From: Candidatus Doudnabacteria bacterium
GTDB lineage: Bacteria > Patescibacteriota > JAQUNI01
Length of the DNA stretch: 64,000 bases
Direction of reading: 5' to 3'
Assembly: GCA_041644975.1 (NCBI GenBank)
Contig: JBAZQX010000001.1
Location: 39,274 to 103,273 of the forward strand
The position numbers were made by a program, and so were the translations under genes. Position 1 is the first letter of the stretch, and every line of letters begins with the position of its first letter. Positions 1 to 64,000 of this stretch are shown here, one piece after another. A model generated the notes under the pieces. The model was not told the origin of the DNA and did no database searches. It worked only from the letters and a program-made list of their open reading frames with translations.

Positions 1-472
1 AATAGGCAATTAAATCACGCGGTGAGGAATGAAAATATTTTTGCATTGCTGAAACGGTTTTTACCCCAATCTCGCGACTCGTGCCTAGCCAGCCGGCATG
101 AGCGAGAGCAACCACTTTTTGTTTTGGGTCATAAAAAAATATACAGACACAATCCGCGGTTAATATAGAAAGGATTACATCAGGTTTGTCAGTAACGATG
201 GCATCGCAGTTTTGGAGGGCGCTTATAGGCTCTTTAGCTCCACGGCCTTTATCTTTTTTCGTGACTATTTTTACCCTGTCACCGTGGGTCTGAAAGCAAT
301 TAACAAGGTTTTCAATTTTAAACCCTAATTTTCGCGCAAAGGCTTTACGGTTAGATAAAATCTTTTTTCTGTCTTTATCAAGGTAAAAATTTAAAGGTCC
401 GCAGGATTTTGTGGAAGAACCGTGGATTAAATTTAGAAAAGAAGAAAGTTTTTGCGATGTAATGATTTTCAT
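1..472 (-). CDS. pgeF: PgeF/YfiH-family (DUF152) protein, N-terminal ~157 codons; the 3' end lies beyond the window start
   Basis: A minus-strand ATG at ~472-470 is not in the ORF track because the ORF is truncated. My translation MKIITSQKL..CFQTHGDRV..LTADCVCIFF..ALAHAGWLGT carries the YfiH hallmarks (Q-HG, ADC, HAGWRG-like). Confidence 0.6.
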   Translation of the reverse strand, partial: MKIITSQKLSSFLNLIHGSSTKSCGPLNFYLDKDRKKILSNRKAFARKLGFKIENLVNCFQTHGDRVKIVTKKDKGRGAKEPISALQNCDAIVTDKPDVILSILTADCVCIFFYDPKQKVVALAHAGWLGTSREIGVKTVSAMQKYFHSSPRDLIAY

Positions 473-525
473 TAAAGTTTATTCCTGATTTCCAATTCCT
501 AATATCTAATTCATTATTCCTGATT

Positions 526-1599
526 TTATTTCGGCGGCGTGCCCATGCCGATTAATCCCACAATCAGGCCAACCAAACATCCCAAAACCGCGATGATCCA
601 GAAGCGCATCACAACTTGAGGCTCGGACCATCCCTTGGCTTCAAAATGATGATGAATAGGGCTCGAGAGAAAAATTTTTTTCTTGAATGCCTTTTTGGCC
701 GTATATTGCAAAATCACGGACGCGGATTCAATCACTAGCACAATGCCAATCAGAGGAAGAACAAGCGCGGAATTGGTAAGCATCGCGATAATTCCTAAAG
801 TGGTCCCGAGGCTCATCGCGCCCGTATCGCCCATAAAAAAGCGCGCGGGATAGATATTAAACCATAAGAAGGCTAGAAGAGCGCCGGCAATGGTGCCGCA
901 AAAGGCGGCTAACTCAATTCTGCCTTTGGCAAAAGCGATGACACCGAAACTGGCAAAAGCGAAAAGGAGAACACCGCCGGCAAGACCGTCAAGACCGTCG
1001 GTTTCATTAGTGGAAAAAGAAGTCGCTACCATAATTAAAATAAAAAGCGGAATGTACCACCAGCCGATAGGAAAATCGCCAATGCCGGGAATGTGAATGA
1101 CGTCCCAGGCAAGTTTGTAATAAAACCACCAGGCGCCGAATATAGCCACAATCGTGTAAAGGATTAACCGATGCCGCATACGCAGTCCTCCTCCTTTGGG
1201 TCCTATCTTAAAAACATTTAAGAGATCATCCACGGCGCCGACCAAAGCCGTCGCGACTAATGCTCCGAGGGGGAGAAGCGTTTGCGGTCGGGTTAAGAAA
1301 TTCAGATAGTGAAAAAGGGGAATATGGGTTAATTTATCCAAGGCAAAGAACAGAATCGCCAGAAATAAAACCGTGATCCAAATCAGCATTCCTCCCATCG
1401 TAGGCGTGCCTTCTTTTTTTTGGTGAAGTTTTGTATAAAGAGGAGCGCCGTCGGTGCGGATGCTCTTGCCAATTTTGTACTTTTTTAAAACTTTGATCAA
1501 GAAAGGGGTCCATAAAATAGCGATCAAGAAAGAAAGTCCGGATAACACAAAAATCTTGGTGAGTCCCGGAAAATATTGCATACCTTGAGTCGTATCCAT
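526..1599 (-). CDS. mraY: phospho-N-acetylmuramoyl-pentapeptide transferase
   Basis: The 357-aa polytopic protein carries HQKKEGTPTMGG and VDDLLN motifs typical of MraY. Confidence 0.9.
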   Translation of the reverse strand: MDTTQGMQYFPGLTKIFVLSGLSFLIAILWTPFLIKVLKKYKIGKSIRTDGAPLYTKLHQKKEGTPTMGGMLIWITVLFLAILFFALDKLTHIPLFHYLNFLTRPQTLLPLGALVATALVGAVDDLLNVFKIGPKGGGLRMRHRLILYTIVAIFGAWWFYYKLAWDVIHIPGIGDFPIGWWYIPLFILIMVATSFSTNETDGLDGLAGGVLLFAFASFGVIAFAKGRIELAAFCGTIAGALLAFLWFNIYPARFFMGDTGAMSLGTTLGIIAMLTNSALVLPLIGIVLVIESASVILQYTAKKAFKKKIFLSSPIHHHFEAKGWSEPQVVMRFWIIAVLGCLVGLIVGLIGMGTPPK

Positions 1600-1700
1600 T
1601 GTTCAACTGTTCTATTGTTCAATTGTCGCATTGTTTTAAAGCCGTGTTCTTTTTCAGAAAAGATTAACAATGAAGCAATGAAGCAATGAAACATTTTCTA
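1600..1700. repeat. intergenic palindrome of tandem units (attgttcaactgttctattgttcaattgtcgcattgtt ... aacaatgaagcaatgaagcaatgaaac)
   Basis: Direct reading. Confidence 0.6.
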
Positions 1701-1743
1701 TATAAAAAGATTAGGATATAATTCTAAAATTTGGATGGCGCGC

Positions 1744-2649
1744 TTATTTCCATTGGTAAGCCCGGAAAGTCCAATTGATTAATCCCTTGGATTCCTGCCA
1801 TTCATTTTTGCTGTTCATTACAACCGTGATAATTTCATGGCCTCTTTTATCCGAAGCTACCTCAATAAGGCAATATCCGGCATTATCCGTGAATCCTGTT
1901 TTACCGCCAATAATATTGAGATAAGAGCTTTGCAATAATTTGTTGCTGTTTTTAAGGAAACGGTCGCGGATATTTGTTGTAAAACCAATAGTGGGAGTAT
2001 TAATGATTTCACGAAAAACTTTTTTCTCTAGAGCATAACGAGTAATCTCGGCCAGATCGTAAGCCGAGGAGTAATGCCCTTCGGCATCAATACCATGCGT
2101 ATTTTTAAAATGGGAATCCTTTAATCCAAGGATGCGCGCTTTTTGGTTCATTAAATCCACGAATTTTGTTTCACTTCCCGCAATGTATTCCCCCAAAGCT
2201 ACTCCCGCGTCATTAGCAGAAGACATTAGAAGACCGCGAAGCAGATTGTAAACCGAGATTTTTTCTCCAGGAGCAAGGCGCATATGCGCGCCTTGCGGCT
2301 GCACGTATGCCGGGCCTTTTCCTACGGTTACGATATCATCGGGTTGCGGGGAGTTATCCATGACTGTTACGGCGGTCATAATTTTAGTCAAGCTCGCTTG
2401 CGGCAGTTTTTGGTGGATGTTCTTCGCGAAGAGCACCTTGCCCGATTCCTTATCCAAAACAATGGCGGCTGTCGCAGTCATTTTTACTCCCAGCATCTTC
2501 GGATTTTTGATTGGTCCTTTTGATGTTTGCGCCGCCAGTATTTCTTGCTTCACGGGTTCTTTCGCTTGGAGCGGCAGACGCGCGCCTTGCGCCGGCATCA
2601 GATAATTAGAAGCGAGGAGAGTGATAAGACTGGTAAATTGAAGTAACAT
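1744..2649 (-). CDS. D-alanyl-D-alanine carboxypeptidase (peptidase S11, low-molecular-weight PBP)
   Basis: It has an N-terminal signal peptide and the SLTK (SxxK), SAND (SxN) and KTGFT (KTG) active-site triad. Confidence 0.8.
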   Translation of the reverse strand: MLLQFTSLITLLASNYLMPAQGARLPLQAKEPVKQEILAAQTSKGPIKNPKMLGVKMTATAAIVLDKESGKVLFAKNIHQKLPQASLTKIMTAVTVMDNSPQPDDIVTVGKGPAYVQPQGAHMRLAPGEKISVYNLLRGLLMSSANDAGVALGEYIAGSETKFVDLMNQKARILGLKDSHFKNTHGIDAEGHYSSAYDLAEITRYALEKKVFREIINTPTIGFTTNIRDRFLKNSNKLLQSSYLNIIGGKTGFTDNAGYCLIEVASDKRGHEIITVVMNSKNEWQESKGLINWTFRAYQWK

Positions 2650-2652
2650 TAT

Positions 2653-2690
2653 AATTAGGAATCAGGAATTAGGAATCAGGAATTATGAAA
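2653..2690. repeat. tandem aggaatcaggaatt repeats. The reverse-complement unit (attcctgatt) occurs at 481-525.
   Basis: Direct reading. Confidence 0.6.
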
Positions 2691-2713
2691 ATAAGTTTCT
2701 GCTTCCTTATTTA

Positions 2714-3232
2714 TTATTCCTCATTCCCTTTGTTAAATTCATTATATTTTGGTAATTTTATAGCCTCGCTTAAACCCAAATGGCGTAGAAAATCGGCAGT
2801 AATTTGGTATTCAACTTTTTTCCCTTTAATTTTTCTTTCCACCAATCCTCGGCGCAAGAGATTACGCAGGACAAAAATTGAATTGACGCCGCGGATTTCT
2901 TCGATTTGATAACGTGAGACAGGGCCTTTGTAGGCAATAATTGCCAGAGTTTCTAGGGCAAGCGTGGAAAGTTCCCCGCGTAAATCCTTTTGCTGATATT
3001 TTTGGATCCAAACAGCGTAATGGGGATTGCTGACCATCTGAATTTGACCATTGTGTTCCAAGATCATTATTCCTCTCCGGGAGCAATCTTTCTTCATCAC
3101 GGCAAGCGCTTCTTCTATATCCTGCGTTTTAACATTTAAAATTCGCGCCAGTTTTTCAATGCTTTCTTTTTGGGTGGACACAAAAAGCATTGCTTCTAAG
3201 ATCGCCGGCAGGTTATTTTGAAGACTATCCAT
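2714..3232 (-). CDS. scpB: segregation and condensation protein B
   Basis: The 172-aa protein has the N-terminal LEAMLFVS signature and the overall ScpB winged-helix pattern. Confidence 0.75.
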   Translation of the reverse strand: MDSLQNNLPAILEAMLFVSTQKESIEKLARILNVKTQDIEEALAVMKKDCSRRGIMILEHNGQIQMVSNPHYAVWIQKYQQKDLRGELSTLALETLAIIAYKGPVSRYQIEEIRGVNSIFVLRNLLRRGLVERKIKGKKVEYQITADFLRHLGLSEAIKLPKYNEFNKGNEE

Positions 3233-3261
3233 ACTATAGATCTTTTACAAAATAACCTTTT

Positions 3262-3310
3262 CTACCCACGCACCAGTCCGCTAAAGGCGGACGGCGCGGG
3301 GTTTCACTGC
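3262..3310. repeat. partial copy of the conserved hairpin + GGGGTTTCAC motif (cagtccgctaaaggcggacggcgcggggtttcac), ~65 nt upstream of the scpB start
   Basis: The hairpin gtccgc/gcggac plus ggggtttcac is similar to copy 1 at 39066-39161. Confidence 0.4.
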
Positions 3311-3409
3311 AATTGCCAGATTTCGTAGCGAAAAATTATTTCGCAAAAGGTCTTATATTTTTATTGTTGATATTAATTATTCTAGCAGAGAAAGAGAGGA
3401 AGATAAATA

Positions 3410-3440
3410 TTGACAAAATATGAATTATGTTGTTTAAAAT
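3410..3440 (+). promoter_or_regulatory. candidate sigma70-like promoter (TTGACA, 17-19 nt spacer, TAAAAT) inside the long divergent intergenic region
   Basis: TTGACA lies at ~3410-3415 and TAAAAT at ~3435-3440. This is the only long (490 nt) spacer at the strand switch between scpB (-) and the glycan operon (+). Confidence 0.25.
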
Positions 3441-3518
3441 GTTAATTTACCTCATTAGAGAAAGTTCATCTCGTTACGAATTCATTTGTAACGGGATGGT
3501 CATCACCACTTAAAGCGA

Positions 3519-3581
3519 GAGAACCGTTAGCCCCTGTTGGAAATAAATTTTTAAACGGGGTTAGAAAATGAGGTTCTCTAA
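3519..3581 (+). other. long imperfect stem-loop (agagaacc...ggttctct outer stem, cccctgtt/aacgggg inner stem); a possible structured RNA or regulatory element
   Basis: The inverted repeats are visible in the sequence. It sits ~100 nt downstream of the candidate promoter and is followed by a T-run at ~3595-3600. Confidence 0.3.
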
Positions 3582-3602
3582 TGGGGTTTATTTGCTTTTT
3601 TA

Positions 3603-3733
3603 GCTAATTTATGGCACAATGTGGAATCTCGTAGTTAGTAATTAGTAATCAGCAATAGAGGTCAATCCGCCGCGAAGCGGCGAAAGTTACTGAGATTACC
3701 GGTTGCTAGTTACCAATTACCAGTTACTATTTT
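3603..3733. repeat. AT-rich inverted tandem repeats (agtaattagtaatcag ... ctagttaccaattaccagttact) flanking a GC hairpin ccgccgcGAAgcggcg
   Basis: Direct reading. The same gtaatcagtaat unit recurs at 9953-9975. Confidence 0.6.
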
Positions 3734-5182
3734 ATGTTCTCCGAACTCAAAAAATTATTCAAGCATTCGGGTATTTATGCGGTTGGTGCGACTGCACAGG
3801 TCGCACTTTCTTTTTTGTTAATTCCTTTTTATACGCGATATTTGAGTCAAGCAGACTATGGACGTTTGGAAATTCTACAAACCCTTTTAAAAGTTTTGTT
3901 GTTTTTAATCCCTTTAGGATTGCCTTCGGCAATTTTAAAGTGTTATCACCGCGATGCCAAAAGCCAGACCGAGCGTAGAATTCTCACGAGCACGGCCTTC
4001 TTTTCCGTTCTTGTGGCGGGGTTGTTGCAGTCTTTGATCTTGCTTTTTTTTGTGCATCCTTTGGGGCAGTTTCTGATTAAAATAAATTTTGGTTTATTGA
4101 TTTATACCGTGCTTGCCACTTCCCTTTTTGCTGCTCTACTGGAATTAGAACTTTCTTTTTTGCGCGCAGAAGAGCGATCTCGCTCCTATACCGTGATTTT
4201 TTTATTACGTTTTATTCTAACTTTGGGAATCACCATATATCTCGTAGTGGGCCTCAAATGGGGTCTTTTTGGCGCTCTTTTGGGTAATTTAGTGGCCCAA
4301 ATTTTCACCTTCCTTACTTTCTTGCCATATCTCAAAAACTATGTTAAAATTAGCTATTCTAAGTTTGCCTTGACAAAATTGTTATCTTTTGGTCTAGCCA
4401 TTTTGCCTGCCTCAATTGCGATGTGGGTTATGGATCTGTCTGATCGTTATTTTTTAAGTCATTTCGGCACTTTGGAGATGGTGGGTGTTTATTCGGTGGG
4501 TTATCGTATTGGTTTTATTTTGGAGTTTGTTTTAGTCATCCCTTTTCAGCTTGCTTGGCCTTCTTTTTCCTTTCGGATTGCCAAACACAAAAATCATCAG
4601 CAGATTTACGCACGCACTTTAACCTATTTTTTCTTCATTGGTATATTTAGCTTTTTAGTTTTATCCTTCTTTGCCCCGGAAATCGTGAAGATTATTGTAC
4701 CAAAGAATTACGCGAGCGCCGCGTTAATTGTTCCCCTTGTCGCTTTGGCTTATGTGTTTTATGGGATGCATTTTGTGGTGGCGCCTGGTATTCATCTAAG
4801 AGGGAAAACAAAATATTATCCCCTGGTGATTGTTTTTCCCGCGGCTTTAAATATTTTTTTAAATTATTTGCTTATTCCTATTTATGGAATGTGGGGCGCT
4901 GCCGAAGCGACCTTGATTGCTTTTATTTTCGTTTTTATCCTGACCTATTTTGTTTCTAACCATTTTTATCCCGTGCGCTACGAATGGAAGAGATTATTGA
5001 AAATTGCGATAACAGGCTTAGCGGTTTTTGGTTTTTCCGTGCTTTATCCTATGTCCCATGCTACGATCGCAGCGATATTGATTAAAATTGGGTTATTAAT
5101 TTTATTTTTAATCTTGCTTTGGGGTGAAAGATTTTTTGAGAAAGAAGAGAGAGAAAAAATAAAAGAATTTCTCAAGCTGTAA
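3734..5182 (+). CDS. polysaccharide/oligosaccharide flippase (Wzx-like, MOP/PST superfamily)
   Basis: The 482-aa protein has ~12-14 predicted TM helices and sits as the first gene of a glycan operon. The composition is typical of Wzx. Confidence 0.55.
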   Translation: MFSELKKLFKHSGIYAVGATAQVALSFLLIPFYTRYLSQADYGRLEILQTLLKVLLFLIPLGLPSAILKCYHRDAKSQTERRILTSTAFFSVLVAGLLQSLILLFFVHPLGQFLIKINFGLLIYTVLATSLFAALLELELSFLRAEERSRSYTVIFLLRFILTLGITIYLVVGLKWGLFGALLGNLVAQIFTFLTFLPYLKNYVKISYSKFALTKLLSFGLAILPASIAMWVMDLSDRYFLSHFGTLEMVGVYSVGYRIGFILEFVLVIPFQLAWPSFSFRIAKHKNHQQIYARTLTYFFFIGIFSFLVLSFFAPEIVKIIVPKNYASAALIVPLVALAYVFYGMHFVVAPGIHLRGKTKYYPLVIVFPAALNIFLNYLLIPIYGMWGAAEATLIAFIFVFILTYFVSNHFYPVRYEWKRLLKIAITGLAVFGFSVLYPMSHATIAAILIKIGLLILFLILLWGERFFEKEEREKIKEFLKL

Positions 5183-5246
5183 TTCGCAACTTAAAAGATA
5201 ATTCACCTTGTGTTTATAAATTATACGTTATAAGTTATAAGAATTT

Positions 5247-6188
5247 ATGACCAAACTCATTGTTATTATTCCGGCTTACAATGAAGAAAGAACCATAGGT
5301 CGTGTGATTACTGAAATCCCGCGGCAGATTCAAGGTATCTCCGAGGTTTTAGTTTTAGTTTCTGATGATGGATCCACTGACCATACCGTAGAGGAAGCAA
5401 GGGCAAGTGGCGCTGATTTTGTGATCTCCCATCCTAACGCGGGTCTTGCTTTTAATTTCAAGATTGCCTTAGAAGAGGCGCTAAAATCAGATGCCGACAT
5501 TATTGTCAATATTGATGCCGATTCTCAGTATAATAGCCAAGAGATTCCGCGTCTCGTTCAGCCAATTCTTCAGAACAGAGCGGAAATTGTGTTGGGAGAT
5601 CGCCAGGTGGCGAAGCTCAAGCATATGCCCTTTGGCAACAAATATGGTAATATATTAGGTAGTTGGTTTATTCGCAGGCTTTTGAATTTAAATATCATTG
5701 ATGCCTCTACCGGCTTTCGGGCTTTCTCACGCGAAGCGGCTTTGCGTTTATCCGTAATGACTCGGCATACCTATACCCACGAAACTTTGATTCAGGCCGC
5801 GGATCAAGGTTTGAAGATGGTGCAGATTCCGATTGAGTTTAGAAGGCGAGCGGGTCATTCTCGTTTAATCTCCAATTTAAGGAGCCATATTGTGAAGACG
5901 GGTTTGACAATTATCCGCACTTTTACAGTCTACAAGCCTTTAAGGGTGATGTTGAGTCTGGGGTTAATTCTTTTCTTAGTTGGTTTTGTTTTTATTGTTC
6001 GGTTTTTTTATTTTTGGATCGTGGCGGAAGGTCAGGGTCATATTCAATCCTTAATTATTGCTTCCGTGTTTATGATGATTGGTTTTCAGACCATTGTCTT
6101 GGGTTTAGTAGCCTCGGCTATTGGTTGGTCGCGTAAAATGATGGAAGAAATTTTGTATCGGATCAAGAAGCAGGAATTTAAATCTTGA
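5247..6188 (+). CDS. GT2 polyprenyl-phosphate glycosyltransferase (GtrB/ArnC/DPM1-like) with C-terminal TM helices
   Basis: It has the N-terminal IVIIPAYNEE, the DDGSTD and DADSQY (DxD) motifs, and two C-terminal TM segments. Confidence 0.75.
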   Translation: MTKLIVIIPAYNEERTIGRVITEIPRQIQGISEVLVLVSDDGSTDHTVEEARASGADFVISHPNAGLAFNFKIALEEALKSDADIIVNIDADSQYNSQEIPRLVQPILQNRAEIVLGDRQVAKLKHMPFGNKYGNILGSWFIRRLLNLNIIDASTGFRAFSREAALRLSVMTRHTYTHETLIQAADQGLKMVQIPIEFRRRAGHSRLISNLRSHIVKTGLTIIRTFTVYKPLRVMLSLGLILFLVGFVFIVRFFYFWIVAEGQGHIQSLIIASVFMMIGFQTIVLGLVASAIGWSRKMMEEILYRIKKQEFKS

Positions 6189-6198
6189 TGTTATATTT

Positions 6199-6633
6199 AT
6201 GTTGCGCATACCAGCAATTATATTTTTGTTAATTATTATTATTGCTCTCGGCGCGTACGCCGCTTGGCAAGGTCCGCGCGGGGAGATTACTTCTTGGGAA
6301 GCCGTGGCCGCTCCCGAAAAGTATGAGGGTCGCGAGATTAAGGCTGGCTACAATCGCATTATCGGAGGGGGAGGCAGCTACTGGACTGTTGGCCCCTTCG
6401 GTCATTATGTTGTTTTAAAAATTGATCCTCGCCTTTCATTGGAGCCGGGGAATTTTATTAGCTACCAAGGTCAAGTCCGAAAAGATGGCTATATTGAAAC
6501 AAACGAAATTTATATTCACAAAGAGCGAGGTTTTAAATATTTAGTCTCGCTGATCCCTTTATTTGTGATTCTATTCTGGTTTGGGAGAGAATATAGGTTT
6601 AATCAGCGCAAGTTTTATTTTGAAGAAAAGTGA
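6199..6633 (+). CDS. hypothetical bitopic membrane protein (N- and C-terminal TM helices with a ~95-aa exported domain)
   Basis: The ORF has this hydrophobicity pattern. No family was recognised. Confidence 0.4.
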   Translation: MLRIPAIIFLLIIIIALGAYAAWQGPRGEITSWEAVAAPEKYEGREIKAGYNRIIGGGGSYWTVGPFGHYVVLKIDPRLSLEPGNFISYQGQVRKDGYIETNEIYIHKERGFKYLVSLIPLFVILFWFGREYRFNQRKFYFEEK

Positions 6634-6785
6634 AGCTCCACGGGTTCACGCTCGTAGTATTTTTTATAATGGGATTTTGTGGAGCGAAACCCCGCACCAG
6701 AAAGCCACCATTCATCCACTAATTTATGAAATACTCTCACTGTGGCACCCGTGGCTTTCTGGTGCGCCGGGTAAGTTTTAAAACT

Positions 6786-7259
6786 ACTATGCCTGATCTA
6801 ATTTCACATTGTTTGGTCAGCAGGATATTATTTTTTGGTAAGTTCAAAAAATATTTACTACTCTTTTTAATTGGCGCCATTCTTCCTGATGTTTTGACGC
6901 GGGCTCCCCTCTTTTTTTTCAGCGGGTGTTATCGTTGCGCTTGGTGGATTGGCGTTTTCCATTCCCCTCTTCCTCTTTTTTTTGTTGTTTTACTTTTTAG
7001 TTTATTTTTCAAAAGAGTGAAAGAGGCTTTTGGAGCTTTGTTTCTAGGCGTTCTCTTGCATTTATTTTTTGATTCTTTCCAGAGACATTTGGGCGGCGGC
7101 TATTACTGGCTGTTTCCTTTTTCTTTTCAGACCGCGGAATGGGGTCTCATCTGGCCGGAAACAAGTTTAAATTTTATTCCTCCACTGTTATTGCTTACTA
7201 TTTTAGTTTATGGCTTTGAATTATATTTTAAAGGGAGAAAGATAAGGCGGGAAAATTAA
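6786..7259 (+). CDS. hypothetical polytopic membrane protein (possibly DUF457-like membrane-bound hydrolase); start taken at the internal Met of the track ORF 6726..7259
   Basis: MPDLISHCLVS...GAILPDVLTR resembles the H...PD pattern of YdjM-like proteins. This is weak. Confidence 0.3.
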   Translation, partial: TMPDLISHCLVSRILFFGKFKKYLLLFLIGAILPDVLTRAPLFFFSGCYRCAWWIGVFHSPLPLFFVVLLFSLFFKRVKEAFGALFLGVLLHLFFDSFQRHLGGGYYWLFPFSFQTAEWGLIWPETSLNFIPPLLLLTILVYGFELYFKGRKIRREN

Positions 7260-7283
7260 TTTACAATTTACAATCAAGTTCCA

Positions 7284-7784
7284 ATGGAGAGCGAGAAAAT
7301 TAAGTCTCAAGCCGAACTTTTGAAGATAATAAATATATTAAGGAAAGAGGGCAAAAGAATTGTTTTCGCGCGCGGCTGTTTTGATTTATTCCACCCGGGC
7401 CATCTTTATTATTTAAAAGAAGCCAAGGCTTTAGGAGATATCCTGGTGGTTTGGGTCAATACTGATCAATCCGTGCGAGAATTAAAAGGGAAAAAGCGGC
7501 CGTTATTTTCCGAACAAGAACGAATGGATTTTTTGGCAAATTTAGAGGTGGTTGATTTCGTTTCCTCCTTTGGTCATCGGGAAGGACTAGATATTATTCA
7601 AAGATTTAAGCCTGAAATAGTGGCATTAAATAGAGTATCGCCAGAATATCAAAGAGCGGTTCAAGCTTGTAAGGGAAAGATTGCGATTATTCTCCTCTTT
7701 AAAAAATATTCTACAACTAAGATTATTAATCAAATCTCAAAAACACTATGGTTAAAAAACCAAAGAAGTCAGCCCCAAAAATGA
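7284..7784 (+). CDS. cytidylyltransferase-fold nucleotidyltransferase, HldE domain II-like (heptose 1-phosphate adenylyltransferase-like)
   Basis: GCFDLFHPGH..YL..A..LGD.L.V.VNTD.SV..LKG..RP...ER..FL..LEVVDFV..F...STT.II matches RfaE/HldE domain II. Confidence 0.6.
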   Translation: MESEKIKSQAELLKIINILRKEGKRIVFARGCFDLFHPGHLYYLKEAKALGDILVVWVNTDQSVRELKGKKRPLFSEQERMDFLANLEVVDFVSSFGHREGLDIIQRFKPEIVALNRVSPEYQRAVQACKGKIAIILLFKKYSTTKIINQISKTLWLKNQRSQPQK

Positions 7785-8743
7785 AAAAGAGCATTCTGAT
7801 TACCGGCAGCGAGGGTTTTGTCGGCTCGCATCTGGTGGACTGGATACTGAAAAATAAAAATGATTATGAGGTTCACGGTATCCGTCATTGGTATCCGCGC
7901 CACACACCCATTTTGCATTTGAATCCTCATGCCATCTATCATAGTTGCGATATTCGGAATATTGAAGAGTTATTTAAAATTTTAAAAAGGGTGAGGCCGG
8001 TTAAAGTTTTCCATTTAGCAGCCCAAAGTTTTGTCCCTCTCTCTTGGGTTTCTCCCGCTGAAACCTTGGAGACCAATATCGTTGGGGAAGCAAATTTATT
8101 TGAGGCAGTGCGTCGGGCGGGCATTGATCCTGTAATCCAGATTGCGGGATCCAGCGAGGAATATGGCTTAGTCAAGAAAAATGAGGTGCCGGTTTCGGAA
8201 ACAAACCCTCTGCGTCCCCTTTCTCCCTACGCCGTGAGCAAGATTGGTCAAGATTTTTTGGGTTATCAATATTTCAAATCCTACGGTCTGAAAATTATCC
8301 GCACCCGCGCCTTTAATCACACGGGTCCGCGCCGTGGCGAGGTCTTTGCGACCAGCGATTTTTCCAAACAAATTGCCGAGATTGAAAAAGGGAAAAAAGA
8401 AGCCGTGCTTCATGTTGGTAATCTAGATGCGGTGCGCGACTTTACGGATGTCAGAGATGTGGTCAACGCCTACTGGTTAGCCACTGAAAAATGCAAACCT
8501 GGCGAGGTATATAACATAGGCTCGGGCAAGGGTTGCAAGATTGGCGATATGTTAAACATCCTGCTTGGGATGAGCCGGAAGAAGATTAGAGTGGAACAGG
8601 AACCGGAAAGGATGCGGCCTTCGGATGTCCCGGTTTTAATCTGCGACGCCCGAAAATTCCGCCAAGCCACGGGTTGGCGCCCCACTATTCCTTTTGAAAA
8701 AACCTTAAGGGATCTATTGAATTATTGGCGAGAACGGGTTTAA
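7748..8743 (+). CDS. GDP-mannose 4,6-dehydratase family short-chain dehydrogenase (Gmd/Rmd-like). The start may be the internal Met at ~7781.
   Basis: It has the ILITGSEGFVGSHL Rossmann motif, PYAVSK (YxxxK), and AFNHTGPRRGEVF...NLDAVRDFTDVRDVV, which closely matches Gmd (FNHESPRRG...RDWG.A.DYV). Confidence 0.7.
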   Translation: MVKKPKKSAPKMKKSILITGSEGFVGSHLVDWILKNKNDYEVHGIRHWYPRHTPILHLNPHAIYHSCDIRNIEELFKILKRVRPVKVFHLAAQSFVPLSWVSPAETLETNIVGEANLFEAVRRAGIDPVIQIAGSSEEYGLVKKNEVPVSETNPLRPLSPYAVSKIGQDFLGYQYFKSYGLKIIRTRAFNHTGPRRGEVFATSDFSKQIAEIEKGKKEAVLHVGNLDAVRDFTDVRDVVNAYWLATEKCKPGEVYNIGSGKGCKIGDMLNILLGMSRKKIRVEQEPERMRPSDVPVLICDARKFRQATGWRPTIPFEKTLRDLLNYWRERV

Positions 8744-8755
8744 TCTATCGTTTGA

Positions 8756-9952
8756 TTGCTTAATTGTTCAATTATTAAATTACCTATGCGCATCCTTTTT
8801 ATTACGCGCAAGCATCCCCCTACTATTGGTGGTATGCAGAACCTGTCCTATAACCTTATTCAAAATTTTCTGAAGCAAGGCAGAGAAAGGGGCGACCAGA
8901 TAGAGACAATTATTCTTAACAAGAGTCAGTGGCATTTATTTTGGTGGTTTCCTTATGCTTTATTCTTAACTTTGGTTAAAGCAAGGACAGTGGATATTGT
9001 TCATTTAGGCGATCCTGTCATTTTTTTAATTGGTTTTTTAGCGCGCGTGTTTTACCATAAAGCCGTCGCGGTAACGATTCATGGTTTGGATGTAACCTTT
9101 AATCTCTTTTTATACCAGTGGTATTTAAAACTTTTTGGTCGAAAGTTTGATCGTTATATTTGCATTTCCAGCTATGCCCGGGAAGAAGCGCGAAAGGTAG
9201 GTTTTTCTCCTTGCGTGGTGATTCCTGTTGGCGTGGACAGCAAGAAGTGCAAAGTGCCTGCCCGCCATCGCTTCGCCCGCCCGCAACGCCTTGCGGCTAG
9301 CATGGCGGGCGCGGCTTCAGGCGAGGCGGGCGGGCAAAGTGCAAAGTGCAAAGTTTTGGAAAAACATTTTTTACAGAAACATTTTTTGCCAATTGCTAGT
9401 TTTAAGTTATTAACCGTAGGGCGGTTGGTAAAACGTAAAGGAGTATTTTGGTTTATTCAAGAAGTTATGCCATGTTTACCCAAAGAGATTACTTATTTAG
9501 TAGTGGGAGAAGGGCCGGAACGTGAGAGAATTAAAATCTTGATTCAAGAGAGAGGTTTAGAGGAAAGAGTTTATCTCTTAGGTAAAGTTTCCGAAGAGGA
9601 TTTAAAAACAGTTTATAGCCTCGCTGATTTGTTTATTATGCCTAATATTAAGGTCCAAGGGGATGTTGAAGGGTTTGGACTTGTGGCTGTGGAAGCGGCT
9701 CAAAATGGTCTACCTGTCATTGCCGCGGGTATTGAAGGCATCCGTGATGCGGTGGTTTCGGGACGTAATGGTATTTTGGTGGAGTCAGAAAACCCTGATG
9801 CTTTTCGGAAGCAGATCTTGGAGTTCTTAAGGAACCAGGAATACAGAAAGAGTTTTGGTTATCAAGCCGCGCAATTCACGATGGAAACCTATGATTGGCA
9901 AATAATCGCCAAGCGGTATTACGAGGAATTTTTAAGGGTAATTAGTAGTTAG
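8756..9952 (+). CDS. GT4-family (GT-B) glycosyltransferase carrying an in-frame GC-rich insertion. The likely start is the Met at ~8786.
   Basis: It has VIPVGVD ... VGRLVKRKG ... EGFGLVAVEAAQNGLPVIA (EX7E). There is a ~30-aa GC-encoded insert between the GVD and VGRL motifs. Confidence 0.75.
   Translation: MLNCSIIKLPMRILFITRKHPPTIGGMQNLSYNLIQNFLKQGRERGDQIETIILNKSQWHLFWWFPYALFLTLVKARTVDIVHLGDPVIFLIGFLARVFYHKAVAVTIHGLDVTFNLFLYQWYLKLFGRKFDRYICISSYAREEARKVGFSPCVVIPVGVDSKKCKVPARHRFARPQRLAASMAGAASGEAGGQSAKCKVLEKHFLQKHFLPIASFKLLTVGRLVKRKGVFWFIQEVMPCLPKEITYLVVGEGPERERIKILIQERGLEERVYLLGKVSEEDLKTVYSLADLFIMPNIKVQGDVEGFGLVAVEAAQNGLPVIAAGIEGIRDAVVSGRNGILVESENPDAFRKQILEFLRNQEYRKSFGYQAAQFTMETYDWQIIAKRYYEEFLRVISS
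9258..9334. repeat. GC-rich palindromic mini-element, family A (core CCTGCCCGCCATCGCTTCGC...CTTCAGGCGAGGCGGGCGGG), lying inside a coding sequence
   Basis: It is >75% GC in an AT-rich gene. It is flanked by the direct repeat caaagtgc (~9250-9257 and ~9335-9342). The core reappears at ~62324-62363. Confidence 0.7.
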
Positions 9953-9971
9953 TAATCAGTAATCAGTAACT

Positions 9972-11006
9972 ATGAAAATTGCCATTATCTTCCCACGGCT
10001 TTCTGGTCCTTATGGTGGGGAAAAAATATTGATTAAGGTGACTGACGAATTAGTTAGATTAGGGCACACAGTCACCCTTTATGTTTATGAATATAATGCG
10101 CTCTGCGCGTCCCATCTTAATCCACACATTACGGTAGTCCATTCACGAGCATTCAAATTCGGACGACATAACCTAGATACCTTTTTTGCTTATTTAGCGA
10201 TGCCCTGGCTGGCCAATAAGATCCTGTGTGATTATGAGCTTATTTTGGGAATGACTTGGCAGGCGGCTTTCGCGCTGTGGTGGCTTCGCAAGGTGCGTAG
10301 ATGTTTTCGTCAAACCCCTTTGGTTTACCATTGTTTTGAGCCGCCGCGTTTTATTTATGATCTTCAAACCGTGACAGGCAACTCTTTACTTGCCCGTTTA
10401 ACCGCTTTTTTTATAAAACGGATTGACCGCACAAGCGTGCGAGCGGCGGATGTGATTATCAGTATTTCTGACTATATCCAAAAACAAGTGAAAAAAGTTT
10501 ATAACCGCGATTCAGTGAAGATTTATCCGGGCGTGGAAATTGAACGTTTTCAAAAATACACGCGGAGAGAGGCCAGGGAGATTTTAAATATTCCTTTGGA
10601 TCGGGAAGTTTTTTTGTCAATCTCAAAGTTACATAAAAGAAAGAGGTTGGATCGAGCCTTGGAAATTTTTCAAAAAAGAAGGAAGGACCAAAACTCGGTA
10701 TTTTATATCGCGGGTCAAGGTCCTGAAGAGGGTAATCTAAAATATTTAGTCAAACAAATGCATTTGGAAAAAGTGGTTAAGTTTATTGGCGTGGTTTTAG
10801 GGGAAAAGACGGTTCAATATATGGCGGCGTGCGATTATTTTATCTTTACTGCCTTAAATGAACCTTTTGGTATCGCCCCCTTGGAAGCCAAAGTGGCGGG
10901 CGCGAAAGTGATTCCCCGAGAGCGTCCTTATCCTATTCTGAATTGGCAAGAATCGGCGGGAAAGATGCACAGAGTATTTTTAAAATTAGTAACTAGTCGT
11001 TCGTAA
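9972..11006 (+). CDS. GT4-family glycosyltransferase
   Basis: It has the C-terminal EPFGIAPLEAKVAGAKVI (EX7E) motif and a GT-B layout. Confidence 0.7.
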   Translation: MKIAIIFPRLSGPYGGEKILIKVTDELVRLGHTVTLYVYEYNALCASHLNPHITVVHSRAFKFGRHNLDTFFAYLAMPWLANKILCDYELILGMTWQAAFALWWLRKVRRCFRQTPLVYHCFEPPRFIYDLQTVTGNSLLARLTAFFIKRIDRTSVRAADVIISISDYIQKQVKKVYNRDSVKIYPGVEIERFQKYTRREAREILNIPLDREVFLSISKLHKRKRLDRALEIFQKRRKDQNSVFYIAGQGPEEGNLKYLVKQMHLEKVVKFIGVVLGEKTVQYMAACDYFIFTALNEPFGIAPLEAKVAGAKVIPRERPYPILNWQESAGKMHRVFLKLVTSRS

Positions 11007-11078
11007 CTGCCTTACTCCTTGAATAAAAGCTGGCGAGGTGAAAAGTGATAGTTCATAAATTCACTATCTACGAGGGAG

Positions 11079-13133
11079 TTGCTTATGAATATGAATTCCT
11101 TAAATCGTCCTAAAAATTTAGAAGATACCATTCAGGAATTTTTTCTGATATTTATTATTTTTTTCTTTATTCTTTTAAGTTTTGCCATTTTAGGGATCTT
11201 TTTCAGATGGTTGGTTTTTTTGGCATTCTTTTTGTTGTTGATGGTGATAGGAGTGAGAATTTGGTATTTGAGGTCCTTCCGTCATATTTTTATTTCGCGG
11301 TGGCACAAGGGAATCTTGTTGCTTTTAATCATTGTAACTTTGTTTAATGCCTTTTATCACCACAGTATTCCTTCTTCGCGGGATAATATCGGGTATTTAA
11401 CCGCCGGCGTGATGCTGGCTCGCCAAGGTAAGTTGCATTTTCAGGATATAATTTCTCGTCCTTATCACCCTTATCGCGAAGTTAATTTAGGTCAAGACGT
11501 GGTGACCTCGCAGTTTTTGCCGGGTTATAACGCCTTTTTAGGATTTTGGTATCACTTGGGGGGTTTAAACTTAGTCTTTTGGGGCAACGCCGTTTTATTT
11601 TTTCTTTTTTTGGTATGCCTTTATGCCGTGGCTTGCAAAATTACAAGACAAAGAAAAATAGCCTTATTATCTTTATTTTTCACGATTACATTTTTCGCTT
11701 TTTTATGGTTTCCGCGGCGGACAAATTCCGAGAATTTATTTATGGTTTTGATTTGGTTTGCAATCTGGCTTTTTTTAAGGGGCATAGAGACTAAAAGTTT
11801 ACGGCGGCTTATTTGGGGTTTCTTGCCGGTTTCTCTCACGATTTTAGTGCGGGGTGAGGGTTTACTTTATCTGGCGACTTTCACTTTAGCTTTTTTATTC
11901 GCGCTTTGGAAACTAAAAAGGCAGATTAAAAAAGAAAGGTTATCCTTTTTAAATTTTCTTTTTCCATTAGCTACTATAATTCTCTTTCTCCGTTATGTTG
12001 TTCTCTATAATGGGAGTTATATCTGGGGTCACGCCGTGTCTATTTTGTACAATTTGGGTGATTTTATTGTCCTCTGGATTCCGGTTAATCTTTTAACTCT
12101 CACTCGTTATGTTGTTCTTTATAAAGTTTTTGTTTTTTTGGGTTTGATTTTAGCCGCGGGAATAATTTACGCGGTCTATTGTTTTAGAATGCGCATCCCA
12201 GTATTCGTCCGGAAATTTTCCGGAGGATTGAATAAGGGACAATTTTTGGCTGCCATAGTTTTAACTTTTCTACTCGCTTTTAACCTTATTCTAATCTCTC
12301 ATTATCATTGGCAGGAATTCGTGAATTGGCAGACCTATCGGATTCAGTATGTTTTTATTATTTTAGGAAAATACTTTTTGCTTCCTTATTTTCTTGTTTT
12401 TTTAATAAGACTTTGGGAGCCACGGTTTTTAGGGAAAGAGGTCTATTATGTCGCTTTAATTTTGCTGCCCATTATCATTTTTATTCTTGACCCTTTCGTG
12501 GGATTGGATCAGCCTTGGTTTTTAAGGCGTTTTTACCCCACCCTGATTCCGTTCCTTTTTGTTTTGGCCGCCTGGGGATTATTTAATTTAAGACTGGGAA
12601 AGAAGGTCAGAGCGACTATCATTGTTTTGCTTTTAGCGATGAACCTTTGGGTTGCGTCACCGGTGCTGTTTTTCCGAGAATATCAAGGAGTGCAAAAGGA
12701 ATTGGAAAATTTAGCTTCCCGTTTTGAAAAGGATAGTTTAATTTTGATGGATCCGGGTTGGCAGTGGCAGCAGTGGGGTTACGCTTTGCATTATATTTAT
12801 GGTCGTGACGTTTTGCCCGAGTATGATCGGTTTTCGGCAGAAGAGATGGAAAAACTCATCCAAGATTATGGGCAAGTTTATGTCATCAGCAAAAAAGGGC
12901 CAGAGGAGGAGAATATCATTGATTATCCTGGTTTTCCTCGGGAGAAACTGCGGTACCTTGATGAAGTCAGGCTTTTTTATCCTGTGCTATTAAGCACGAC
13001 CAATCTTACTGATTATATTCAAGACAAGGAAACCGCGGTCAGCACAGTGATTCTTCTGCAAAAGTATCAAGAGGCTTTGCCGCGAGAAAAGGATATTGAG
13101 GATGTTACACTTTATATATATCGGTACAAGTAA
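11079..13133 (+). CDS. polytopic membrane protein, GT-C-like (PMT_2/ArnT-like) with a ~180-aa C-terminal soluble domain
   Basis: It has ~12 TM helices, a first extracytoplasmic loop with SSRDN and a C-terminal globular domain. The family call is tentative. Confidence 0.4.
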   Translation: MLMNMNSLNRPKNLEDTIQEFFLIFIIFFFILLSFAILGIFFRWLVFLAFFLLLMVIGVRIWYLRSFRHIFISRWHKGILLLLIIVTLFNAFYHHSIPSSRDNIGYLTAGVMLARQGKLHFQDIISRPYHPYREVNLGQDVVTSQFLPGYNAFLGFWYHLGGLNLVFWGNAVLFFLFLVCLYAVACKITRQRKIALLSLFFTITFFAFLWFPRRTNSENLFMVLIWFAIWLFLRGIETKSLRRLIWGFLPVSLTILVRGEGLLYLATFTLAFLFALWKLKRQIKKERLSFLNFLFPLATIILFLRYVVLYNGSYIWGHAVSILYNLGDFIVLWIPVNLLTLTRYVVLYKVFVFLGLILAAGIIYAVYCFRMRIPVFVRKFSGGLNKGQFLAAIVLTFLLAFNLILISHYHWQEFVNWQTYRIQYVFIILGKYFLLPYFLVFLIRLWEPRFLGKEVYYVALILLPIIIFILDPFVGLDQPWFLRRFYPTLIPFLFVLAAWGLFNLRLGKKVRATIIVLLLAMNLWVASPVLFFREYQGVQKELENLASRFEKDSLILMDPGWQWQQWGYALHYIYGRDVLPEYDRFSAEEMEKLIQDYGQVYVISKKGPEEENIIDYPGFPREKLRYLDEVRLFYPVLLSTTNLTDYIQDKETAVSTVILLQKYQEALPREKDIEDVTLYIYRYK

Positions 13134-13446
13134 GTTTAAAATGTAAAATGCAAAATGTAAAATGATAGTGTAAAATTTCAAAATGGGAATTTACCATTTA
13201 AGATTTTATTTAAAATTATTCTAATTAACCTAATTGTTCCTCAGTTAGAACACTTCGTTTCTAACGGGGCAAGCTAATTATTCTAAACCCCGTTAGAAAT
13301 TTTCAATTTCTAAACGGGGTAAATAAGCCCCAATACCCAATACCCAATAACCAATATCTAAAATTAATCTTTGTTATTCCTATTTGGTCATTGGTCATTT
13401 CTTAGGTTAATTAGGTCAATTAGAACAATTAGAATAATTTTTAGAT
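13134..13446. repeat. long AT-rich intergenic region organised as an imperfect palindrome of short tandem units (aaatgtaaaatg x3; aattattctaattaacctaattgttc mirrored by gaacaattagaataatt; ccaataccc x3 mirrored by ggtcattggtcatt)
   Basis: Direct reading. The exact 13-mer ctaattaacctaa pairs with ttaggttaattag. Confidence 0.7.
13257..13320 (+). terminator. candidate rho-independent terminator (stem ttctaacgggg / ccccgttagaa with a ~27-nt loop, then a T-rich tract)
   Basis: It is an 11-bp perfect inverted repeat downstream of the 11079..13133 stop and is followed by attttcaatttc. Confidence 0.35.
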
Positions 13447-14631
13447 ATGTTTTCCCATAATTTAAAAATAGCTATCTTTTCTAACACCTTCGGTCCGCGG
13501 GATGCGATGGGTCAGCATGTGCATTTGATTAAAAAAGTTTTTCCGGAAGCAGAAATCTTTTTAGAACGCGGGAATGAGGATCCGCAAATCGCAGCCCATA
13601 CTTATTATTTCATTAAGCGTTATCCTTGGATGAGTTTGTATATGTTGGAGTGGAGATTGGGGCTGCGGTTGAAGGCGCTGGAATGGGTTTTCAGGCCTTT
13701 TGAAAAGTTAGCTTTCCGGCACGAAGCGAGAAAGCTCGTTAATTATGACATTGTCTTAGTGGAATGGGGTCTTTACCACAAAGCCATTCATCTTTTGCCA
13801 TTCTTGGCGCGTTTAGAAAAAAGGCCGCGTTTGATTTTTGACTATCACGGTGTGACACCGCCAGAACAGATTTTATCGCGAGGGAAAAGACTAATTGCCC
13901 AAAAAACGATTGAGGTCGCGAGAGAGGGCGCGGATTATGCGGATATCTGTTTGGTGCGGTCACAGTTTATGGCCGAGGAGTTAAAAGGTTTTGGTCATCC
14001 CCAAAAAATAGTGTTAAATCCCCTGCCATTTTTAGGGGCTGAATGTTCAGACGCGCATCCCGCGCAATTGCGCCGAAAATATGGACTAGAAAAGAAGAAA
14101 ATTTTGCTTTATATTGGTCGCATCTCCACTCATAAAAATTTGGAAGTGGTGGTTAGAAGTTTAGGGAGCCTTTCGCGGGACGATGTTTATTTTATTGTGG
14201 TAGGCAACAATCGTCACCGTTCTCTAGCCGCGGAAAAAGAAAGATTATTCGCTTTGGCGCGGGATTTGGGAATACCGCATCGGATTATTTTTACGGGTGA
14301 GGTATCGCAAGAAGAGTTAGTGAGTTGGTACCGTGCTTGCGATGTTTTTGTGATGCCAAGTTTCCATGAAGGTTTTTGCTGGCCATTGGTTGACGCAATG
14401 GCTTATGGAAAACCAGTTTTGGCTTCGCATTATGGAGCAATTCCAGAAACTTTGGGTGAAGCCGGTCTTTATTTTGACGCGAAGAATCCTAAGGATTTGG
14501 CGGAAAAGATAAACCAAATATTGGAAGATCAGGACTTGCAAAACAGACTAGCGCAGATGGGTAGGGAGAAGGTAAAGGAGTATAGCTTCAGGCGGTATCA
14601 GAGGGAACTAAAACAGGCCGTGGCGGATTAG
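13447..14631 (+). CDS. GT4-family glycosyltransferase
   Basis: It has EGFCWPLVDAMAYGKPVLAS (EX7E) and a GT-B fold pattern. Confidence 0.75.
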   Translation: MFSHNLKIAIFSNTFGPRDAMGQHVHLIKKVFPEAEIFLERGNEDPQIAAHTYYFIKRYPWMSLYMLEWRLGLRLKALEWVFRPFEKLAFRHEARKLVNYDIVLVEWGLYHKAIHLLPFLARLEKRPRLIFDYHGVTPPEQILSRGKRLIAQKTIEVAREGADYADICLVRSQFMAEELKGFGHPQKIVLNPLPFLGAECSDAHPAQLRRKYGLEKKKILLYIGRISTHKNLEVVVRSLGSLSRDDVYFIVVGNNRHRSLAAEKERLFALARDLGIPHRIIFTGEVSQEELVSWYRACDVFVMPSFHEGFCWPLVDAMAYGKPVLASHYGAIPETLGEAGLYFDAKNPKDLAEKINQILEDQDLQNRLAQMGREKVKEYSFRRYQRELKQAVAD

Positions 14632-14667
14632 TCGTTAATCTACCCATACCCTAGAGTATTAAATCAT

Positions 14668-14705
14668 TGTTCAATTGTTCCATTGTTTCATTGTTATGCT
14701 AGTTG
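14668..14705. repeat. tandem cattgtt(c/t)a repeats (cattgttcaattgttccattgtttcattgtt); the same unit occurs at 1600-1640
   Basis: Direct reading. Confidence 0.6.
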
Positions 14706-14725
14706 CAATAACCAAGCAATAGAAT

Positions 14726-15961
14726 ATGAATATTATTTTTTTAACCAAATACTTCCCTCCTGATTCTATCGGGGGCGGTGAAATCTCGGCTTATTACCTG
14801 GCGTTAGGTCTAGTAGGCAAAGGACATCAAATTACGGTGATCAAGAGAGGCAAGAAGGACCGAGATTATAATGAGAGCAAAAATTTAAAGATTTTAGAGC
14901 GAAAAAAACTTTTCACCACAGAGGTGCCAAATTTTGAAAGACGTTGGGCGAAAAAACAGGCGCAGATTCTAATTCAGGACATCCCGCGGGATACACAAAT
15001 AATTCATAGTCATGACTTCCATTCAGTATTGATTGGCGCGGAGTTAAAAAAGATTATCCCGGACCACCCGTTTTTTATCGCTACTGTGCGGGATTACTGG
15101 CCTGTTTGCGGTTATGGCAAAGTCAAAATAAACGGCGAGGTTTGTCCGGGGTGTAAAAGCCTTCGTGATTTTAAGGATTGTCCAAAGGTTGCTCGGGGCA
15201 ATTTGATCCATAAATATTTAAGAATGTGGCGGTATCATTATAATATTCCCCAAAGACAGGAGAGTCTAAAAAATTTTGATACGGTGGTTTATATTAGTCG
15301 GGCTCTCCGCGATGAGATTAAAAAGTCCCGCAATATTTTTTTTCCTTTTTCTACAGGAAGAGTAATATATAATTCTATTCCCCTAGAAACAGAAGATTAC
15401 ACGTCGAGTTTTAATGGGGAGGGCAAAACAATTTTATTTGCCGGTCTTTTGGATCTTCACAAGGGCGTAGAATTTTTATTAAAAGCTCTAGGCAAGATTG
15501 CTTTAAAGGCTGACTTTCAATGTATTCTAGCTGGCACTGGTCCTCTTTTTGAGCAGTATAAAAAAATGGCAAAATATTTGCGCATTGAAAATAAAGTGAA
15601 TTTTCTAGGCGCTATCCCCTATCGTTTAATGCCGGATTTGTACCGTAAGACGGATCTTGTGGTGATGCCCTCCCTTTGGCCCGAACCCTTTGGTCGCACG
15701 GCTTTGGAAGGTATGGCTTATGGAAAGGCGGTCGTTGCCACGCGCCACGGCGCTCCGCAAGAATTTATACAAAATAACGAAACTGGAATCCTTATTGAGT
15801 CTGGTAATGTTCTGGAGTTAGCCGAGCGCATTATTTTCCTTTTGCAAAGTCCTGATGAGCGGCGCAGAATTGGCGAGAACGCAAGAAAATATGTTTTAGA
15901 AAATTTTCATCCTGCGAAAATCGTGGAAGAATATGAGAGAATTTATTTTAAAAATAATTAA
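14726..15961 (+). CDS. GT4-family glycosyltransferase with a Cys4-containing insertion
   Basis: It has EPFGRTALEGMAYGKAVVAT (EX7E). The insert WPVCGYGKVKINGEVCPGCKSLRDFKDC contains four Cys. Confidence 0.75.
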   Translation: MNIIFLTKYFPPDSIGGGEISAYYLALGLVGKGHQITVIKRGKKDRDYNESKNLKILERKKLFTTEVPNFERRWAKKQAQILIQDIPRDTQIIHSHDFHSVLIGAELKKIIPDHPFFIATVRDYWPVCGYGKVKINGEVCPGCKSLRDFKDCPKVARGNLIHKYLRMWRYHYNIPQRQESLKNFDTVVYISRALRDEIKKSRNIFFPFSTGRVIYNSIPLETEDYTSSFNGEGKTILFAGLLDLHKGVEFLLKALGKIALKADFQCILAGTGPLFEQYKKMAKYLRIENKVNFLGAIPYRLMPDLYRKTDLVVMPSLWPEPFGRTALEGMAYGKAVVATRHGAPQEFIQNNETGILIESGNVLELAERIIFLLQSPDERRRIGENARKYVLENFHPAKIVEEYERIYFKNN

Positions 15962-16030
15962 CGAATTAGATAATTGCGAATTGCGAATTATTTAAAATAA
16001 AATTCGAAATTCACAATTCACAATTAAAAA
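15962..16030. repeat. intergenic palindrome of tandem units (aattgcgaattgcgaatt ... aattcgaaattcacaattcacaatt)
   Basis: Direct reading. aattcgaaattcac resembles aattacgaaattcac at 62254. Confidence 0.65.
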
Positions 16031-16041
16031 TAAATAATTGT

Positions 16042-17205
16042 ATGCTGATCGGCATTGATGCCTCGCGTGGTTTCTTAAAAAAACGCACGGGAGTGGAAGA
16101 ATATTCTTATCAAATCGTGCAGGCGTTAACAAAAGTTGATTCTCAAAATCAATATATTTTGTATTTAAACGGCCAAGAGAACAAGGAAGTGGCGCGAGGG
16201 ATTGCGTGGCCTTCAAATTTTAAATTTAAAAATATCCCTTTTCCAAGGCTTTGGGTGCATCTAGCTTTGTGTTTAATGGCTTGGCGGGATAAGCTTGATG
16301 TTTTGTTTATCCCGGCGCAGGCAATGCCAATTTTTTACCCGCGGAAAACTGTTGTTACTTTGCATGGTTTGGAATATGAGCATTACCCAGAAAGTTATTC
16401 TGTTTTTCGGCGTTTTTACCTCCGTTTTACAACGAAATTTAGCTTAAAGCATGCGGCGAAGATTATTGCTGTTTCGGAGAACACAGAAAAGGATTTGATT
16501 AAAATGTATGGTGGAGATGCGGAGAGAATTAAAGTGGTCTATCATGGTTTTAATATTATATTTCCCTCCCCCTCCATCTCCCCCTCGGGCAGGGGGAGTG
16601 ATAGCCCTCCCCTTTCCAAGGGGAGGTTGGGAGGGGTTCTGGAAATTAAAGACGGGGAAAATGATCAGTTATTTATTTTAACCATTGGCCGTTTGGAAGC
16701 GCGCAAGAATATTGTTAATTTAATTCGCGCTTTTGAACTGATAAAAAGAGAAGGCTGGACCGGGAAGTTGGTTTTAGTCGGTCAGCAGGGTTATGGTTAC
16801 ACAGAGATTAAGAGAGCGATACAAGATTCAGCCTATCAAGAAGATATTATTGAGAAAGGCTTTGTGAGTGAAGAAGAAAAATGGCAGATTTTGCAATCCG
16901 CCACGGCATTTGTTTTTCCTTCTTTTTATGAGGGTTTTGGCATGCCGCTTTTAGAAGCGTTCGCCGCGGATGTGCCGGTTGCGGTATCCAACACTTCTTC
17001 TTTGCCTGAAATTGGAGGAGACGCTTGCGTTTATTTTAATCCCGATAATGTTGACGATATAACGCGAAAGATAAGAGAGGTTTTAGAGAATAAAAACCTG
17101 CGTCAAAATTTGATCCAAAAGGGTCAAATGCGTTTAGCTAATTTTGGCTGGCAAAAGTGCGCTCTAGAGACCTTATTAATATTAGAAATAAGTCACCACA
17201 CTTAG
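16042..17205 (+). CDS. GT4-family glycosyltransferase carrying an in-frame GC-rich insertion
   Basis: It has VVYHGFN ... ILTIGRLEARKN ... EGFGMPLLEAFAADVPV (EX7E). An extra ~25 aa (FPSPSISPSGRGSDSPPLSKGRLGGV) is encoded by a GC-rich palindromic element. Confidence 0.75.
   Translation: MLIGIDASRGFLKKRTGVEEYSYQIVQALTKVDSQNQYILYLNGQENKEVARGIAWPSNFKFKNIPFPRLWVHLALCLMAWRDKLDVLFIPAQAMPIFYPRKTVVTLHGLEYEHYPESYSVFRRFYLRFTTKFSLKHAAKIIAVSENTEKDLIKMYGGDAERIKVVYHGFNIIFPSPSISPSGRGSDSPPLSKGRLGGVLEIKDGENDQLFILTIGRLEARKNIVNLIRAFELIKREGWTGKLVLVGQQGYGYTEIKRAIQDSAYQEDIIEKGFVSEEEKWQILQSATAFVFPSFYEGFGMPLLEAFAADVPVAVSNTSSLPEIGGDACVYFNPDNVDDITRKIREVLENKNLRQNLIQKGQMRLANFGWQKCALETLLILEISHHT
16563..16638. repeat. GC-rich palindromic mini-element, family B (CTCCCCC-N-GGGGGAG hairpins; contains gggcagggggagtg), lying inside a coding sequence
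   Basis: The hairpins are ctccccctcgggcagggggag and cctcccctttccaaggggagg. A 14-mer is shared with ~62414-62427. Confidence 0.7.
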
Positions 17206-17227
17206 CATAAAGTTTTTTTACTTTATA

Positions 17228-18382
17228 CTATTGAATAGTTTCCTGAAACAGAGTTTCTAGCTGCCCAACCATTTTATTCCAATCATACTTCGCCGCTTCT
17301 TTTTTGCCCCTCTCACCCATTTTTTGGCGCAAGGCGGGATCGCTAAGCAGTTTATTGATGTAATAGGCTGTTTTTTTGTAATCACCTACAGGGGTTAAAA
17401 ATCCCGCCTCATTATTCGGCACTAGATATGGAACTGCGGAGTGATTAGTGGACACAATTGGTAGTCCCGCGGCCATCGCTTCGGCAAGGACAATACCAAA
17501 AGCCTCATATTTGGTTGGCAGGCAGAAGAGAGTGGCGTTTTGATAAGCGGAGTGTAGATCTTCCCTTTTTAATTTTCCGAGCCAAAGAAGTTTATCTTGG
17601 ACATTATATTTGATGGCTAGATGAACGAATGTTTCTTTATCGGCAAAGTCAGTGCCGGCAATGGCGACAATGGTATTGGGATGTTTTTTTAAGACTTCAG
17701 GCAGGGCTTTGATTAAAATATCAACCCCCTTGCCATAGCAGATGCGCCCGGCAAAAAAGATAATATTTTCATCTTGTATATTATATTGCTCAAAAACGTT
17801 GTAAGGAATTTTTTGCTTCAGTGCTGATTCAATGCCTGGCGGGATAATGATAATCTTTTTGGGTTTGTAATCTTTTAAGATTAACGCCTTTTCAAATTCT
17901 GAAATTGCGATGACGCAGTCCGCAGCCATAGTTAAGCTGCCGAAAATCTTGCGATAGCAAAACCATTTTTTTGCCTCGCGGCTCTCTAGGTAAAAATAAG
18001 GGTGCAAGATAAATGGCACTCTTTTTATTTTGGAAAGAAGCCAGGCAATATCCGCGGAATAGTAATAAAAATTGTGGGTGTAGATTAAATCTAGGTTTTT
18101 TGTCTGAAGCGCCGCTTTCAGCATACCCTGAAAATAGGGGTAAGGAAACTTGCCCTGGTATTTTGCTCTAAAGCGGCGGACATAGGGAGGGTCATTTTGA
18201 TATTCTTCCGCGGTTAAATACACAGGCGGAATACTATGGCTTCTAAGATTAGAGGTCAAAACTTGGACATTGTGGCCTTTTTTGCTCAAACCTTCAGTGG
18301 ATTGATAAATCATCTCTTCCGCGCCGCCTGGAGCGGGAGGATAGCGGAGACAAGTGGTTAAGATATTGAGTTTCCTTGACAT
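17228..18382 (-). CDS. GT4-family glycosyltransferase
   Basis: It has EAFGIVLAEAMAAGLPIVST (EX7E) and a GT-B layout. Confidence 0.75.
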   Translation of the reverse strand: MSRKLNILTTCLRYPPAPGGAEEMIYQSTEGLSKKGHNVQVLTSNLRSHSIPPVYLTAEEYQNDPPYVRRFRAKYQGKFPYPYFQGMLKAALQTKNLDLIYTHNFYYYSADIAWLLSKIKRVPFILHPYFYLESREAKKWFCYRKIFGSLTMAADCVIAISEFEKALILKDYKPKKIIIIPPGIESALKQKIPYNVFEQYNIQDENIIFFAGRICYGKGVDILIKALPEVLKKHPNTIVAIAGTDFADKETFVHLAIKYNVQDKLLWLGKLKREDLHSAYQNATLFCLPTKYEAFGIVLAEAMAAGLPIVSTNHSAVPYLVPNNEAGFLTPVGDYKKTAYYINKLLSDPALRQKMGERGKKEAAKYDWNKMVGQLETLFQETIQ

Positions 18383-18540
18383 AGATAATGAGATCGTCGT
18401 TGCGAGGAGGAAGGCGAAGCCGAAGCCTGACGACGAAGCAATCTCCTAAAAGAGTAAAGGTTTGTCATCCAAAATTATTTAATTTTATGAGATTGCCGCG
18501 TCGCTCTTTGGGGTCGCTCCTCGCTAATAGACGAGAAGAA
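18383..18540. repeat. GC-rich patch: hairpin cgtcgt-tgcgaggaggaaggcgaagccgaagcctga-cgacg plus a CTCCTCGCTAATAGACGAGAAG copy of the cysN-upstream arm
   Basis: Direct reading. The second part lies within the 3' end of the 18465..19340 CDS and encodes LLARSD. Confidence 0.55.
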
Positions 18541-19340
18541 TTTTGCCAATATTTGATACGGGTAACTGATTCATAAAAAGTTCCAAACAGCGCATAGACG
18601 AAGCCGTGGATGCCATCTTTATATCCTTGATGCCGAAAATAGCGCGAGATAAAAAAGCGCAAAGGGCGGTAAATGAAAAACCAAGCTAAAGACCAAGGAT
18701 TATGCAAAGTCATTTTAATCTCGCGGCCATAACGGTCTTTTTTTGTTTTTACCATTTCCTTTGCGTCAATTTCCGTGTAGCGGATAAATTTTTCAAAATA
18801 GTGATTAACAGTATCAAAAGAATAATGCAAATAGTGATTTTTTAAAAATCCTGAATCTCGATCTTCACGCTTAACAATTCTTCCCTCTTTGTCCGCCACT
18901 TGTTCGTGAACATCACGCACCCAATGGCTGCCATTATTACGGAATAGTCTTAGGTGTGGGCAGGGATACCAAGCTCCATGGCGCAAAGGGTGTCCTAAAA
19001 AATAGGTTTGAAAAGGAATCCAATAGAAATTTTGGGCAGGGTTTTTCAAGATTGCTAAGATTTCAGTTTTAAGCTTTGGGGTTATCCTTTCATCAGGATC
19101 AATCTGTAAAATCCAGTCGCCCGTTGTGTATTGCAAGCCAAAATTCCTTTGTTTGGCGTAAGAATTGTCCCAGCGGCGCGTATAGATTTTATCTGTATAC
19201 GCTTTGACGATTTTTTGTGTCCCATCATCGCTTTCCGCGTCCACAATTATAATTTCATCCGTCCATTGGACGGATTTTAAGCATTCTTTCAGCTTATCGG
19301 CATTATTATAAGTGATGATGAGAGCGGAAATTTTAGGCAT
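18465..19340 (-). CDS. GT2-family glycosyltransferase
   Basis: It has ISALIITYNNADKLKECL, IIIVDAESDDGT and QIDPDE motifs. Confidence 0.7.
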   Translation of the reverse strand: MPKISALIITYNNADKLKECLKSVQWTDEIIIVDAESDDGTQKIVKAYTDKIYTRRWDNSYAKQRNFGLQYTTGDWILQIDPDERITPKLKTEILAILKNPAQNFYWIPFQTYFLGHPLRHGAWYPCPHLRLFRNNGSHWVRDVHEQVADKEGRIVKREDRDSGFLKNHYLHYSFDTVNHYFEKFIRYTEIDAKEMVKTKKDRYGREIKMTLHNPWSLAWFFIYRPLRFFISRYFRHQGYKDGIHGFVYALFGTFYESVTRIKYWQNSSRLLARSDPKERRGNLIKLNNFG

Positions 19341-19425
19341 AGTTGACTCCTCCCCTGATAAGGGGAGGACGGGAGGGGTTATTCGGAAGAGATAACCCCC
19401 TCTAACTCCCCCTTATCAGGGGGAG
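19341..19425. repeat. GC-rich palindromic mini-element, family B, at a gene junction (ctcccctgataaggggag ... gggaggggttattcggaagagataaccccctc ... ctcccccttatcagggggag)
   Basis: It is nested inverted repeats. It supplies the GGAGGAG Shine-Dalgarno sequence 7 nt upstream of the 18465..19340 start and encodes the last ~15 codons and the stop of 19379..20122. Confidence 0.7.
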
Positions 19426-20122
19426 AACTCAATCTTTTTAAAATATACTCCCCTATCACCACTAGGGGCGCAATCCAGAGGTTAAGTTCAGTCAGCTTTT
19501 GTAAGTGTTCCTCAAACGCCTTTGGAGTCACGGTGAAGCGATAATCCGTTTGGCGGCTCGCGACTAAATGATAGGATTCAATCAGCCAGAGATTTTTCCT
19601 AGCCGCTCTCTTTGCCTCTTTATTTAAATCGTTCCAATCCGTTTTTTGATTAGGCACAAAGGATTTGAGGTTGAAAAAGTCAATCGGCGGGATATGATTT
19701 AATTCTTCTTCCACGCCTCTGCCAGCAAAATAATATTTTTTAGCCGTTTCAATTACTCTTTTATCAAAAGCGCCTCCTGGGTAAACAATGGTTTTAGCTT
19801 TCAGAATTTCCTGGGATTCCTTGAGCTCTTTTTCTAGATCCGCATCGGAAGCGTTTTTTAAATTCACGTGGTTAATGCTGTGGCTGGCGATTTCGTGGCC
19901 GAGGGCTTTAATCTTCTTGGCAATTTCCAAGGAAGCCGCGGGTATTTTTTCAGTTTTTTCAATTGCTCGCGGATTAGTCGCGAAAGCAAAAGTGGCTTTG
20001 ATGTTATATTTTTTTAGGATAGGCAGAACATTCACCAATGTCTCTTTATAACCGTCATCAAAAACAAGGGAGCACGCCCCCCGTTTTTGAGAATTTGATT
20101 TTTGAGAAAAGATTTTAAACAT
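19379..20122 (-). CDS. polysaccharide deacetylase (CE4 / NodB homology domain)
   Basis: It has LVFDDGYKETL, HSINHVNL and the NodB motif pattern. The C-terminal tail PPDKGELEGVISSE is encoded by the GC repeat. Confidence 0.7.
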   Translation of the reverse strand: MFKIFSQKSNSQKRGACSLVFDDGYKETLVNVLPILKKYNIKATFAFATNPRAIEKTEKIPAASLEIAKKIKALGHEIASHSINHVNLKNASDADLEKELKESQEILKAKTIVYPGGAFDKRVIETAKKYYFAGRGVEEELNHIPPIDFFNLKSFVPNQKTDWNDLNKEAKRAARKNLWLIESYHLVASRQTDYRFTVTPKAFEEHLQKLTELNLWIAPLVVIGEYILKRLSSPPDKGELEGVISSE

Positions 20123-21165
20123 TATACTAGTTTTAATTTACGGAAGAGTTCTTTATTGCGGCTTACCCAATCCGCAAGTTTTTTTACGCCTTGGCTCGTT
20201 GAGATTTGCGGCTCCCAGCCGAATTCTTTTTTCGCCTTGCGGATGTCGGAAACGTACACCGGCTGATCGCCGGGCCGCCAGGGCGCGAAGCTATATTGGA
20301 TGTCTTTATCAAGCATTTTTTTGAGATAGCTAATAAGCTCTAAAAGGGACATCGTATTTTCTGGTCCGCCGCCTATATTGTAGATTTTACCCGCGGTTTT
20401 ATCAATCATCTTGGTCGCCATCACAAAGGCTTGAATCAAATCTTCCACATACAAAACATCGCGAATCTGCTTGCCGTCGCCGTAAATCGTAATGGGACAC
20501 CCCAAGCTTGCCGCGATCGTAAACCAAGCCACCCACCCTTGATCTTCAATGCCGAACTGCCTTTTGCCGTAGATGCAACTTTGGCGGAAGACTACGGCGC
20601 GCAAGCCATAGATGCGGCTGTAATCACGGACATATTGATCAGCTGCTCCCTTGGAGCAGCCATAAGGAGAATGAAAATCCAAAAGGCGATTTTCAGGGAT
20701 CCCTAAAGGCAGATTTTTATATTCATGGCGATCGCCTTTGTCGGCAATTTCAATATCTTCCATACCGCCGTAAACCTTGTTCGTAGAGGCAAAGATGAGG
20801 ATGGGATTATTCTTGGCGTGGCGGACTGCCTCTAGGACGTTAAAAGTCCCCATGGCGTTAATCATAAAGTCCTCATAAGGGTTATTGACCGAACAGGTGA
20901 CCGCCACTTGCGCGGCGAGATGGTAAACTGTGTCCACTTTTTGAATGAGTTCCAAAAGTTTACTCTTGTCTATGCGGATATCCCCGACAACCATCTCCAA
21001 TTTCTTTCCTTTGTGTTTTTTCTCCAGCCACTTTAGATTTTCAATAGTGCCTTTGCGTGAGAGATTATCAAAAATAATTACCTCCGCATTATTTTGCAAG
21101 AGATAGTCCGCGATATTCGCACCAATAAATCCGGCGCCGCCGATGACTAAAAATTTATTTAACAT
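20122..21165 (-). CDS. NAD-dependent sugar-nucleotide epimerase/dehydratase (SDR; CDP-paratose 2-epimerase-like)
   Basis: It has VIGGAGFIGANIADYL (Rossmann) and YGCSKGAADQY (YxxxK). Confidence 0.65.
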   Translation of the reverse strand: MLNKFLVIGGAGFIGANIADYLLQNNAEVIIFDNLSRKGTIENLKWLEKKHKGKKLEMVVGDIRIDKSKLLELIQKVDTVYHLAAQVAVTCSVNNPYEDFMINAMGTFNVLEAVRHAKNNPILIFASTNKVYGGMEDIEIADKGDRHEYKNLPLGIPENRLLDFHSPYGCSKGAADQYVRDYSRIYGLRAVVFRQSCIYGKRQFGIEDQGWVAWFTIAASLGCPITIYGDGKQIRDVLYVEDLIQAFVMATKMIDKTAGKIYNIGGGPENTMSLLELISYLKKMLDKDIQYSFAPWRPGDQPVYVSDIRKAKKEFGWEPQISTSQGVKKLADWVSRNKELFRKLKLV

Positions 21166-21239
21166 TGATTTCCCCCCTCCACTAAATAATTATTTCTTGT
21201 AACTTATAACTTGTTACAGATTTCAAATTGCAGGAATTG

Positions 21240-23147
21240 CTATTTAAAATATTTGGTCAGCTTTTCTAGGGCGATAAAGAAACCCCGCCCTTCGCGTTGA
21301 TGACCCCGCCAAATTTCCGGAATCCAACCGTATTGATAGTCTTTAAATATTTTTTGGATTTTAGTCCAATCTATGTCCCCTTCCCCGATTTGCAATCCTT
21401 CCTCATCGGTGCCGTAGGCGTCAGAGATGTGCAGTTCGCGGACATAGGGTTTAATCCTTTGGAGTGCAGAATAAAAATCCTCCCCGATGAGATTGTAATA
21501 TAATTTTGCATGTGAAAGATCAAGAGTGCAATTAATGCGAGTCCGTTTGCAGAATTCCCGAATTTCATCCAGATCCACGAAGATGTTGTCTACCCATTGG
21601 CCGCCAAAATACCAAGGCCGGGGCGGCAGATTTTCAGGTAATAATTCCACGCCGCGACTATCTATTTTTTTTAGCGAATTTTCAAGGTTTTTCCAAAGCG
21701 TCCTTCGGCTTTTAATAGGGTCAATACTCATTCCGCCGGGATGAAAAACGATTTTGGGCTTAACAGGGACAAAATATTTTTTCATTTCCCTTGCTCGCTC
21801 TACGGTTTTTCGCATTATGGCAATGGCTTCGTCGCGTAATTCTTTTTCCGGGGAGCAAAGATCATTGATGGAGCGGAAATGATATTCGGGAGCGTGGATA
21901 TAAAGCGCGGCAGGATATTTTTGATTGGGTTTAAATTTGTATTCTAAATCTTTATCCGTAAAATGAAATTCTACCATTTTGGGATTCAAGGCCATCATTT
22001 GATCTAAATTGTGAAAACGTACTTTTAGCCCCCAGAAGGATTGAAAGTTTTTACTGAAATTAGATTGTTTCACTTTATGGATGTCGTTTTCTAAAAAGAG
22101 ATCATCTTTTTTGAAGTTTTTTTGCGCTCGTTTGCCAATTAGTGTATCCAGCAGTTGAGGCGACAAACCTTTGCCTGGGCTCTTAACGGCAATCATTTTG
22201 CGATGGATTATTTCCCCTTTTTTTATTTCTTCCGCGGCGACTAGGCTTTTTCCCAGAACCTCGCGGTTTAAGATTTCACCACGGCTCATATATTTTTTCC
22301 CGTCGCCCAAAGCTTGTTCCGTATAGCGGATATCGCGCACGAGGCGCTTAAAATCTTGGGCTTCTAGACTAGCGGCGTGATCTGGACCTTTCATAGAACG
22401 ATCCAGGGTTAAATGGCGTTCAATAATACTGGCCCCTAGTGTTGCGGCAACAATAGACATTGAAATACCCAGCTCATGACCGGAATAACCGACCGGGACA
22501 TTAAATTTTTGACGTAGGGTTTCTATAAAGCGCAGGTTTAATTTATCCCAGGGCGCAGGGTAAGTGGAAGAGCAATGCAGAAGCGCGAATTGGACCTTTT
22601 TCTTTTCCAAGAATCCTACTGTCTTTTCAATTTCATCTAAATAAGCCATTCCCGTTGCCACAATCATCGGTTTTTTGGTTGCCGCCACTTTTTCCAGAAG
22701 CGCAAAATTAGTAAGATCAGGGGACCCGATTTTGTATGCTGGGACCCGTAACTTTTCTAAAAATTCAGCGCTCTTAAGATCAAATGGCGTGCATAAAAAA
22801 GTAATTCCTTTCCGATCACAATATTTCTTTAAGAAAAAGAAATCTTCCTCCGTGAGTTCAAATTCGCGCAGCAAAGGAATCATGTATTGGAAATTTTGCT
22901 CGCCTAGGTTGGGGTTATCAAGTATTTCCTCGGTATAAATATGTTTCAGGTTTCTTTTTTGAAATTTAACCGCATCGGCCCCCGCACTAATCGCGACATC
23001 AACAAGTTGTTTGGCGATTTGCACCGAGCCATTATGATTGACCCCAATTTCGGCGACGATATAGCAAGGGTGTAGAGTGCCGATTTTTTTATTATCTATG
23101 GTAATCTCTTTGATCATAATATACTTCAAATCATAAATTCTAAGCAC
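21240..23147 (-). CDS. NeuB-family nonulosonic acid (sialic/legionaminic/pseudaminic) synthase fused to a SAF domain and a C-terminal xylose-isomerase-like TIM-barrel domain
   Basis: The N-terminus GTLHPCYIVAEIGVNHNGSVQIAKQLVDVAISAGADAVKFQKR is a NeuB signature. The SAF-like LVAAEEIKKGEII follows. The C-terminal ~280 aa has VEFHF / ELLPEN / LDLSHA / LHISD patterns of AP-endonuclease-2-type TIM barrels. The track start is a GTG; an internal ATG lies at ~23117. Confidence 0.7.
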   Translation of the reverse strand: MLRIYDLKYIMIKEITIDNKKIGTLHPCYIVAEIGVNHNGSVQIAKQLVDVAISAGADAVKFQKRNLKHIYTEEILDNPNLGEQNFQYMIPLLREFELTEEDFFFLKKYCDRKGITFLCTPFDLKSAEFLEKLRVPAYKIGSPDLTNFALLEKVAATKKPMIVATGMAYLDEIEKTVGFLEKKKVQFALLHCSSTYPAPWDKLNLRFIETLRQKFNVPVGYSGHELGISMSIVAATLGASIIERHLTLDRSMKGPDHAASLEAQDFKRLVRDIRYTEQALGDGKKYMSRGEILNREVLGKSLVAAEEIKKGEIIHRKMIAVKSPGKGLSPQLLDTLIGKRAQKNFKKDDLFLENDIHKVKQSNFSKNFQSFWGLKVRFHNLDQMMALNPKMVEFHFTDKDLEYKFKPNQKYPAALYIHAPEYHFRSINDLCSPEKELRDEAIAIMRKTVERAREMKKYFVPVKPKIVFHPGGMSIDPIKSRRTLWKNLENSLKKIDSRGVELLPENLPPRPWYFGGQWVDNIFVDLDEIREFCKRTRINCTLDLSHAKLYYNLIGEDFYSALQRIKPYVRELHISDAYGTDEEGLQIGEGDIDWTKIQKIFKDYQYGWIPEIWRGHQREGRGFFIALEKLTKYFK

Positions 23148-23149
23148 TA

Positions 23150-23260
23150 AATCCTAAACAATATCTAAATTCAGAATCTAAAATTCAAAACTATTTTGAA
23201 TTTAGAGCTTTAGATTTTGAATTTGTTTAGAATTTAGGATTTAGAATTTAGGGTTTCTTT
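23150..23260. repeat. intergenic palindrome of tandem ctaaat/tctaaa units (aatcctaaacaatatctaaattcagaatctaaaattcaaa ... tttgaatttagagctttagattttgaatttgtttagaatttaggattt)
   Basis: Direct reading. Confidence 0.65.
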
Positions 23261-23976
23261 CTTCTTTCCCTCATAATTTGCGTTGTGATTTTGAAATCCA
23301 AGATTGAATCTAAATCTACAGAGTCTTCAAGGCTCATTATCATAGTAACGAGTTTATTCCCGAAAACGCGGTTCTCTTGGAGAATAAATTTCGGTCTGGT
23401 GATATCAATGACCGCGTTTTGCCAATAAATTGGCTCTAATTTTTGCCTCGGCACATCCGGACCATATTTTAAACGAAATGATGTTTTGAGGTATGGTTCT
23501 AAAAATACTCCCTTTTTAATCCGCCACATTTTGTGAGGGTGTTTATCGCTTTGCGCTACGGTTTTTAAGCCATCAGCATTATAATCAATGACTATTTTAA
23601 TTGCTTGGTCTATTTGTTTCGCGGTGCGCAAGGGAGCGGTCGGTCTTAAATTAACAACCAAATCCGGTGCGTAATTTTCCTTATTTTTAAGCCACACTAA
23701 AGCATGGCGGTACCATTCAATGTCTTGGCTTGTGTCGCGGCTAAAACGGCTTGGACGCAGAAAAGGCACTTCGCAGCCATACTTTTTCGCCACAGCCGCG
23801 ATTTCCTTACTATCCGTGGAGCAAATCAAGCGGTCAATATATTTTGACCTTTTTGCTTCTTTGATGGCGTAATAAATAAGCGGTTTGCCGAGAAGGGAGT
23901 GGATATTCTTCTTGGGTACGGATTTAGACCCGCCGCGCGCTGGAATAATAGCTAAGATGTTCTCTTTTTTGTACAT
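23248..23976 (-). CDS. neuA: acylneuraminate (nonulosonic acid) cytidylyltransferase, CMP-sugar synthetase
   Basis: AIIPARGGSKSVPKKNI...GKPLIYYAI is the classic CMP-NeuAc/CMP-Kdo synthetase N-terminus. Confidence 0.75.
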   Translation of the reverse strand: MYKKENILAIIPARGGSKSVPKKNIHSLLGKPLIYYAIKEAKRSKYIDRLICSTDSKEIAAVAKKYGCEVPFLRPSRFSRDTSQDIEWYRHALVWLKNKENYAPDLVVNLRPTAPLRTAKQIDQAIKIVIDYNADGLKTVAQSDKHPHKMWRIKKGVFLEPYLKTSFRLKYGPDVPRQKLEPIYWQNAVIDITRPKFILQENRVFGNKLVTMIMSLEDSVDLDSILDFKITTQIMRERRKKP

Positions 23977-24167
23977 TAAGGATTTTTTTAGCTTAGATTT
24001 TTACAAAAAATTAAGGTAAGGGATTGACTCAATATTAAAACAATGGTCTAATATAAGTTTTTCTTAAAAAGACCAGTGTAGTTTATTTTAATACATTTTA
24101 GTCATTTTAGCAAGGGTTCTAGATAATAAGGACAGTGTGATTAAAGTGTATTATTGGAGAAAATGTC

Positions 24168-26645
24168 TCACTGGTTTTTCCTCTTCATTTTTCCAATAAG
24201 TAAAACACAAAGAATTAGGATGAGACTTGTAGCACTAATTAAAAGTCCCCCTTTAAACCAATTTTGAGGTTCATATTCCAGAGTAAGTTCATTATTTGTT
24301 AATCCTGCGGGGTCAATATAAAAGCCGTTAATTACGGAATATAAAGGAAAACTTTTAATTTCATTTTGGGGGTGAAGAAATATTTTTCGGAAATATTCTT
24401 TTAATCCATTTTGCTTTAAGTCTGTTTTGGGGGTTATGTGCCACCGCTGGTCATAACTTTCAGCAAAAGCAACTACAAAAGGATGATTGGGTTTATTCTG
24501 AAGATCTATTTTAATTTTAGTAGGGTTAATTTTTTGATATTGCAGATGAGGCAGGGAAGGAGTTTCTTTCTCTTCTATTTTTTCCTGTTTTTCTTCCAAG
24601 AATAAAGCATCAATAATATTGATGTCGCTTTCACGGAAGAGTTTAGAATTACTAATTTCAAACCAGGAGTCCTTTTCAGGGTTTGTTTTTGCTTTAAATT
24701 CTATTTTTATATAGTAGGTATTATCAGGAGTGCCAAAAAAGTGGGAAATCTTTTGTGGTTCTAGGTTGTTCTTTCGGTTTTCCATAAAATATTCCACTTT
24801 AAAGGCAGTACGTTGGGTTTGGAGGTCATAGTCTTTGCCATAGAATAAGACACGGGCATCTAAATTTGCTAAATTTTGACCACATAGTTGATACTCTAGA
24901 TAAAAACCCTGATTTTCTTCTACTTGAATTGCATTGGTAATCAGTCTACCTTCTCTATTTGGATTCAGACCATTTTTGGGAATATCAACCATGATACTTT
25001 GAGGTATAGAGCTTTGTTTAGAGGTATTTGATCCCTTGGGGGATTCCTCATTATTACTAAATTTTAGATTTTCAGGATCCAAAATAAAAAAGTTCTTTGT
25101 GGTTAGAAAATTACGCTCTTCTACATTTGCGAGGAGAGAAATCTGATTGTCTGCGGTAAAATATTCTTCACCAATTTGATACCATTTGATTAAGTCCAAG
25201 AAGTAATGCTCAAGGCTATATTGTTTTTTGCCGAAGGTTAGATTTAAAATCCGTGGATTTTCTTTAGCCAGATTTTCATAAGAGATTATTTCTTCTTTTT
25301 GATTTTGGAGTTTATTGATTTGATCGGGATCATTTTTAAATCTGATGAGAACAGTGTATTCATCCCCTTTGGGCAGCTTTAAATTTAAGGGTTCTGTCAT
25401 TTCTGTGGGGTTAATTTTTTGGAGATAAGTTACCGGGGTTTGGGTGATGATTTCTTGAGCTTGCTTTTTGTAACTTTGATATTTTTCCTCTGGCACTAGT
25501 GCTAAAAGATTAACCGCATTAAAACCCACTAGGTTTTGAATAATCAAAAAATGTTTACCTTTTGCGACTTTGCCTAAAGGTATTGTGTTAGTTGTAAATT
25601 TATTGTTAAGATCTAAAGTTTGAATTATTTTTTCCTTATTGCCTTTTTTGATTTTTAATTTGCCCCCATGATTGTTCTGGAAATAACGTACTGTGAGAAT
25701 ATAATCTGTATCTTCAGAGATATAAAATGGGACTTTAATTTCCATATCTTTATCCTCGGAATAAACTAAGCCTTTCCCATAATCGAAATCCCAGTTTGAA
25801 ACTTTGAGTTGGTCAATTACGCGATGCCATTCACCATGCAGAGGTTCTTCTGTGGAAGCTTTTTGCCATTCCCCTATTTTTTCATTGGTTGAGGGAGCGA
25901 TTTCAACAAGATATTGGTTCTCAATCAAGGAAAATATTAAATCTTCAAAGTTTGCATTGTTAAAAATGATATTTTGGAATGTTTGGTTTTTAAAACTATG
26001 CATCAAACCTGGTTCCTGATTTAGGAAAATTAAGCCATTTTGGACAGGGTCAAAATCAGTTTTGGAATTGAGAAGATCAAGAGTTTCCATCCCTCCGATG
26101 ACAGGGATGACTTTTTTTGGTATCCAGACAAGGGGTGCATAATTTTTATTCTCAAAGACTTCTAAATATTCTTCCTGTTTAATTTTTTTTAATCCCGGAT
26201 CTCGTTGCAGGCTTGCTAATAAGCTTGGGCTGTATTCACCCGGTAAATCCTTGCGCAAGATAAGGTATTTGGTATTTAAGATGTCAAAAAATTTGTTGAT
26301 GTTAGGAAAATAGCCAGTGATGCTTTGGAGGAAGAGAAAGTGTAACTTTGAATAAACTGTCTCTGGTCTGATGTTTGGTTTAGCCGAAGAGAGAGTAATA
26401 AAGTCATTTACCTCATGGTCGCGCGCCCAGTCCAAGATTGCAGCGTTATATTGCGCCGGCAGCCAGATAACCTTAAATTCTTCTTCTTGATGAGCCAGCC
26501 AAGTATTTAATCGGAAGAAATCCAATGGAATTTCTATAGGCACGAGATTATGGAAGAGAATTCTATCAGCGGCGCCAAAGAAGTAAATCCAGAAGAACAA
26601 AAGAAATAAACTAAGAATAAGATATAGAGAATATTTTTTAAACAT
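24168..26645 (-). CDS. YfhO-family protein, extracytoplasmic C-terminal part (N-terminal signal anchor, ~770-aa exported region, C-terminal TM plus lysine-rich tail)
   Basis: The C-terminal block FAESYDQRW..VINGFYID..LTLEYEPQ..GLLIS..TM..KKK parallels the C-termini of the 826-aa and 877-aa YfhO-like paralogs in this window. Confidence 0.5.
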   Translation of the reverse strand: MFKKYSLYLILSLFLLFFWIYFFGAADRILFHNLVPIEIPLDFFRLNTWLAHQEEEFKVIWLPAQYNAAILDWARDHEVNDFITLSSAKPNIRPETVYSKLHFLFLQSITGYFPNINKFFDILNTKYLILRKDLPGEYSPSLLASLQRDPGLKKIKQEEYLEVFENKNYAPLVWIPKKVIPVIGGMETLDLLNSKTDFDPVQNGLIFLNQEPGLMHSFKNQTFQNIIFNNANFEDLIFSLIENQYLVEIAPSTNEKIGEWQKASTEEPLHGEWHRVIDQLKVSNWDFDYGKGLVYSEDKDMEIKVPFYISEDTDYILTVRYFQNNHGGKLKIKKGNKEKIIQTLDLNNKFTTNTIPLGKVAKGKHFLIIQNLVGFNAVNLLALVPEEKYQSYKKQAQEIITQTPVTYLQKINPTEMTEPLNLKLPKGDEYTVLIRFKNDPDQINKLQNQKEEIISYENLAKENPRILNLTFGKKQYSLEHYFLDLIKWYQIGEEYFTADNQISLLANVEERNFLTTKNFFILDPENLKFSNNEESPKGSNTSKQSSIPQSIMVDIPKNGLNPNREGRLITNAIQVEENQGFYLEYQLCGQNLANLDARVLFYGKDYDLQTQRTAFKVEYFMENRKNNLEPQKISHFFGTPDNTYYIKIEFKAKTNPEKDSWFEISNSKLFRESDINIIDALFLEEKQEKIEEKETPSLPHLQYQKINPTKIKIDLQNKPNHPFVVAFAESYDQRWHITPKTDLKQNGLKEYFRKIFLHPQNEIKSFPLYSVINGFYIDPAGLTNNELTLEYEPQNWFKGGLLISATSLILILCVLLIGKMKRKNQ

Positions 26646-28326
26646 ATGTGTTATTTTTAACTTTTTGCAACTTCTTTTTCATTTTTCTAATCTTGGAATT
26701 TAATTTTTCAATTTTGAGCTTTTTTTTCTGTGCTTTTTTAGATAAAAAAAGATCAATTTTTTGCCTAAATTCATCTTTAAAGGCCACTCTTGAAAATAAA
26801 AAAGCCAATAAAAAACTATAAGAAAAAGCAAGCAAGCCGTTTATTCGGGAGGATTCCCGAAAGAGCCAGCCAAAATTTTTAAAATAGGGAATGTCAAAAA
26901 GAATTTTTTGATATAAAGTGTAATGCCAAATCGGCATCGTAGACAGAATTGTTGCGAAGACCCCCAAGAGAGAGAAAAAGACTGTGTATTTGTTTCGGAA
27001 AGATGGAAAGAGAGGCAGGAAGAGGAGCAAAGGAAGGATAAAAATTAATTTTCGGAAAATAAAATTTATAATCAAACTGTTTGTCTCTTCACCATTTAGA
27101 GAGAGGGTGAAAAATAAAGTTTTCAGGGGTTCTTGGGGTTTTTCAAAATAGTCTGATGTAAGCATATAATCAGGTGCGTTAGGTTTATTTTCCGAGAGGC
27201 TAATTTGCAAGTAGGGATACAGCCAGTACGCTCCTAGAGTTAAAAAAAATAAAACAAAGATTAAAAGGTAACCCAAATTTCGCGCTAACATTTTGAAGAT
27301 CAGCTTGCAATTTTGTTTTAGGAAAGATTTTTGCACCCAGATCGCGCTTTCTATTAAGATGAAAATTCCCAGCATAATAAAGTTATAAACTAAATAATGT
27401 GGAGAGAAGGAGATAAAATTGAAAAGGAGCGCTAAAATCAGTAGTAGTAGTATTTTTTTTTGCCTTTTAAATTTTAAAAAGACAAGTAGAACCAAGGGTG
27501 TGAGAGTATAACCAATGAAATGGTAGAAGTGGAAGATCCGATTCAGGGCGTAAGGGTTAAATAAATAGAAGGCAGTGGCTAGCAGAGAGGCTAAGTTAAT
27601 ATGTTGCTTTTCTCTTATGACGGCTTGAAAAATCGTTTGCATTAAGAAATAACTAGAGAAGGCGCCACAGAGTAAGATTTCTAAGAGAATAAGTTTAATG
27701 GTTAAATCGCTGGGTAGATTTAGAAGCTGGGTAAATATAGTATTAAACAGACTGATGGGAAAAATATTAGGAGCCAAGGGCCGGTTAAAACTGCCATAAT
27801 CGTTCCATAAAAACCAGACATTCCCCAAAACAGTTTGATTATTTATTGGGAAGTTGAGGTCTCCTGCTTCAATGTATCCTTTTGTAACTAGGACTTTATG
27901 AAAAGGGATCAAGATTAGAAAAATGAGGATGAAAATAGTTATACTGCGTTTATCATCTATTTTTTTAAAGATATTTATAGGCAGACGTTTTTTTTTGCTT
28001 AAGAATATCTTTAATTGAGTAAATATAGTGACGAATAAAAAGAGTAAAGCATAGGCGGCAGCTATATTTGCTAAGTATTCATCTTTTAAGATTGAAAAGA
28101 TTGCTGTGAACACGAGAAGTATCAGTCCGCAGATCAGAGGAATTTTATCCGAAATATTTAGAATTAAGAAGGTTAGAAGGGTACCCCAAAAAAGAAAAGC
28201 ATATAAAGAAGCATTTAAAAGAAAGAGAACAAGAAAGGTTAAAAAAAGCCAGGCTAAATAATAAATTTGAGGCTGGTTTTTTTTGAAGTTGACAATTCCA
28301 TTTTTCAATCTTGAAATAACACCCAT
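26638..28326 (-). CDS. YfhO-family protein, N-terminal polytopic membrane part; 8-nt overlap in a different frame with 24168..26645 (a split or frameshifted gene is possible)
   Basis: It has ~12 TM helices and an overall YfhO-like layout. ATG and TAA are arranged as ATGTTTAA at the junction. Confidence 0.5.
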   Translation of the reverse strand: MGVISRLKNGIVNFKKNQPQIYYLAWLFLTFLVLFLLNASLYAFLFWGTLLTFLILNISDKIPLICGLILLVFTAIFSILKDEYLANIAAAYALLFLFVTIFTQLKIFLSKKKRLPINIFKKIDDKRSITIFILIFLILIPFHKVLVTKGYIEAGDLNFPINNQTVLGNVWFLWNDYGSFNRPLAPNIFPISLFNTIFTQLLNLPSDLTIKLILLEILLCGAFSSYFLMQTIFQAVIREKQHINLASLLATAFYLFNPYALNRIFHFYHFIGYTLTPLVLLVFLKFKRQKKILLLLILALLFNFISFSPHYLVYNFIMLGIFILIESAIWVQKSFLKQNCKLIFKMLARNLGYLLIFVLFFLTLGAYWLYPYLQISLSENKPNAPDYMLTSDYFEKPQEPLKTLFFTLSLNGEETNSLIINFIFRKLIFILPLLLFLPLFPSFRNKYTVFFSLLGVFATILSTMPIWHYTLYQKILFDIPYFKNFGWLFRESSRINGLLAFSYSFLLAFLFSRVAFKDEFRQKIDLFLSKKAQKKKLKIEKLNSKIRKMKKKLQKVKNNTYV

Positions 28327-28343
28327 ACTTTTTAAAGGGATGC

Positions 28344-29801
28344 TTAAGAAAAAATTTCTTTTAAAATGCGGCCGTCTAAATCTTTGGGTAATGGGATGTC
28401 TAAGAGGTGAAGAATTGTTGGTGCAAGATCAAGAATATTTACTTTTTCCAAGACTCTGGAAGTAGAATTGATGTGAGGGCCGGTGATAAGGAAGATGCCA
28501 TTCCTTTTGTGAGTAGCTGACCAACCTTCTTGCGAGTCGCTTAAGATTTGGCCTTGACCTGTTAATCCTGAAATTTCGTATCCTTCTTCCGGCCAGAGAA
28601 TGAAATCAGGAGAATTTTGACAAGGCCCATTATAAATTTGATTTGCCTCCATTATTCTATGTAGAATGACTTTTCCGTGAAATTTCACTTTTTGAAGTTT
28701 GGAAGACAGTTCTTTCTTTAAAGATTGAATTTCTTCGGATGAAAGAATGTTTTGGTTAAAGTAAAGGGGCCCTTCGCTGGTAGCGACAGCTTTGGTTTTT
28801 TCCCAATCCACAATTTGTTCATTTAAACTTTTTCCTGCCTTCATTGAGATTACCTTTAGATTTTTATTTTTCATTCTTTTTTTTGCAAATTCCAGAAGAC
28901 CTAAAAATTTGACCATTTTGCCGATTCTTTCTGCTGAAATTCCCAATTTAAGCAATAAATGGGATAATTTGTCATTTCTTAAGCTAAGATACCCGTTTTT
29001 GCGAAGCCATTCATTGATGAAAAATGTGGCTTTGAGGCTGGTAAAGCCATGATCAGAAAAGAGAATTGTGTAGGTTTGTTGGGGTTCAGGCACTAGTTTA
29101 AGAAGCTCCCCGATTTTTTGGTCAATAAACTGCCAAAAGTTTTGGATTGTGTTTTGAAGGGGATGGTGCGGTTTATCTTGATATTTCCAGAAAAAATGTT
29201 GCAGATCATCAATCATAAAAAAAGTGAACTGAAAGAAATCCCAATCAGAGCGGGTGATGAATTTTTTAGCCGCAGCCACTTTTTTTTCTGTAATAGTATA
29301 TATTTCTTGAATTAATTTTTCTTTTTCCAGTCGGAAATTGGCTTCAGGAAAGAATTGATAATCAGGAAAAAGTGATTGCAACTCTGGAGGGTAGAAGGCT
29401 TTTTCAGGAAAGGCCACTATTGGTCCTGAGATCATAGCACCATTAATTTTTTTCGCTGGGTAAGTGAGGGGCATATTGAGAACATAAGATCGCTTGCCGT
29501 TTTCTGATAATAAATCCCAAATTTCTTTCTCTTTGACGGTTAGGCTTGTATTTAAAACAAATTTTTTGTTTTTAATGTCAACATTTTGCCACCAGTACAT
29601 TCCTAGTTTTCCTGGGTTTTTGCCTGTGGAATAGCATTTCCAAGCTGGTGCTGTGACACTGGGAAGGCAACTTTCTAAATTTGCCCTTACTCCTTGTCGT
29701 AACAGTTTATTTAAGTTTTCCAGCCCCCCTTTTTTGATTAAGGGGTTAATGACGTTCCAACTCCCCCCATCTATGCCGATGACTAAAACTTTTTTTTGCA
29801 T
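28344..29801 (-). CDS. alkaline-phosphatase-superfamily enzyme (type I phosphodiesterase / nucleotide pyrophosphatase family), cytoplasmic
   Basis: VLVIGIDGGSW and CLPSVTAPAW (Thr nucleophile context) are typical of PF01663-type enzymes. There is no signal peptide and no CxPxR formylglycine sulfatase motif. Confidence 0.6.
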   Translation of the reverse strand: MQKKVLVIGIDGGSWNVINPLIKKGGLENLNKLLRQGVRANLESCLPSVTAPAWKCYSTGKNPGKLGMYWWQNVDIKNKKFVLNTSLTVKEKEIWDLLSENGKRSYVLNMPLTYPAKKINGAMISGPIVAFPEKAFYPPELQSLFPDYQFFPEANFRLEKEKLIQEIYTITEKKVAAAKKFITRSDWDFFQFTFFMIDDLQHFFWKYQDKPHHPLQNTIQNFWQFIDQKIGELLKLVPEPQQTYTILFSDHGFTSLKATFFINEWLRKNGYLSLRNDKLSHLLLKLGISAERIGKMVKFLGLLEFAKKRMKNKNLKVISMKAGKSLNEQIVDWEKTKAVATSEGPLYFNQNILSSEEIQSLKKELSSKLQKVKFHGKVILHRIMEANQIYNGPCQNSPDFILWPEEGYEISGLTGQGQILSDSQEGWSATHKRNGIFLITGPHINSTSRVLEKVNILDLAPTILHLLDIPLPKDLDGRILKEIFS

Positions 29802-29811
29802 AAACAGAAAA

Positions 29812-29850
29812 AATGTTGCATGGGTTAAAGCAACAAAAAATTAAGAGGTT
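29812..29850 (-). terminator. candidate rho-independent terminator after cysN (minus-strand stem tgttgc/gcaaca followed by TTTTTTCTG)
   Basis: The hairpin plus U-run read on the minus strand directly after the cysN stop. Confidence 0.35.
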
Positions 29851-29915
29851 TTATTATATTAAAATTTTCAAAAAAATCAACTAAAATTTTGTTCGTTTCA
29901 CCTTTCCTCAACTTT

Positions 29916-31205
29916 TTAGTTGGAAATTATTCCTCCTGCCACCACATCACAGTTACGGACTAAAACAAAGCGACCTAATTCAGGTAAGATGTTGAATTTT
30001 TCAATCACCAATGGATTATTTGCTTGGATTATTACCTCTCCGATTTCTGTCTCCATAAGATGCAGAGCCTCTTCTTCAATGATTTTTAAAGTAGAGGAGT
30101 CTATTCTTTTAATAATTTTCACAATTTTCGCTTTCACTTCCTGGGTAGCGCAATGCAAGATTATTGTTTCATCTCTTTTTAGTTTTTCTTTAGACATCCA
30201 TAAAATACTGGCCTTAAATTCTTGGACGATTTGCGGTTTATTTAGGGGCCCAGAGATTACTTCTCCTCTTTCAATAAATAATGGATCGGTGATAGTAATA
30301 CCAATATTCTGACCTGCGGAGGCTTGTTGTAAATCCTTTTGTAGGAAAATTTCAATAGTTTTTACAGTACTTTCTTTATTGGAAAGAAGGAAAGTAATTT
30401 TATCTCCTATTTGAATTTTTCCTGCTTCTACGCGGCCCGCAATGATTCTTTTATCCCCTACCTTATAAACATCCTGCACAAGATAACGCAATGACTTTTT
30501 TATGGGTAAGGCGCTAGCCTTGAGGTTACCTAAAGCCTCTACAACAGTTGGTCCTTGGTACCAGTGCATTTTGGGGGATAAGGAAACAATATTATCACCC
30601 TCCTTTGCGGAAATAGGGATAATGTAATTAAGATTGAGATTGATTTTTCTTAAAAACGTCTTAAAGCTTTTTTTAATTTCTTTGAATCTTTCAGAGCTAT
30701 AATTCACCATATCCATTTTGTTAATAAGGAGAATAATTTGCTTCAAACCCAGAAGACTTAAGATATAGGCATGCCTTTGGGTTTGTTCTTGAATTCCTTC
30801 TTTAGCGTCAATAATAATCATCGCCGCCTCGGCTTGGGAGGCTCCAGTGACCATATTCTTAATAAATTCTTTGTGACCGGGCGCATCAATAATAACATAA
30901 TTTCTTTTTTTAGTTTTGAAAAAGAATTGAGTGGTGTCAATGGTAATCCCTTGCTCCCGCTCTTCTTGAAGGTGATCAAGAATGAAAGCTAGTTCCAGTG
31001 GTTTTCCAAGTTTGTCACAAGTTTTTTTTATTTCCTCAAGATATCCTTCCGAAAGGGAATTTGTGTCATATAAAAGTCTGCCTATTAAGGTAGATTTGCC
31101 ATGATCCACATGTCCTACGATGATAATTTTTAAATTTTCTCGCTCCATAAATAAAGTTAACCTTAAATTACGAAGCACATCGTCTGTGAGCGAGGGATCC
31201 GCCAT
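29916..31205 (-). CDS. cysN: sulfate adenylyltransferase subunit 1 (GTPase)
   Basis: [37 protein letters not shown] and INKMD match CysN specifically. There is no fused APS-kinase domain (429 aa). Confidence 0.8.
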
Positions 31206-31230
31206 GGGCAGACTCCTCGCTAATAGACGA
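31180..31230 (-). promoter_or_regulatory. 14/16-bp inverted repeat (tcgtctgtgagcgagg / cctcgctaatagacga) bracketing the cysN start codon and Shine-Dalgarno GAGGAG; a possible translational control hairpin
   Basis: Direct reading. The 19-nt loop contains the ATG (31203-31205). The SD lies partly in the 5' stem arm. Confidence 0.4.
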
Positions 31231-31348
31231 AAAGGGAGTTTCGTAATTCATAGAAGTTAATTATTTTTTGTTTTTTGCATTCAATATATGAGCGCCTTAA
31301 ACCACCTTTTTTTTCCTTGTAAAAAAGCATTTTAAAAAGTGGGCGGTT

Positions 31349-32149
31349 TCACATATAGCCAAGGGAGCGCAATTTTTGCATCATATAAGCAGTTTCTTTA
31401 TCTTGAGCTCTACCTGATCGTTCGGCGATTTTAGTAGTTTCTAGCTCCGCCACAATCTCTGCGAGCGTAGAGGCATTGGAATCAATAGGCATACAACAAG
31501 GCTCACAGCCAATACTGCGGTAACGTTTTCCTTCTTTTGCAAAATATAATTTGACGATTGGGATATTTTCTCTTTTTATATAAGCCCAAATGTCTTTTTC
31601 TGTCCAATGTAAGAGAGGGTGCACCCGTATATGTTCCGATTCCTCTTTTTTGTTCTTATATTGATCCCAAAGTTCAGGGGGTTGATTTTTGTAATCCCAG
31701 GTGAATTCCTGATCGCGAGGGGAAAAATATCTTTCTTTGGCTCGGATTCCATGTTCGTCGCGTCGGATTCCCAAAAGAAGAGCGTTCAATTTATGTTCTG
31801 CCATTATTTGCTTTAGCGCATTGGTTTTAAGTTCAGTGCAGCATTCTAGTTTGCCCTTTCCCGGGCAGACACCGCGCCCTAATGCTTCTTTATTTTGGCT
31901 AATAATTAAGCGCAGGTTCCACTCCAGAGCATAATGATCTCGGAATTCATAGATTTCTTTAAATTTAAAGCTGGTATCAATATGAATTACAGGAAAAGGA
32001 ACCTCGCCATAAAAAGCCTTACGGCAAAGCCAAATTAAGGTAGTGGAATCTTTTCCGATTGACCAAAGAGCGGCAATATCATGAAATTGTTTGTAAGCCT
32101 CACGGATGATATAAATACTCTTAGATTCTAATTCATCAAGATGTTGCAT
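31349..32149 (-). CDS. cysD: sulfate adenylyltransferase subunit 2
   Basis: The PAPS-reductase-fold SIGKDSTTLIWL P-loop and its overall length and pattern match CysD. Confidence 0.85.
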   Translation of the reverse strand: MQHLDELESKSIYIIREAYKQFHDIAALWSIGKDSTTLIWLCRKAFYGEVPFPVIHIDTSFKFKEIYEFRDHYALEWNLRLIISQNKEALGRGVCPGKGKLECCTELKTNALKQIMAEHKLNALLLGIRRDEHGIRAKERYFSPRDQEFTWDYKNQPPELWDQYKNKKEESEHIRVHPLLHWTEKDIWAYIKRENIPIVKLYFAKEGKRYRSIGCEPCCMPIDSNASTLAEIVAELETTKIAERSGRAQDKETAYMMQKLRSLGYM

Positions 32150-32197
32150 ATGTTTTGTTTTATAAGTTAAAAACTAAAATGACTGGATCTAGAGACT

Positions 32198-34831
32198 TTA
32201 TGGTTTTATTATATCATTTTTTACTTTTTTGGCTAGGATCCAGACAAGATAGCCGCAGGAGATGATAAAGAAGATACTAGATATAGTAAGACCAAGGTAG
32301 AATAATCTTTGGGGCCAGAATTCTACAGTTAGTGCAAAGTCATAACTACCATCCTGATTTTTAATGCAATTGCTTGGCTGCTCGCAGATTTTTTGAACGT
32401 CAAGCCACCAGGAATTAGCATAACCATTAACAATAAAATGTTGATCTTGAGCGAGGGGCTTCCTTCCCCAAGTTTCCCAGAAGGGTCCCCCTTTCAAATT
32501 TTCGTTTTGGATTGTATCTTGATAATTTTTAGAGATAAAAGCAATCTTATATTTTTCTAAATGATCTAGTTCCTTTTTTTCACTATTCAAAAATTGATAA
32601 TATTTGATCTTTTTTTCCCGACCGTCACCAAGGGTGGAAACCCAACCTTTTTCAATAAAGTGTGAGACTTCTTCTTTTTGCGCTTGATTTTCCTCGTTAC
32701 CCTCTAGAATTTTATAATCTTGAAGCAGTGAATCAAAGGAGTTGTTGTTAGAATAAGACAAATCTATATTTCTTTTGATTTGATATATTTTCCAATCTTT
32801 AGAAAAAGTTTCACTTAAAATGAGGGGAAAATTCTCTCTCGCTTTATGAATAAAAACAATATATTTGGTGGGATTTATCTTTTTGAATTCCAGGATTGGT
32901 TTTTCATTAATTCGCGTGGGTAAAGAACTGGTTTTTTGAGATTGTTCTTTGCTATCCGCAAGATAAATCGCGGTTGGTTTCAGGAGGTTTTGGGAGGATA
33001 GAACTTCGGGCAGATCTTTGGTGAATTGTGACGAAACCTTAATCTCTTCAGGAACATATAAATGAGGTAGAAAATAAACAGAGGAAACTTCATAGAGCTC
33101 AAGGGGGCCAAAAGATTGTACCAGATTAATGTCTTTTTCTTTTTCAAGATTTTCCTTAATTTCGCGCGGAGAATCCGAATTTTCATAAAATTGATCATCA
33201 ACATCATTTTCCAGAATTATGTATTGCATGTTAAAAAAGCCTGCAAGTTTCAATAAGGTATTGAAAAAGTCTTTCTGTTGTCTAATGCTGTAGAGCATTT
33301 GGTAAATAGGGTCAGAGATGCTTTTTTGGTAGGTGGCAAAGAATTTTTCTCCTAGATAGTAATATAAAGGATCTACTCCCTGATAATTCCATTTATAGGG
33401 AGTGAAATAGGTCCATTGCATAGGTAAGGCATAGGCGCGGAAAGCCATCTGTTTTTTATTTAAATAGGTGCTAATTTCGCGATAATAGAGAGGAATTGAT
33501 GTTTTGTTCGTGGCCAGGATGCCACTTTTATAATCTGGCAAGACTTGACCTTGCCAGAAAGGAAGAGCACACAGATGGATTACAAAAAGAGTTAGGAGAG
33601 CAAAAGCAAAGGCGTACTTCAATTTTATTTTTTCCATAATCCTATGGATTGCAATCCCTAGCAAGAGGCTAAAGGCAAAAATAAAGATCATGCCGATTTT
33701 ATCCAGAGGATTACGGAACATTGAAAAGGTCTCAAAGTGACTGAATAAAAATTTATAGATTGATCCTAAAGGTGGGTTGGGGCCATAGAGTAGGGCAAAA
33801 CTGACTAGACTAAGAATGCCGAAGATGAGCGTATATTTTTTATATTTATTCTTAGCGAAAGCAGAATAAGCCAAAATCGGGATTATGAATCCTAAAAGGA
33901 TGAAGAATGGCTGTTCATAAAGTGAACCGTAGGGATAGTAGAGATATCCTTTAAACTTTCCCCAAAATCCCCAGTGTCCCAAAAAGCGAAGACCATCGGC
34001 CATTTTGTAAAAAGAGTTAACCACGGCGATATGTTTGAGATTAGTGTCCGCCATTTGCGCAATCTCTTCTTGTTCATTAAAGAAAGCAGCGGTGTAGGGC
34101 AAGATAATGAGGGACCAGGTAAGAAATAAGGAGCCGCTTAAGAGAAGGAAATGCTGTATTTGTTTTTTTAGATCAACCTTCTTCCTTTGCTTGGATAGCA
34201 AAAGATTCATTAAAAAATAATAGACTACGATGCCAAAGATTAGGAATAAATAAACTGGATTATCTGCCGCGGGTGAGGCGAGAAAAGCGGTCAGCACTAG
34301 GAGGGCGCAGTCTTTTTTGGTAGGACGTTTTAAGATGCGGATGCAGAAGAGCAGAATGAGAGGCAAAAAGCCATAAGCGAAGAGCACCATTGCGCGTGGC
34401 CAAAGGAACAAAAAAGAAAAAACATTAAACATATAAAGATTTGCCGCCAAGAAGGCAGCCAATTCCCTTAATCGTCCTTTCAAAATATGCCTCATCAAAA
34501 TAAAGAAGGCAAAACCCGCGGTTAAAAGCCAGTAGGAAAAAAGTAACCGTTCAATTTCTAGAAGCGGTAGATTGATTTTATGGAGAAGATAAATCGGTAA
34601 TTGGTAAGCGGGCAGTAGAGCTGTACCTCGATCTTGAGCATAGCCCAGATAGACAGGATTCCAGGTAAAGATTCTGGTGCGCAGGGCATCCTCTGGAGAA
34701 AAAGTAAAAGCAAAATCTCCGATAGAAAGCCATAGTGTGTTTAACCAAAAAAAAGGCGCTAGTGCCTCCAAGAAGATTAAAATGAGGAATATTTTAGTTT
34801 GGTGTTTTTGAAGATATTGGTGAATGATCAT
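32198..34831 (-). CDS. YfhO-family GT-C-like membrane protein (N-terminal ~560-aa polytopic domain, extracytoplasmic domain, C-terminal TM)
   Basis: The architecture and the C-terminal block LSETFSKDW..IVNGYANSWWLD..LTVEFWPQ..TM are shared with the other YfhO-like paralogs. Confidence 0.6.
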   Translation of the reverse strand: MIIHQYLQKHQTKIFLILIFLEALAPFFWLNTLWLSIGDFAFTFSPEDALRTRIFTWNPVYLGYAQDRGTALLPAYQLPIYLLHKINLPLLEIERLLFSYWLLTAGFAFFILMRHILKGRLRELAAFLAANLYMFNVFSFLFLWPRAMVLFAYGFLPLILLFCIRILKRPTKKDCALLVLTAFLASPAADNPVYLFLIFGIVVYYFLMNLLLSKQRKKVDLKKQIQHFLLLSGSLFLTWSLIILPYTAAFFNEQEEIAQMADTNLKHIAVVNSFYKMADGLRFLGHWGFWGKFKGYLYYPYGSLYEQPFFILLGFIIPILAYSAFAKNKYKKYTLIFGILSLVSFALLYGPNPPLGSIYKFLFSHFETFSMFRNPLDKIGMIFIFAFSLLLGIAIHRIMEKIKLKYAFAFALLTLFVIHLCALPFWQGQVLPDYKSGILATNKTSIPLYYREISTYLNKKQMAFRAYALPMQWTYFTPYKWNYQGVDPLYYYLGEKFFATYQKSISDPIYQMLYSIRQQKDFFNTLLKLAGFFNMQYIILENDVDDQFYENSDSPREIKENLEKEKDINLVQSFGPLELYEVSSVYFLPHLYVPEEIKVSSQFTKDLPEVLSSQNLLKPTAIYLADSKEQSQKTSSLPTRINEKPILEFKKINPTKYIVFIHKARENFPLILSETFSKDWKIYQIKRNIDLSYSNNNSFDSLLQDYKILEGNEENQAQKEEVSHFIEKGWVSTLGDGREKKIKYYQFLNSEKKELDHLEKYKIAFISKNYQDTIQNENLKGGPFWETWGRKPLAQDQHFIVNGYANSWWLDVQKICEQPSNCIKNQDGSYDFALTVEFWPQRLFYLGLTISSIFFIISCGYLVWILAKKVKNDIIKP

Positions 34832-34837
34832 AGGTAC

Positions 34838-34865
34838 CTTGAATTACGAAATGACCTTAAAATCC
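34838..34865 (-). promoter_or_regulatory. conserved 28-nt element cttgaattacgaaatgaccttaaaatcc located 6 nt upstream of the start codon; a second copy is at 55691-55718
   Basis: 24 of 28 nt are identical between the two copies. The offset from the ATG is identical. It contains the near-palindrome GAATTACGAAAT. Confidence 0.45.
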
Positions 34866-34914
34866 ACTTTTAAAAAGAAAACTTTCCATTTTAATAAGGA
34901 GTAAAAGATGAATT

Positions 34915-36855
34915 TTATAATTCACCGTAGGTAGTAAAGGAGTGCAATTTTTTTGCAATCCCTAAAGAGATTCGGGATATAAAATAAGCGCTAAAGATGG
35001 TAAATAAAGGTATTAAGGGATAGCGGAAACGAGCGTCACCAAAACCTAAAATGATGATGGTGGCGAGGTATAGTAAAATTAAATTTAGGGAAAAGATGGC
35101 AAAAAGATTGTTTTTTGCAAAGAGATTAAAGACAAGACCTAAACTGCCAGTGACAAGGACAAAAAGATAGAGCTTTTGGGCGAGGTAAATAATATAACGG
35201 AAGTATTCTTCAGAGAGTTTGCCTAGATCAGAACGTGTCGGAATATCTACGCTTGGCTTAAAAAGAATCTCTATTTTTTTAATCCCTACTTCAATAAATT
35301 GTTGAGGGTGATTGAAGATATGTTTTATGCCGAGTTTTAAATAAATTTTGTCTGACAAAGCTTCTGCTTGGGGAGAGGTAGGATAACGTAACTCTTTTGT
35401 AATTCCCGCCTCTTGAAGATATTCTTCCGTAGGCCAGTTCCCGATTCCCTGTGACCAAGGGTTATTGCCTAATATTACATTAATCCCTGAAGTGGACACT
35501 AAAACTATTTGGCCGCTCACCAAATAATTGCGTATGGTCCAGGGGGCAATAAGGAGAAGACCAAATAAAGAAACAAAAAAGGTAATCTTTAAACTCCTTA
35601 CAAGATGTTTTTGGTAAAAGAGATAGCTAAAAAATATCACCAAGGGCAGAAAGAAAAAAGCCGGCCTAATCAGAGTGGCTATCCCCCAGAAGAAACCAGC
35701 GGGAATGATGTAGCGCCAATATATTTTTCCGCTTCGCCAGAAACCATGGGTTGCGGCGGGTTTTTTAATTTGATACAGTAAAAATAGAATAAAGAATAAA
35801 AGGAAAAAAACAAAAAGCACCTCGGTCAATAGTGTGGAGATATAAAAGATATTTTCTAAATAAATAGCGTAAATAAGAGAGCCAGCCAAGGCTACTTTTT
35901 GTTTAAAGTACTGCTTGGCAATCAAGTAGACAAGCAAAACATTGATAGCCCCCACAATAATTTGAAGAACGCGGACAAGCTGGTAATTGTCGCGCGAGAA
36001 CATAAAGACTGACGCCAAGAAAAGAGGGTAACCTACAGGGCGGTACATTGAGTGGATTACGCCATAACCACTGTAAGTATGATCGTATGCTATACTGCGC
36101 GCATAATTAACATAAGAAGCAGCATCACTAATTGGTTTCATGGGCAGGATAAAGACCCAGAGGGTATTGATAGTGAGAGCTATACCTAGGATTATACACA
36201 AGTATCCTCGCATTTGCTTTTGAGGAACAAGGTAGATCGTAACTAGAATGAAAATGAAAAGGAGAGGGAGGAAGAGCTTTAATAAGCGGCTAAGCAGTAT
36301 AGATATTGTTCCCCACGGCGAGGTAGCTTCGTAAATATATATTTCGTTGATTTGTTGTAATTTGTCGCTGCTTTCTGTTTTCTGGATCCACAAGCGTATT
36401 TTGTCAGTCTGAATGGGATGGAGAGCAAAAAGGTGTACTTTGTAGTCACTTTTATTATTTTTGACCTCCAGATTATTTTTCCACTGATCGCCGTCCGCTG
36501 CCTGAATTTTATAATTTTGAGCCACGCGCGTTTTAGTAAAAGAAAGGTCTATCTTACTGATTTTGTGAGCCACGGGCCAGTTAATTTCGATCAGGTTGGG
36601 TTCATCGGGCGTCACCTTGCCATACCACCAAGTTTCAGGTGAGCCGTCAATCACACTTTTCACCGCTCCTCCTGTTTCCGGATTATTGCTATCTTGGGTT
36701 TGTTTTGCTCTGATCAGAGAGGATTGTGAAACAATATTTTGAATATCGGGAGTTCCTTTGAAAGTGAGGGTTAAAGTCAGTAAAATGATAACTACTAATG
36801 AAATAAGGAGAATATTCCAGATTTTTTTAAAATTTAAGTTCATGATTCTTTTCAA
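34915..36855 (-). CDS. GT-C family glycosyltransferase (PMT/ArnT-like, PMT_2) with an N-terminal extracytoplasmic discoidin (F5/8 type C) domain
   Basis: It has an N-terminal TM. SVIDGSPETWWYG...NLIEINW is an F5/8-C signature. DAASYVNYARSIAYDHTYSGYG...RPVGYPLFLA is a GT39/GT83-like first loop. It has ~11 TM helices. Confidence 0.55.
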   Translation of the reverse strand: MKRIMNLNFKKIWNILLISLVVIILLTLTLTFKGTPDIQNIVSQSSLIRAKQTQDSNNPETGGAVKSVIDGSPETWWYGKVTPDEPNLIEINWPVAHKISKIDLSFTKTRVAQNYKIQAADGDQWKNNLEVKNNKSDYKVHLFALHPIQTDKIRLWIQKTESSDKLQQINEIYIYEATSPWGTISILLSRLLKLFLPLLFIFILVTIYLVPQKQMRGYLCIILGIALTINTLWVFILPMKPISDAASYVNYARSIAYDHTYSGYGVIHSMYRPVGYPLFLASVFMFSRDNYQLVRVLQIIVGAINVLLVYLIAKQYFKQKVALAGSLIYAIYLENIFYISTLLTEVLFVFFLLFFILFLLYQIKKPAATHGFWRSGKIYWRYIIPAGFFWGIATLIRPAFFFLPLVIFFSYLFYQKHLVRSLKITFFVSLFGLLLIAPWTIRNYLVSGQIVLVSTSGINVILGNNPWSQGIGNWPTEEYLQEAGITKELRYPTSPQAEALSDKIYLKLGIKHIFNHPQQFIEVGIKKIEILFKPSVDIPTRSDLGKLSEEYFRYIIYLAQKLYLFVLVTGSLGLVFNLFAKNNLFAIFSLNLILLYLATIIILGFGDARFRYPLIPLFTIFSAYFISRISLGIAKKLHSFTTYGEL

Positions 36856-36948
36856 ACCTTGGATTAAGAAACGGCATTAAAATACTGTTTTTAGGAAAAA
36901 AATATTTTTTTCTTTATAGCAGATTAGCAAAATAAGACATGTAAAAAA

Positions 36949-37902
36949 TTAAAAGTAGAGTTTTTTCCGACGCATTAGACCGCCACTTTGCAAGAGCAAA
37001 ATAGTGTTGCCTAAGAGAACACCGAACCAAAAGGTACATAGACGGATGATCAGAATAGAACAGCCGGCTTGCGCTTTATTAATTCCGATGGAGGAAAGCA
37101 GGAATAACATAGTTCCTTCCATGGTACCTATTCCTCCAGGGAGAAAAGTAAGTGCTCCGATAATAGTAGAGAGAGAATAAATAAATGTACTCTCTAGGAG
37201 GCTTATGGGGGCCCTTAAACCCTGAAAGATCAAATAGAAGGCACAACTTTCTAAGAACCAGGCGATGACACTGCTACCCAATGCCAAAGAGGTTGATTTT
37301 GGGTTTAGTAATTGATAGGTGCTGAAGTATATTTTTTTGAGTTTTATAGCAATACCAGCTGTAATTTTCTTTTTTGCGAAGAAGCCAATAACACGAAGCA
37401 TTAATTTCCGCCAGCGGATCAAGATCAGGCAAAGGGTGAGAAATAAAAAAAGAAAGAAAGGAAGGACTAAACTGTAATGAAAGGCTAGGGATCCGATGAA
37501 GACGAGGATTACCATTGCTAGTAGGTCGGTTAAACGTTCCACAATGACTATAGGAGCAGACAGACTTATTGGTACCTCATTTTTTTTCTTTAAGAAATAA
37601 GATTTACTGAAATCTCCTAATTTTGCGGGGATAATACCGAGCCCGAAAGAAGCCAGAAAGATGATCAAGCTATCTTTTAAATTAACCTTGATTTTGATAA
37701 CGTGGCAATAATAATGCCAACGTCCAAAGCGGATCAAAGTTCCTGCAGTTATGGCACTTAAAATAAGGAATAAATAGGGCCAAGAGAAATTGTGTAGGGC
37801 TTCTAAAATTTGTTCAAGACCAGCATAAATCATCAAGATCAGATAAATCAAAATTGAGAAGGCTATTACAAACAAAATATTTCTACTGATATTTTTTTTC
37901 AC
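36949..37902 (-). CDS. flippase-like domain membrane protein (UPF0104 / lysylphosphatidylglycerol-synthase TM-region family)
   Basis: The 317-aa protein has 8 TM helices, an N-terminal MKKNISRNILFV... start and a C-terminal basic tail. The family assignment is by pattern only. Confidence 0.45.
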   Translation of the reverse strand: MKKNISRNILFVIAFSILIYLILMIYAGLEQILEALHNFSWPYLFLILSAITAGTLIRFGRWHYYCHVIKIKVNLKDSLIIFLASFGLGIIPAKLGDFSKSYFLKKKNEVPISLSAPIVIVERLTDLLAMVILVFIGSLAFHYSLVLPFFLFLFLTLCLILIRWRKLMLRVIGFFAKKKITAGIAIKLKKIYFSTYQLLNPKSTSLALGSSVIAWFLESCAFYLIFQGLRAPISLLESTFIYSLSTIIGALTFLPGGIGTMEGTMLFLLSSIGINKAQAGCSILIIRLCTFWFGVLLGNTILLLQSGGLMRRKKLYF

Positions 37903-37907
37903 TATTT

Positions 37908-39017
37908 TTATTTATTGATAATTTCAAAGGTTTCGGACCAGATTTCTAAACCTTCCCTGAATTTTTGTAAAAATGTGATCTCTTCGGGACCGAATAACTT
38001 ATCATTACTGAACTCTTGATTAAGATCTCTGACAATTTCTTTGAAGCAACCATGATAGTCTTGTTGGGTGAGTCTAATTTTGCGTAAAATATCCGTAAAG
38101 CGATCCGTAAGTTTGCTTCCCTCTCGTTCTTTATCTAAGTCTTTCCAAATATCATGAGGATTCCTTATTTGACGTACCAGAGGATAACCACAGGTAACAA
38201 AATGTCCTAGATGATCAGCAACTTTTTTCACAATATAGCTTGCCCAGATATCGTCATATCTTCCTATATAAGGACTTAAGAAATAAGCAGGTAATACTTC
38301 GCGGGAGAGTGCTGTATTTTGGGAGTTAAATGGAGACCAAGTTCCTTTGCCCAAAGCAGCCGTAGGCGCGTATTCTGCTTTCATCCATGTGGCTCGTACG
38401 GGATAATTTAGGCGGCTTACTGCATCCACATCAGGATCGTCTAGCCATAAACCAGCATTTACTACTACCTTACCTTTAATTTTTTCCTTAATGAAGTTAG
38501 ATTCCCCTGCCCTACCTTTTTGAGATGAGGGATAACCGCGATGATAGAAACAATTATTGTTAGCTTCTTGAAGGAACTCACAAATGTTGAGCCAGCCTGT
38601 TTTTGAACTATAAGATATGAGTTCTCTTTCCATTCCTATAATACTATGGCTACCCACAAAATCTTGTTCAGAGATTACAAGGTTATCATCATCAATGGTA
38701 ATAATAATATCTGCCCCGCGTTCATAGGCAAAGAGCAGACCTATATTACGTCTTTGGATAGAGTTAAAAGGTAAGTGCTCCCAGAGTTTAGGAAAGCGCT
38801 CAAGATAATTAAATTGGATATCAATGTCTTGATAATAGACGGGATAGTTAAATTTGGTTTGTAGCATAGAACAAAATTTGTGGGTATCCGGTGGACTTTT
38901 TTTATCGCCAATAACTACAAAGAATAGATCTTGATGTCCGTAGTCTTGAGCGTTTTTTGCATAGTCTTTGAGTAAGGTGGGAATATTGATGGTTGTGGTA
39001 ATAATTGCAGTTTTCAT
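37908..39017 (-). CDS. putative GT-A nucleotide-diphospho-sugar transferase, RGP/GT75-like
   Basis: It has the N-terminal IITTTINIP and IIITIDDDN (a DDD motif as in reversibly glycosylated polypeptides). The call is weak. Confidence 0.3.
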   Translation of the reverse strand: MKTAIITTTINIPTLLKDYAKNAQDYGHQDLFFVVIGDKKSPPDTHKFCSMLQTKFNYPVYYQDIDIQFNYLERFPKLWEHLPFNSIQRRNIGLLFAYERGADIIITIDDDNLVISEQDFVGSHSIIGMERELISYSSKTGWLNICEFLQEANNNCFYHRGYPSSQKGRAGESNFIKEKIKGKVVVNAGLWLDDPDVDAVSRLNYPVRATWMKAEYAPTAALGKGTWSPFNSQNTALSREVLPAYFLSPYIGRYDDIWASYIVKKVADHLGHFVTCGYPLVRQIRNPHDIWKDLDKEREGSKLTDRFTDILRKIRLTQQDYHGCFKEIVRDLNQEFSNDKLFGPEEITFLQKFREGLEIWSETFEIINK

Positions 39018-39065
39018 AATGGTATGAATTTATTGATAGGTCGTTGTTGATCTTATGTCTGTTTA

Positions 39066-39170
39066 TGTCCGCTTGAGGCGGATGACACAGGATTTCGCTT
39101 TTCTTAAAAAATCCCTCTTGGAGCCGATGCTTATGAACCGTAAGTCTATGGAGGGTTTCACTTCATAGAG
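39066..39170. repeat. conserved intergenic two-hairpin motif, copy 1 (tccgcttgaggcgga; ggatttcgcttttcttaaaaaatccc; gatgcttatgaaccgtaagtctatggagggtttcac)
   Basis: Related copies are at 51757-51830, 55746-55815 and a partial copy at 3262-3310. The first stem shows compensatory changes between copies (ggattt/aaatcc versus gggtttc/gaaaccc). Confidence 0.6.
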
Positions 39171-39268
39171 CACAATCTTTTTAAAAAAGGATACTTGGAG
39201 GAGTTGCTTTAAAAGAACCCTTTTCAAAATTTTTAGAGGGGAGAATTTGCAAAAATAGAAGCCTCGTT

Positions 39269-40372
39269 TTAACTTAAGTCCCTACCTAATTTTTTTTGAG
39301 CCATCATTAGAACCCGAGTTAAACCTTCTTGGAGAGAAATTTTGGGAACCCAATTTAATTTTTTTCGCATATAATTTATATCCGCATAACGCGAATATAC
39401 TCCAGTGGGTTTATCCACTAGGGGTTTAATTTGGGGTTTATAACCTGCGATTTCAGCATACATCTGTGCCACCTCTTTAAAGGTGGTAATTTTGCCCGAT
39501 CCTATATTAATACCACTACCATCTGTTATCTTTTGAATAGCTAAGAGCATAGCATCAATACAATCTTCAATATGGACAAAATCACGACCCTGGTCGCCTG
39601 ATCCCCAAATTACTACTGGATCGTCGCGCCGGGCTACCCTTTCAGCAATAGCGGGAATGGGATAAGTTAAATCTTGATCTTCTCCATAACCGGAAAAGGG
39701 GCGCACGCATGCTACCTTCAGGCCGTATTTTTCTACCGCAATTTGACTTAAGTATTCCCCTGTTAATTTACTCCAACCATAGGTCATATCTGGTTGGCCA
39801 AGGTTTATATTGAATTGGATATATTTTTCTTTTAGGGCTAGAGCGCGCTTTTTTGCTTGGAGATTGATAGGATAGGCTGCACTGGAGCTAGCATAAAGAA
39901 CGCGATCAATTTTTTGTTTATTTTGTGTAGCCCATAAGAAGAAAGAAGCGTCAATTGCTAAATCAATGGCTACAGCCATAGGATTGCCTTCGATTTTTGC
40001 TCGACCGCCGACGACCGAGGCAAGGTGAAAGACATTACTAAAATTAGGTAGATGATGTGCACGCGTAAAATTGCCCAAGCCCAGTTGTTGACTGAAGAAT
40101 CTTATGGCATCATCTTTAACAAAAGTAATTTTTTGTTTTTTGTTTTGATAAATATAAACATTAGCTTGATGTTTGATGAGGCGGAACTTCTCGGGAAGCC
40201 ATTTGGTGGGGTGCAGACCAGTACTTAAGTCATCAATAATCCAGATTGATTTACCTTGTTTAATTAAACGGTTCACTAAATGGCGTCCGACAAAGCCGCA
40301 ACCACCAGTGACTAGATGAGATTTTGTTTGGGATTGAGCCATAAATTTTGTTAGTTTAATTGTAAAAATCAC
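39269..40372 (-). CDS. NAD-dependent sugar-nucleotide epimerase/dehydratase (SDR)
   Basis: It has VTGGCGFVGRHLVNRL (Rossmann) and YGWSKLTGEY (YxxxK). Confidence 0.65.
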   Translation of the reverse strand: MIFTIKLTKFMAQSQTKSHLVTGGCGFVGRHLVNRLIKQGKSIWIIDDLSTGLHPTKWLPEKFRLIKHQANVYIYQNKKQKITFVKDDAIRFFSQQLGLGNFTRAHHLPNFSNVFHLASVVGGRAKIEGNPMAVAIDLAIDASFFLWATQNKQKIDRVLYASSSAAYPINLQAKKRALALKEKYIQFNINLGQPDMTYGWSKLTGEYLSQIAVEKYGLKVACVRPFSGYGEDQDLTYPIPAIAERVARRDDPVVIWGSGDQGRDFVHIEDCIDAMLLAIQKITDGSGINIGSGKITTFKEVAQMYAEIAGYKPQIKPLVDKPTGVYSRYADINYMRKKLNWVPKISLQEGLTRVLMMAQKKLGRDLS

Positions 40373-40509
40373 AAGTGTTATTTTGATTTTCTTATTAAGG
40401 GAATTGAGAAAAAATCCTCATTATTTTGTGCGTTAATATCAAGCTCAATGGTTTTTTCTAAGAGAAGAGTCACTTTTTGGCTGTAAATAACGCGAGGATT
40501 GCTCACAGT

Positions 40510-41247
40510 TTAATTATTATTTTTTAAAATTTGTTTGCGTTTATATCCCCACACCCGGAAAGCAATAGGGAAGTATTGAAAATTGCGCCAAAAAGAATTA
40601 GAGGATTGACCTTCAGCTCTTGACTGCCAGCGCGAGGGGACCTCTTTGATCCGGCAACCTAGCTTGATGGGTTTGAGCAATGTTTCCAGGAGAAAGGGAT
40701 GTTTTAATTCTTCCCATCGGATGTTTTGGATAAGAGAGGTTTTAAAAAGACGGAAACCATAAGTCATGTCAGTAAAATTTACACCATAGAGCAGGGAAAA
40801 GAACTTTTGAAAAATCCAGTTGGCTATGTATTTAGCCGGGTTGTACCCTTTGAAACCTCCACCTTGGATCCAGCGTGATGCCGTGACTATATCCCAATTT
40901 CCCTTTTTGATCTCCTTGATCATTATAGGAACAGTATCTGGATTTGTTTCCAAGTCACTCGCCATCATCAGGGCATAGTCACCACGTACTATTTGAAAGG
41001 CATCGCGCATCGCTCCTCCTAGGTAGGGCAGCTTCTGTTTATGTATTTTGATTAGTTGGGGAAATTTACTTTTGATCTTTTGGCAAAGGTCTACACTTTC
41101 AGGAATACTCTTGGGCGAGATCATAATGATGATTTCGTAAATGTCTTGAGAATTTGTTTTGAATAATCGCCTTAAGGTTTCTATGAGCGACTTGCGTTCA
41201 TTCATTACCGGTAGGATTATAGAAACTTTAGTTTTCATTTTTTTCAT
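40510..41247 (-). CDS. GT2 polyprenyl-phosphate glycosyltransferase (DPM1-like, soluble type)
   Basis: It has VSIILPVMNERKSL and MASDLE (DxD-type). It is 245 aa without TM helices. Confidence 0.7.
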   Translation of the reverse strand: MKKMKTKVSIILPVMNERKSLIETLRRLFKTNSQDIYEIIIMISPKSIPESVDLCQKIKSKFPQLIKIHKQKLPYLGGAMRDAFQIVRGDYALMMASDLETNPDTVPIMIKEIKKGNWDIVTASRWIQGGGFKGYNPAKYIANWIFQKFFSLLYGVNFTDMTYGFRLFKTSLIQNIRWEELKHPFLLETLLKPIKLGCRIKEVPSRWQSRAEGQSSNSFWRNFQYFPIAFRVWGYKRKQILKNNN

Positions 41248-41411
41248 TTATTTTAGTCATTTTGTAATTTAATCATATTAATGTAAAATATAATTTTATT
41301 TTAATTATGTCAAGGTTTTTATTTTGCCAACGAAAGGGACATTTTATTTTAACCAATTTAACCAAAACATTCTTTTACTCAAGATTCAATCTTTATAAGT
41401 AGTTATAATGT

Positions 41412-43178
41412 CTAAAAATTTATTTTAAGGTTTGCTTTCGGAGTTAATTTTTTCCACTCGCGGAAGGTTAGAAATGTAATAATCAAAAATATGAGGAAGA
41501 ATAAAAATAAACCGCTCCCTATTTGCAAGGCTAAGTGTTTGGAAATAGCTTTTTGGATATATTCGCTAGCAGCATATTTACCAGTAAAAGTAAGGGTATT
41601 GGTTAAAAAATAAAGAGTGAGAATAATTCCAGATAAAACCTTGCACTGGGAAAGCAAGAAATCAAGGGCTAAAAATAAGATCATCAAAGCAGTAAAGTAC
41701 AGATACGCCAGAGGCCCGTGGTAATGATAATAGCCAATCAAGCAAAGGTAAAAGATGAGAGGAAAGATTAAAAAAGCAATAGTGTATTTTTTGTATTTTT
41801 GCCAAGAGGATATAGCGCCATAAATAGTAAATGGAAATAAGAAAACACCTACTGCTCCCCAGAGACAGAATTCAGAAATTAGTTCCATAATTTTCCCTAA
41901 ATTATAGCCGGGAGGTAACATACGCAATTGTGCCAAGGGATTGGGGACAAAGAAAGTCATAAAATTGTAAAATTTATTGGCAATAATTGTTTGTGGAGAT
42001 GTGTGGGTTAAGCTTGAAAATATATTGCGAGGATCTGTCACAAGTTGATCGCTGTTTTGAGCTACAGGATATAAATATATTGAAAGAGCATTATTTTTCA
42101 ATCCTTCATGGAGAAGTATCCAATAGAACCAAGGGAGGAAGAAGATAACGGAAATCAGTAATAAATACTTCAAAGAGAGGAGTATCTTTTTTAGTTCTCT
42201 TGTTTTCAAATAAACAAAAAGATAAATTGCCAAAATGCCAATGATTGAGCAGGTGTGGGTAAAAAGAGATAAAGTAGCGATTGTGCCGATCAAGAAATAG
42301 TCAGCAGCCTTTTTGTTATCCTTTAAGAAAAGATAAAGTAAAGTAAATAAAAAATAGAGCGTTAAAATTTTCTGTGGCGAATAAATAGTCCAACGCAGCA
42401 TAAAAGGGGCGGATAAGGCGAAGAGGCAGCCAATTTTTGCTGTTTTGGGACTGAAGAGTTTAATGAGCAAAAAATAAGCAGGAATAATATAGGTTATATC
42501 AATGGCGAAGCAAAGCATCTGGTAAATAAAAGGATCGTTGCCAAAGATTTTTAAAAAAGGAATAGAGATGATTGCTAAATAAGGCGTGCGAGTTCCAAGC
42601 TGCCAACCACCGACCAGAAAAGACACAGCTTCCCCAGAATAGAGTTTATGGATTAAGGCTTGGGCCACGCCATACATCATATAATAATCAATCTGACCGC
42701 GATAGTGTTTGATACTATTTAGATAAGATGGAAGACCCGGAAAAAACATCTCGGGAACAATGCTGATTATTACCATCATCGTTCCGATGAGTAAAAAGAT
42801 CAGAGCGAGATAAACCCAAACAGGATGGTCAATTTGTTGGTAAAGCTTAAGGAACCATTTATTTTTTAGAAAGAAGAATAGACTAATAAGGCTCAAAACA
42901 AAATAAAGTATACTCCACAGAACAATTTGACCAGAGATGAGACCCAAAAGTGAAAAGATAAAAACGATTAATGTGCCGCACGCAAAACTTAGAATAACTT
43001 TGTCCTGTTCTTTAAAATTTTTGCAAAGTAGATTTAATATTGTATAGCCTGGTAAAAATATAGCAAGAAGAAAAGCTAAAGCAGGCACAAAATATTTCCA
43101 AGCGCCGCTTAAAATACTGGTTAATAGGATTATTAAGACACAGAGACTTAAAGCTGATTTCTTTAATATTATCTTCAT
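41412..43178 (-). CDS. polytopic membrane protein (GT-C-like glycosyltransferase or polymerase candidate)
   Basis: The 588-aa protein has ~14 TM helices. It lies next to the DPM1-like GT2 and the flippase-like protein. Confidence 0.3.
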   Translation of the reverse strand: MKIILKKSALSLCVLIILLTSILSGAWKYFVPALAFLLAIFLPGYTILNLLCKNFKEQDKVILSFACGTLIVFIFSLLGLISGQIVLWSILYFVLSLISLFFFLKNKWFLKLYQQIDHPVWVYLALIFLLIGTMMVIISIVPEMFFPGLPSYLNSIKHYRGQIDYYMMYGVAQALIHKLYSGEAVSFLVGGWQLGTRTPYLAIISIPFLKIFGNDPFIYQMLCFAIDITYIIPAYFLLIKLFSPKTAKIGCLFALSAPFMLRWTIYSPQKILTLYFLFTLLYLFLKDNKKAADYFLIGTIATLSLFTHTCSIIGILAIYLFVYLKTRELKKILLSLKYLLLISVIFFLPWFYWILLHEGLKNNALSIYLYPVAQNSDQLVTDPRNIFSSLTHTSPQTIIANKFYNFMTFFVPNPLAQLRMLPPGYNLGKIMELISEFCLWGAVGVFLFPFTIYGAISSWQKYKKYTIAFLIFPLIFYLCLIGYYHYHGPLAYLYFTALMILFLALDFLLSQCKVLSGIILTLYFLTNTLTFTGKYAASEYIQKAISKHLALQIGSGLFLFFLIFLIITFLTFREWKKLTPKANLKINF

Positions 43179-43215
43179 TTCAATCTTAGGAGGTGTTATG
43201 ATGTATATTTAAATT

Positions 43216-44301
43216 TCATCTTTTGTTTAATAAAATATCCAGAATTCTTTGTCCCGCGTGTCCATCTCCAAAAGGATTACGCCATTTTTTTTCTTTCCGC
43301 CATGCCATCTTTAAAGCGCAATTCAGAATCTTTTGGGGCTCGGTGCCGCTTAAAATATTTGCCCCTATTTCCAGGGTCTCGGGTCGTTCTGTGTTATCAC
43401 GTAGGGTAACGCAGGGCACTTTTAAGATACAAGCTTCTTCTTGGATGCCGCCGGAATCAGTTAAAATGAGTCTGGCGTTTTTTTCTAACAATAAAAAATT
43501 CAGATATCCTAAAGGCGGGATCAACTTTATTTTAGGTGTGATTTTGAGCCCGAAAAACTTGATCATTTTTTGGGTGCGCGGATGAATAGGGTAAACAATA
43601 GGTAAATGAAACTGATGATAAATTAGCTGCAAACCTTGCAGAATGTTTTTTAATCTTAGTGGTTTATCTGTGTTTTCTTGGCGGTGCACTGTGACGAGAA
43701 TGTATTGGCCTTTTTTTATTTTTAAACTTTTGAGGATTTCAGTTTTCCCTTGTTTGATTTTAAGATTTTGTTTTAGGGCATCAACAATGGTATTGCCTGT
43801 CAGAAAAATTTTTTCTTTGGGGATTCCCTCAGATTTTAGGGTTTTAACAGCATTCCTCGTAGGGGCAAAAAGATAATCCGAGCAATGATCAGCAAGGATG
43901 CGGTTAATTTCTTCCGGCATCTGACGGTAATAGCTGCGCAACCCTGCTTCTATATGGCCAAGTTGGATACCATTGAGTTTTGAGACGGCAAGCGCTGCCG
44001 CAAGGACGGTGTTGGTGTCCCCTTCGGTTAAAATAATACTAGGTTTTTCTTTGAGGAGCACCTTTTCAATTCTAATCAACATTTTTCCAGTCGTTTCGGC
44101 ATGTGTTCCTGATCCCACTTTTAAGTTATATTTTGCTTTGGGTAATTTGAGCTCCTGAAAAAAGACCTCACCTAGGTTCTTTGCGTAATGTTGATTGGTG
44201 TGCAGGAGGAAGAACTTAATTTTACGTTTTTGGCACTCTCTGATTATGGGTGACATTTTAATGATTTCCGGTCTTGTGCCTAAGATGATGCCGATTTTCA
44301 T
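43216..44301 (-). CDS. wecB: UDP-N-acetylglucosamine 2-epimerase
   Basis: KIGIILGTRPEIIKMSPI, DTNTVLAAALAVSKLNGIQLGHIEAGLRSY and the epimerase_2 pattern are present. It could alternatively be the NeuC-type hydrolysing enzyme given neuB/neuA nearby. Confidence 0.8.
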   Translation of the reverse strand: MKIGIILGTRPEIIKMSPIIRECQKRKIKFFLLHTNQHYAKNLGEVFFQELKLPKAKYNLKVGSGTHAETTGKMLIRIEKVLLKEKPSIILTEGDTNTVLAAALAVSKLNGIQLGHIEAGLRSYYRQMPEEINRILADHCSDYLFAPTRNAVKTLKSEGIPKEKIFLTGNTIVDALKQNLKIKQGKTEILKSLKIKKGQYILVTVHRQENTDKPLRLKNILQGLQLIYHQFHLPIVYPIHPRTQKMIKFFGLKITPKIKLIPPLGYLNFLLLEKNARLILTDSGGIQEEACILKVPCVTLRDNTERPETLEIGANILSGTEPQKILNCALKMAWRKEKKWRNPFGDGHAGQRILDILLNKR

Positions 44302-44346
44302 GGAAGATTAATGTTTATATACGCCTTCTATAAGGGAGGAATGAAT

Positions 44347-45522
44347 TTATAATTTTTTTAATAAATTGATTTCTGTTTGGGCAATTTTGTTCCAGTCGAA
44401 TTGTTGGACATATTGATAACCAGCCTCTGCCTGTTTCTTTCTTAAAAGATCATTTTTCAGATAATGATTAATCTTCATTGCAAATTCATCTTTTTTGCCC
44501 ACGGGAACAGATATAAAATTATCCTGCCAAACCATTGTTAGCGCCGGCAGAGCATAGGCGATTACAGGAAGCCGGCACGCCATTGCTTCGCCTATGACAA
44601 TTGCCCAATTTTCTTCATAGCTGGGGAGAATAAACAAACGGGCTTGGCTTAAAGTTTTGATCTTACATTCAAAGTCCAGAATCGGTCCTAAAAAGAGAAT
44701 ATTTTTTTCCAATTTTTGTTCTTTGATGCGAGTGCGGAGTGCCTTTTCATCTTCTCCTCCGCCAATAATAATTAATTGAGCATTGGGATTTTTTTGCATC
44801 ACTTGTTGCCAGATAGGAATTAAATCAAATACACCCTTTACTGCTTGGATTCTTTTCATAAACACAGCGGTATATTTTTTTTCGTGAATCTGTGAAGCTA
44901 GATGATTAATTTTTTGCAAATGGATACCGCATTTTACAGGAAAAATTTTTCTATGTGTAATTTTGAGCTTGTAAAGCTGTTCAGCTGTGGTTTCACTTAC
45001 TGCAAATATGGTTTGAGCAAAGTACTTGATTAACAGGACGCTTATTCTTTCGGCAATTAAGAAAAGGAGAGAATAAATAAGTTTTGATTCTTGACGTCGC
45101 CAGAATTTTAAACCGGGAACCCAATGTACGACTGCCGCCCATTTAATTTTTTTGCTCATACATTTAAGCTTTAAGGCAGGAATGATATCCCAAAGCAGTT
45201 CATTGGCGGAGTAAATGACGCCTTCCCGGAATTTTTTAAGTTGTTTTGGTATCCAGAACAATAGCTTTAAACTTAAGAAAACATAATCTAATTTTCCGGC
45301 ATAATTTCTTTTTTGAAATAAATTATAAGTGATTACATTCTTTAGGTTAAAGATACGGCAGAATGTTTCTCCCCCGCTAGAAACCAAAAGATGGGTTTCC
45401 CAATTATTTTTGAGCGCTCCCCTTATTATTTCAGCTAACCGCACTTCTCCCCCGGAAAATCCTCCCTTTGATAATTCTTTAGAAATGCCCGTACAGATAA
45501 AAAGAATTTTATTTTTCATCAT
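44347..45522 (-). CDS. GT-B fold glycosyltransferase (GT4/GT1-like)
   Basis: It has the C-terminal ENWAIVIGEAMACRLPVIA (EX7E-like) motif. Confidence 0.55.
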   Translation of the reverse strand: MMKNKILFICTGISKELSKGGFSGGEVRLAEIIRGALKNNWETHLLVSSGGETFCRIFNLKNVITYNLFQKRNYAGKLDYVFLSLKLLFWIPKQLKKFREGVIYSANELLWDIIPALKLKCMSKKIKWAAVVHWVPGLKFWRRQESKLIYSLLFLIAERISVLLIKYFAQTIFAVSETTAEQLYKLKITHRKIFPVKCGIHLQKINHLASQIHEKKYTAVFMKRIQAVKGVFDLIPIWQQVMQKNPNAQLIIIGGGEDEKALRTRIKEQKLEKNILFLGPILDFECKIKTLSQARLFILPSYEENWAIVIGEAMACRLPVIAYALPALTMVWQDNFISVPVGKKDEFAMKINHYLKNDLLRKKQAEAGYQYVQQFDWNKIAQTEINLLKKL

Positions 45523-45599
45523 TTTTTATTTAACTGTCTCCTTTTGAGTCTTAAGCTCTGGCCTTTCAGCATAGAACAGTAGAGTTTAATGAGAAAGAT

Positions 45600-46709
45600 T
45601 TAGTGGAAATAACTTTTTATTGCGTTCGTGATGTAAATAATTTCTTTTTCTTTTAGTTCGGGAAATAGAGGCAGAGAGAGAATTGTGGTGGCACATTCTT
45701 CCGTGATGGGTAGATCACCCTTTTTGTATTCTAACTCTTTGTAGGCTTTTTGGAGATGGATAGGAACGGGGTAATGAATTAAAGTTTGGATTCCTTTACT
45801 CTCCAGATGTTTTTTAAAGCCATCCCTATCATTTTGGCAACGAATTACATAGAGATGATAAATATGATATCCATATTTTGGTTTTTGAGGCAAGGATATT
45901 TGGGGAACATTTCTAAGCAGCTTTGAATAGAGATTAGCGTGTTTCATCCTTTGTTGATTAAAGGAATCTAAATGTTTTAATTTAAATCTTAAGATCGCAG
46001 CTTGCAGTTCATCTAGACGGCTGTTAGTGCCTTTCATAGTGTAAATATCCCTTTCTTTGCGGCCATAAAAGCGAAGCATTTTAAGCCTTTCGGCGATTTT
46101 TTTCTGATTAGTAACAATCATTCCCCCATCGCCGTAAGCACCGAGATTTTTTGTGGGGTAGAAGCTAAAACAACCAGTGATTCCAAACCCACCTACCTTT
46201 TTGCCTTTGTATTTTGCGCCGTGAGCTTGACAGGCATCTTCAATCACAGCAAGTTTATATTTCTTGGCAACTTTCAGAATGGGTGCCAAGTTACAACTTT
46301 GCCCATACAGATGGACAGGGATAATTGCCCTGGTTTTGGGAGTAATATGTTTTTTTAAAAGATCTGGATTGAGAGTGTAGAATGTCGGGTCAATATCTAC
46401 AAACACAGGTTTGGCATTGATTTGAGAGATTGCTGCCGCTGTTGCTTGGGCTGTATTCGCTACGGTGATTACTTCATCATCCTTGCCGATTCCCAAAACT
46501 TTCAAGGAGAGAGTTAAGGCATCAGTGCCCGAGGCTACGCCGATGGCAAACTTTACACCTATATATCGGGCGAATTCTTCTTCAAATTGTTCTACTTCTG
46601 GTCCTAAAATAAAGCAGTCTTTTTGGAAGACCCTTCGGAGAATACTATTAATTTCTTTACGGAAAATCCGGTATTGTCTTTTTAAAGTGAAGAAAGGAAT
46701 TTGCATCAA
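45600..46709 (-). CDS. DegT/DnrJ/EryC1/StrS-family PLP-dependent sugar aminotransferase (or dehydrase)
   Basis: It has ILGPEVEQFEEEFARYIG, GVASGTDALTLSL and the overall pattern of sugar aminotransferases. Confidence 0.8.
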   Translation of the reverse strand: MMQIPFFTLKRQYRIFRKEINSILRRVFQKDCFILGPEVEQFEEEFARYIGVKFAIGVASGTDALTLSLKVLGIGKDDEVITVANTAQATAAAISQINAKPVFVDIDPTFYTLNPDLLKKHITPKTRAIIPVHLYGQSCNLAPILKVAKKYKLAVIEDACQAHGAKYKGKKVGGFGITGCFSFYPTKNLGAYGDGGMIVTNQKKIAERLKMLRFYGRKERDIYTMKGTNSRLDELQAAILRFKLKHLDSFNQQRMKHANLYSKLLRNVPQISLPQKPKYGYHIYHLYVIRCQNDRDGFKKHLESKGIQTLIHYPVPIHLQKAYKELEYKKGDLPITEECATTILSLPLFPELKEKEIIYITNAIKSYFH

Positions 46710-47719
46710 GATAAATAATATTTTTGATAACGTCGGTAATAGTTAAATGTTTTTCTTAAACCCTCTTTTAGACTGATCCGAGGTTGCCAGTCTAAAGCTT
46801 TTTTGATCTTTTGAAAACTGCAATAGCAGTCGCCAATATCAATTTTTTTCTTTTCGGGTGGAAAGGGTGTTAATTTGTAATTGCCACGGCCATAAATTTT
46901 AATCATCAATTTTGCAATATTTTTGAGGGTAATAGGTTTGGGATGTCCTAGGTTGAAAATCTCACCATTAGTTTTCGGGGAAGCTGCAGCTTTTAAAAAT
47001 GCTTCCACGACATCATCTACATAATTTAAGTCCCGACGTTGCATTCCGTCACCAAAGATATTAATTTCTCCATTGGTCAAAATCTGATGGATAAACCAGC
47101 CGATGAAACCTTGCCGGTTATGTCTGATCAGTTGTCTGGGACCGTAAGTATTCGTTAAGCGGAGAGCAGTGGTGGGCAGGCCGTAAATTTTATTGTAGAG
47201 GATATGATACCATTCCCCTGCCATTTTATTGATGCCATTTATATCTGCAGGCCGCAGAATGTGTTTTTCATCCACAGGAAGATAGTCGGGGTGGCCATAA
47301 ATCTGGCGAGTAGATGCAAAAATAATTTTTACACCAGGATTATATTTGCGACAGGCTTCAAGGAGGGAAAGCTGACTGGCACAATTTATTTCTAGATCTT
47401 TTTGGGGATTTTCCATACTGTCAATATGACTCACTTGTCCGGCAAGATTAAAAATATAGTCACATTTTCGAACCAGGTATGTCATACTATGCTTATCGCG
47501 CATATCCGAAATATTAACTTTGACTTTGCGGCGAATGTCTTTAATATTAAAAATATTGCCTCCATGGTCCGGAACTAGAGAATCTATAATTAAAATTTTA
47601 GCATTAAGTTTTACTAGCCTTTGCGCTAGATTACTGCCAATAAAACCCAATCCTCCTGTAATCATTATTTTTTTGTGGGTAAAGGTATTTTTTAAATTAA
47701 ATTTAGATTTAGGTTCCAT
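46706..47719 (-). CDS. NAD-dependent sugar-nucleotide epimerase/dehydratase (SDR)
   Basis: It has ITGGLGFIGSNLAQRL (Rossmann) and WYHILYNKIYG/YxxxK context. Confidence 0.65.
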   Translation of the reverse strand: MEPKSKFNLKNTFTHKKIMITGGLGFIGSNLAQRLVKLNAKILIIDSLVPDHGGNIFNIKDIRRKVKVNISDMRDKHSMTYLVRKCDYIFNLAGQVSHIDSMENPQKDLEINCASQLSLLEACRKYNPGVKIIFASTRQIYGHPDYLPVDEKHILRPADINGINKMAGEWYHILYNKIYGLPTTALRLTNTYGPRQLIRHNRQGFIGWFIHQILTNGEINIFGDGMQRRDLNYVDDVVEAFLKAAASPKTNGEIFNLGHPKPITLKNIAKLMIKIYGRGNYKLTPFPPEKKKIDIGDCYCSFQKIKKALDWQPRISLKEGLRKTFNYYRRYQKYYLS

Positions 47720-47751
47720 ACTACTGAGTTTTTTTTCTTAATATACAATAT

Positions 47752-48927
47752 TTAAGATATATTGTGATATAGGTTTTGATAAGCCTTCAGAATAAGGCGT
47801 GCAGAGGCATCACTTAATTTGTTAACATGTTTTAGTCCTTTTTGCGCCATTTGTTGAAGCAAGAGAGGATTTTTATAGGCAAGATTAATTTTGTCAGCTA
47901 GAGCTTTTTCTTTTGTTTTGACAATAAAAGCAAAATTCTTGTTTAATGTATAAGGTTTTGCCCCGCGATTGGTGACAATTATTGGTGTGCCACACGCTAA
48001 GGCCTCATTTATGGCACGTGACATATCTTCATGATAGCGTGCCGGATAACAAAAGATATCTGCTGCATTATAATACCATGATAACTGATTGTAAGGGATA
48101 TTGCAGACAAAATTAAAATTCTTCAGTTTTTTCTTAGCATTTTTAATTTGGGGCAGAAGCGGACCCTCATCACCTACTATGAAAAAATTAATTTTCTGCA
48201 ATCTCTTTGCAAGTTTAATAATTAAATCCGCTCCTTTTAAATAGATTAAGCGTCCAATAAAAATGACAGTGAATTTATGGAGGGGCCAGTTTAATTTTTG
48301 ACGCGCCGCATTTTGATTAAGGGGCTGAAAACGTTTTAAGTTAACCCAATGCACAAAGATTTGAATTTTAGAAGGATTAACGCCGATCGTCTCTAATTCT
48401 TTTTTGGAATCCTGCGATTGGGCTAAAATAAGATTATGAGCCGCAAATACTTTTTGTAATAGTCGGGCAAAAAAGGAGCGGGGGCTGAAATTATATATGG
48501 AGTGGGTGCTGGTAATGAGCTTTTTATCCTTAAAAATTTTTTTGAGAATATAACCAATAAAGGCAGCGTTTAAACCATGGCTGTGGATTATATCAATTCG
48601 TTTCCTATTTTTCAACATAAATAAAAAAGAGCGTAAAAGAAGATAGGGGGTGATATATAAGAAGAGTAAGATTTTATGGTTTTCTAAAAGGTGAAAAAGA
48701 TTAAAACCAGGCCAACGGAAGCGATAAATTTCCACTTCACCTCTTTTTTCGTGGGGAGGTCCGGTAGTCCGATTAGTCAGTGGTTGATAGGTCAGAACGT
48801 ACACTTTAAAACTATTTGCATCTAGATAATCACATAAATCATCCAAATGTGTTTCCACCCCGCCCACATTGGGACTAAAACAAGGAGTAAGAATGAGAAT
48901 ATTTTTGCCTCCGTTTTGACATCGCAT
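47752..48927 (-). CDS. GT4-family glycosyltransferase
   Basis: It has the GT-B layout, FIGRLIYLKGADLI and the C-terminal INEALACGTPIIVT. Confidence 0.65.
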   Translation of the reverse strand: MRCQNGGKNILILTPCFSPNVGGVETHLDDLCDYLDANSFKVYVLTYQPLTNRTTGPPHEKRGEVEIYRFRWPGFNLFHLLENHKILLFLYITPYLLLRSFLFMLKNRKRIDIIHSHGLNAAFIGYILKKIFKDKKLITSTHSIYNFSPRSFFARLLQKVFAAHNLILAQSQDSKKELETIGVNPSKIQIFVHWVNLKRFQPLNQNAARQKLNWPLHKFTVIFIGRLIYLKGADLIIKLAKRLQKINFFIVGDEGPLLPQIKNAKKKLKNFNFVCNIPYNQLSWYYNAADIFCYPARYHEDMSRAINEALACGTPIIVTNRGAKPYTLNKNFAFIVKTKEKALADKINLAYKNPLLLQQMAQKGLKHVNKLSDASARLILKAYQNLYHNIS

Positions 48928-48937
48928 AATAATGAGA

Positions 48938-49798
48938 CTAATTGTACTGTTGATCTTTTCGGATAATGGAAATCATTGGCGAATAAAAGCCCATTTTACC
49001 TATTATTTTGAGTAAACCGCGTAATTGGAAGAAATCTAAAAATTTAATTACTTTTACTAAAGCTGGGCTGCGGCTACAGAAATCATTTTGATTTATTAGT
49101 GCCAGCCATTCCTCTAAAGATTTATTGGTACAGATTAATCCTTGTTTTTTCACTTCTTTTTTCAAAGAATGAGGGGTAATAAAGTTTAGAGTATGAAAGA
49201 AGTTCGGGTTTCTTCTTCGTAATTTTAAATACCACCTATTAATTATTCTTGGCAACCAAGGGATGAAAAAAAGATAATAGATATTGCAATACATCACCAT
49301 ATAGTTAATATTGATACAGTAGATTGCACCATTATCCTTGAGTACCCGTTTAAGCTCTTTCCAAAACAAATCTCGGTCTTGCACATAGTCAGCCACATAA
49401 TGCACATTGATAAGGTCAAAAAAGGAGTCTGGGAAAGGCAGATAACCCTTGTTTACTTTCTGAATTTTTTGCTCGTCTTGATTATTATGTCTTAATAAAT
49501 TTTGGGAAATGCCAATAAGTTCATCATCCGTTTCATAGCCATAGCAGTCAAGCCCTCTTTTAAGACAATAAGATATAAAATATCCAAAGCCGCTCCCCGC
49601 ATCAAGGATTTTGTCTTCTTTTTGACGCGGTAAATATCGCGCCATTTGCTGGTATTGTTTTTTCGCTTCTTCAAAATTGTAACCAGTGTCTAATAGCTTT
49701 TGGATGTTTAAATGGGGTGGTAATACTCCTTCATACATTCTCTTAAGATAATGGTACATTCTTTTTCTTAACTTTTGCTCCTGTCTTTTTCTTTCCAT
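48938..49798 (-). CDS. class I SAM-dependent methyltransferase
   Basis: It has ILDAGSGFGYF (GxGxG motif I) and VLKDNGAIY (motif III-like). Confidence 0.6.
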   Translation of the reverse strand: MERKRQEQKLRKRMYHYLKRMYEGVLPPHLNIQKLLDTGYNFEEAKKQYQQMARYLPRQKEDKILDAGSGFGYFISYCLKRGLDCYGYETDDELIGISQNLLRHNNQDEQKIQKVNKGYLPFPDSFFDLINVHYVADYVQDRDLFWKELKRVLKDNGAIYCININYMVMYCNIYYLFFIPWLPRIINRWYLKLRRRNPNFFHTLNFITPHSLKKEVKKQGLICTNKSLEEWLALINQNDFCSRSPALVKVIKFLDFFQLRGLLKIIGKMGFYSPMISIIRKDQQYN

Positions 49799-49968
49799 AT
49801 TTATTTTTTACCTTCCTCCGTTGAAAACTACAGGCGTAAGGTAAGTGGAGCTTACGCGTCTTCTATTTTTGGTTAATATGAAATAAAAACTCGTGTTTTT
49901 TAGAAGAGGAAATAGGTATAGCTATATGCTCTGTTTTAAGCAATTTTCTATTTTTATAAGTAAGGGGG

Positions 49969-51546
49969 TTATCCTGCGTAAGTTCTATTTTTTAAAAGAG
50001 ATTTAAGTTTATATTTAATTAGTTGTTGGGACCAATACAATTCTCCTCGTAAAATTTGAAATGGTAAAAAACCGTGACCTAGGCGCCAATTAAGCCAGAT
50101 TTTGATAATGGGAATAAGGAATAATGGAAGACGTGAAAAAAGGCGAAGCAGCTTTGGGTTTCTGCTTATTTTTTTTGCCGTCTGTATGGGCAAGAGAGGA
50201 AGTGAAGTGAGAAAAAGAGCAAAATTTTTGTAATAGTCGCGAGCCTCTTCACTCTTTTTGGAGAAAATGCCAGTTTCATAAACAATTGATTCCCCTCGCT
50301 CTATTTCAGGTATGTCTTCAAGCCTTAGGTTGCCAGCTTGAAGTGCATAATCAATGATTTTTGCCTTGGGAAAATAAAGAAGATTAAAACAATTAATCAT
50401 ATCAGGACGAATTTCACTATATAAGTTGATTGATTTTTGAATATCAAAATCAAAGGGGATATCAAAGATATGATCAATCATAAATTTTAAATGATACTTT
50501 TTACAGATGTAAGCCGCTCTTTTTATTTCTTTATTGCTTTCATACCGGTGGAGAATTTCTCGTCTGATTTTTTCATCCCCTGATTGAATTCCAAAAGCGG
50601 CCAAGCGGCAACCACTGGCCTTTAGAAGGAAGGCAGTTTTTTCGTCTAATAGTCGTGCGTGGACAAAACAGGTGTAGGGTAAGCGCACCTTTTGACGATA
50701 TAATTTACTAAAATTAGCGAACCAAGCTTTATCCATTGTTAAAACATCATCCACAAAAATTATTTCTTTGATCCGATAATTCTTTTTTAAGAAGAGTAAC
50801 TCATTAATAACAGAGGATACACTTCTTTGTCGAAGATATCGTCCTTTTCCTTGATAAACCTTTCTTTTCTGTTCGTTGCCGCAGTAGGTACAGTTAAAAG
50901 GACAACCGCGGCTTGTTAAAGAGTTAACATTTTGGGTCAAAAATTTTGGAAATTGATTCCAAAAAAGATTACGGTCTAAGAAGGGATATTGATCCAAATC
51001 TTCTTGAAGGGGTCGAGGCATATTCTTTATTATATTTCCTTTGCTCTTAAACCAAATATTAGGGATATCAGTGCGGCCATCCTTTTTTTGAAGACTATTT
51101 ACAAGTTCCAGGAAAGCCTCTTCACCTTCACCGACGCAGACCATATCCACGCAGGGATTCTGGATAACAAGGTCCGGGACTAGAGTGGGATGGACTCCTC
51201 CAAAGATTATGGGGGTATCCAGAACCTTTTTAATTTCTTGCGCAAAGGATAAAGCCCATTGATAAGTGGCGGTAACGCAAGAAAAAGCAATGAGGTCTGG
51301 TTGGAGGGCTTGAATCTTTTCTAAATTTATTCTTTTCCAATCAAAAAACCTCGCTAAGAAAGAGTTGCGGAGATAGGAGCGATCAAACTGTTTAGGGTCA
51401 TAGATTAGGTAAACTGTGTGACCATTCTGTTTAAGGTAGGAAGAAATATATTCCACCCCCAAATTTTCGTCCTCACTAACTGCGAAAACAATCTTCATAT
51501 TCTTTTCCTCGGTTGAATAATCTATTGCAACAGAGGGGAATGCCAA
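49969..51546 (-). CDS. B12-binding-domain-containing radical SAM enzyme (class B radical SAM; possible methyltransferase)
   Basis: It has an N-terminal B12-binding-like fold (KIVFAVSEDE...), SRGCPFNCTYCGN (CxxxCxxC) and is 525 aa. Confidence 0.7.
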   Translation of the reverse strand: MAFPSVAIDYSTEEKNMKIVFAVSEDENLGVEYISSYLKQNGHTVYLIYDPKQFDRSYLRNSFLARFFDWKRINLEKIQALQPDLIAFSCVTATYQWALSFAQEIKKVLDTPIIFGGVHPTLVPDLVIQNPCVDMVCVGEGEEAFLELVNSLQKKDGRTDIPNIWFKSKGNIIKNMPRPLQEDLDQYPFLDRNLFWNQFPKFLTQNVNSLTSRGCPFNCTYCGNEQKRKVYQGKGRYLRQRSVSSVINELLFLKKNYRIKEIIFVDDVLTMDKAWFANFSKLYRQKVRLPYTCFVHARLLDEKTAFLLKASGCRLAAFGIQSGDEKIRREILHRYESNKEIKRAAYICKKYHLKFMIDHIFDIPFDFDIQKSINLYSEIRPDMINCFNLLYFPKAKIIDYALQAGNLRLEDIPEIERGESIVYETGIFSKKSEEARDYYKNFALFLTSLPLLPIQTAKKISRNPKLLRLFSRLPLFLIPIIKIWLNWRLGHGFLPFQILRGELYWSQQLIKYKLKSLLKNRTYAG

Positions 51547-51756
51547 TACCTTTTTCTAAAATAATCTTCTTTTAAGAGGAGATAAAGAAAAATGGATATT
51601 GAATTGCGCTTATACTTTTATTAGGTCTGTCCCCCTTTTTCCTTAATATTTTTTTTCACCCGTGCGTTGCAACAGAAATTTGAAGCTACCATCATAAAAC
51701 TATCCCCAAATCTGTCTTATCCTACACCAGCCTGTCTCTAAGTGCGTATGGTGCAT

Positions 51757-51830
51757 AGTTTCGCCTTCTAAAATTCCGTCTGGACCTGATGCTCATGAGC
51801 TGTCAGGCCGGGGAGGGTTTCACTCTGAGT
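51757..51830. repeat. conserved intergenic two-hairpin motif, copy 2 (agtttcgccttctaaaatt ... gatgctcatgagctgtcaggccggggagggtttcac)
   Basis: See copy 1. It lies ~260 nt upstream of the radical SAM gene start. Confidence 0.55.
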
Positions 51831-51842
51831 TTAAAACTATGA

Positions 51843-52697
51843 TTAAGTAAAGTTTTTGAAGTCCACATCTTCGGGTTTGTATTTTGGTTTCCATCCTTTC
51901 AGTTTTTTGATATTGGCGCGGGAAAACATTTGTTCATTTTGTCTGTATGGTACTGCCCCATAGATAATCCGAGAGTGAGAATGGAGGTTATTTTTAATTA
52001 TTTTGACCAAATTTTTGAGAAACATAGTTTTCCCGGTGCCGATTTGAAATTCTTCAAAAATTTTCTTAAATTTTTGACAGTTTTGGATTAAATGCAAAAT
52101 CGCATCTACACAATCTTTGATATAAATAAAGTCTAAATTTTGTTTTCCCTGCGTCATCTTGATGACTTTATTGCTTCTAAGTTTATCTATGGCAAAAGGG
52201 ATAAATTTTTTTGGGTCATCATTTTTACCGTAAACATATTGCAATTCCAAATTAAATATTTTAATCGGACATAAAGAATATTTTTTTAAAAGAGAGTATA
52301 GAACGTGTTTAGAATAAGCATAGAGATTTATATTATCATTAAGTGCGGAATCAAAATTAAAATAGTATTTAATCTTGAATGCACAGCATTTTTCAATGAG
52401 ACGAAGGGCAAAGACAATATTAGTATCCATAATTTGGCTGGGCAGTGAGTTTTTATTTTTCCCCTGATCTACAGCTAGATTTATTACTAGGTCAATTTTG
52501 TTTTTCTGGAATGGTAGAGCTAGATTGCATTCATCAATATCATAGATTTTAATTTGAGGAATAAATTTTTTAATCCGGGTGAGATCCGAAAACTTTCTTT
52601 TCACTACAATCACCTTATAACGATTTGTAAGAAGGGAGGGCAGAAGGTGACTACCGATAAAACCTGTGCCCCCGGGTATGAGGATCGTCTTAATCAT
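51843..52697 (-). CDS. NAD(P)-dependent sugar-nucleotide reductase/epimerase (SDR)
   Basis: It has ILIPGGTGFIGSHLLPSL (Rossmann) and YAYSKHVLY (YxxxK). Confidence 0.6.
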   Translation of the reverse strand: MIKTILIPGGTGFIGSHLLPSLLTNRYKVIVVKRKFSDLTRIKKFIPQIKIYDIDECNLALPFQKNKIDLVINLAVDQGKNKNSLPSQIMDTNIVFALRLIEKCCAFKIKYYFNFDSALNDNINLYAYSKHVLYSLLKKYSLCPIKIFNLELQYVYGKNDDPKKFIPFAIDKLRSNKVIKMTQGKQNLDFIYIKDCVDAILHLIQNCQKFKKIFEEFQIGTGKTMFLKNLVKIIKNNLHSHSRIIYGAVPYRQNEQMFSRANIKKLKGWKPKYKPEDVDFKNFT

Positions 52698-53815
52698 AGA
52701 GTTTTGGATTTCTGGAAGAAATATTGAATCTGTTGATTTGTGAATTTAGTAATCTCTGCTAGCCTTTTCGGCTTTTGATAGTAATTTTTATACCAATCCA
52801 AAGTAAATTGCAGGCACTCTAGAAAGGTGAGGCGGGGTTGCCATCCTAAAATTGTCTTTGCCTTGGTTGTATCTAACTTCAGTAGCTGCGCTTCATGCTT
52901 CTTTTGATCTCTTTGAATTTTTAATTTACCTTTTCGGATTATTTTCAGGCTGGTTTTTACTAAGTCTTGGACATAAACAAAACTTGCGTCATCGGGTCCA
53001 AAATTCCAAGCTCCTACTAACTGAGTTTGTTTTTCCCATAGTCCTTTAGCTAACATTAGATATCCTTCCAAAGGTTCTAGAACATGTTGCCAGGGCCTGA
53101 TTGCCCTGGGATTACGTATGATAATGGTTTTTTCTTTAATATATATTGCTCGTATGATATCTGGGATGAGGCGATCCGGAGCCCAATCGCCGCCCCCAAT
53201 AACATTTCCCGCGCGAGCAACAGCGATGAGGGTGTTATGCTTTTTATTAAACTCTTTGGGATTAAAAAAAGATTGAATATAGGATTGAGTTGCAATGTCC
53301 GCCGCTGCCTTGCTGGCACTGTAAGGATCGTAACCTCCTAAAGCATCTATCTCGCGATAGGGGTAAATATATTCCTTATTTTCATAAACTTTATCCGTAG
53401 TAATAATGACCGCGGATTTCACTGTATTAATATTGTTTATAGCTTGAAGGAGGTTCACTGTACCTAGAACGTTTGTAGAATAGGTTTTTAGGGGATCATT
53501 ATAACCCTCACGGACCAAGGATTGGGCTGCAAGATGAAAAACAATCTCGGGTTTTTCTTTTTGTAGAATATTTTTTATTTTGGGAAAATCACGGATATCC
53601 ACGAAATGATTTTTGATCTTACCTTTTAATTTCAGAATACTAAATAAGTTCGGATTTTCTATAGATGCCAAAGAAAGGCCAACTATTTTAGCCTTCCAAT
53701 TTAATAGGATTTGAGTAAGCCAGGATCCTTTAAAGCCTGTATGTCCGGTGATTAAAATTTTTTTATTTTGAAAAAAATTCTGCATTTTATTCCTTCCAAA
53801 TTTTCCACATAGCAT
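52694..53815 (-). CDS. rfbG: CDP-glucose 4,6-dehydratase. The likely true start is the Met at ~53785.
   Basis: ILITGHTGFKGSWL is diagnostic of CDP-glucose 4,6-dehydratase. YSASKAAAD (YxxxK) is also present. Confidence 0.8.
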   Translation of the reverse strand: MLCGKFGRNKMQNFFQNKKILITGHTGFKGSWLTQILLNWKAKIVGLSLASIENPNLFSILKLKGKIKNHFVDIRDFPKIKNILQKEKPEIVFHLAAQSLVREGYNDPLKTYSTNVLGTVNLLQAINNINTVKSAVIITTDKVYENKEYIYPYREIDALGGYDPYSASKAAADIATQSYIQSFFNPKEFNKKHNTLIAVARAGNVIGGGDWAPDRLIPDIIRAIYIKEKTIIIRNPRAIRPWQHVLEPLEGYLMLAKGLWEKQTQLVGAWNFGPDDASFVYVQDLVKTSLKIIRKGKLKIQRDQKKHEAQLLKLDTTKAKTILGWQPRLTFLECLQFTLDWYKNYYQKPKRLAEITKFTNQQIQYFFQKSKTL

Positions 53816-54560
53816 TGCCCGTTTGCCAAAGAGTTTCTAATTTATTTTTATCATTTAGAGTGTCCATCGCTTTCCAAAAACCATTGTGATAATAAGCATA
53901 CAAGTTGCCGCTTTTTGCTAAGTTTTCTAAAGGTTCTTTTTCAAAGATTGTTTCATCTCCTTGGATATAATTAAAAACCGCTGGTTCCAGTACAAAAAAT
54001 CCTCCATTAATATAAGATTGGTTATCGGTTTTTTCACTAAAGCAAGTGATACGCGCTCTGTGATTTATATTTAGAACACCAAAACGGCCTTCTGGAATTA
54101 CAGCGGTCAAAGTAGCAATTTTTCCATGTTTCTTATGAAAAGTAAGGAGCTTTTTGATATCAATATTTGCTACTCCGTCGCCGTAAGTCGCCATAAAGGT
54201 TTGCTTGCCGATATATTTTTTAATTCTCTTGAAGCGCCCTCCAGTCATCGTATTATCTCCGGTATCAATTAATGTCACCTTCCATCCCTCTGTCTGGTTA
54301 TTATGAAATTTCACCTGATTATTTTTTAAATCAAACGTGATGTCACTGTGATGAAGATAGTAGTCATTAAACCATTCTTTAATACAATCTCCTTTATAAC
54401 CTAGGCAGATAATAAAATCATTGAAGCCGTAAGAGGAGTAGATTTTCATAATATGCCATAAGATTGGTTTCCCCCCAATTTCAATCATAGGCTTGGGCTT
54501 AATTACCGTTTCTTCACTTAAGCGTGTGCCTAAACCACCTGCTAGAATTACTACTTTCAT
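53787..54560 (-). CDS. rfbF: glucose-1-phosphate cytidylyltransferase
   Basis: MKVVILAGGLGTRLSEETVIKPKPMIEIGGKPILWHIM matches RfbF closely. Confidence 0.85.
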   Translation of the reverse strand: MKVVILAGGLGTRLSEETVIKPKPMIEIGGKPILWHIMKIYSSYGFNDFIICLGYKGDCIKEWFNDYYLHHSDITFDLKNNQVKFHNNQTEGWKVTLIDTGDNTMTGGRFKRIKKYIGKQTFMATYGDGVANIDIKKLLTFHKKHGKIATLTAVIPEGRFGVLNINHRARITCFSEKTDNQSYINGGFFVLEPAVFNYIQGDETIFEKEPLENLAKSGNLYAYYHNGFWKAMDTLNDKNKLETLWQTGNAMWKIWKE

Positions 54561-54610
54561 AAAAATAAGATTATTTTAAGTCAAATTCTATTCCCCCCTT
54601 CTTTAAGATA

Positions 54611-55684
54611 CTATTTGGCAGTGAAGGATTTAAAAATCTTTTTCTTATTTTTTTTCAAGATAAATTTTTGGATTACTACATATCCGTAGGCATATAGAAA
54701 CATCAAACAAACTAAAGGATGCATAAACCAGGCTGCATCTTTTTTTTTCCGAAATCCGCGGCAGGCATCTAAAAAGGGTTTCAATATTGTGAGGGTAAAA
54801 AATATATATTCTACTAATAAAAGATTATCCTTGATATTCTTACTATCGTATATTTTATATCTTCTTCTGTCAACAAGTTTGATGCTATGTTTTTGGAAAT
54901 AATCAATTCTTTTTTTGATAAGCCTGCGGAACGAATCACCCGTTTCATGAATAATGGTATTTTTAACGAAAGCGATATTTTGGTAGCCCAATTTAACTAA
55001 ATCAAAGATAATATCAATATGGAAAAGGTCTTCGGGAATAGTTAAAACTTTTTCTAGCAGCTTTCTTCTCACAAGGAAACCATTGCTTCCAACAGTAGGT
55101 AGATCTTGATCAAATTTTACTTTGTAATATATGCCTTGATCGTGAGCACAGCCCTTTAATTTCCAAGATGAATAATAGTAGGGCAAACGGTCCTGCTTTT
55201 TCAAATAGAGAGCCACTGGATCGTTAGCGCCAAATAGCGCACAATAGCGGTTGAATAGAGTATCATTTTTGCGATAAGCGTAACGTAAGGTTTGGGAAGC
55301 AAAAATTTCAGAATCATTGAGGAAGGGTGTCACCATATCTTTAAACCAAGTTTGATAAGGCAAGAGATTGTCTGTATCAATAATTGCTACGATTTCATTG
55401 CGTGCCTTTTTAATTCCCCAAAAGCGACGTGCTTCTTGATTGTCCTGATATCCTCCCTCAATAAATTCAGCTTTATATTTGCGGGCTATTTCTTGACTTG
55501 TATCAGTTGAACCGCCATCAGTAACTAAAATTTCTATCTTCTCTTGGGAGTAGTCTTGGCTACGAATACTCTGGAGGCATTTCTCTAGTTTAGGTGCGTT
55601 ATTGAAGTTGGCGATAACTACAGATAAAGAAAGCCAGCAAGGCTCTGAGATTCGGTGTTTTATTGGAGATGAATTAATTTCCAT
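54611..55684 (-). CDS. GT2-family glycosyltransferase with C-terminal TM helices
   Basis: It has LSVVIANFNNAPKLEKCL, LVTDGGSTD and a DxD region, plus two C-terminal TM helices. Confidence 0.7.
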   Translation of the reverse strand: MEINSSPIKHRISEPCWLSLSVVIANFNNAPKLEKCLQSIRSQDYSQEKIEILVTDGGSTDTSQEIARKYKAEFIEGGYQDNQEARRFWGIKKARNEIVAIIDTDNLLPYQTWFKDMVTPFLNDSEIFASQTLRYAYRKNDTLFNRYCALFGANDPVALYLKKQDRLPYYYSSWKLKGCAHDQGIYYKVKFDQDLPTVGSNGFLVRRKLLEKVLTIPEDLFHIDIIFDLVKLGYQNIAFVKNTIIHETGDSFRRLIKKRIDYFQKHSIKLVDRRRYKIYDSKNIKDNLLLVEYIFFTLTILKPFLDACRGFRKKKDAAWFMHPLVCLMFLYAYGYVVIQKFILKKNKKKIFKSFTAK

Positions 55685-55690
55685 TATAAA

Positions 55691-55718
55691 CTTGAATTAT
55701 GAAATGTCCTTCAAAAAT
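55691..55718 (-). promoter_or_regulatory. second copy of the 28-nt start-proximal element (cttgaattatgaaatgtccttcaaaaat), 6 nt upstream of the 54611..55684 start
   Basis: See the copy at 34838-34865. Confidence 0.45.
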
Positions 55719-55745
55719 TTACCCCCACCAAAGGTTTTCAGTGCA

Positions 55746-55815
55746 GGGTTTCGCCCTTACTGAAACCCCATTCGGAGTAGATGCTTATGAGCCGTGAAGT
55801 CGTGGAGGGCTTCAC
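55746..55815. repeat. conserved two-hairpin motif, copy 3 (gggtttcgcccttactgaaaccc ... gatgcttatgagccgtgaagtcgtggagggcttcac), overlapping the 3' end of the 55757..56968 CDS
   Basis: The last ~18 codons (EALHDFTAHKHLLRMGFQ) and the stop of the upstream gene are encoded by the motif. Confidence 0.55.
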
Positions 55816-56968
55816 ATTTTTGGATAATAAGGTTAAAGACCCGTTCACTTGACCGACCATCTAAAAAGGTAAGCATTTTTTGACAGGTTTTGCGCCGTCC
55901 TCCCTGGTTCAAATCTGGACGGACTAGATATTGATTAATTGCCGCGAGGAATTGTTTTTTATTTTTAACCACTGTGGTTCCCTGCTCCGTAATGATGTCT
56001 TGATAATGTTCTTTAAAATCGCGGTACACCGCGCTTTTGCGCCAGCGCCAAAAGTCAAATGGTTTACTAAACATTACATTGATGGTCGGCGTGTCGCCGA
56101 GCATTGATTCTATGGCCGCTGTGGAAGAGAAATTGACCATAAGATCGCTATTAATCCAAAGGCTCACGAGCATATACATATCTTGATCCGTAGGATTATA
56201 TTTGAACAAAGGGTGCGGAGTAGAATCCTTTCTGCCAAAGCTATAACGCAGTTTGACTTTATATTTATTCGCATACCGTTCATGTTTAATAATGTTTCCT
56301 CCGGGATGAACCGAACAATAAATTTCCACAGGCATTTTGATTTTTCCTTGATCGCGCGCTTCGGCAATGATTTTGACTACATAGGAGATATCATAAAGTT
56401 CAACCGTCGCAATGTGAATTAACTTTTTTTTGGGGTTAACATTAAGGTAATGGCATAATTCTTCGCGCGAAGGGATTTTATCTTTATGCCAAAAGTAATC
56501 AAGGCGCGGCGAACCAACTATGTGAATTTGGTTGTCTTTGTAGCCAAAGATTCTTTGCGCATGTTCCTTCATCATTTCGTTCCAAACCAAGAGGGTATTC
56601 ACTTTGACCATTTCATTTTGGCGGCGTTCCATTTTCCAGATATTATCCCAGCTTTCTATATAAGTGAGCGTGGGAATTTTGCGTTTTTTTGCTTCCTTTA
56701 GAATAGGGATATCACATTCGTCAAGACCAGTGGTTGTGGAAACAACAAGCGTGGGTTGGTATTGTTTAAAGATAGAAGGTTTCCAGGCAACAAAAATAAA
56801 ACCCGAGCCTTGAAATTCGCGAGTGAGGTCCGGATATCTACTCATCGGGCTGACAATAATTAATTTTATTTTTTGCTCCCGAATTGCTTGTTCAAAAAAA
56901 GGTCGCAACGGTTTAAGAAGCGCGCGGGAGTGAGAGCCCGAGGGAACGGATAAAAAAATGGTCTTCAT
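55757..56968 (-). CDS. GT-B-like protein, possibly CDP-glycerol/CDP-alcohol glycerophosphotransferase (TagF-like) or capsule biosynthesis protein
   Basis: The ~400 aa have a two-Rossmann-like layout. CSVHPGG is an HP motif reminiscent of TagF. The call is weak. Confidence 0.3.
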   Translation of the reverse strand: MKTIFLSVPSGSHSRALLKPLRPFFEQAIREQKIKLIIVSPMSRYPDLTREFQGSGFIFVAWKPSIFKQYQPTLVVSTTTGLDECDIPILKEAKKRKIPTLTYIESWDNIWKMERRQNEMVKVNTLLVWNEMMKEHAQRIFGYKDNQIHIVGSPRLDYFWHKDKIPSREELCHYLNVNPKKKLIHIATVELYDISYVVKIIAEARDQGKIKMPVEIYCSVHPGGNIIKHERYANKYKVKLRYSFGRKDSTPHPLFKYNPTDQDMYMLVSLWINSDLMVNFSSTAAIESMLGDTPTINVMFSKPFDFWRWRKSAVYRDFKEHYQDIITEQGTTVVKNKKQFLAAINQYLVRPDLNQGGRRKTCQKMLTFLDGRSSERVFNLIIQKCEALHDFTAHKHLLRMGFQ

Positions 56969-57093
56969 AGAATATTTTTATCTTTTCAAGAGGGTAAGCT
57001 TTTTCAGCATAGCATAAATTTGGCACTTTTTACAATTAAAAGTTTGACCATTAAAACCGAAATAAAAAGATATTTTAATCAACGTCTTTGTAT

Positions 57094-59574
57094 TTATTTT
57101 TTCTTTTTCCGTAGAGATATTATTCCTATTGTGATGAGGAGCAAAAATGTGGTCGCGGAAATGTAGGCTCCTATTTTGACATTTTTAGGTTCAAACTTGA
57201 AAATCACATTATGTTTTCCTTGGGTCAGGGCCACGCCGCGAGCAAGGTAATTGGCTCGGTAAATTTTATCTTTTTTCCCATCTATATAAACTTGCCAACC
57301 AGGATAATAAAGGTCACTGAAGATTAAAAAGCCATTGTGAGTTAAATTGGTTTTAATACTAATTTGGTTTGGCGTGTATTGAGTGATCATAGCGTAGGAA
57401 TCTTGGAGATCCTGACTTCCTTGTAAATGCGGTGTTTCTTCAAATACGGCAGTTTTCAAAGGGTTAAAAGCGGAATTATTCAAGCGCTCCAATATTTTAA
57501 TATCCTCGGTAATTACTTCTGCTTGAGGAACGAGAAAAACACGGGGCAGGGCTTTTTGATTTTCATAAATTTTAATCTCCTGATTGTAGACTAATTTAAA
57601 GCCTTCATCTTTAATTTTTTGTTCGGGCGGGGTAAGGATATATTTCACGTTAAAAAGATCAAGAAGAGGAGAATTATAGCGGGTGAGCCAAAGATTGGTA
57701 TGAAATTGGTTTGTGAGATTGGCGCGGTCATTGTTTTCAATAAAGCTCATATATTCATCATAGCGCAAGAGGTAGATATTGTATTCCACACCAATGTCGC
57801 TAACATTGTAGTTAGCTAGAGCGTTCGGAAAGATGACATTCCAGCCATCGGTTGAGCTCACGCGGTACAGGCTGTGATCTTGTTTTAAAAAGGCAACCGG
57901 CGGGATCTCCGGGAAGACATCCCCTCGCTTGGTGGGCATAGGGTTATAAAACCAACCAATATAGAAAAGATCCGCGAGGGTAAGAAGTAAAAAAAGAACT
58001 TTAAGAGAGCAAATTTTTACCTTACGCTGGTAGAACAAAATTAAAAGTACAGAAGTGGCAGCAAGGAGCGCTAACGGCGTATAAACACTGGCGTCAAAGA
58101 GACTAAAGTGGTCTTTTAAAATTTGGTACCAATCCAGTAATTCATTCTGGTAATAATTTATTCCTTGCTCTGGATTTGTTTCCAAAAAATACTTCACGGA
58201 AATTTTTTCCCCTGTCTGGAGAAATAAATTTTTGACCCATGGAAGTCTTAGAAAGAGACAAAATGCAAGTAAAATTACCAAGACCGCGCTAAAGCCCTTT
58301 AAAATATTGAAAACTCTTTTTTTGCTTGCCCGAGGCTTTTGGAAAAAATAATTTAAACCATAAGCGACGAGGACAGAAGAGGCGAAGACGTAGATAATAT
58401 TGGCGCGATAGGTATTCCACATCTTACTCACTAAGGGGAGGTGGAGCGCTCCCTTTGCCCAGAGAGGCGTTAAAAGTTGGAGAAGAATTAAAAGAAGAGA
58501 AGCCCAGAAGAAAAATTTGATTTCCAGTTTTTGTCGCATCTTTTTTCCGCAAGCCAAGAGAGCAAAGAGAAGAGGTAAAAAGCCGATATACGGAAGAGAG
58601 ATGGGAGAAAAATCTAGATGGAGAAGATGGAGGGCGTTTCTTTCTATTTTGGCGAAGGTCTGGAAGTTGGTTTGGGTATCACCGAACATCTGCGGCGCTA
58701 AGGCGGTAAGAAGGTGCCAGGGCGTAATCCATTGCGCAAGTTCATTAGGGCTGCGGTGGCCTAAATTTTGGAGCTCAAGCATTGGCAGGAGTTGGACCGC
58801 TGCTAAAGCAGACATTAAGATGAAAGGGAAAATAGCATAAACCAAGAGCCTTTTGAGATTTTTAGCGGCTTTGGATAATCCCGCAAGTTTCATTAAAACA
58901 TACAAGAAAGCAAAGCCGGTGACATAAAATCCCGTCTGAGGGTGGGCGGCAATAAATTGGAGGCTTAAGAAGATAGTCGCCAGAGCGCTGTAGAAAAACT
59001 TGCGGGTTTGGAAGACCTTTTCTAAACAAAAGAAAATAAAAGGAATACTCCAAAGCGTTTGGGTCATCCAAGGGATTTCAAGCTTCAGCATCACAAGTGT
59101 GTTCAGTATATAAGCCAGAGTGCCGAAGATCCCTGCCCAAGCCTTAATTTTGAGGAGTCGCAAATATAGAAAAAAACCTATACCCGCAAGAAAAATCTTG
59201 ATGATAATTGACCATGAATAAGCAATTTCCGGGGCAAAAAAGATGAATAACGGGCTTGTAAAACTAAGCATTAAGCTCGTGCTATTGGCGAAGATAGGAT
59301 AGCCTCCTGTAAGATACGGCCACCAAAGCGGAAAATGACCCTTTTGAAACTCCGCGCCGTAGAATTTAAAAGTGGGAAAATAGACGGTTGAGGAGTCACT
59401 GCTGGTATAGGGCGGACGCTCCCCTTGGAAAAAGGTGGGCAGATAAGCGCTCCAAGGGAGTTTATCGGATAGCGCTGACATATCCACCAGCACGTGGTTT
59501 TCAAAAATCACCTTATAAAAGAAGCCTAGCACTACGAGAAGAATGAAGAAAAATGGTAGAATTTTTTTGAGCAT
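57094..59574 (-). CDS. YfhO-family GT-C-like membrane glycosyltransferase
   Basis: The 826-aa protein has an N-terminal ~500-aa polytopic domain, an extracytoplasmic domain ending FSDLYYPGWQVYIDGKK, and a C-terminal TM plus KKKK. Confidence 0.65.
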   Translation of the reverse strand: MLKKILPFFFILLVVLGFFYKVIFENHVLVDMSALSDKLPWSAYLPTFFQGERPPYTSSDSSTVYFPTFKFYGAEFQKGHFPLWWPYLTGGYPIFANSTSLMLSFTSPLFIFFAPEIAYSWSIIIKIFLAGIGFFLYLRLLKIKAWAGIFGTLAYILNTLVMLKLEIPWMTQTLWSIPFIFFCLEKVFQTRKFFYSALATIFLSLQFIAAHPQTGFYVTGFAFLYVLMKLAGLSKAAKNLKRLLVYAIFPFILMSALAAVQLLPMLELQNLGHRSPNELAQWITPWHLLTALAPQMFGDTQTNFQTFAKIERNALHLLHLDFSPISLPYIGFLPLLFALLACGKKMRQKLEIKFFFWASLLLILLQLLTPLWAKGALHLPLVSKMWNTYRANIIYVFASSVLVAYGLNYFFQKPRASKKRVFNILKGFSAVLVILLAFCLFLRLPWVKNLFLQTGEKISVKYFLETNPEQGINYYQNELLDWYQILKDHFSLFDASVYTPLALLAATSVLLILFYQRKVKICSLKVLFLLLTLADLFYIGWFYNPMPTKRGDVFPEIPPVAFLKQDHSLYRVSSTDGWNVIFPNALANYNVSDIGVEYNIYLLRYDEYMSFIENNDRANLTNQFHTNLWLTRYNSPLLDLFNVKYILTPPEQKIKDEGFKLVYNQEIKIYENQKALPRVFLVPQAEVITEDIKILERLNNSAFNPLKTAVFEETPHLQGSQDLQDSYAMITQYTPNQISIKTNLTHNGFLIFSDLYYPGWQVYIDGKKDKIYRANYLARGVALTQGKHNVIFKFEPKNVKIGAYISATTFLLLITIGIISLRKKKK

Positions 59575-59657
59575 ATTTTAGTATATATTCATTATATTAG
59601 TTTAAGATAAATAAGGGGGGAAATCAAGGTTTTAGATATTTCATTTTCTGTTAGTTT

Positions 59658-60560
59658 GTGCTACCATATGCTTATATTTCAAACAAGCGAAAGAAAGATT
59701 TTATGAAAAAATTGATTATTAACGCGGATGATTTTGGCTTATCGCGAAGCGTCAATCGCGGCATTATAGAGTGTTTCCAAAGGGGTGTTGTCAGGAGCGC
59801 TACTTTAATGCCGAATATGCCGGGATTTGCAGATGCTGTGCGGCTCGCTAGAGAGAATACAGGTTTGGGCATTGGCGCGCATTTGAATATTTATCGGGGT
59901 AGGCCTGTCTTGCCGCGGGATAAAGTTCCCTCTTTGGTGAATAGAGAAGGGATGTTTTTGGCTTCTTTTGCTCTGGTGCGGCGGATTTATTTGGGTCAGG
60001 TGCATCCTCAAGAGGTGGAGGCGGAGTTTAAAGCGCAGATTGCGAAAATCAAAGAAGCGGGCGTGGCCATCACTCACCTGGACAGTGAAAAGCATTTTCA
60101 CGCTCTGCCGAACATTGCGCCGGTGGTGGCTCGTCTCGCGGCTTATTTTAATATTCCGAGGGTGCGTCTGCCGCGGGAAAAGTGGTCGCCCAAACATTTA
60201 TCTGACCTTCTCTCTTCCCAATTCTATAAAATGCAATATTTAGCTTTCCGCTCTCATTTTTTGGCCGCGGAATTTAAAAAACATAAAATCAAATTTGTTG
60301 ACAATTTCTACGGAATATTATATAGTGGAAAGATTAATTTGCAAGGGTTTCTGAAATTATTGGAACAGTTAGGCCTTAATAATTCAGAATTAATGGTCCA
60401 TCCCGGCTATGTGGACGAGGAATTAGAGGATCTTGCTCGCGAACTCAATAATCATCTTGTGGAAACGCGCGAAGAGGAGCTTAAAATTTTGACCCATCCT
60501 TTGGTGCAAGCCAAAATCCAGGAACGAGGGATCGAACTCATAAATTATCGAGATATCTAG
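59658..60560 (+). CDS. ChbG/HpnK (YdjC) family carbohydrate deacetylase. The likely start is the Met at ~59703 (MKKLIINADDFG).
   Basis: LIINADDFGLSRSVNRGIIECFQRGVV..SATLMPNMPGF...GAHLN is the YdjC-family N-terminal signature. Confidence 0.75.
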   Translation: MLPYAYISNKRKKDFMKKLIINADDFGLSRSVNRGIIECFQRGVVRSATLMPNMPGFADAVRLARENTGLGIGAHLNIYRGRPVLPRDKVPSLVNREGMFLASFALVRRIYLGQVHPQEVEAEFKAQIAKIKEAGVAITHLDSEKHFHALPNIAPVVARLAAYFNIPRVRLPREKWSPKHLSDLLSSQFYKMQYLAFRSHFLAAEFKKHKIKFVDNFYGILYSGKINLQGFLKLLEQLGLNNSELMVHPGYVDEELEDLARELNNHLVETREEELKILTHPLVQAKIQERGIELINYRDI

Positions 60561-60578
60561 AATTTTGATTATTAATTT

Positions 60579-61529
60579 ATGTCGTCTCTTAATCTTTCTA
60601 TTATTGTTCCGGTATTGAATGAAGAGAAAAATATTCCCCTGCTCTATAAGCAATTAAAGCAGGTTTTATTTAATTTGCAGAAAAATTGGGAAGTGATCTT
60701 TATTGATGATGGAAGTTATGATAGAACCTTTAAAGTTTTACAAGAATTACACCTTTTAGATCAAGGGGTGAAGGTTATTAAATTTACTCGCAATTTTGGC
60801 AAAGCCGCGGCTTACAGCGCGGGCTTCCGGATGGCGCGAGGCCAGATTATTATCACTATGGATGGCGATTTACAGGATGATCCGCGTGATATTCCTCGTC
60901 TTTTAGAAGCCTTGAGCCAGGGCTATGACTTAGTCACGGGCTGGAAAAATACAGGTAAAAGTTCACCCGCTCAATTTTTAGCCTCTCGTTTTTTTAACCG
61001 TCTTATTACCTTTTTTATGGGTCTTAAGGTTCACGACTTGAATTGTCCTTTAAAAGCTTACCGCGCCGTCGTAGCCAAGCAATTAAATCTTTACGGCGGT
61101 CTTTATCGCTATATTCCGATTTTGGCGCATGATGCGGGTTATCGGGTGGGCGAGATTTCGGTGCAAAATCACCCTCGTAAGTTCGGCAGAAGCAAATACA
61201 AAAGCGGAAAATATTTCAAAAGCCTTTTGGATTTTATCACGATTTATTTCCTTGTTCGCTATTCCCGCAAGCCCTTGCATTTCTTCGGTGTAGCCGGAAT
61301 AGGTTTTGGTTTTTTAGGGACAATAATCGGCTTTTATTTATTGGCAAGAAAATTTATTTATCATATTGAAATTATGAAAGAACACGGGCCCTTGCTCGTG
61401 TTTGCGGTTCTTTTAATAATTGTTGGTTTTCAAATGGTGAGCTTCGGGCTTTTAGCCGAAATGCTGACAAGGATTTATCAGAAAGAAAATCAACAGGAAG
61501 TGTGTTCAGTGGAGAAGGTTTTAGGGTAG
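60579..61529 (+). CDS. GT2 polyprenyl-phosphate glycosyltransferase (GtrB/ArnC-like) with C-terminal TM helices
   Basis: It has LSIIVPVLNEEKNI, FIDDGSYDRT, TMDGDLQDDP (DxD) and two C-terminal TM helices. Confidence 0.75.
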   Translation: MSSLNLSIIVPVLNEEKNIPLLYKQLKQVLFNLQKNWEVIFIDDGSYDRTFKVLQELHLLDQGVKVIKFTRNFGKAAAYSAGFRMARGQIIITMDGDLQDDPRDIPRLLEALSQGYDLVTGWKNTGKSSPAQFLASRFFNRLITFFMGLKVHDLNCPLKAYRAVVAKQLNLYGGLYRYIPILAHDAGYRVGEISVQNHPRKFGRSKYKSGKYFKSLLDFITIYFLVRYSRKPLHFFGVAGIGFGFLGTIIGFYLLARKFIYHIEIMKEHGPLLVFAVLLIIVGFQMVSFGLLAEMLTRIYQKENQQEVCSVEKVLG

Positions 61530-61533
61530 TATT

Positions 61534-62082
61534 TTGCACTTATGGGGAATACAGCATCTTGCATTTTGTTTGTATTGGAAAAGGAGAATTATAATGGAAA
61601 ATAGTGAAGGACGAATTCAGGTGTGGGGCGACACAGCTATTCTTGTCAATCTGGACGCGCCGCCAGAATTGCCTTTTGACAAAGCGATTATTGAACCAAA
61701 GATAGGTAGAGGTAGTGGTTGGGTTAAAGTTGAAAAGTGCGAGGATGGATTGTATATAAATGACCATAGGGTTATTCTGTATCTATCCGAACAGCAGAAG
61801 GGCGGGAAAGTGATTAGCGGCTTCAAGCTGAACGAGGAGCTTTTAGGAAAGCCCGTGCTTCATCCAAATATTTTAGATGCTCTTCTTGAGCATTTAGACC
61901 TCATTCCGGAGGATTGGAAAAAGCGTTACCTCTATATATTTTTTTGGGCAGTCATTTTCCGCGACTCCGATGGCCGTTTCTTTGTCCGTTTCCTATATTT
62001 CGACGGCGAGCGGTGGCAATGGGGCTACAGCGGGATCTACGTTGGCTGGGATAACGACGACCCCGCGGCGTTGCTCGTCTGA
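61534..62082 (+). CDS. hypothetical soluble protein. The likely start is at ~61594, preceded by AAGGAG.
   Basis: It is an ORF with a good Shine-Dalgarno (aaaggagaattataATG). No family was recognised. The 3' half is noticeably GC-richer than its neighbours. Confidence 0.4.
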   Translation: MHLWGIQHLAFCLYWKRRIIMENSEGRIQVWGDTAILVNLDAPPELPFDKAIIEPKIGRGSGWVKVEKCEDGLYINDHRVILYLSEQQKGGKVISGFKLNEELLGKPVLHPNILDALLEHLDLIPEDWKKRYLYIFFWAVIFRDSDGRFFVRFLYFDGERWQWGYSGIYVGWDNDDPAALLV

Positions 62083-62210
62083 AGATCTGGCGTAGCCATG
62101 ACAAGCTGAAAGTCCTGACGGAGGAAGGGTTAGTGCTTTAAGACTTTGTTTCTTGGGTCTTTTGTTTCTTGGAACTAAAGTCCTTGGAATATTGTGCGCT
62201 TACAATTCCA

Positions 62211-62245
62211 GGCCTCACGCAGAAATGCATGAAGCCTTTTTTATT
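62211..62245 (+). terminator. candidate rho-independent terminator (ggcctcacg / catgaagcc stem, then TTTTTTATT)
   Basis: It is an imperfect 9-bp stem followed by a T-run downstream of the 61534..62082 stop. Confidence 0.35.
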
Positions 62246-62247
62246 AT

Positions 62248-62475
62248 CTTAACCTTAAATTACGAAATTCACTTTGTCTATTAGCGAGCGATTTTTTCCT
62301 CCCCTTGACCTGCGGGAGGTTAGCCTGCCCGCCATCGCTTCGCTTCAGGCGAGGCGGGCGGGGAAGGGTCTAATAAATGACTATTCTCCCTCCCCCTCTT
62401 ATCTCCCCGCTCAGGGCAGGGGGAGTGTAATCAAGTTTTTCGCAATGACGACATATTTCGTAATTCATAGTATCT
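62248..62475. repeat. composite repeat region: a copy of the cysN 5' flank (cttaaccttaaattacgaaattcactttgtctattagcgagcg ... tttcgtaattcatag) whose interior is occupied by GC-rich elements (a hairpin at ~62298-62319, the family A core at ~62324-62363 and a family B segment at ~62386-62427)
   Basis: Direct comparison with 31155-31255. The terminal inverted motifs are ATTACGAAA and TTTCGTAAT. Confidence 0.6.
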
Positions 62476-63601
62476 TTAATAATTTTTCTTTTGATTTTGC
62501 GTAATTGTTTTCAGAGAGTTTTTGAGAGGCGAGTTGTTGGATGTTTTGATAAAATGTGGAATCAGAAATTAATTTTTCCGCAAGCTCTATCCCCTGCCCT
62601 GTCCCCGCAATATCGGGAATGGACAGTTCGGGGAAGAATTCTAATTGGTTATTGGCGTTTATGCCGATACTAGGCGTGCCTACGGCGGCGCAATCAGCCT
62701 GTAAGCGACCCAAGGTCCAAGTCTGGTCCGTATTAATTACCAGGAAAAAGCATGCGAGTCTTTTTAAGTTTTCCTGCCACTTTAAGAAAGGAATAATCTC
62801 AAAGCGGGCATGCGCCGTTTTTAGTGGGGCAATATTTGAATGGGGGTAATCTATTACCTGGATCAAAAACTCTGGATATTTTTTTTGGATTTGAACTGCG
62901 GCGAATTGGCCAGCGAGATTATCTGTTCGCTCGGTTTCTCCGGCCACGAGAATAATTTTTTCTTTTTTTTCTCTTTTTTTAAAAAACCGGTCGGCATATT
63001 CAAAGGGATAGAATTGCGGAAAATAAGCTACTTTGGTGTGAAGAAAGGATTGGAGATAATCCTGCGCGTCGCGATTCACATTAATAAAAATATCACAATT
63101 ATTAGCAAAGGTTTTAAAAGCGCGAAATTCATTTTCCTTTTTCCAGACCTCGCGCAACGTTCCTAGAGGACTGACAATGGAACCTAAATAGATCGCGTCA
63201 GGATTGATTTTTTTTGTTTTTCTGATTAAATCTGCCATTAGAGGCATAGAGAAGCTGTGCACCAAGAACAAAATAAGATTAAATTTTTTAAGATAATCCA
63301 AATTGCGATAGATTGGTTTTTTTTGAATCTTTTCCAGGGACAGATCTAGTTTGCGGCCGAGTTTATAGGAAAGAGTATGTGGATTTTGATGGCGGCGCAA
63401 AAAGTTGACTGGGATATGCTCGCCAGAGAGCGCCGATGTCCAACAGCCAAAAGAAGTGGGGTCAATTTCCGTTTCAGGATCGCAGAGATAATTAGGTTTT
63501 TCCGGGGTTGGCCGCCAAATCCTCCCTGTTTTGGTGGAATATTCAATACAGGCAAATCTCATTTTTTCTATAGATTTTTGGAAAATTTTATTCTTGGACA
63601 T
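62465..63601 (-). CDS. hypothetical protein, possibly a GT-B-fold glycosyltransferase
   Basis: It is 378 aa. The C-terminal region TDQTWTLGRLQADCAAVGTPSIG resembles a GT-B donor-binding region. The call is weak. Confidence 0.3.
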   Translation of the reverse strand: MSKNKIFQKSIEKMRFACIEYSTKTGRIWRPTPEKPNYLCDPETEIDPTSFGCWTSALSGEHIPVNFLRRHQNPHTLSYKLGRKLDLSLEKIQKKPIYRNLDYLKKFNLILFLVHSFSMPLMADLIRKTKKINPDAIYLGSIVSPLGTLREVWKKENEFRAFKTFANNCDIFINVNRDAQDYLQSFLHTKVAYFPQFYPFEYADRFFKKREKKEKIILVAGETERTDNLAGQFAAVQIQKKYPEFLIQVIDYPHSNIAPLKTAHARFEIIPFLKWQENLKRLACFFLVINTDQTWTLGRLQADCAAVGTPSIGINANNQLEFFPELSIPDIAGTGQGIELAEKLISDSTFYQNIQQLASQKLSENNYAKSKEKLLKIL

Positions 63602-64000
63602 TGGTTTGGAAGAATTTTTGGTTAATTTTTGCCCGTACCAGTTCTAAAATAAGCTTCATCTCTTTAAGCTTCACCAAATAAGCGCAGAGGAGATAGAGGA
63701 AAGCACTAGAAATAACGACGGCAAGGAGGGCTAAACTTTGATCCCAAAGACGGGAGCGATTAATATGGCTATAAATAAGGGGCTTACTTAAAAAAAGAAA
63801 GATTCCCATCAACAGGCTTGGTAACAAAATTTTAAGATAATATTTATCCCAGAGCACCGATTTTATCTGCGGCAAATAGCGAGTTAAAAAATAAGAATGG
63901 AGGAGGAGAGAAAGAATATTGGTCAGGGAGGTAGCGAGCGCCAACCCTCCGTGAGCCAAGGGTCGGACCAAAAGGAAATTTAAGGCAATGTTAAAAGCAA
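63588..64000 (-). CDS. C-terminal part of a polytopic membrane protein, possibly a MOP-superfamily flippase (MurJ/Wzx-like); the gene start lies beyond the window end
   Basis: It has hydrophobic helices, GGLALATSLTNILSLLL. The track ORF begins at an internal Met; the frame probably continues upstream past 64000. Confidence 0.35.
   Translation of the reverse strand, partial: AFNIALNFLLVRPLAHGGLALATSLTNILSLLLHSYFLTRYLPQIKSVLWDKYYLKILLPSLLMGIFLFLSKPLIYSHINRSRLWDQSLALLAVVISSAFLYLLCAYLVKLKEMKLILELVRAKINQKFFQTNVQE

Follow-up and report, generated by a model that had tools for sequence, protein, structure and literature searches.

A hairpin repeat beside cysN in a Candidatus Doudnabacteria genome is very probably a MITE derived from an IS982-family insertion sequence group

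Introduction

The window, which is the whole 64,000-nt stretch of Candidatus Doudnabacteria DNA analyzed here, contains two regions with the same short, mutually inverted ends, one of them at the annotated start of a cysN-like gene. The first-pass annotation described the other region as a duplicate of the cysN 5' flank and proposed either a MITE-like unit with short terminal inverted repeats (TIRs) and variable cargo, or a cysN 5' end that was itself built from such a unit. The locus therefore raises the question of whether the repeat is a mobile element and, if so, what moves it. The window repeat very probably derives from an IS982-family insertion sequence (IS) group that is widespread in CPR/Patescibacteria; it is non-coding and forms a hairpin. 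IS982-derived MITEs as such are already known from Cardinium; apart from that example, the literature on CPR MITEs and on the end motifs yielded nothing relevant, and the MITE group in CPR is apparently undescribed.

Results

Copies of a hairpin element in the window

Window positions 62253-62470 (copy 2) and 31161-31253 (copy 1) are two copies of a single hairpin element with common TIRs and homologous arms (Table 1). Exact identity extends over 18 nt at the left (62249-62266 and 31157-31174) and 15 nt at the right (62456-62470 and 31239-31253). Both matches to the cysN start reported in the first pass are real, although the right end had been placed two positions off, at 31237-31251. The left arms of the two copies align over 44 nt with a score of 47, compared with a best score of 25 from 300 shuffles. 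As had been recognized, the ends are inverted with respect to each other (AATTACGAAAT / ATTTCGTAATT); the TIR of both copies, C-Y-T-T-G-AATTACGAAA-Y, is 15-16 nt long rather than the 9 nt previously given for the end motif. The bare 9-mer (ATTACGAAA) has four matches within the window against 1.4 expected, a count reached in 7 of 100 shuffles, and is not significant alone; the significance of the repeat derives from the longer alignment and from the copies found elsewhere.

Both copies fold as long hairpins, that of copy 1 being near-perfect (-43.9 kcal/mol, z -7.6; copy 2, -89.8 kcal/mol, z -5.6). Together with a third, decayed copy, the window copies measure 93 nt (copy 1), 218 nt (copy 2) and 91 nt (copy 3); they contain no transposase, and the ORFs that overlap them are spurious only. 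The flanks of copies 1 and 2 are unrelated, each with its own direct duplication, and the similarity between the copies ends exactly at the TIR boundaries. The 'TTAA' that opens the shared 18-mer is part of two different target duplications and lies outside the element. In copy 2 the left duplication sits 5 nt outside the 9-mer, which is the offset usual in the family. The left arm of copy 2 aligns locally to 31175-31199, and a pattern search with it also recovered sister copies; homology also links its right arm to TCGCTAATAGACGA in copy 1 and in the sister copy L124. The copy 1 TIRs read CCTTAAATTACGAAG / GTTTCGTAATTCATAG. An exact empty site was recovered for none of the window copies, and the empty-site pattern of copy 1 gave 0 matches in JGI metagenomes.

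The left TIR of copy 3 agrees with the family consensus at 16 of 16 positions, its right TIR agrees at 12 of 15 by hand count (TTTTATAATTCACCG against TTTCGTAATTCAAGG), and its hairpin is weak at present. The left duplication of this copy overlaps the A of the ATG of an 877-aa ORF. Partner ends were sought for both of the low-confidence TIR relics in Table 1: none was convincing for that at 55691..55705, which precedes the ATG of ORF 54611..55684 by 6 nt, and none was found for that at 36857..36872.

Table 1. Positions of the element copies, their parts and associated start codons in the window
Feature	Position	Strand	Remarks
Probable true start of cysN-like GTPase	31146..31148	-	From the nine-homologue alignment
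Copy 1 left target-site duplication, AAGTTAA	31154..31160		Exact 7-nt repeat of 31254-31260
Copy 1, simple 93-nt MITE	31161..31253		Between cysD (31349..32149, -) and the cysN-like gene
ATG in copy 1 loop	31203..31205	-	cysN start in public gene model (429 aa)
Copy 1 right target-site duplication, AAGTTAA	31254..31260		
Copy 3 left target-site duplication, TAGGTA	34831..34836		Exact repeat of 34928-34933
Copy 3, decayed 91-nt MITE (CCTTGAATTACGAAAT … TTTTATAATTCACCG)	34837..34927		
Copy 3 right target-site duplication, TAGGTA	34928..34933		
Possible TIR relic, CCTTGGATTAAGAAAC, low confidence	36857..36872		Two mismatches; in a 93-nt intergenic gap
Solo TIR-like relic, CTTGAATTATGAAAT, low confidence	55691..55705		One mismatch to consensus
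Copy 2 left target-site duplication, TATCTTAA	62245..62252		Repeats 62471-62479 except for one extra T
Copy 2 left TIR, CCTTAAATTACGAAAT	62253..62268		Fits consensus CYTTGAATTACGAAAY and ends of IS982-type elements
Copy 2 left arm (…GTCTATTAGCGAGCGAT…)	62269..62297		Homologous to arms of copy 1 and L122-L124
Hairpin B' (CCTCCCCTTGACCTGCGGGAGG)	62298..62319		Related to 16606-16637 and L124 214-245; present in sister L124
Family A hairpin (GCCTGCCCGCC…GGCGGGCGGGG)	62323..62363		Two exact 21-mers in common with 9256-9276 and 9314-9334
Family B hairpin (TCCCTCCCCCTC…GGGCAGGGGGAGTG)	62387..62427		Related to 16563-16600 and L124 162-205
Copy 2 right arm (…TCGCAATGACGACAT)	62428..62454		Pairs with left arm
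Copy 2 right TIR, ATTTCGTAATTCATAG	62455..62470		Exact 15-mer in common with copy 1
Copy 2 right target-site duplication, TATCTTTAA	62471..62479		

The element family in other genomes

The paired ends anticipated by the first-pass annotation were found to recur widely. In a scan of 185,579 genomes, the pattern AATTACGAA-N55-85-TTCGTAATTYAWRG matched at least 119 loci bounded by these ends, almost all of them from CPR/Patescibacteria; chance is estimated to produce about 4 matches at 50% GC and up to ~40 at 36% GC. Four of the matched loci (L014, L022, L056 and L113) are chance-like. The same paired-end pattern had a single match in IMG/VR, a heptad-array contig and no CPR MITE.

Both the boundaries and the target-site duplications of the family were defined by aligning copies. 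Conservation of the TIR consensus, CYTTGAATTACGAAAY, ends sharply 5 nt beyond the 9-mer and is at background level by 6 nt; the outer 5 nt of the TIRs co-vary (e.g., CCCCG…CGGGG). Of 136 elements, 77 had flanking direct repeats of at least 6 nt, the modal length being 6-7 nt, where 4.4 were expected, and 30 had an exact flanking direct 6-mer (1.1 expected); the non-palindromic flanking 6-mers comprised 23 direct and 0 inverted pairs. No recognizable duplication was seen in 32 of the 136, and such missing duplications, like the one-T difference in copy 2, are expected of old insertions.

The external copies have a median length of 110 nt (range 68-184, n = 134). Their interiors are variable, being unrelated from one subfamily to another, and have a median z of -5.6 when folded alone. 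Coding sequence makes up 83% of the DNA concerned, and about 150 of 161 elements lie between genes. One Campbellbacteria genome contains at least 38 copies in ~100 kb, a density that is biased upward because the blocks were chosen for containing a match. Syntenic gaps in loci L012 and L058, which come from related genomes, measured 144 and 209 nt with a MITE and 18 and 47 nt without one, the flanks being too diverged to define a clean single-copy target; L020 and L043 gave the same pattern of gaps with and without the MITE, their flanks likewise strongly diverged. A candidate longer element at L012 proved to be a decayed small copy. Sister copies of the window subfamily occupy unrelated contexts.

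An autonomous IS982-family partner

Neither the 64-kb window nor the ~10 kb beyond its left edge yielded an IS982-type transposase gene, and those ~10 kb contained no further MITE. Searches for TIR pairs at long range and for inverted repeats in general, run on 875 kb of MITE-bearing loci, gave nothing beyond matches of one MITE to another and noise from AT-rich sequence; clustering of all ORFs from the MITE-bearing loci gave orthologues and no multi-copy transposase. A scan of IMG/VR with a single TIR gave 92 single-match hits, about the number estimated by chance, and an insertion sequence at L148 was among them. This 1,025-bp element (2866-3890) has the ends CTTTGAATTACAAAAT / ATTTCGTAATTCAAAG, a TATCCA duplication and one 268-aa ORF, which matches PF13612 (E 3.5e-28) and has 2,693 homologues. 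Its transposase scored 114 bits against the NCBIfam IS982 model, under the cut-off of 130, with IS982 still the best family. Proteins P0138 (from Yanofskybacteria), P0208 (from Patescibacteria and named 'IS982 family transposase' by NCBI) and P0181 scored 135, 135.9 and 135.7 bits, respectively, against the same cut-off.

Further elements of this type (L220-L236) are 1,021-1,023 bp long and have the same TIR on every end that lies within its contig, three contigs stopping short of the far end. They and the L148 element each contain one ORF, encoding a 266-269-aa DDE transposase, and have TIRs of at least 16-18 nt. Exact 7-bp duplications flank L222 (TATATAT) and L231 (TATAATA); members of the IS982 family, as cataloged in ISfinder, measure about 1 kb, encode one transposase and have TIRs and short target duplications of 3-9 bp. 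The CTATG end of copy 1 and the ends of the insertion sequences that encode P0138 and P0208 have GAATTACGAAACTCC[C/A]TTTTC in common, and 20 of 21 positions beyond the core are identical. The parent insertion sequences were found mostly on contigs of ~1 kb, and the MITE/IS group therefore probably breaks metagenome assemblies.

The candidate autonomous partner is a ~1.02-kb IS982-family IS group that has these ends together with 7-bp duplications and occurs in Yanofskybacteria as well as in other Patescibacteria. An IS982-family DDE transposase encoded elsewhere would recognize the 15-16-nt ends and insert the element in AT-rich DNA, where a staggered cut would leave the ~7-bp duplication; the duplications themselves are seen, and we infer transposition from these footprints. 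Copy 1, between cysD and cysN, is a simple member of the same subfamily as copy 2.

Nested GC-rich hairpins in copy 2

The first pass had assigned to copy 2 an interior of ~165 nt with a B-like hairpin, the family A core and a family B segment, and three GC-rich hairpins were located there (62298-62319, 62323-62363 and 62387-62427). Copy 2 aligns end to end with the sister copy L124, which comes from another metagenome, except for the 39-nt family A hairpin; positions 62324-62362 form a clean 39-nt indel between the two. A comparable case is a 41-nt GC-rich hairpin at L081 5872 that is missing from three sister copies. No duplication was seen to flank the nested hairpin in either comparison. 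Families A and B+B' also occur in frame in the interdomain linkers of two GT4 glycosyltransferases, where they appear as insertions relative to paralogues.

As judged from these alignments, the 218-nt copy 2 is the basic element plus nested GC-rich hairpins, with the B', family A and family B modules added to the common backbone in what would be its apical region. The version with B+B' appears to transpose as a unit, since the sister copy, from another metagenome, has unrelated surroundings. Either the window copy gained the 39-nt family A hairpin later or the sister lost it.

Effects on neighboring genes

The cysN-like protein was aligned with nine homologues of the 404-418 aa class, chosen from the best 120 matches; its best non-self match is only 62% identical. 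Seven of the nine begin at the position of an internal Met and the other two have short unrelated extensions, so that the 19-codon extension encoded from the copy 1 loop has a counterpart in 0 of 9. The notion that the repeat gave rise to the cysN 5' end thus applies to the annotated gene model only, and none of the nine aligned homologues shares the N-terminal extension. It is conceivable that the MITE is coding and that CysN is translated from the ATG at 31203-31205, its first 19 residues being MITE-derived: an open frame leads from the loop ATG to the gene, and this codon is the start chosen in public gene calls. We consider this unlikely in view of the homologue starts, and because that ATG occupies the loop of a hairpin of -44 kcal/mol and has no Shine-Dalgarno motif in front of it. 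The annotated cysN 5' end is probably a gene-calling artifact in which the loop ATG adds 19 spurious codons.

The other window copies also touch genes. The right TIR of copy 2 holds the TGA stop (62465-62467) of a 378-aa ORF on the minus strand, judging from a reconstruction of the pre-insertion state. Copy 3 provides the last codons and stop of ORF 34915..36855, and puts a Shine-Dalgarno-like AAGG 5 nt ahead of the start codon of the 877-aa ORF.

Discussion

Alternative origins of the repeat

The simplest alternative is that the cysN 5' flank was recently duplicated within this genome and later received a GC-rich insertion, no mobile family being involved. It agrees with the window taken by itself, in which the exact 18-mer and 15-mer are common to the two full copies only. 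The external copies and the copy-specific target duplications refute it: similarity stops at the TIR boundaries, the flanking duplications differ from copy to copy, other genomes contain at least 119 more copies and sister copies lie in unrelated contexts. A local origin therefore retains virtually no probability, and what the first-pass annotation called a duplicate of the cysN 5' flank is rather the result of independent insertions of one transposon family. Its other reading, of a MITE-like unit bounded by short TIRs and variable in its cargo, is upheld by the paired copies, the sharp boundaries, the duplications and the IS982 partner with the same ends.

It might also be supposed that the repeats are RNA or DNA hairpins selected by the host (terminators, mRNA-stabilizing or processing hairpins, or operators), with the ends kept by selection and not by a transposase. 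The elements are indeed intergenic and often squeezed between a stop codon and the next start; the TIR contains TGA plus an AAGG/AAAG end, in 12 of 85 cases a predicted start is 4-7 nt away from that end, and a stop codon falls inside the element in 8 of 109. Bacteroidota, and one phage-like contig, have related AATTACG hairpins filling gaps between their genes. Set against this, the target-site duplications and the transposase-bearing element with identical ends account for both the conservation of the ends and their spread. The ratio of tandem, convergent and divergent gaps is 104:19:13 for the elements and 583:90:86 for the background, which it resembles, and interiors are unrelated between subfamilies. 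No intrinsic terminator (GC-rich stem plus T-tract) was detected on either strand at 30900-31500 or 62000-62700, around copies 1 and 2; the Rfam 15 covariance models gave 0 matches in the whole window, and tRNA and tmRNA scans of the window also returned nothing. Host selection is accordingly an improbable source of the family, and some copies may have acquired a secondary use (exaptation).

Palindromes of the REP/BIME type, spread as single-stranded DNA by an IS200/IS605-type RAYT without target duplication, resemble the elements in their hairpin form, intergenic placement, mosaic modules and nesting, and the nested GC-rich hairpins do lack flanking duplications. The AATTACGAAA-ended unit, however, has TIRs, ~7-bp duplications and a DDE (IS982) partner, unlike elements moved by Y1 transposases. 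This origin is very improbable for the repeat, and it may still apply to the GC-rich cargo hairpins alone. A cysDN riboswitch or attenuator, an integron attC site, a XerCD/dif-type site, an intrinsic terminator and REP/RAYT were all dropped, each being at odds with the duplications, with the DDE partner or with the lack of context bias, or requiring a T-tract that is missing. The IS982-derived MITE is the explanation that is retained.

Comparison with known elements

An IS982-derived MITE has been described in Cardinium, where MITECca01 is paired with ISCca4 (PMC9769881). Like MITECca01, the CPR elements are short, present in many copies and without transposase, have inverted repeats that match an intact IS982-family element and are presumably mobilized in trans. 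They differ from it in length (80-110 nt, compared with ~240 bp), in their CPR/Patescibacteria hosts and in the end CYTTGAATTACGAAAY, as well as in the use of one end on many unrelated interiors across CPR classes and in the nested GC-rich hairpin interiors.

The CPR elements also have features in common with several other groups of repeats. Correia elements of Neisseria are hairpin MITEs of ~100-150 nt with TIRs that are intergenic, likely co-transcribed, and alter gene ends or expression signals. The present family likewise consists of TIR-bounded intergenic hairpins that are likely co-transcribed and able to alter gene ends and expression signals, but Correia elements have a TA duplication and 26-bp TIRs and are known only from Neisseria, whereas here the duplication is ~7 bp, the TIRs are 15-16 nt, the hosts are CPR and the parent is an IS982 element. 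As with REP/BIME and ERIC sequences, the elements are modular, mosaic palindromes in intergenic DNA; ERIC copies grow by internal insertions at fixed sites, and copy 2 relates to copy 1 much as an enlarged ERIC does. REP sequences are RAYT-linked and are not known to have the footprint of TIRs plus duplication, in contrast to the outer unit here, which is a classical cut-or-copy DDE element. In MIC231 of Bacillus cereus, IS ends surround variable cargo that is mobilized in trans by the parent transposase. IS ends flank variable, unrelated cargo in the CPR elements too; the cargo of MIC231 consists of genes, at kilobase size and between IS231/IS4-family ends, and that found here consists of non-coding hairpins of 20-40 nt. 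The cargo hairpins may resemble Rickettsia palindromic elements (RPEs) in being small palindromes found between genes and in frame within genes, and differ from them in their unrelated sequence, their GC-richness in an AT-rich genome and their nesting in each other and in MITE loops.

Implications

CPR/Patescibacteria are usually called streamlined, yet one MITE group with a near-invariant 15-16-nt end spans many CPR classes and, in some of the genomes, amounts to dozens of copies per 100 kb. An IS982-type transposase group can be named as its most likely mover. For annotation, the MITEs create false start codons, as in cysN, and contribute stop codons as well as possible ribosome-binding sites.

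The GC-rich hairpins (family A, B/B' and GTCnTTnGCGAGG…GAAGCAATCTC) could tentatively be regarded as a second, independent class of very small mobile element, for which the IS982-type MITE would serve as landing pad and vehicle. They lack a target duplication, lie in the apical loops of MITEs and of each other (9256-9334), occupy in-frame sites in protein linkers and recur across CPR lineages. The absence of a flanking duplication together with the in-frame genic sites turns the mechanism of their insertion into a testable question. As part of the same tentative proposal, the TIR might have been shaped toward 'operon compatibility', since it carries a TGA stop within one end and, in the other, an AAGG motif for ribosome binding; if so, the MITE would be able to saturate even the very short gaps between genes in streamlined CPR genomes.

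For annotation, the conserved end offers a simple search key, and it might also mark the CPR origin of contigs, given that a few carriers are labeled as other phyla.

Two related sites and their fold

The first-pass annotation had paired 62248-62475 with the 5' region of cysN, and this pairing was confirmed: 18 nt at 62249-62266 are identical to 31157-31174, and 15 nt at 62456-62470 to 31239-31253. The annotation had shifted the second pair by two positions, but the matches themselves exist. By local alignment the left-hand similarity covers 44 nt (score 47, against at most 25 in 300 shuffles), and the right-hand similarity continues into AT-rich flanking DNA (score 41, where the best shuffle gave 31). 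The 9-mer core of the terminal inverted repeat (TIR), ATTACGAAA, had no significance by itself within the window. In both the short and the long copy (copies 1 and 2) the two ends are inverted repeats of one another, and each copy folds as one long hairpin (-43.9 kcal/mol, z -7.6, and -89.8 kcal/mol, z -5.6, respectively). The interior of the long copy (~165 nt) contains three GC-rich hairpins, two of which, families A and B, were found again in the window. All neighbouring genes in the cysD-cysN region are on the minus strand and form part of a long glycosylation and cell-envelope cluster.

Features located in the window, with flanking duplications and setting
Feature	Position	Duplication	Setting
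MITE copy 1 (short)	31161-31253	AAGTTAA at 31154-31160 and 31254-31260	Between cysD (31349..32149) and the cysN-like GTPase gene
MITE copy 2 (long)	62253-62470	TATCTTAA / TATCTTTAA at 62245-62252 and 62471-62479	Between two convergent genes; overlaps the stop codon of a 378-aa ORF (62465..63601)
MITE copy 3 (decayed)	34837-34927	TAGGTA at 34831-34836 and 34928-34933	
TIR-like relics (low confidence)	55691-55705; 36857-36872		
Family A copy	9256-9334		Its loop contains another, nested hairpin
Family A, in-frame stretch	9252-9342		Interdomain linker of another GT4 glycosyltransferase (ORF 8756..9952)
Family B copy	16563-16600		
B+B' unit, in frame	16558-16640		Interdomain linker of GT4 glycosyltransferase (ORF 16042..17205)
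Inverted modules GTCnTTnGCGAGG…GAAGCAATCTC	18383-18440; 18490-18535		Span the ORF 18465..19340 stop and the ORF 17228..18382 start
60-nt repeat CTTAAAAAATCCCTC…GGAGGGTTTCACT	39103-39162; 51765-51824; 55757-55816		At or near 3' ends of minus-strand genes
147-nt block	3444-3590		Intergenic; promoter-like pair TTGACA…TAAAAT just upstream (~3411-3440)

A dispersed family with target-site duplications

A scan of 185,579 genomes, one per species, with the pattern AATTACGAA-N55-85-TTCGTAATTYAWRG returned at least 119 stretches, where chance was estimated to give about 4 at 50% GC, a figure that rises to as many as about 40 were all genomes at 36% GC; a handful of matches (L014, L022, L056 and L113) do have the appearance of chance. 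The great majority of carriers among the matches listed are Patescibacteria genomes, and the groups listed are Parcubacteria, Campbell-, Nealson-, Falkow-, Taylor-, Staskawicz-, Yonath-, Ryan-, Colwell-, Lipton-, Magasanik-, Moranii- and Saccharibacteria. The extracted elements have the ends CYTTGAATTACGAAAY … RTTTCGTAATTCAARG in common and unrelated interiors, which are strongly hairpin-forming on their own (median z -5.6).

The element boundaries are sharp, as information content reaches background 6 nt outside the 9-mer, and the flanks directly beyond are direct repeats. An exact flanking 6-mer was present at 30 of 136 elements (1.1 expected from permuted partners), and exact repeats of at least 6 nt, with a mode of 6-7 nt, at 77 of the 136 (4.4 expected). 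Non-palindromic flanking 6-mers were direct in 23 cases and inverted in none; the flanking repeat is therefore no mere continuation of the stem. Of 161 elements, about 150 lie between genes, in DNA that is 83% coding, and their distribution over tandem, convergent and divergent gaps is that of the background. The annotation's proposal of a MITE-like unit with variable cargo, for which further paired copies and a target-site duplication were to be sought, is borne out by the ends, duplications, copy number and unrelated interiors, together with the transposase-bearing partner described below.

A 105-nt subfamily with a conserved asymmetric interior (GCAAAAATTTAGGTCCTCGGGTCGCAAAA…TTTTGCTCAACCAGACC…) is common to several Parcubacteria and Campbellbacteria genomes (L012, L015, L019, L023, L029, L036, L052, L057, L062, L065, L087, L092, L101, L120 and others). 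Campbellbacteria MFAC01 has at least 38 MITE copies in ~100 kb, mostly of this subfamily and up to three per 8 kb. Typical CPR-type MITEs also occur on contigs binned outside the CPR (L002; L090, Gammaproteobacteria; L091, Lysobacteraceae; L060, Pacearchaeota), a placement that could stem from mis-binning or from horizontal transfer; the conserved TIR might be usable as a marker of CPR origin.

Inverted heptad arrays, (AATTACG)n…(CGTAATT)n, form intergenic hairpins in Chitinophaga, Parabacteroides, Saprospiraceae, Pyrinomonadaceae and other Acidobacteriota (L009, L016, L018, L030, L051, L073, L078, L083-L085, L088, L093, L095, L119), with at least 10 arrays within 10 kb of the IMG/VR contig L121. 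They frequently start CTTTG or finish CAAAG, like the CPR TIR, and no obvious target duplication was seen at the listed loci.

An autonomous IS982-family partner

The MITE-selected loci yielded no transposase. A single-end scan of viral contigs gave 92 single-match hits, approximately the number estimated for chance alone. One of these, L148 2866-3890, is a 1,025-bp element with ends CTTTGAATTACAAAAT and ATTTCGTAATTCAAAG and the duplication TATCCA. Its one ORF (268 aa) matches the DDE domain PF13612 (E 3.5e-28), and IS982 is its best NCBIfam model at 114 bits, under the cut-off of 130. For this protein 2,693 homologues were found, most of them on ~1 kb contigs, a pattern typical of multi-copy insertion sequences breaking assemblies.

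Three homologues passed the IS982 cut-off at 135-136 bits: P0138 (Candidatus Yanofskybacteria), P0208 (Patescibacteria; 'IS982 family transposase' at NCBI) and P0181. Their elements are 1,021-1,023 bp long and have the same TIR at every end located within the contig, three contigs ending before the far end; the end pairs are CCTTGAATTACGAAACTCC… / …GGTTTCGTAATTCAAGG, CTTTGAATTACGAAACTCC… / …GAGTTTCGTAATTCAAAG and CTTTGAATTACGAAATACC… / …GGTATTTTGTAATTCAGAG. Exact 7-bp duplications flank IS982-type elements in L222 (TATATAT) and L231 (TATAATA). The partner thus has ends identical to those of the MITEs and the same duplication length. At the CTATG end of copy 1 the match to the insertion-sequence end extends past the core (GAATTACGAAACTCC[C/A]TTTTC), which places the window elements among the MITEs of the IS982-family group. 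The feature is a nested MITE belonging to an IS982-family group that pervades CPR bacteria; in the window's genome it would presumably be mobilised in trans by the partner's transposase. An IS982-derived MITE has been described in Cardinium (PMC9769881), so this kind of element is already known; within an incomplete coverage of the literature, neither MITEs in CPR bacteria nor this end sequence were found described.

The identical P0138 insertion sequence of L220-L229 has the same left flank but differing right flanks between assemblies: for example, L220 and L221 have a common left flank, and so have L222 and L227. The matching 7-bp duplication TAAAATA is split between the left side in L223 and the right side in L221, L224 and L227. 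These look either like chimeras that arose in assembly through a multi-copy insertion sequence or like genuine recombinants.

Mobility and nested GC-rich hairpins

In syntenic loci of related genomes, two gaps of 144 and 209 nt in MFAC01 each hold a MITE; the same gene pairs in Patescibacteria JBBTTR01 are separated by 18 and 47 nt without one, and at a third gap both genomes carry a MITE. L020 and L043 (80-96% protein identity) have one orthologous insertion in common and differ in another. In both comparisons the flanks are too diverged for a perfect empty site, and a search for the empty site of window copy 1 found nothing.

The subfamily pattern AATTACGAA-N5-13-GTCTRTKAGCGAG retrieved three sister copies from JGI metagenomes. 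L124 aligns with copy 2 end to end, through the TIRs and arms as well as family B and the B' hairpin, and the sole gap is a clean 39 nt, the family A hairpin at 62324-62362. As L124 comes from another sample and an unrelated context, the B+B' composite is itself a transposing unit; the family A hairpin would have been either gained in copy 2 or lost in L124. L122 combines the same arms with a family-A-like hairpin and further modules; family A is missing from L123, which contains two inverted GTCTATTAGCGAGG…GAAGCAATCTC modules. A like pattern was seen in a Taylorbacteria genome, where the copy L081 5872 includes a GC-rich hairpin of 41 nt that three sister copies lack. Further long nested copies are L080 7, L075 1115, L021 5809 and L063 3312. 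No duplication flanking the GC-rich indels was visible in the copy 2/L124 and L081 comparisons, which implies that their mechanism differs from that of the MITE.

The in-frame hairpin repeats in the GT4 linkers, between two Rossmann domains, are apparent insertions relative to paralogues, and this behaviour within genes resembles that of Rickettsia palindromic elements. The behaviour of the GC-rich hairpins is the more novel residue of the findings. The 21-mer GCTTCAGGCGAGGCGGGCGGG also occurs within the gene for acetate kinase in the same genome (L125 6288-6331). Modules of the GTCnTTnGCGAGG…GAAGCAATCTC type form the interior of L122 and L123, and an 18-mer of the window modules, CTCCTCGCTAATAGACGA, is identical to the right inner arm of copy 1.

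Effects on neighbouring genes

The public cysN model (429 aa) starts at an ATG in the copy 1 loop (31203-31205). The annotation had asked whether cysN orthologues in relatives share its first 16 codons, and none of nine aligned homologues from the best hits does (409-419 aa; best non-self hit, only 62% identity): seven start at the residue aligned to Met20, and the other two have only short, unrelated extensions. The 19-codon extension is most probably a gene-calling artefact, and the true start is probably 31146-31148.

Pre-insertion sequences were reconstructed by taking out the MITE and one copy of the duplication. The 378-aa ORF at copy 2 now ends …LLKIL*, with its TGA within the TIR, and would have ended …LLR* or …LLKIIKKASCISA*; ORF 34915..36855 at copy 3 now ends …FTTYGEL* and would have ended …FTTYDHSPISSKTPN*. 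The TIR-terminal AAGG of copy 3 lies 5 nt upstream of the ATG of an 877-aa ORF. At external loci, facing stop codons lay inside the element in 8 of 109 cases (mostly the TGA of CTTTGAATT) and within the duplication in 15 more. Facing predicted start codons lay 4-7 nt from the element end in 12 of 85; these start calls are crude, so a ribosome-binding role of the TIR is no more than suggested. The hairpin, the TIR-borne stop or the AAGG motif may have a regulatory use. Neither copy 1 nor copy 2 has a T-tract terminator.

Other repeats in the window

The three copies of the 60-nt repeat are 67-73% identical and bear no relation to the MITE. The 147-nt block is 95% identical to L124 884-1029 from another metagenome, where the neighbouring genes differ. 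A stem (CCTCATTAGAGAA…TTCTCTAATGGGG) closes the block, which has two hairpins inside. Rfam gave no match at a threshold as loose as E<=1; the block might represent a gene for a small RNA or a further small mobile element.
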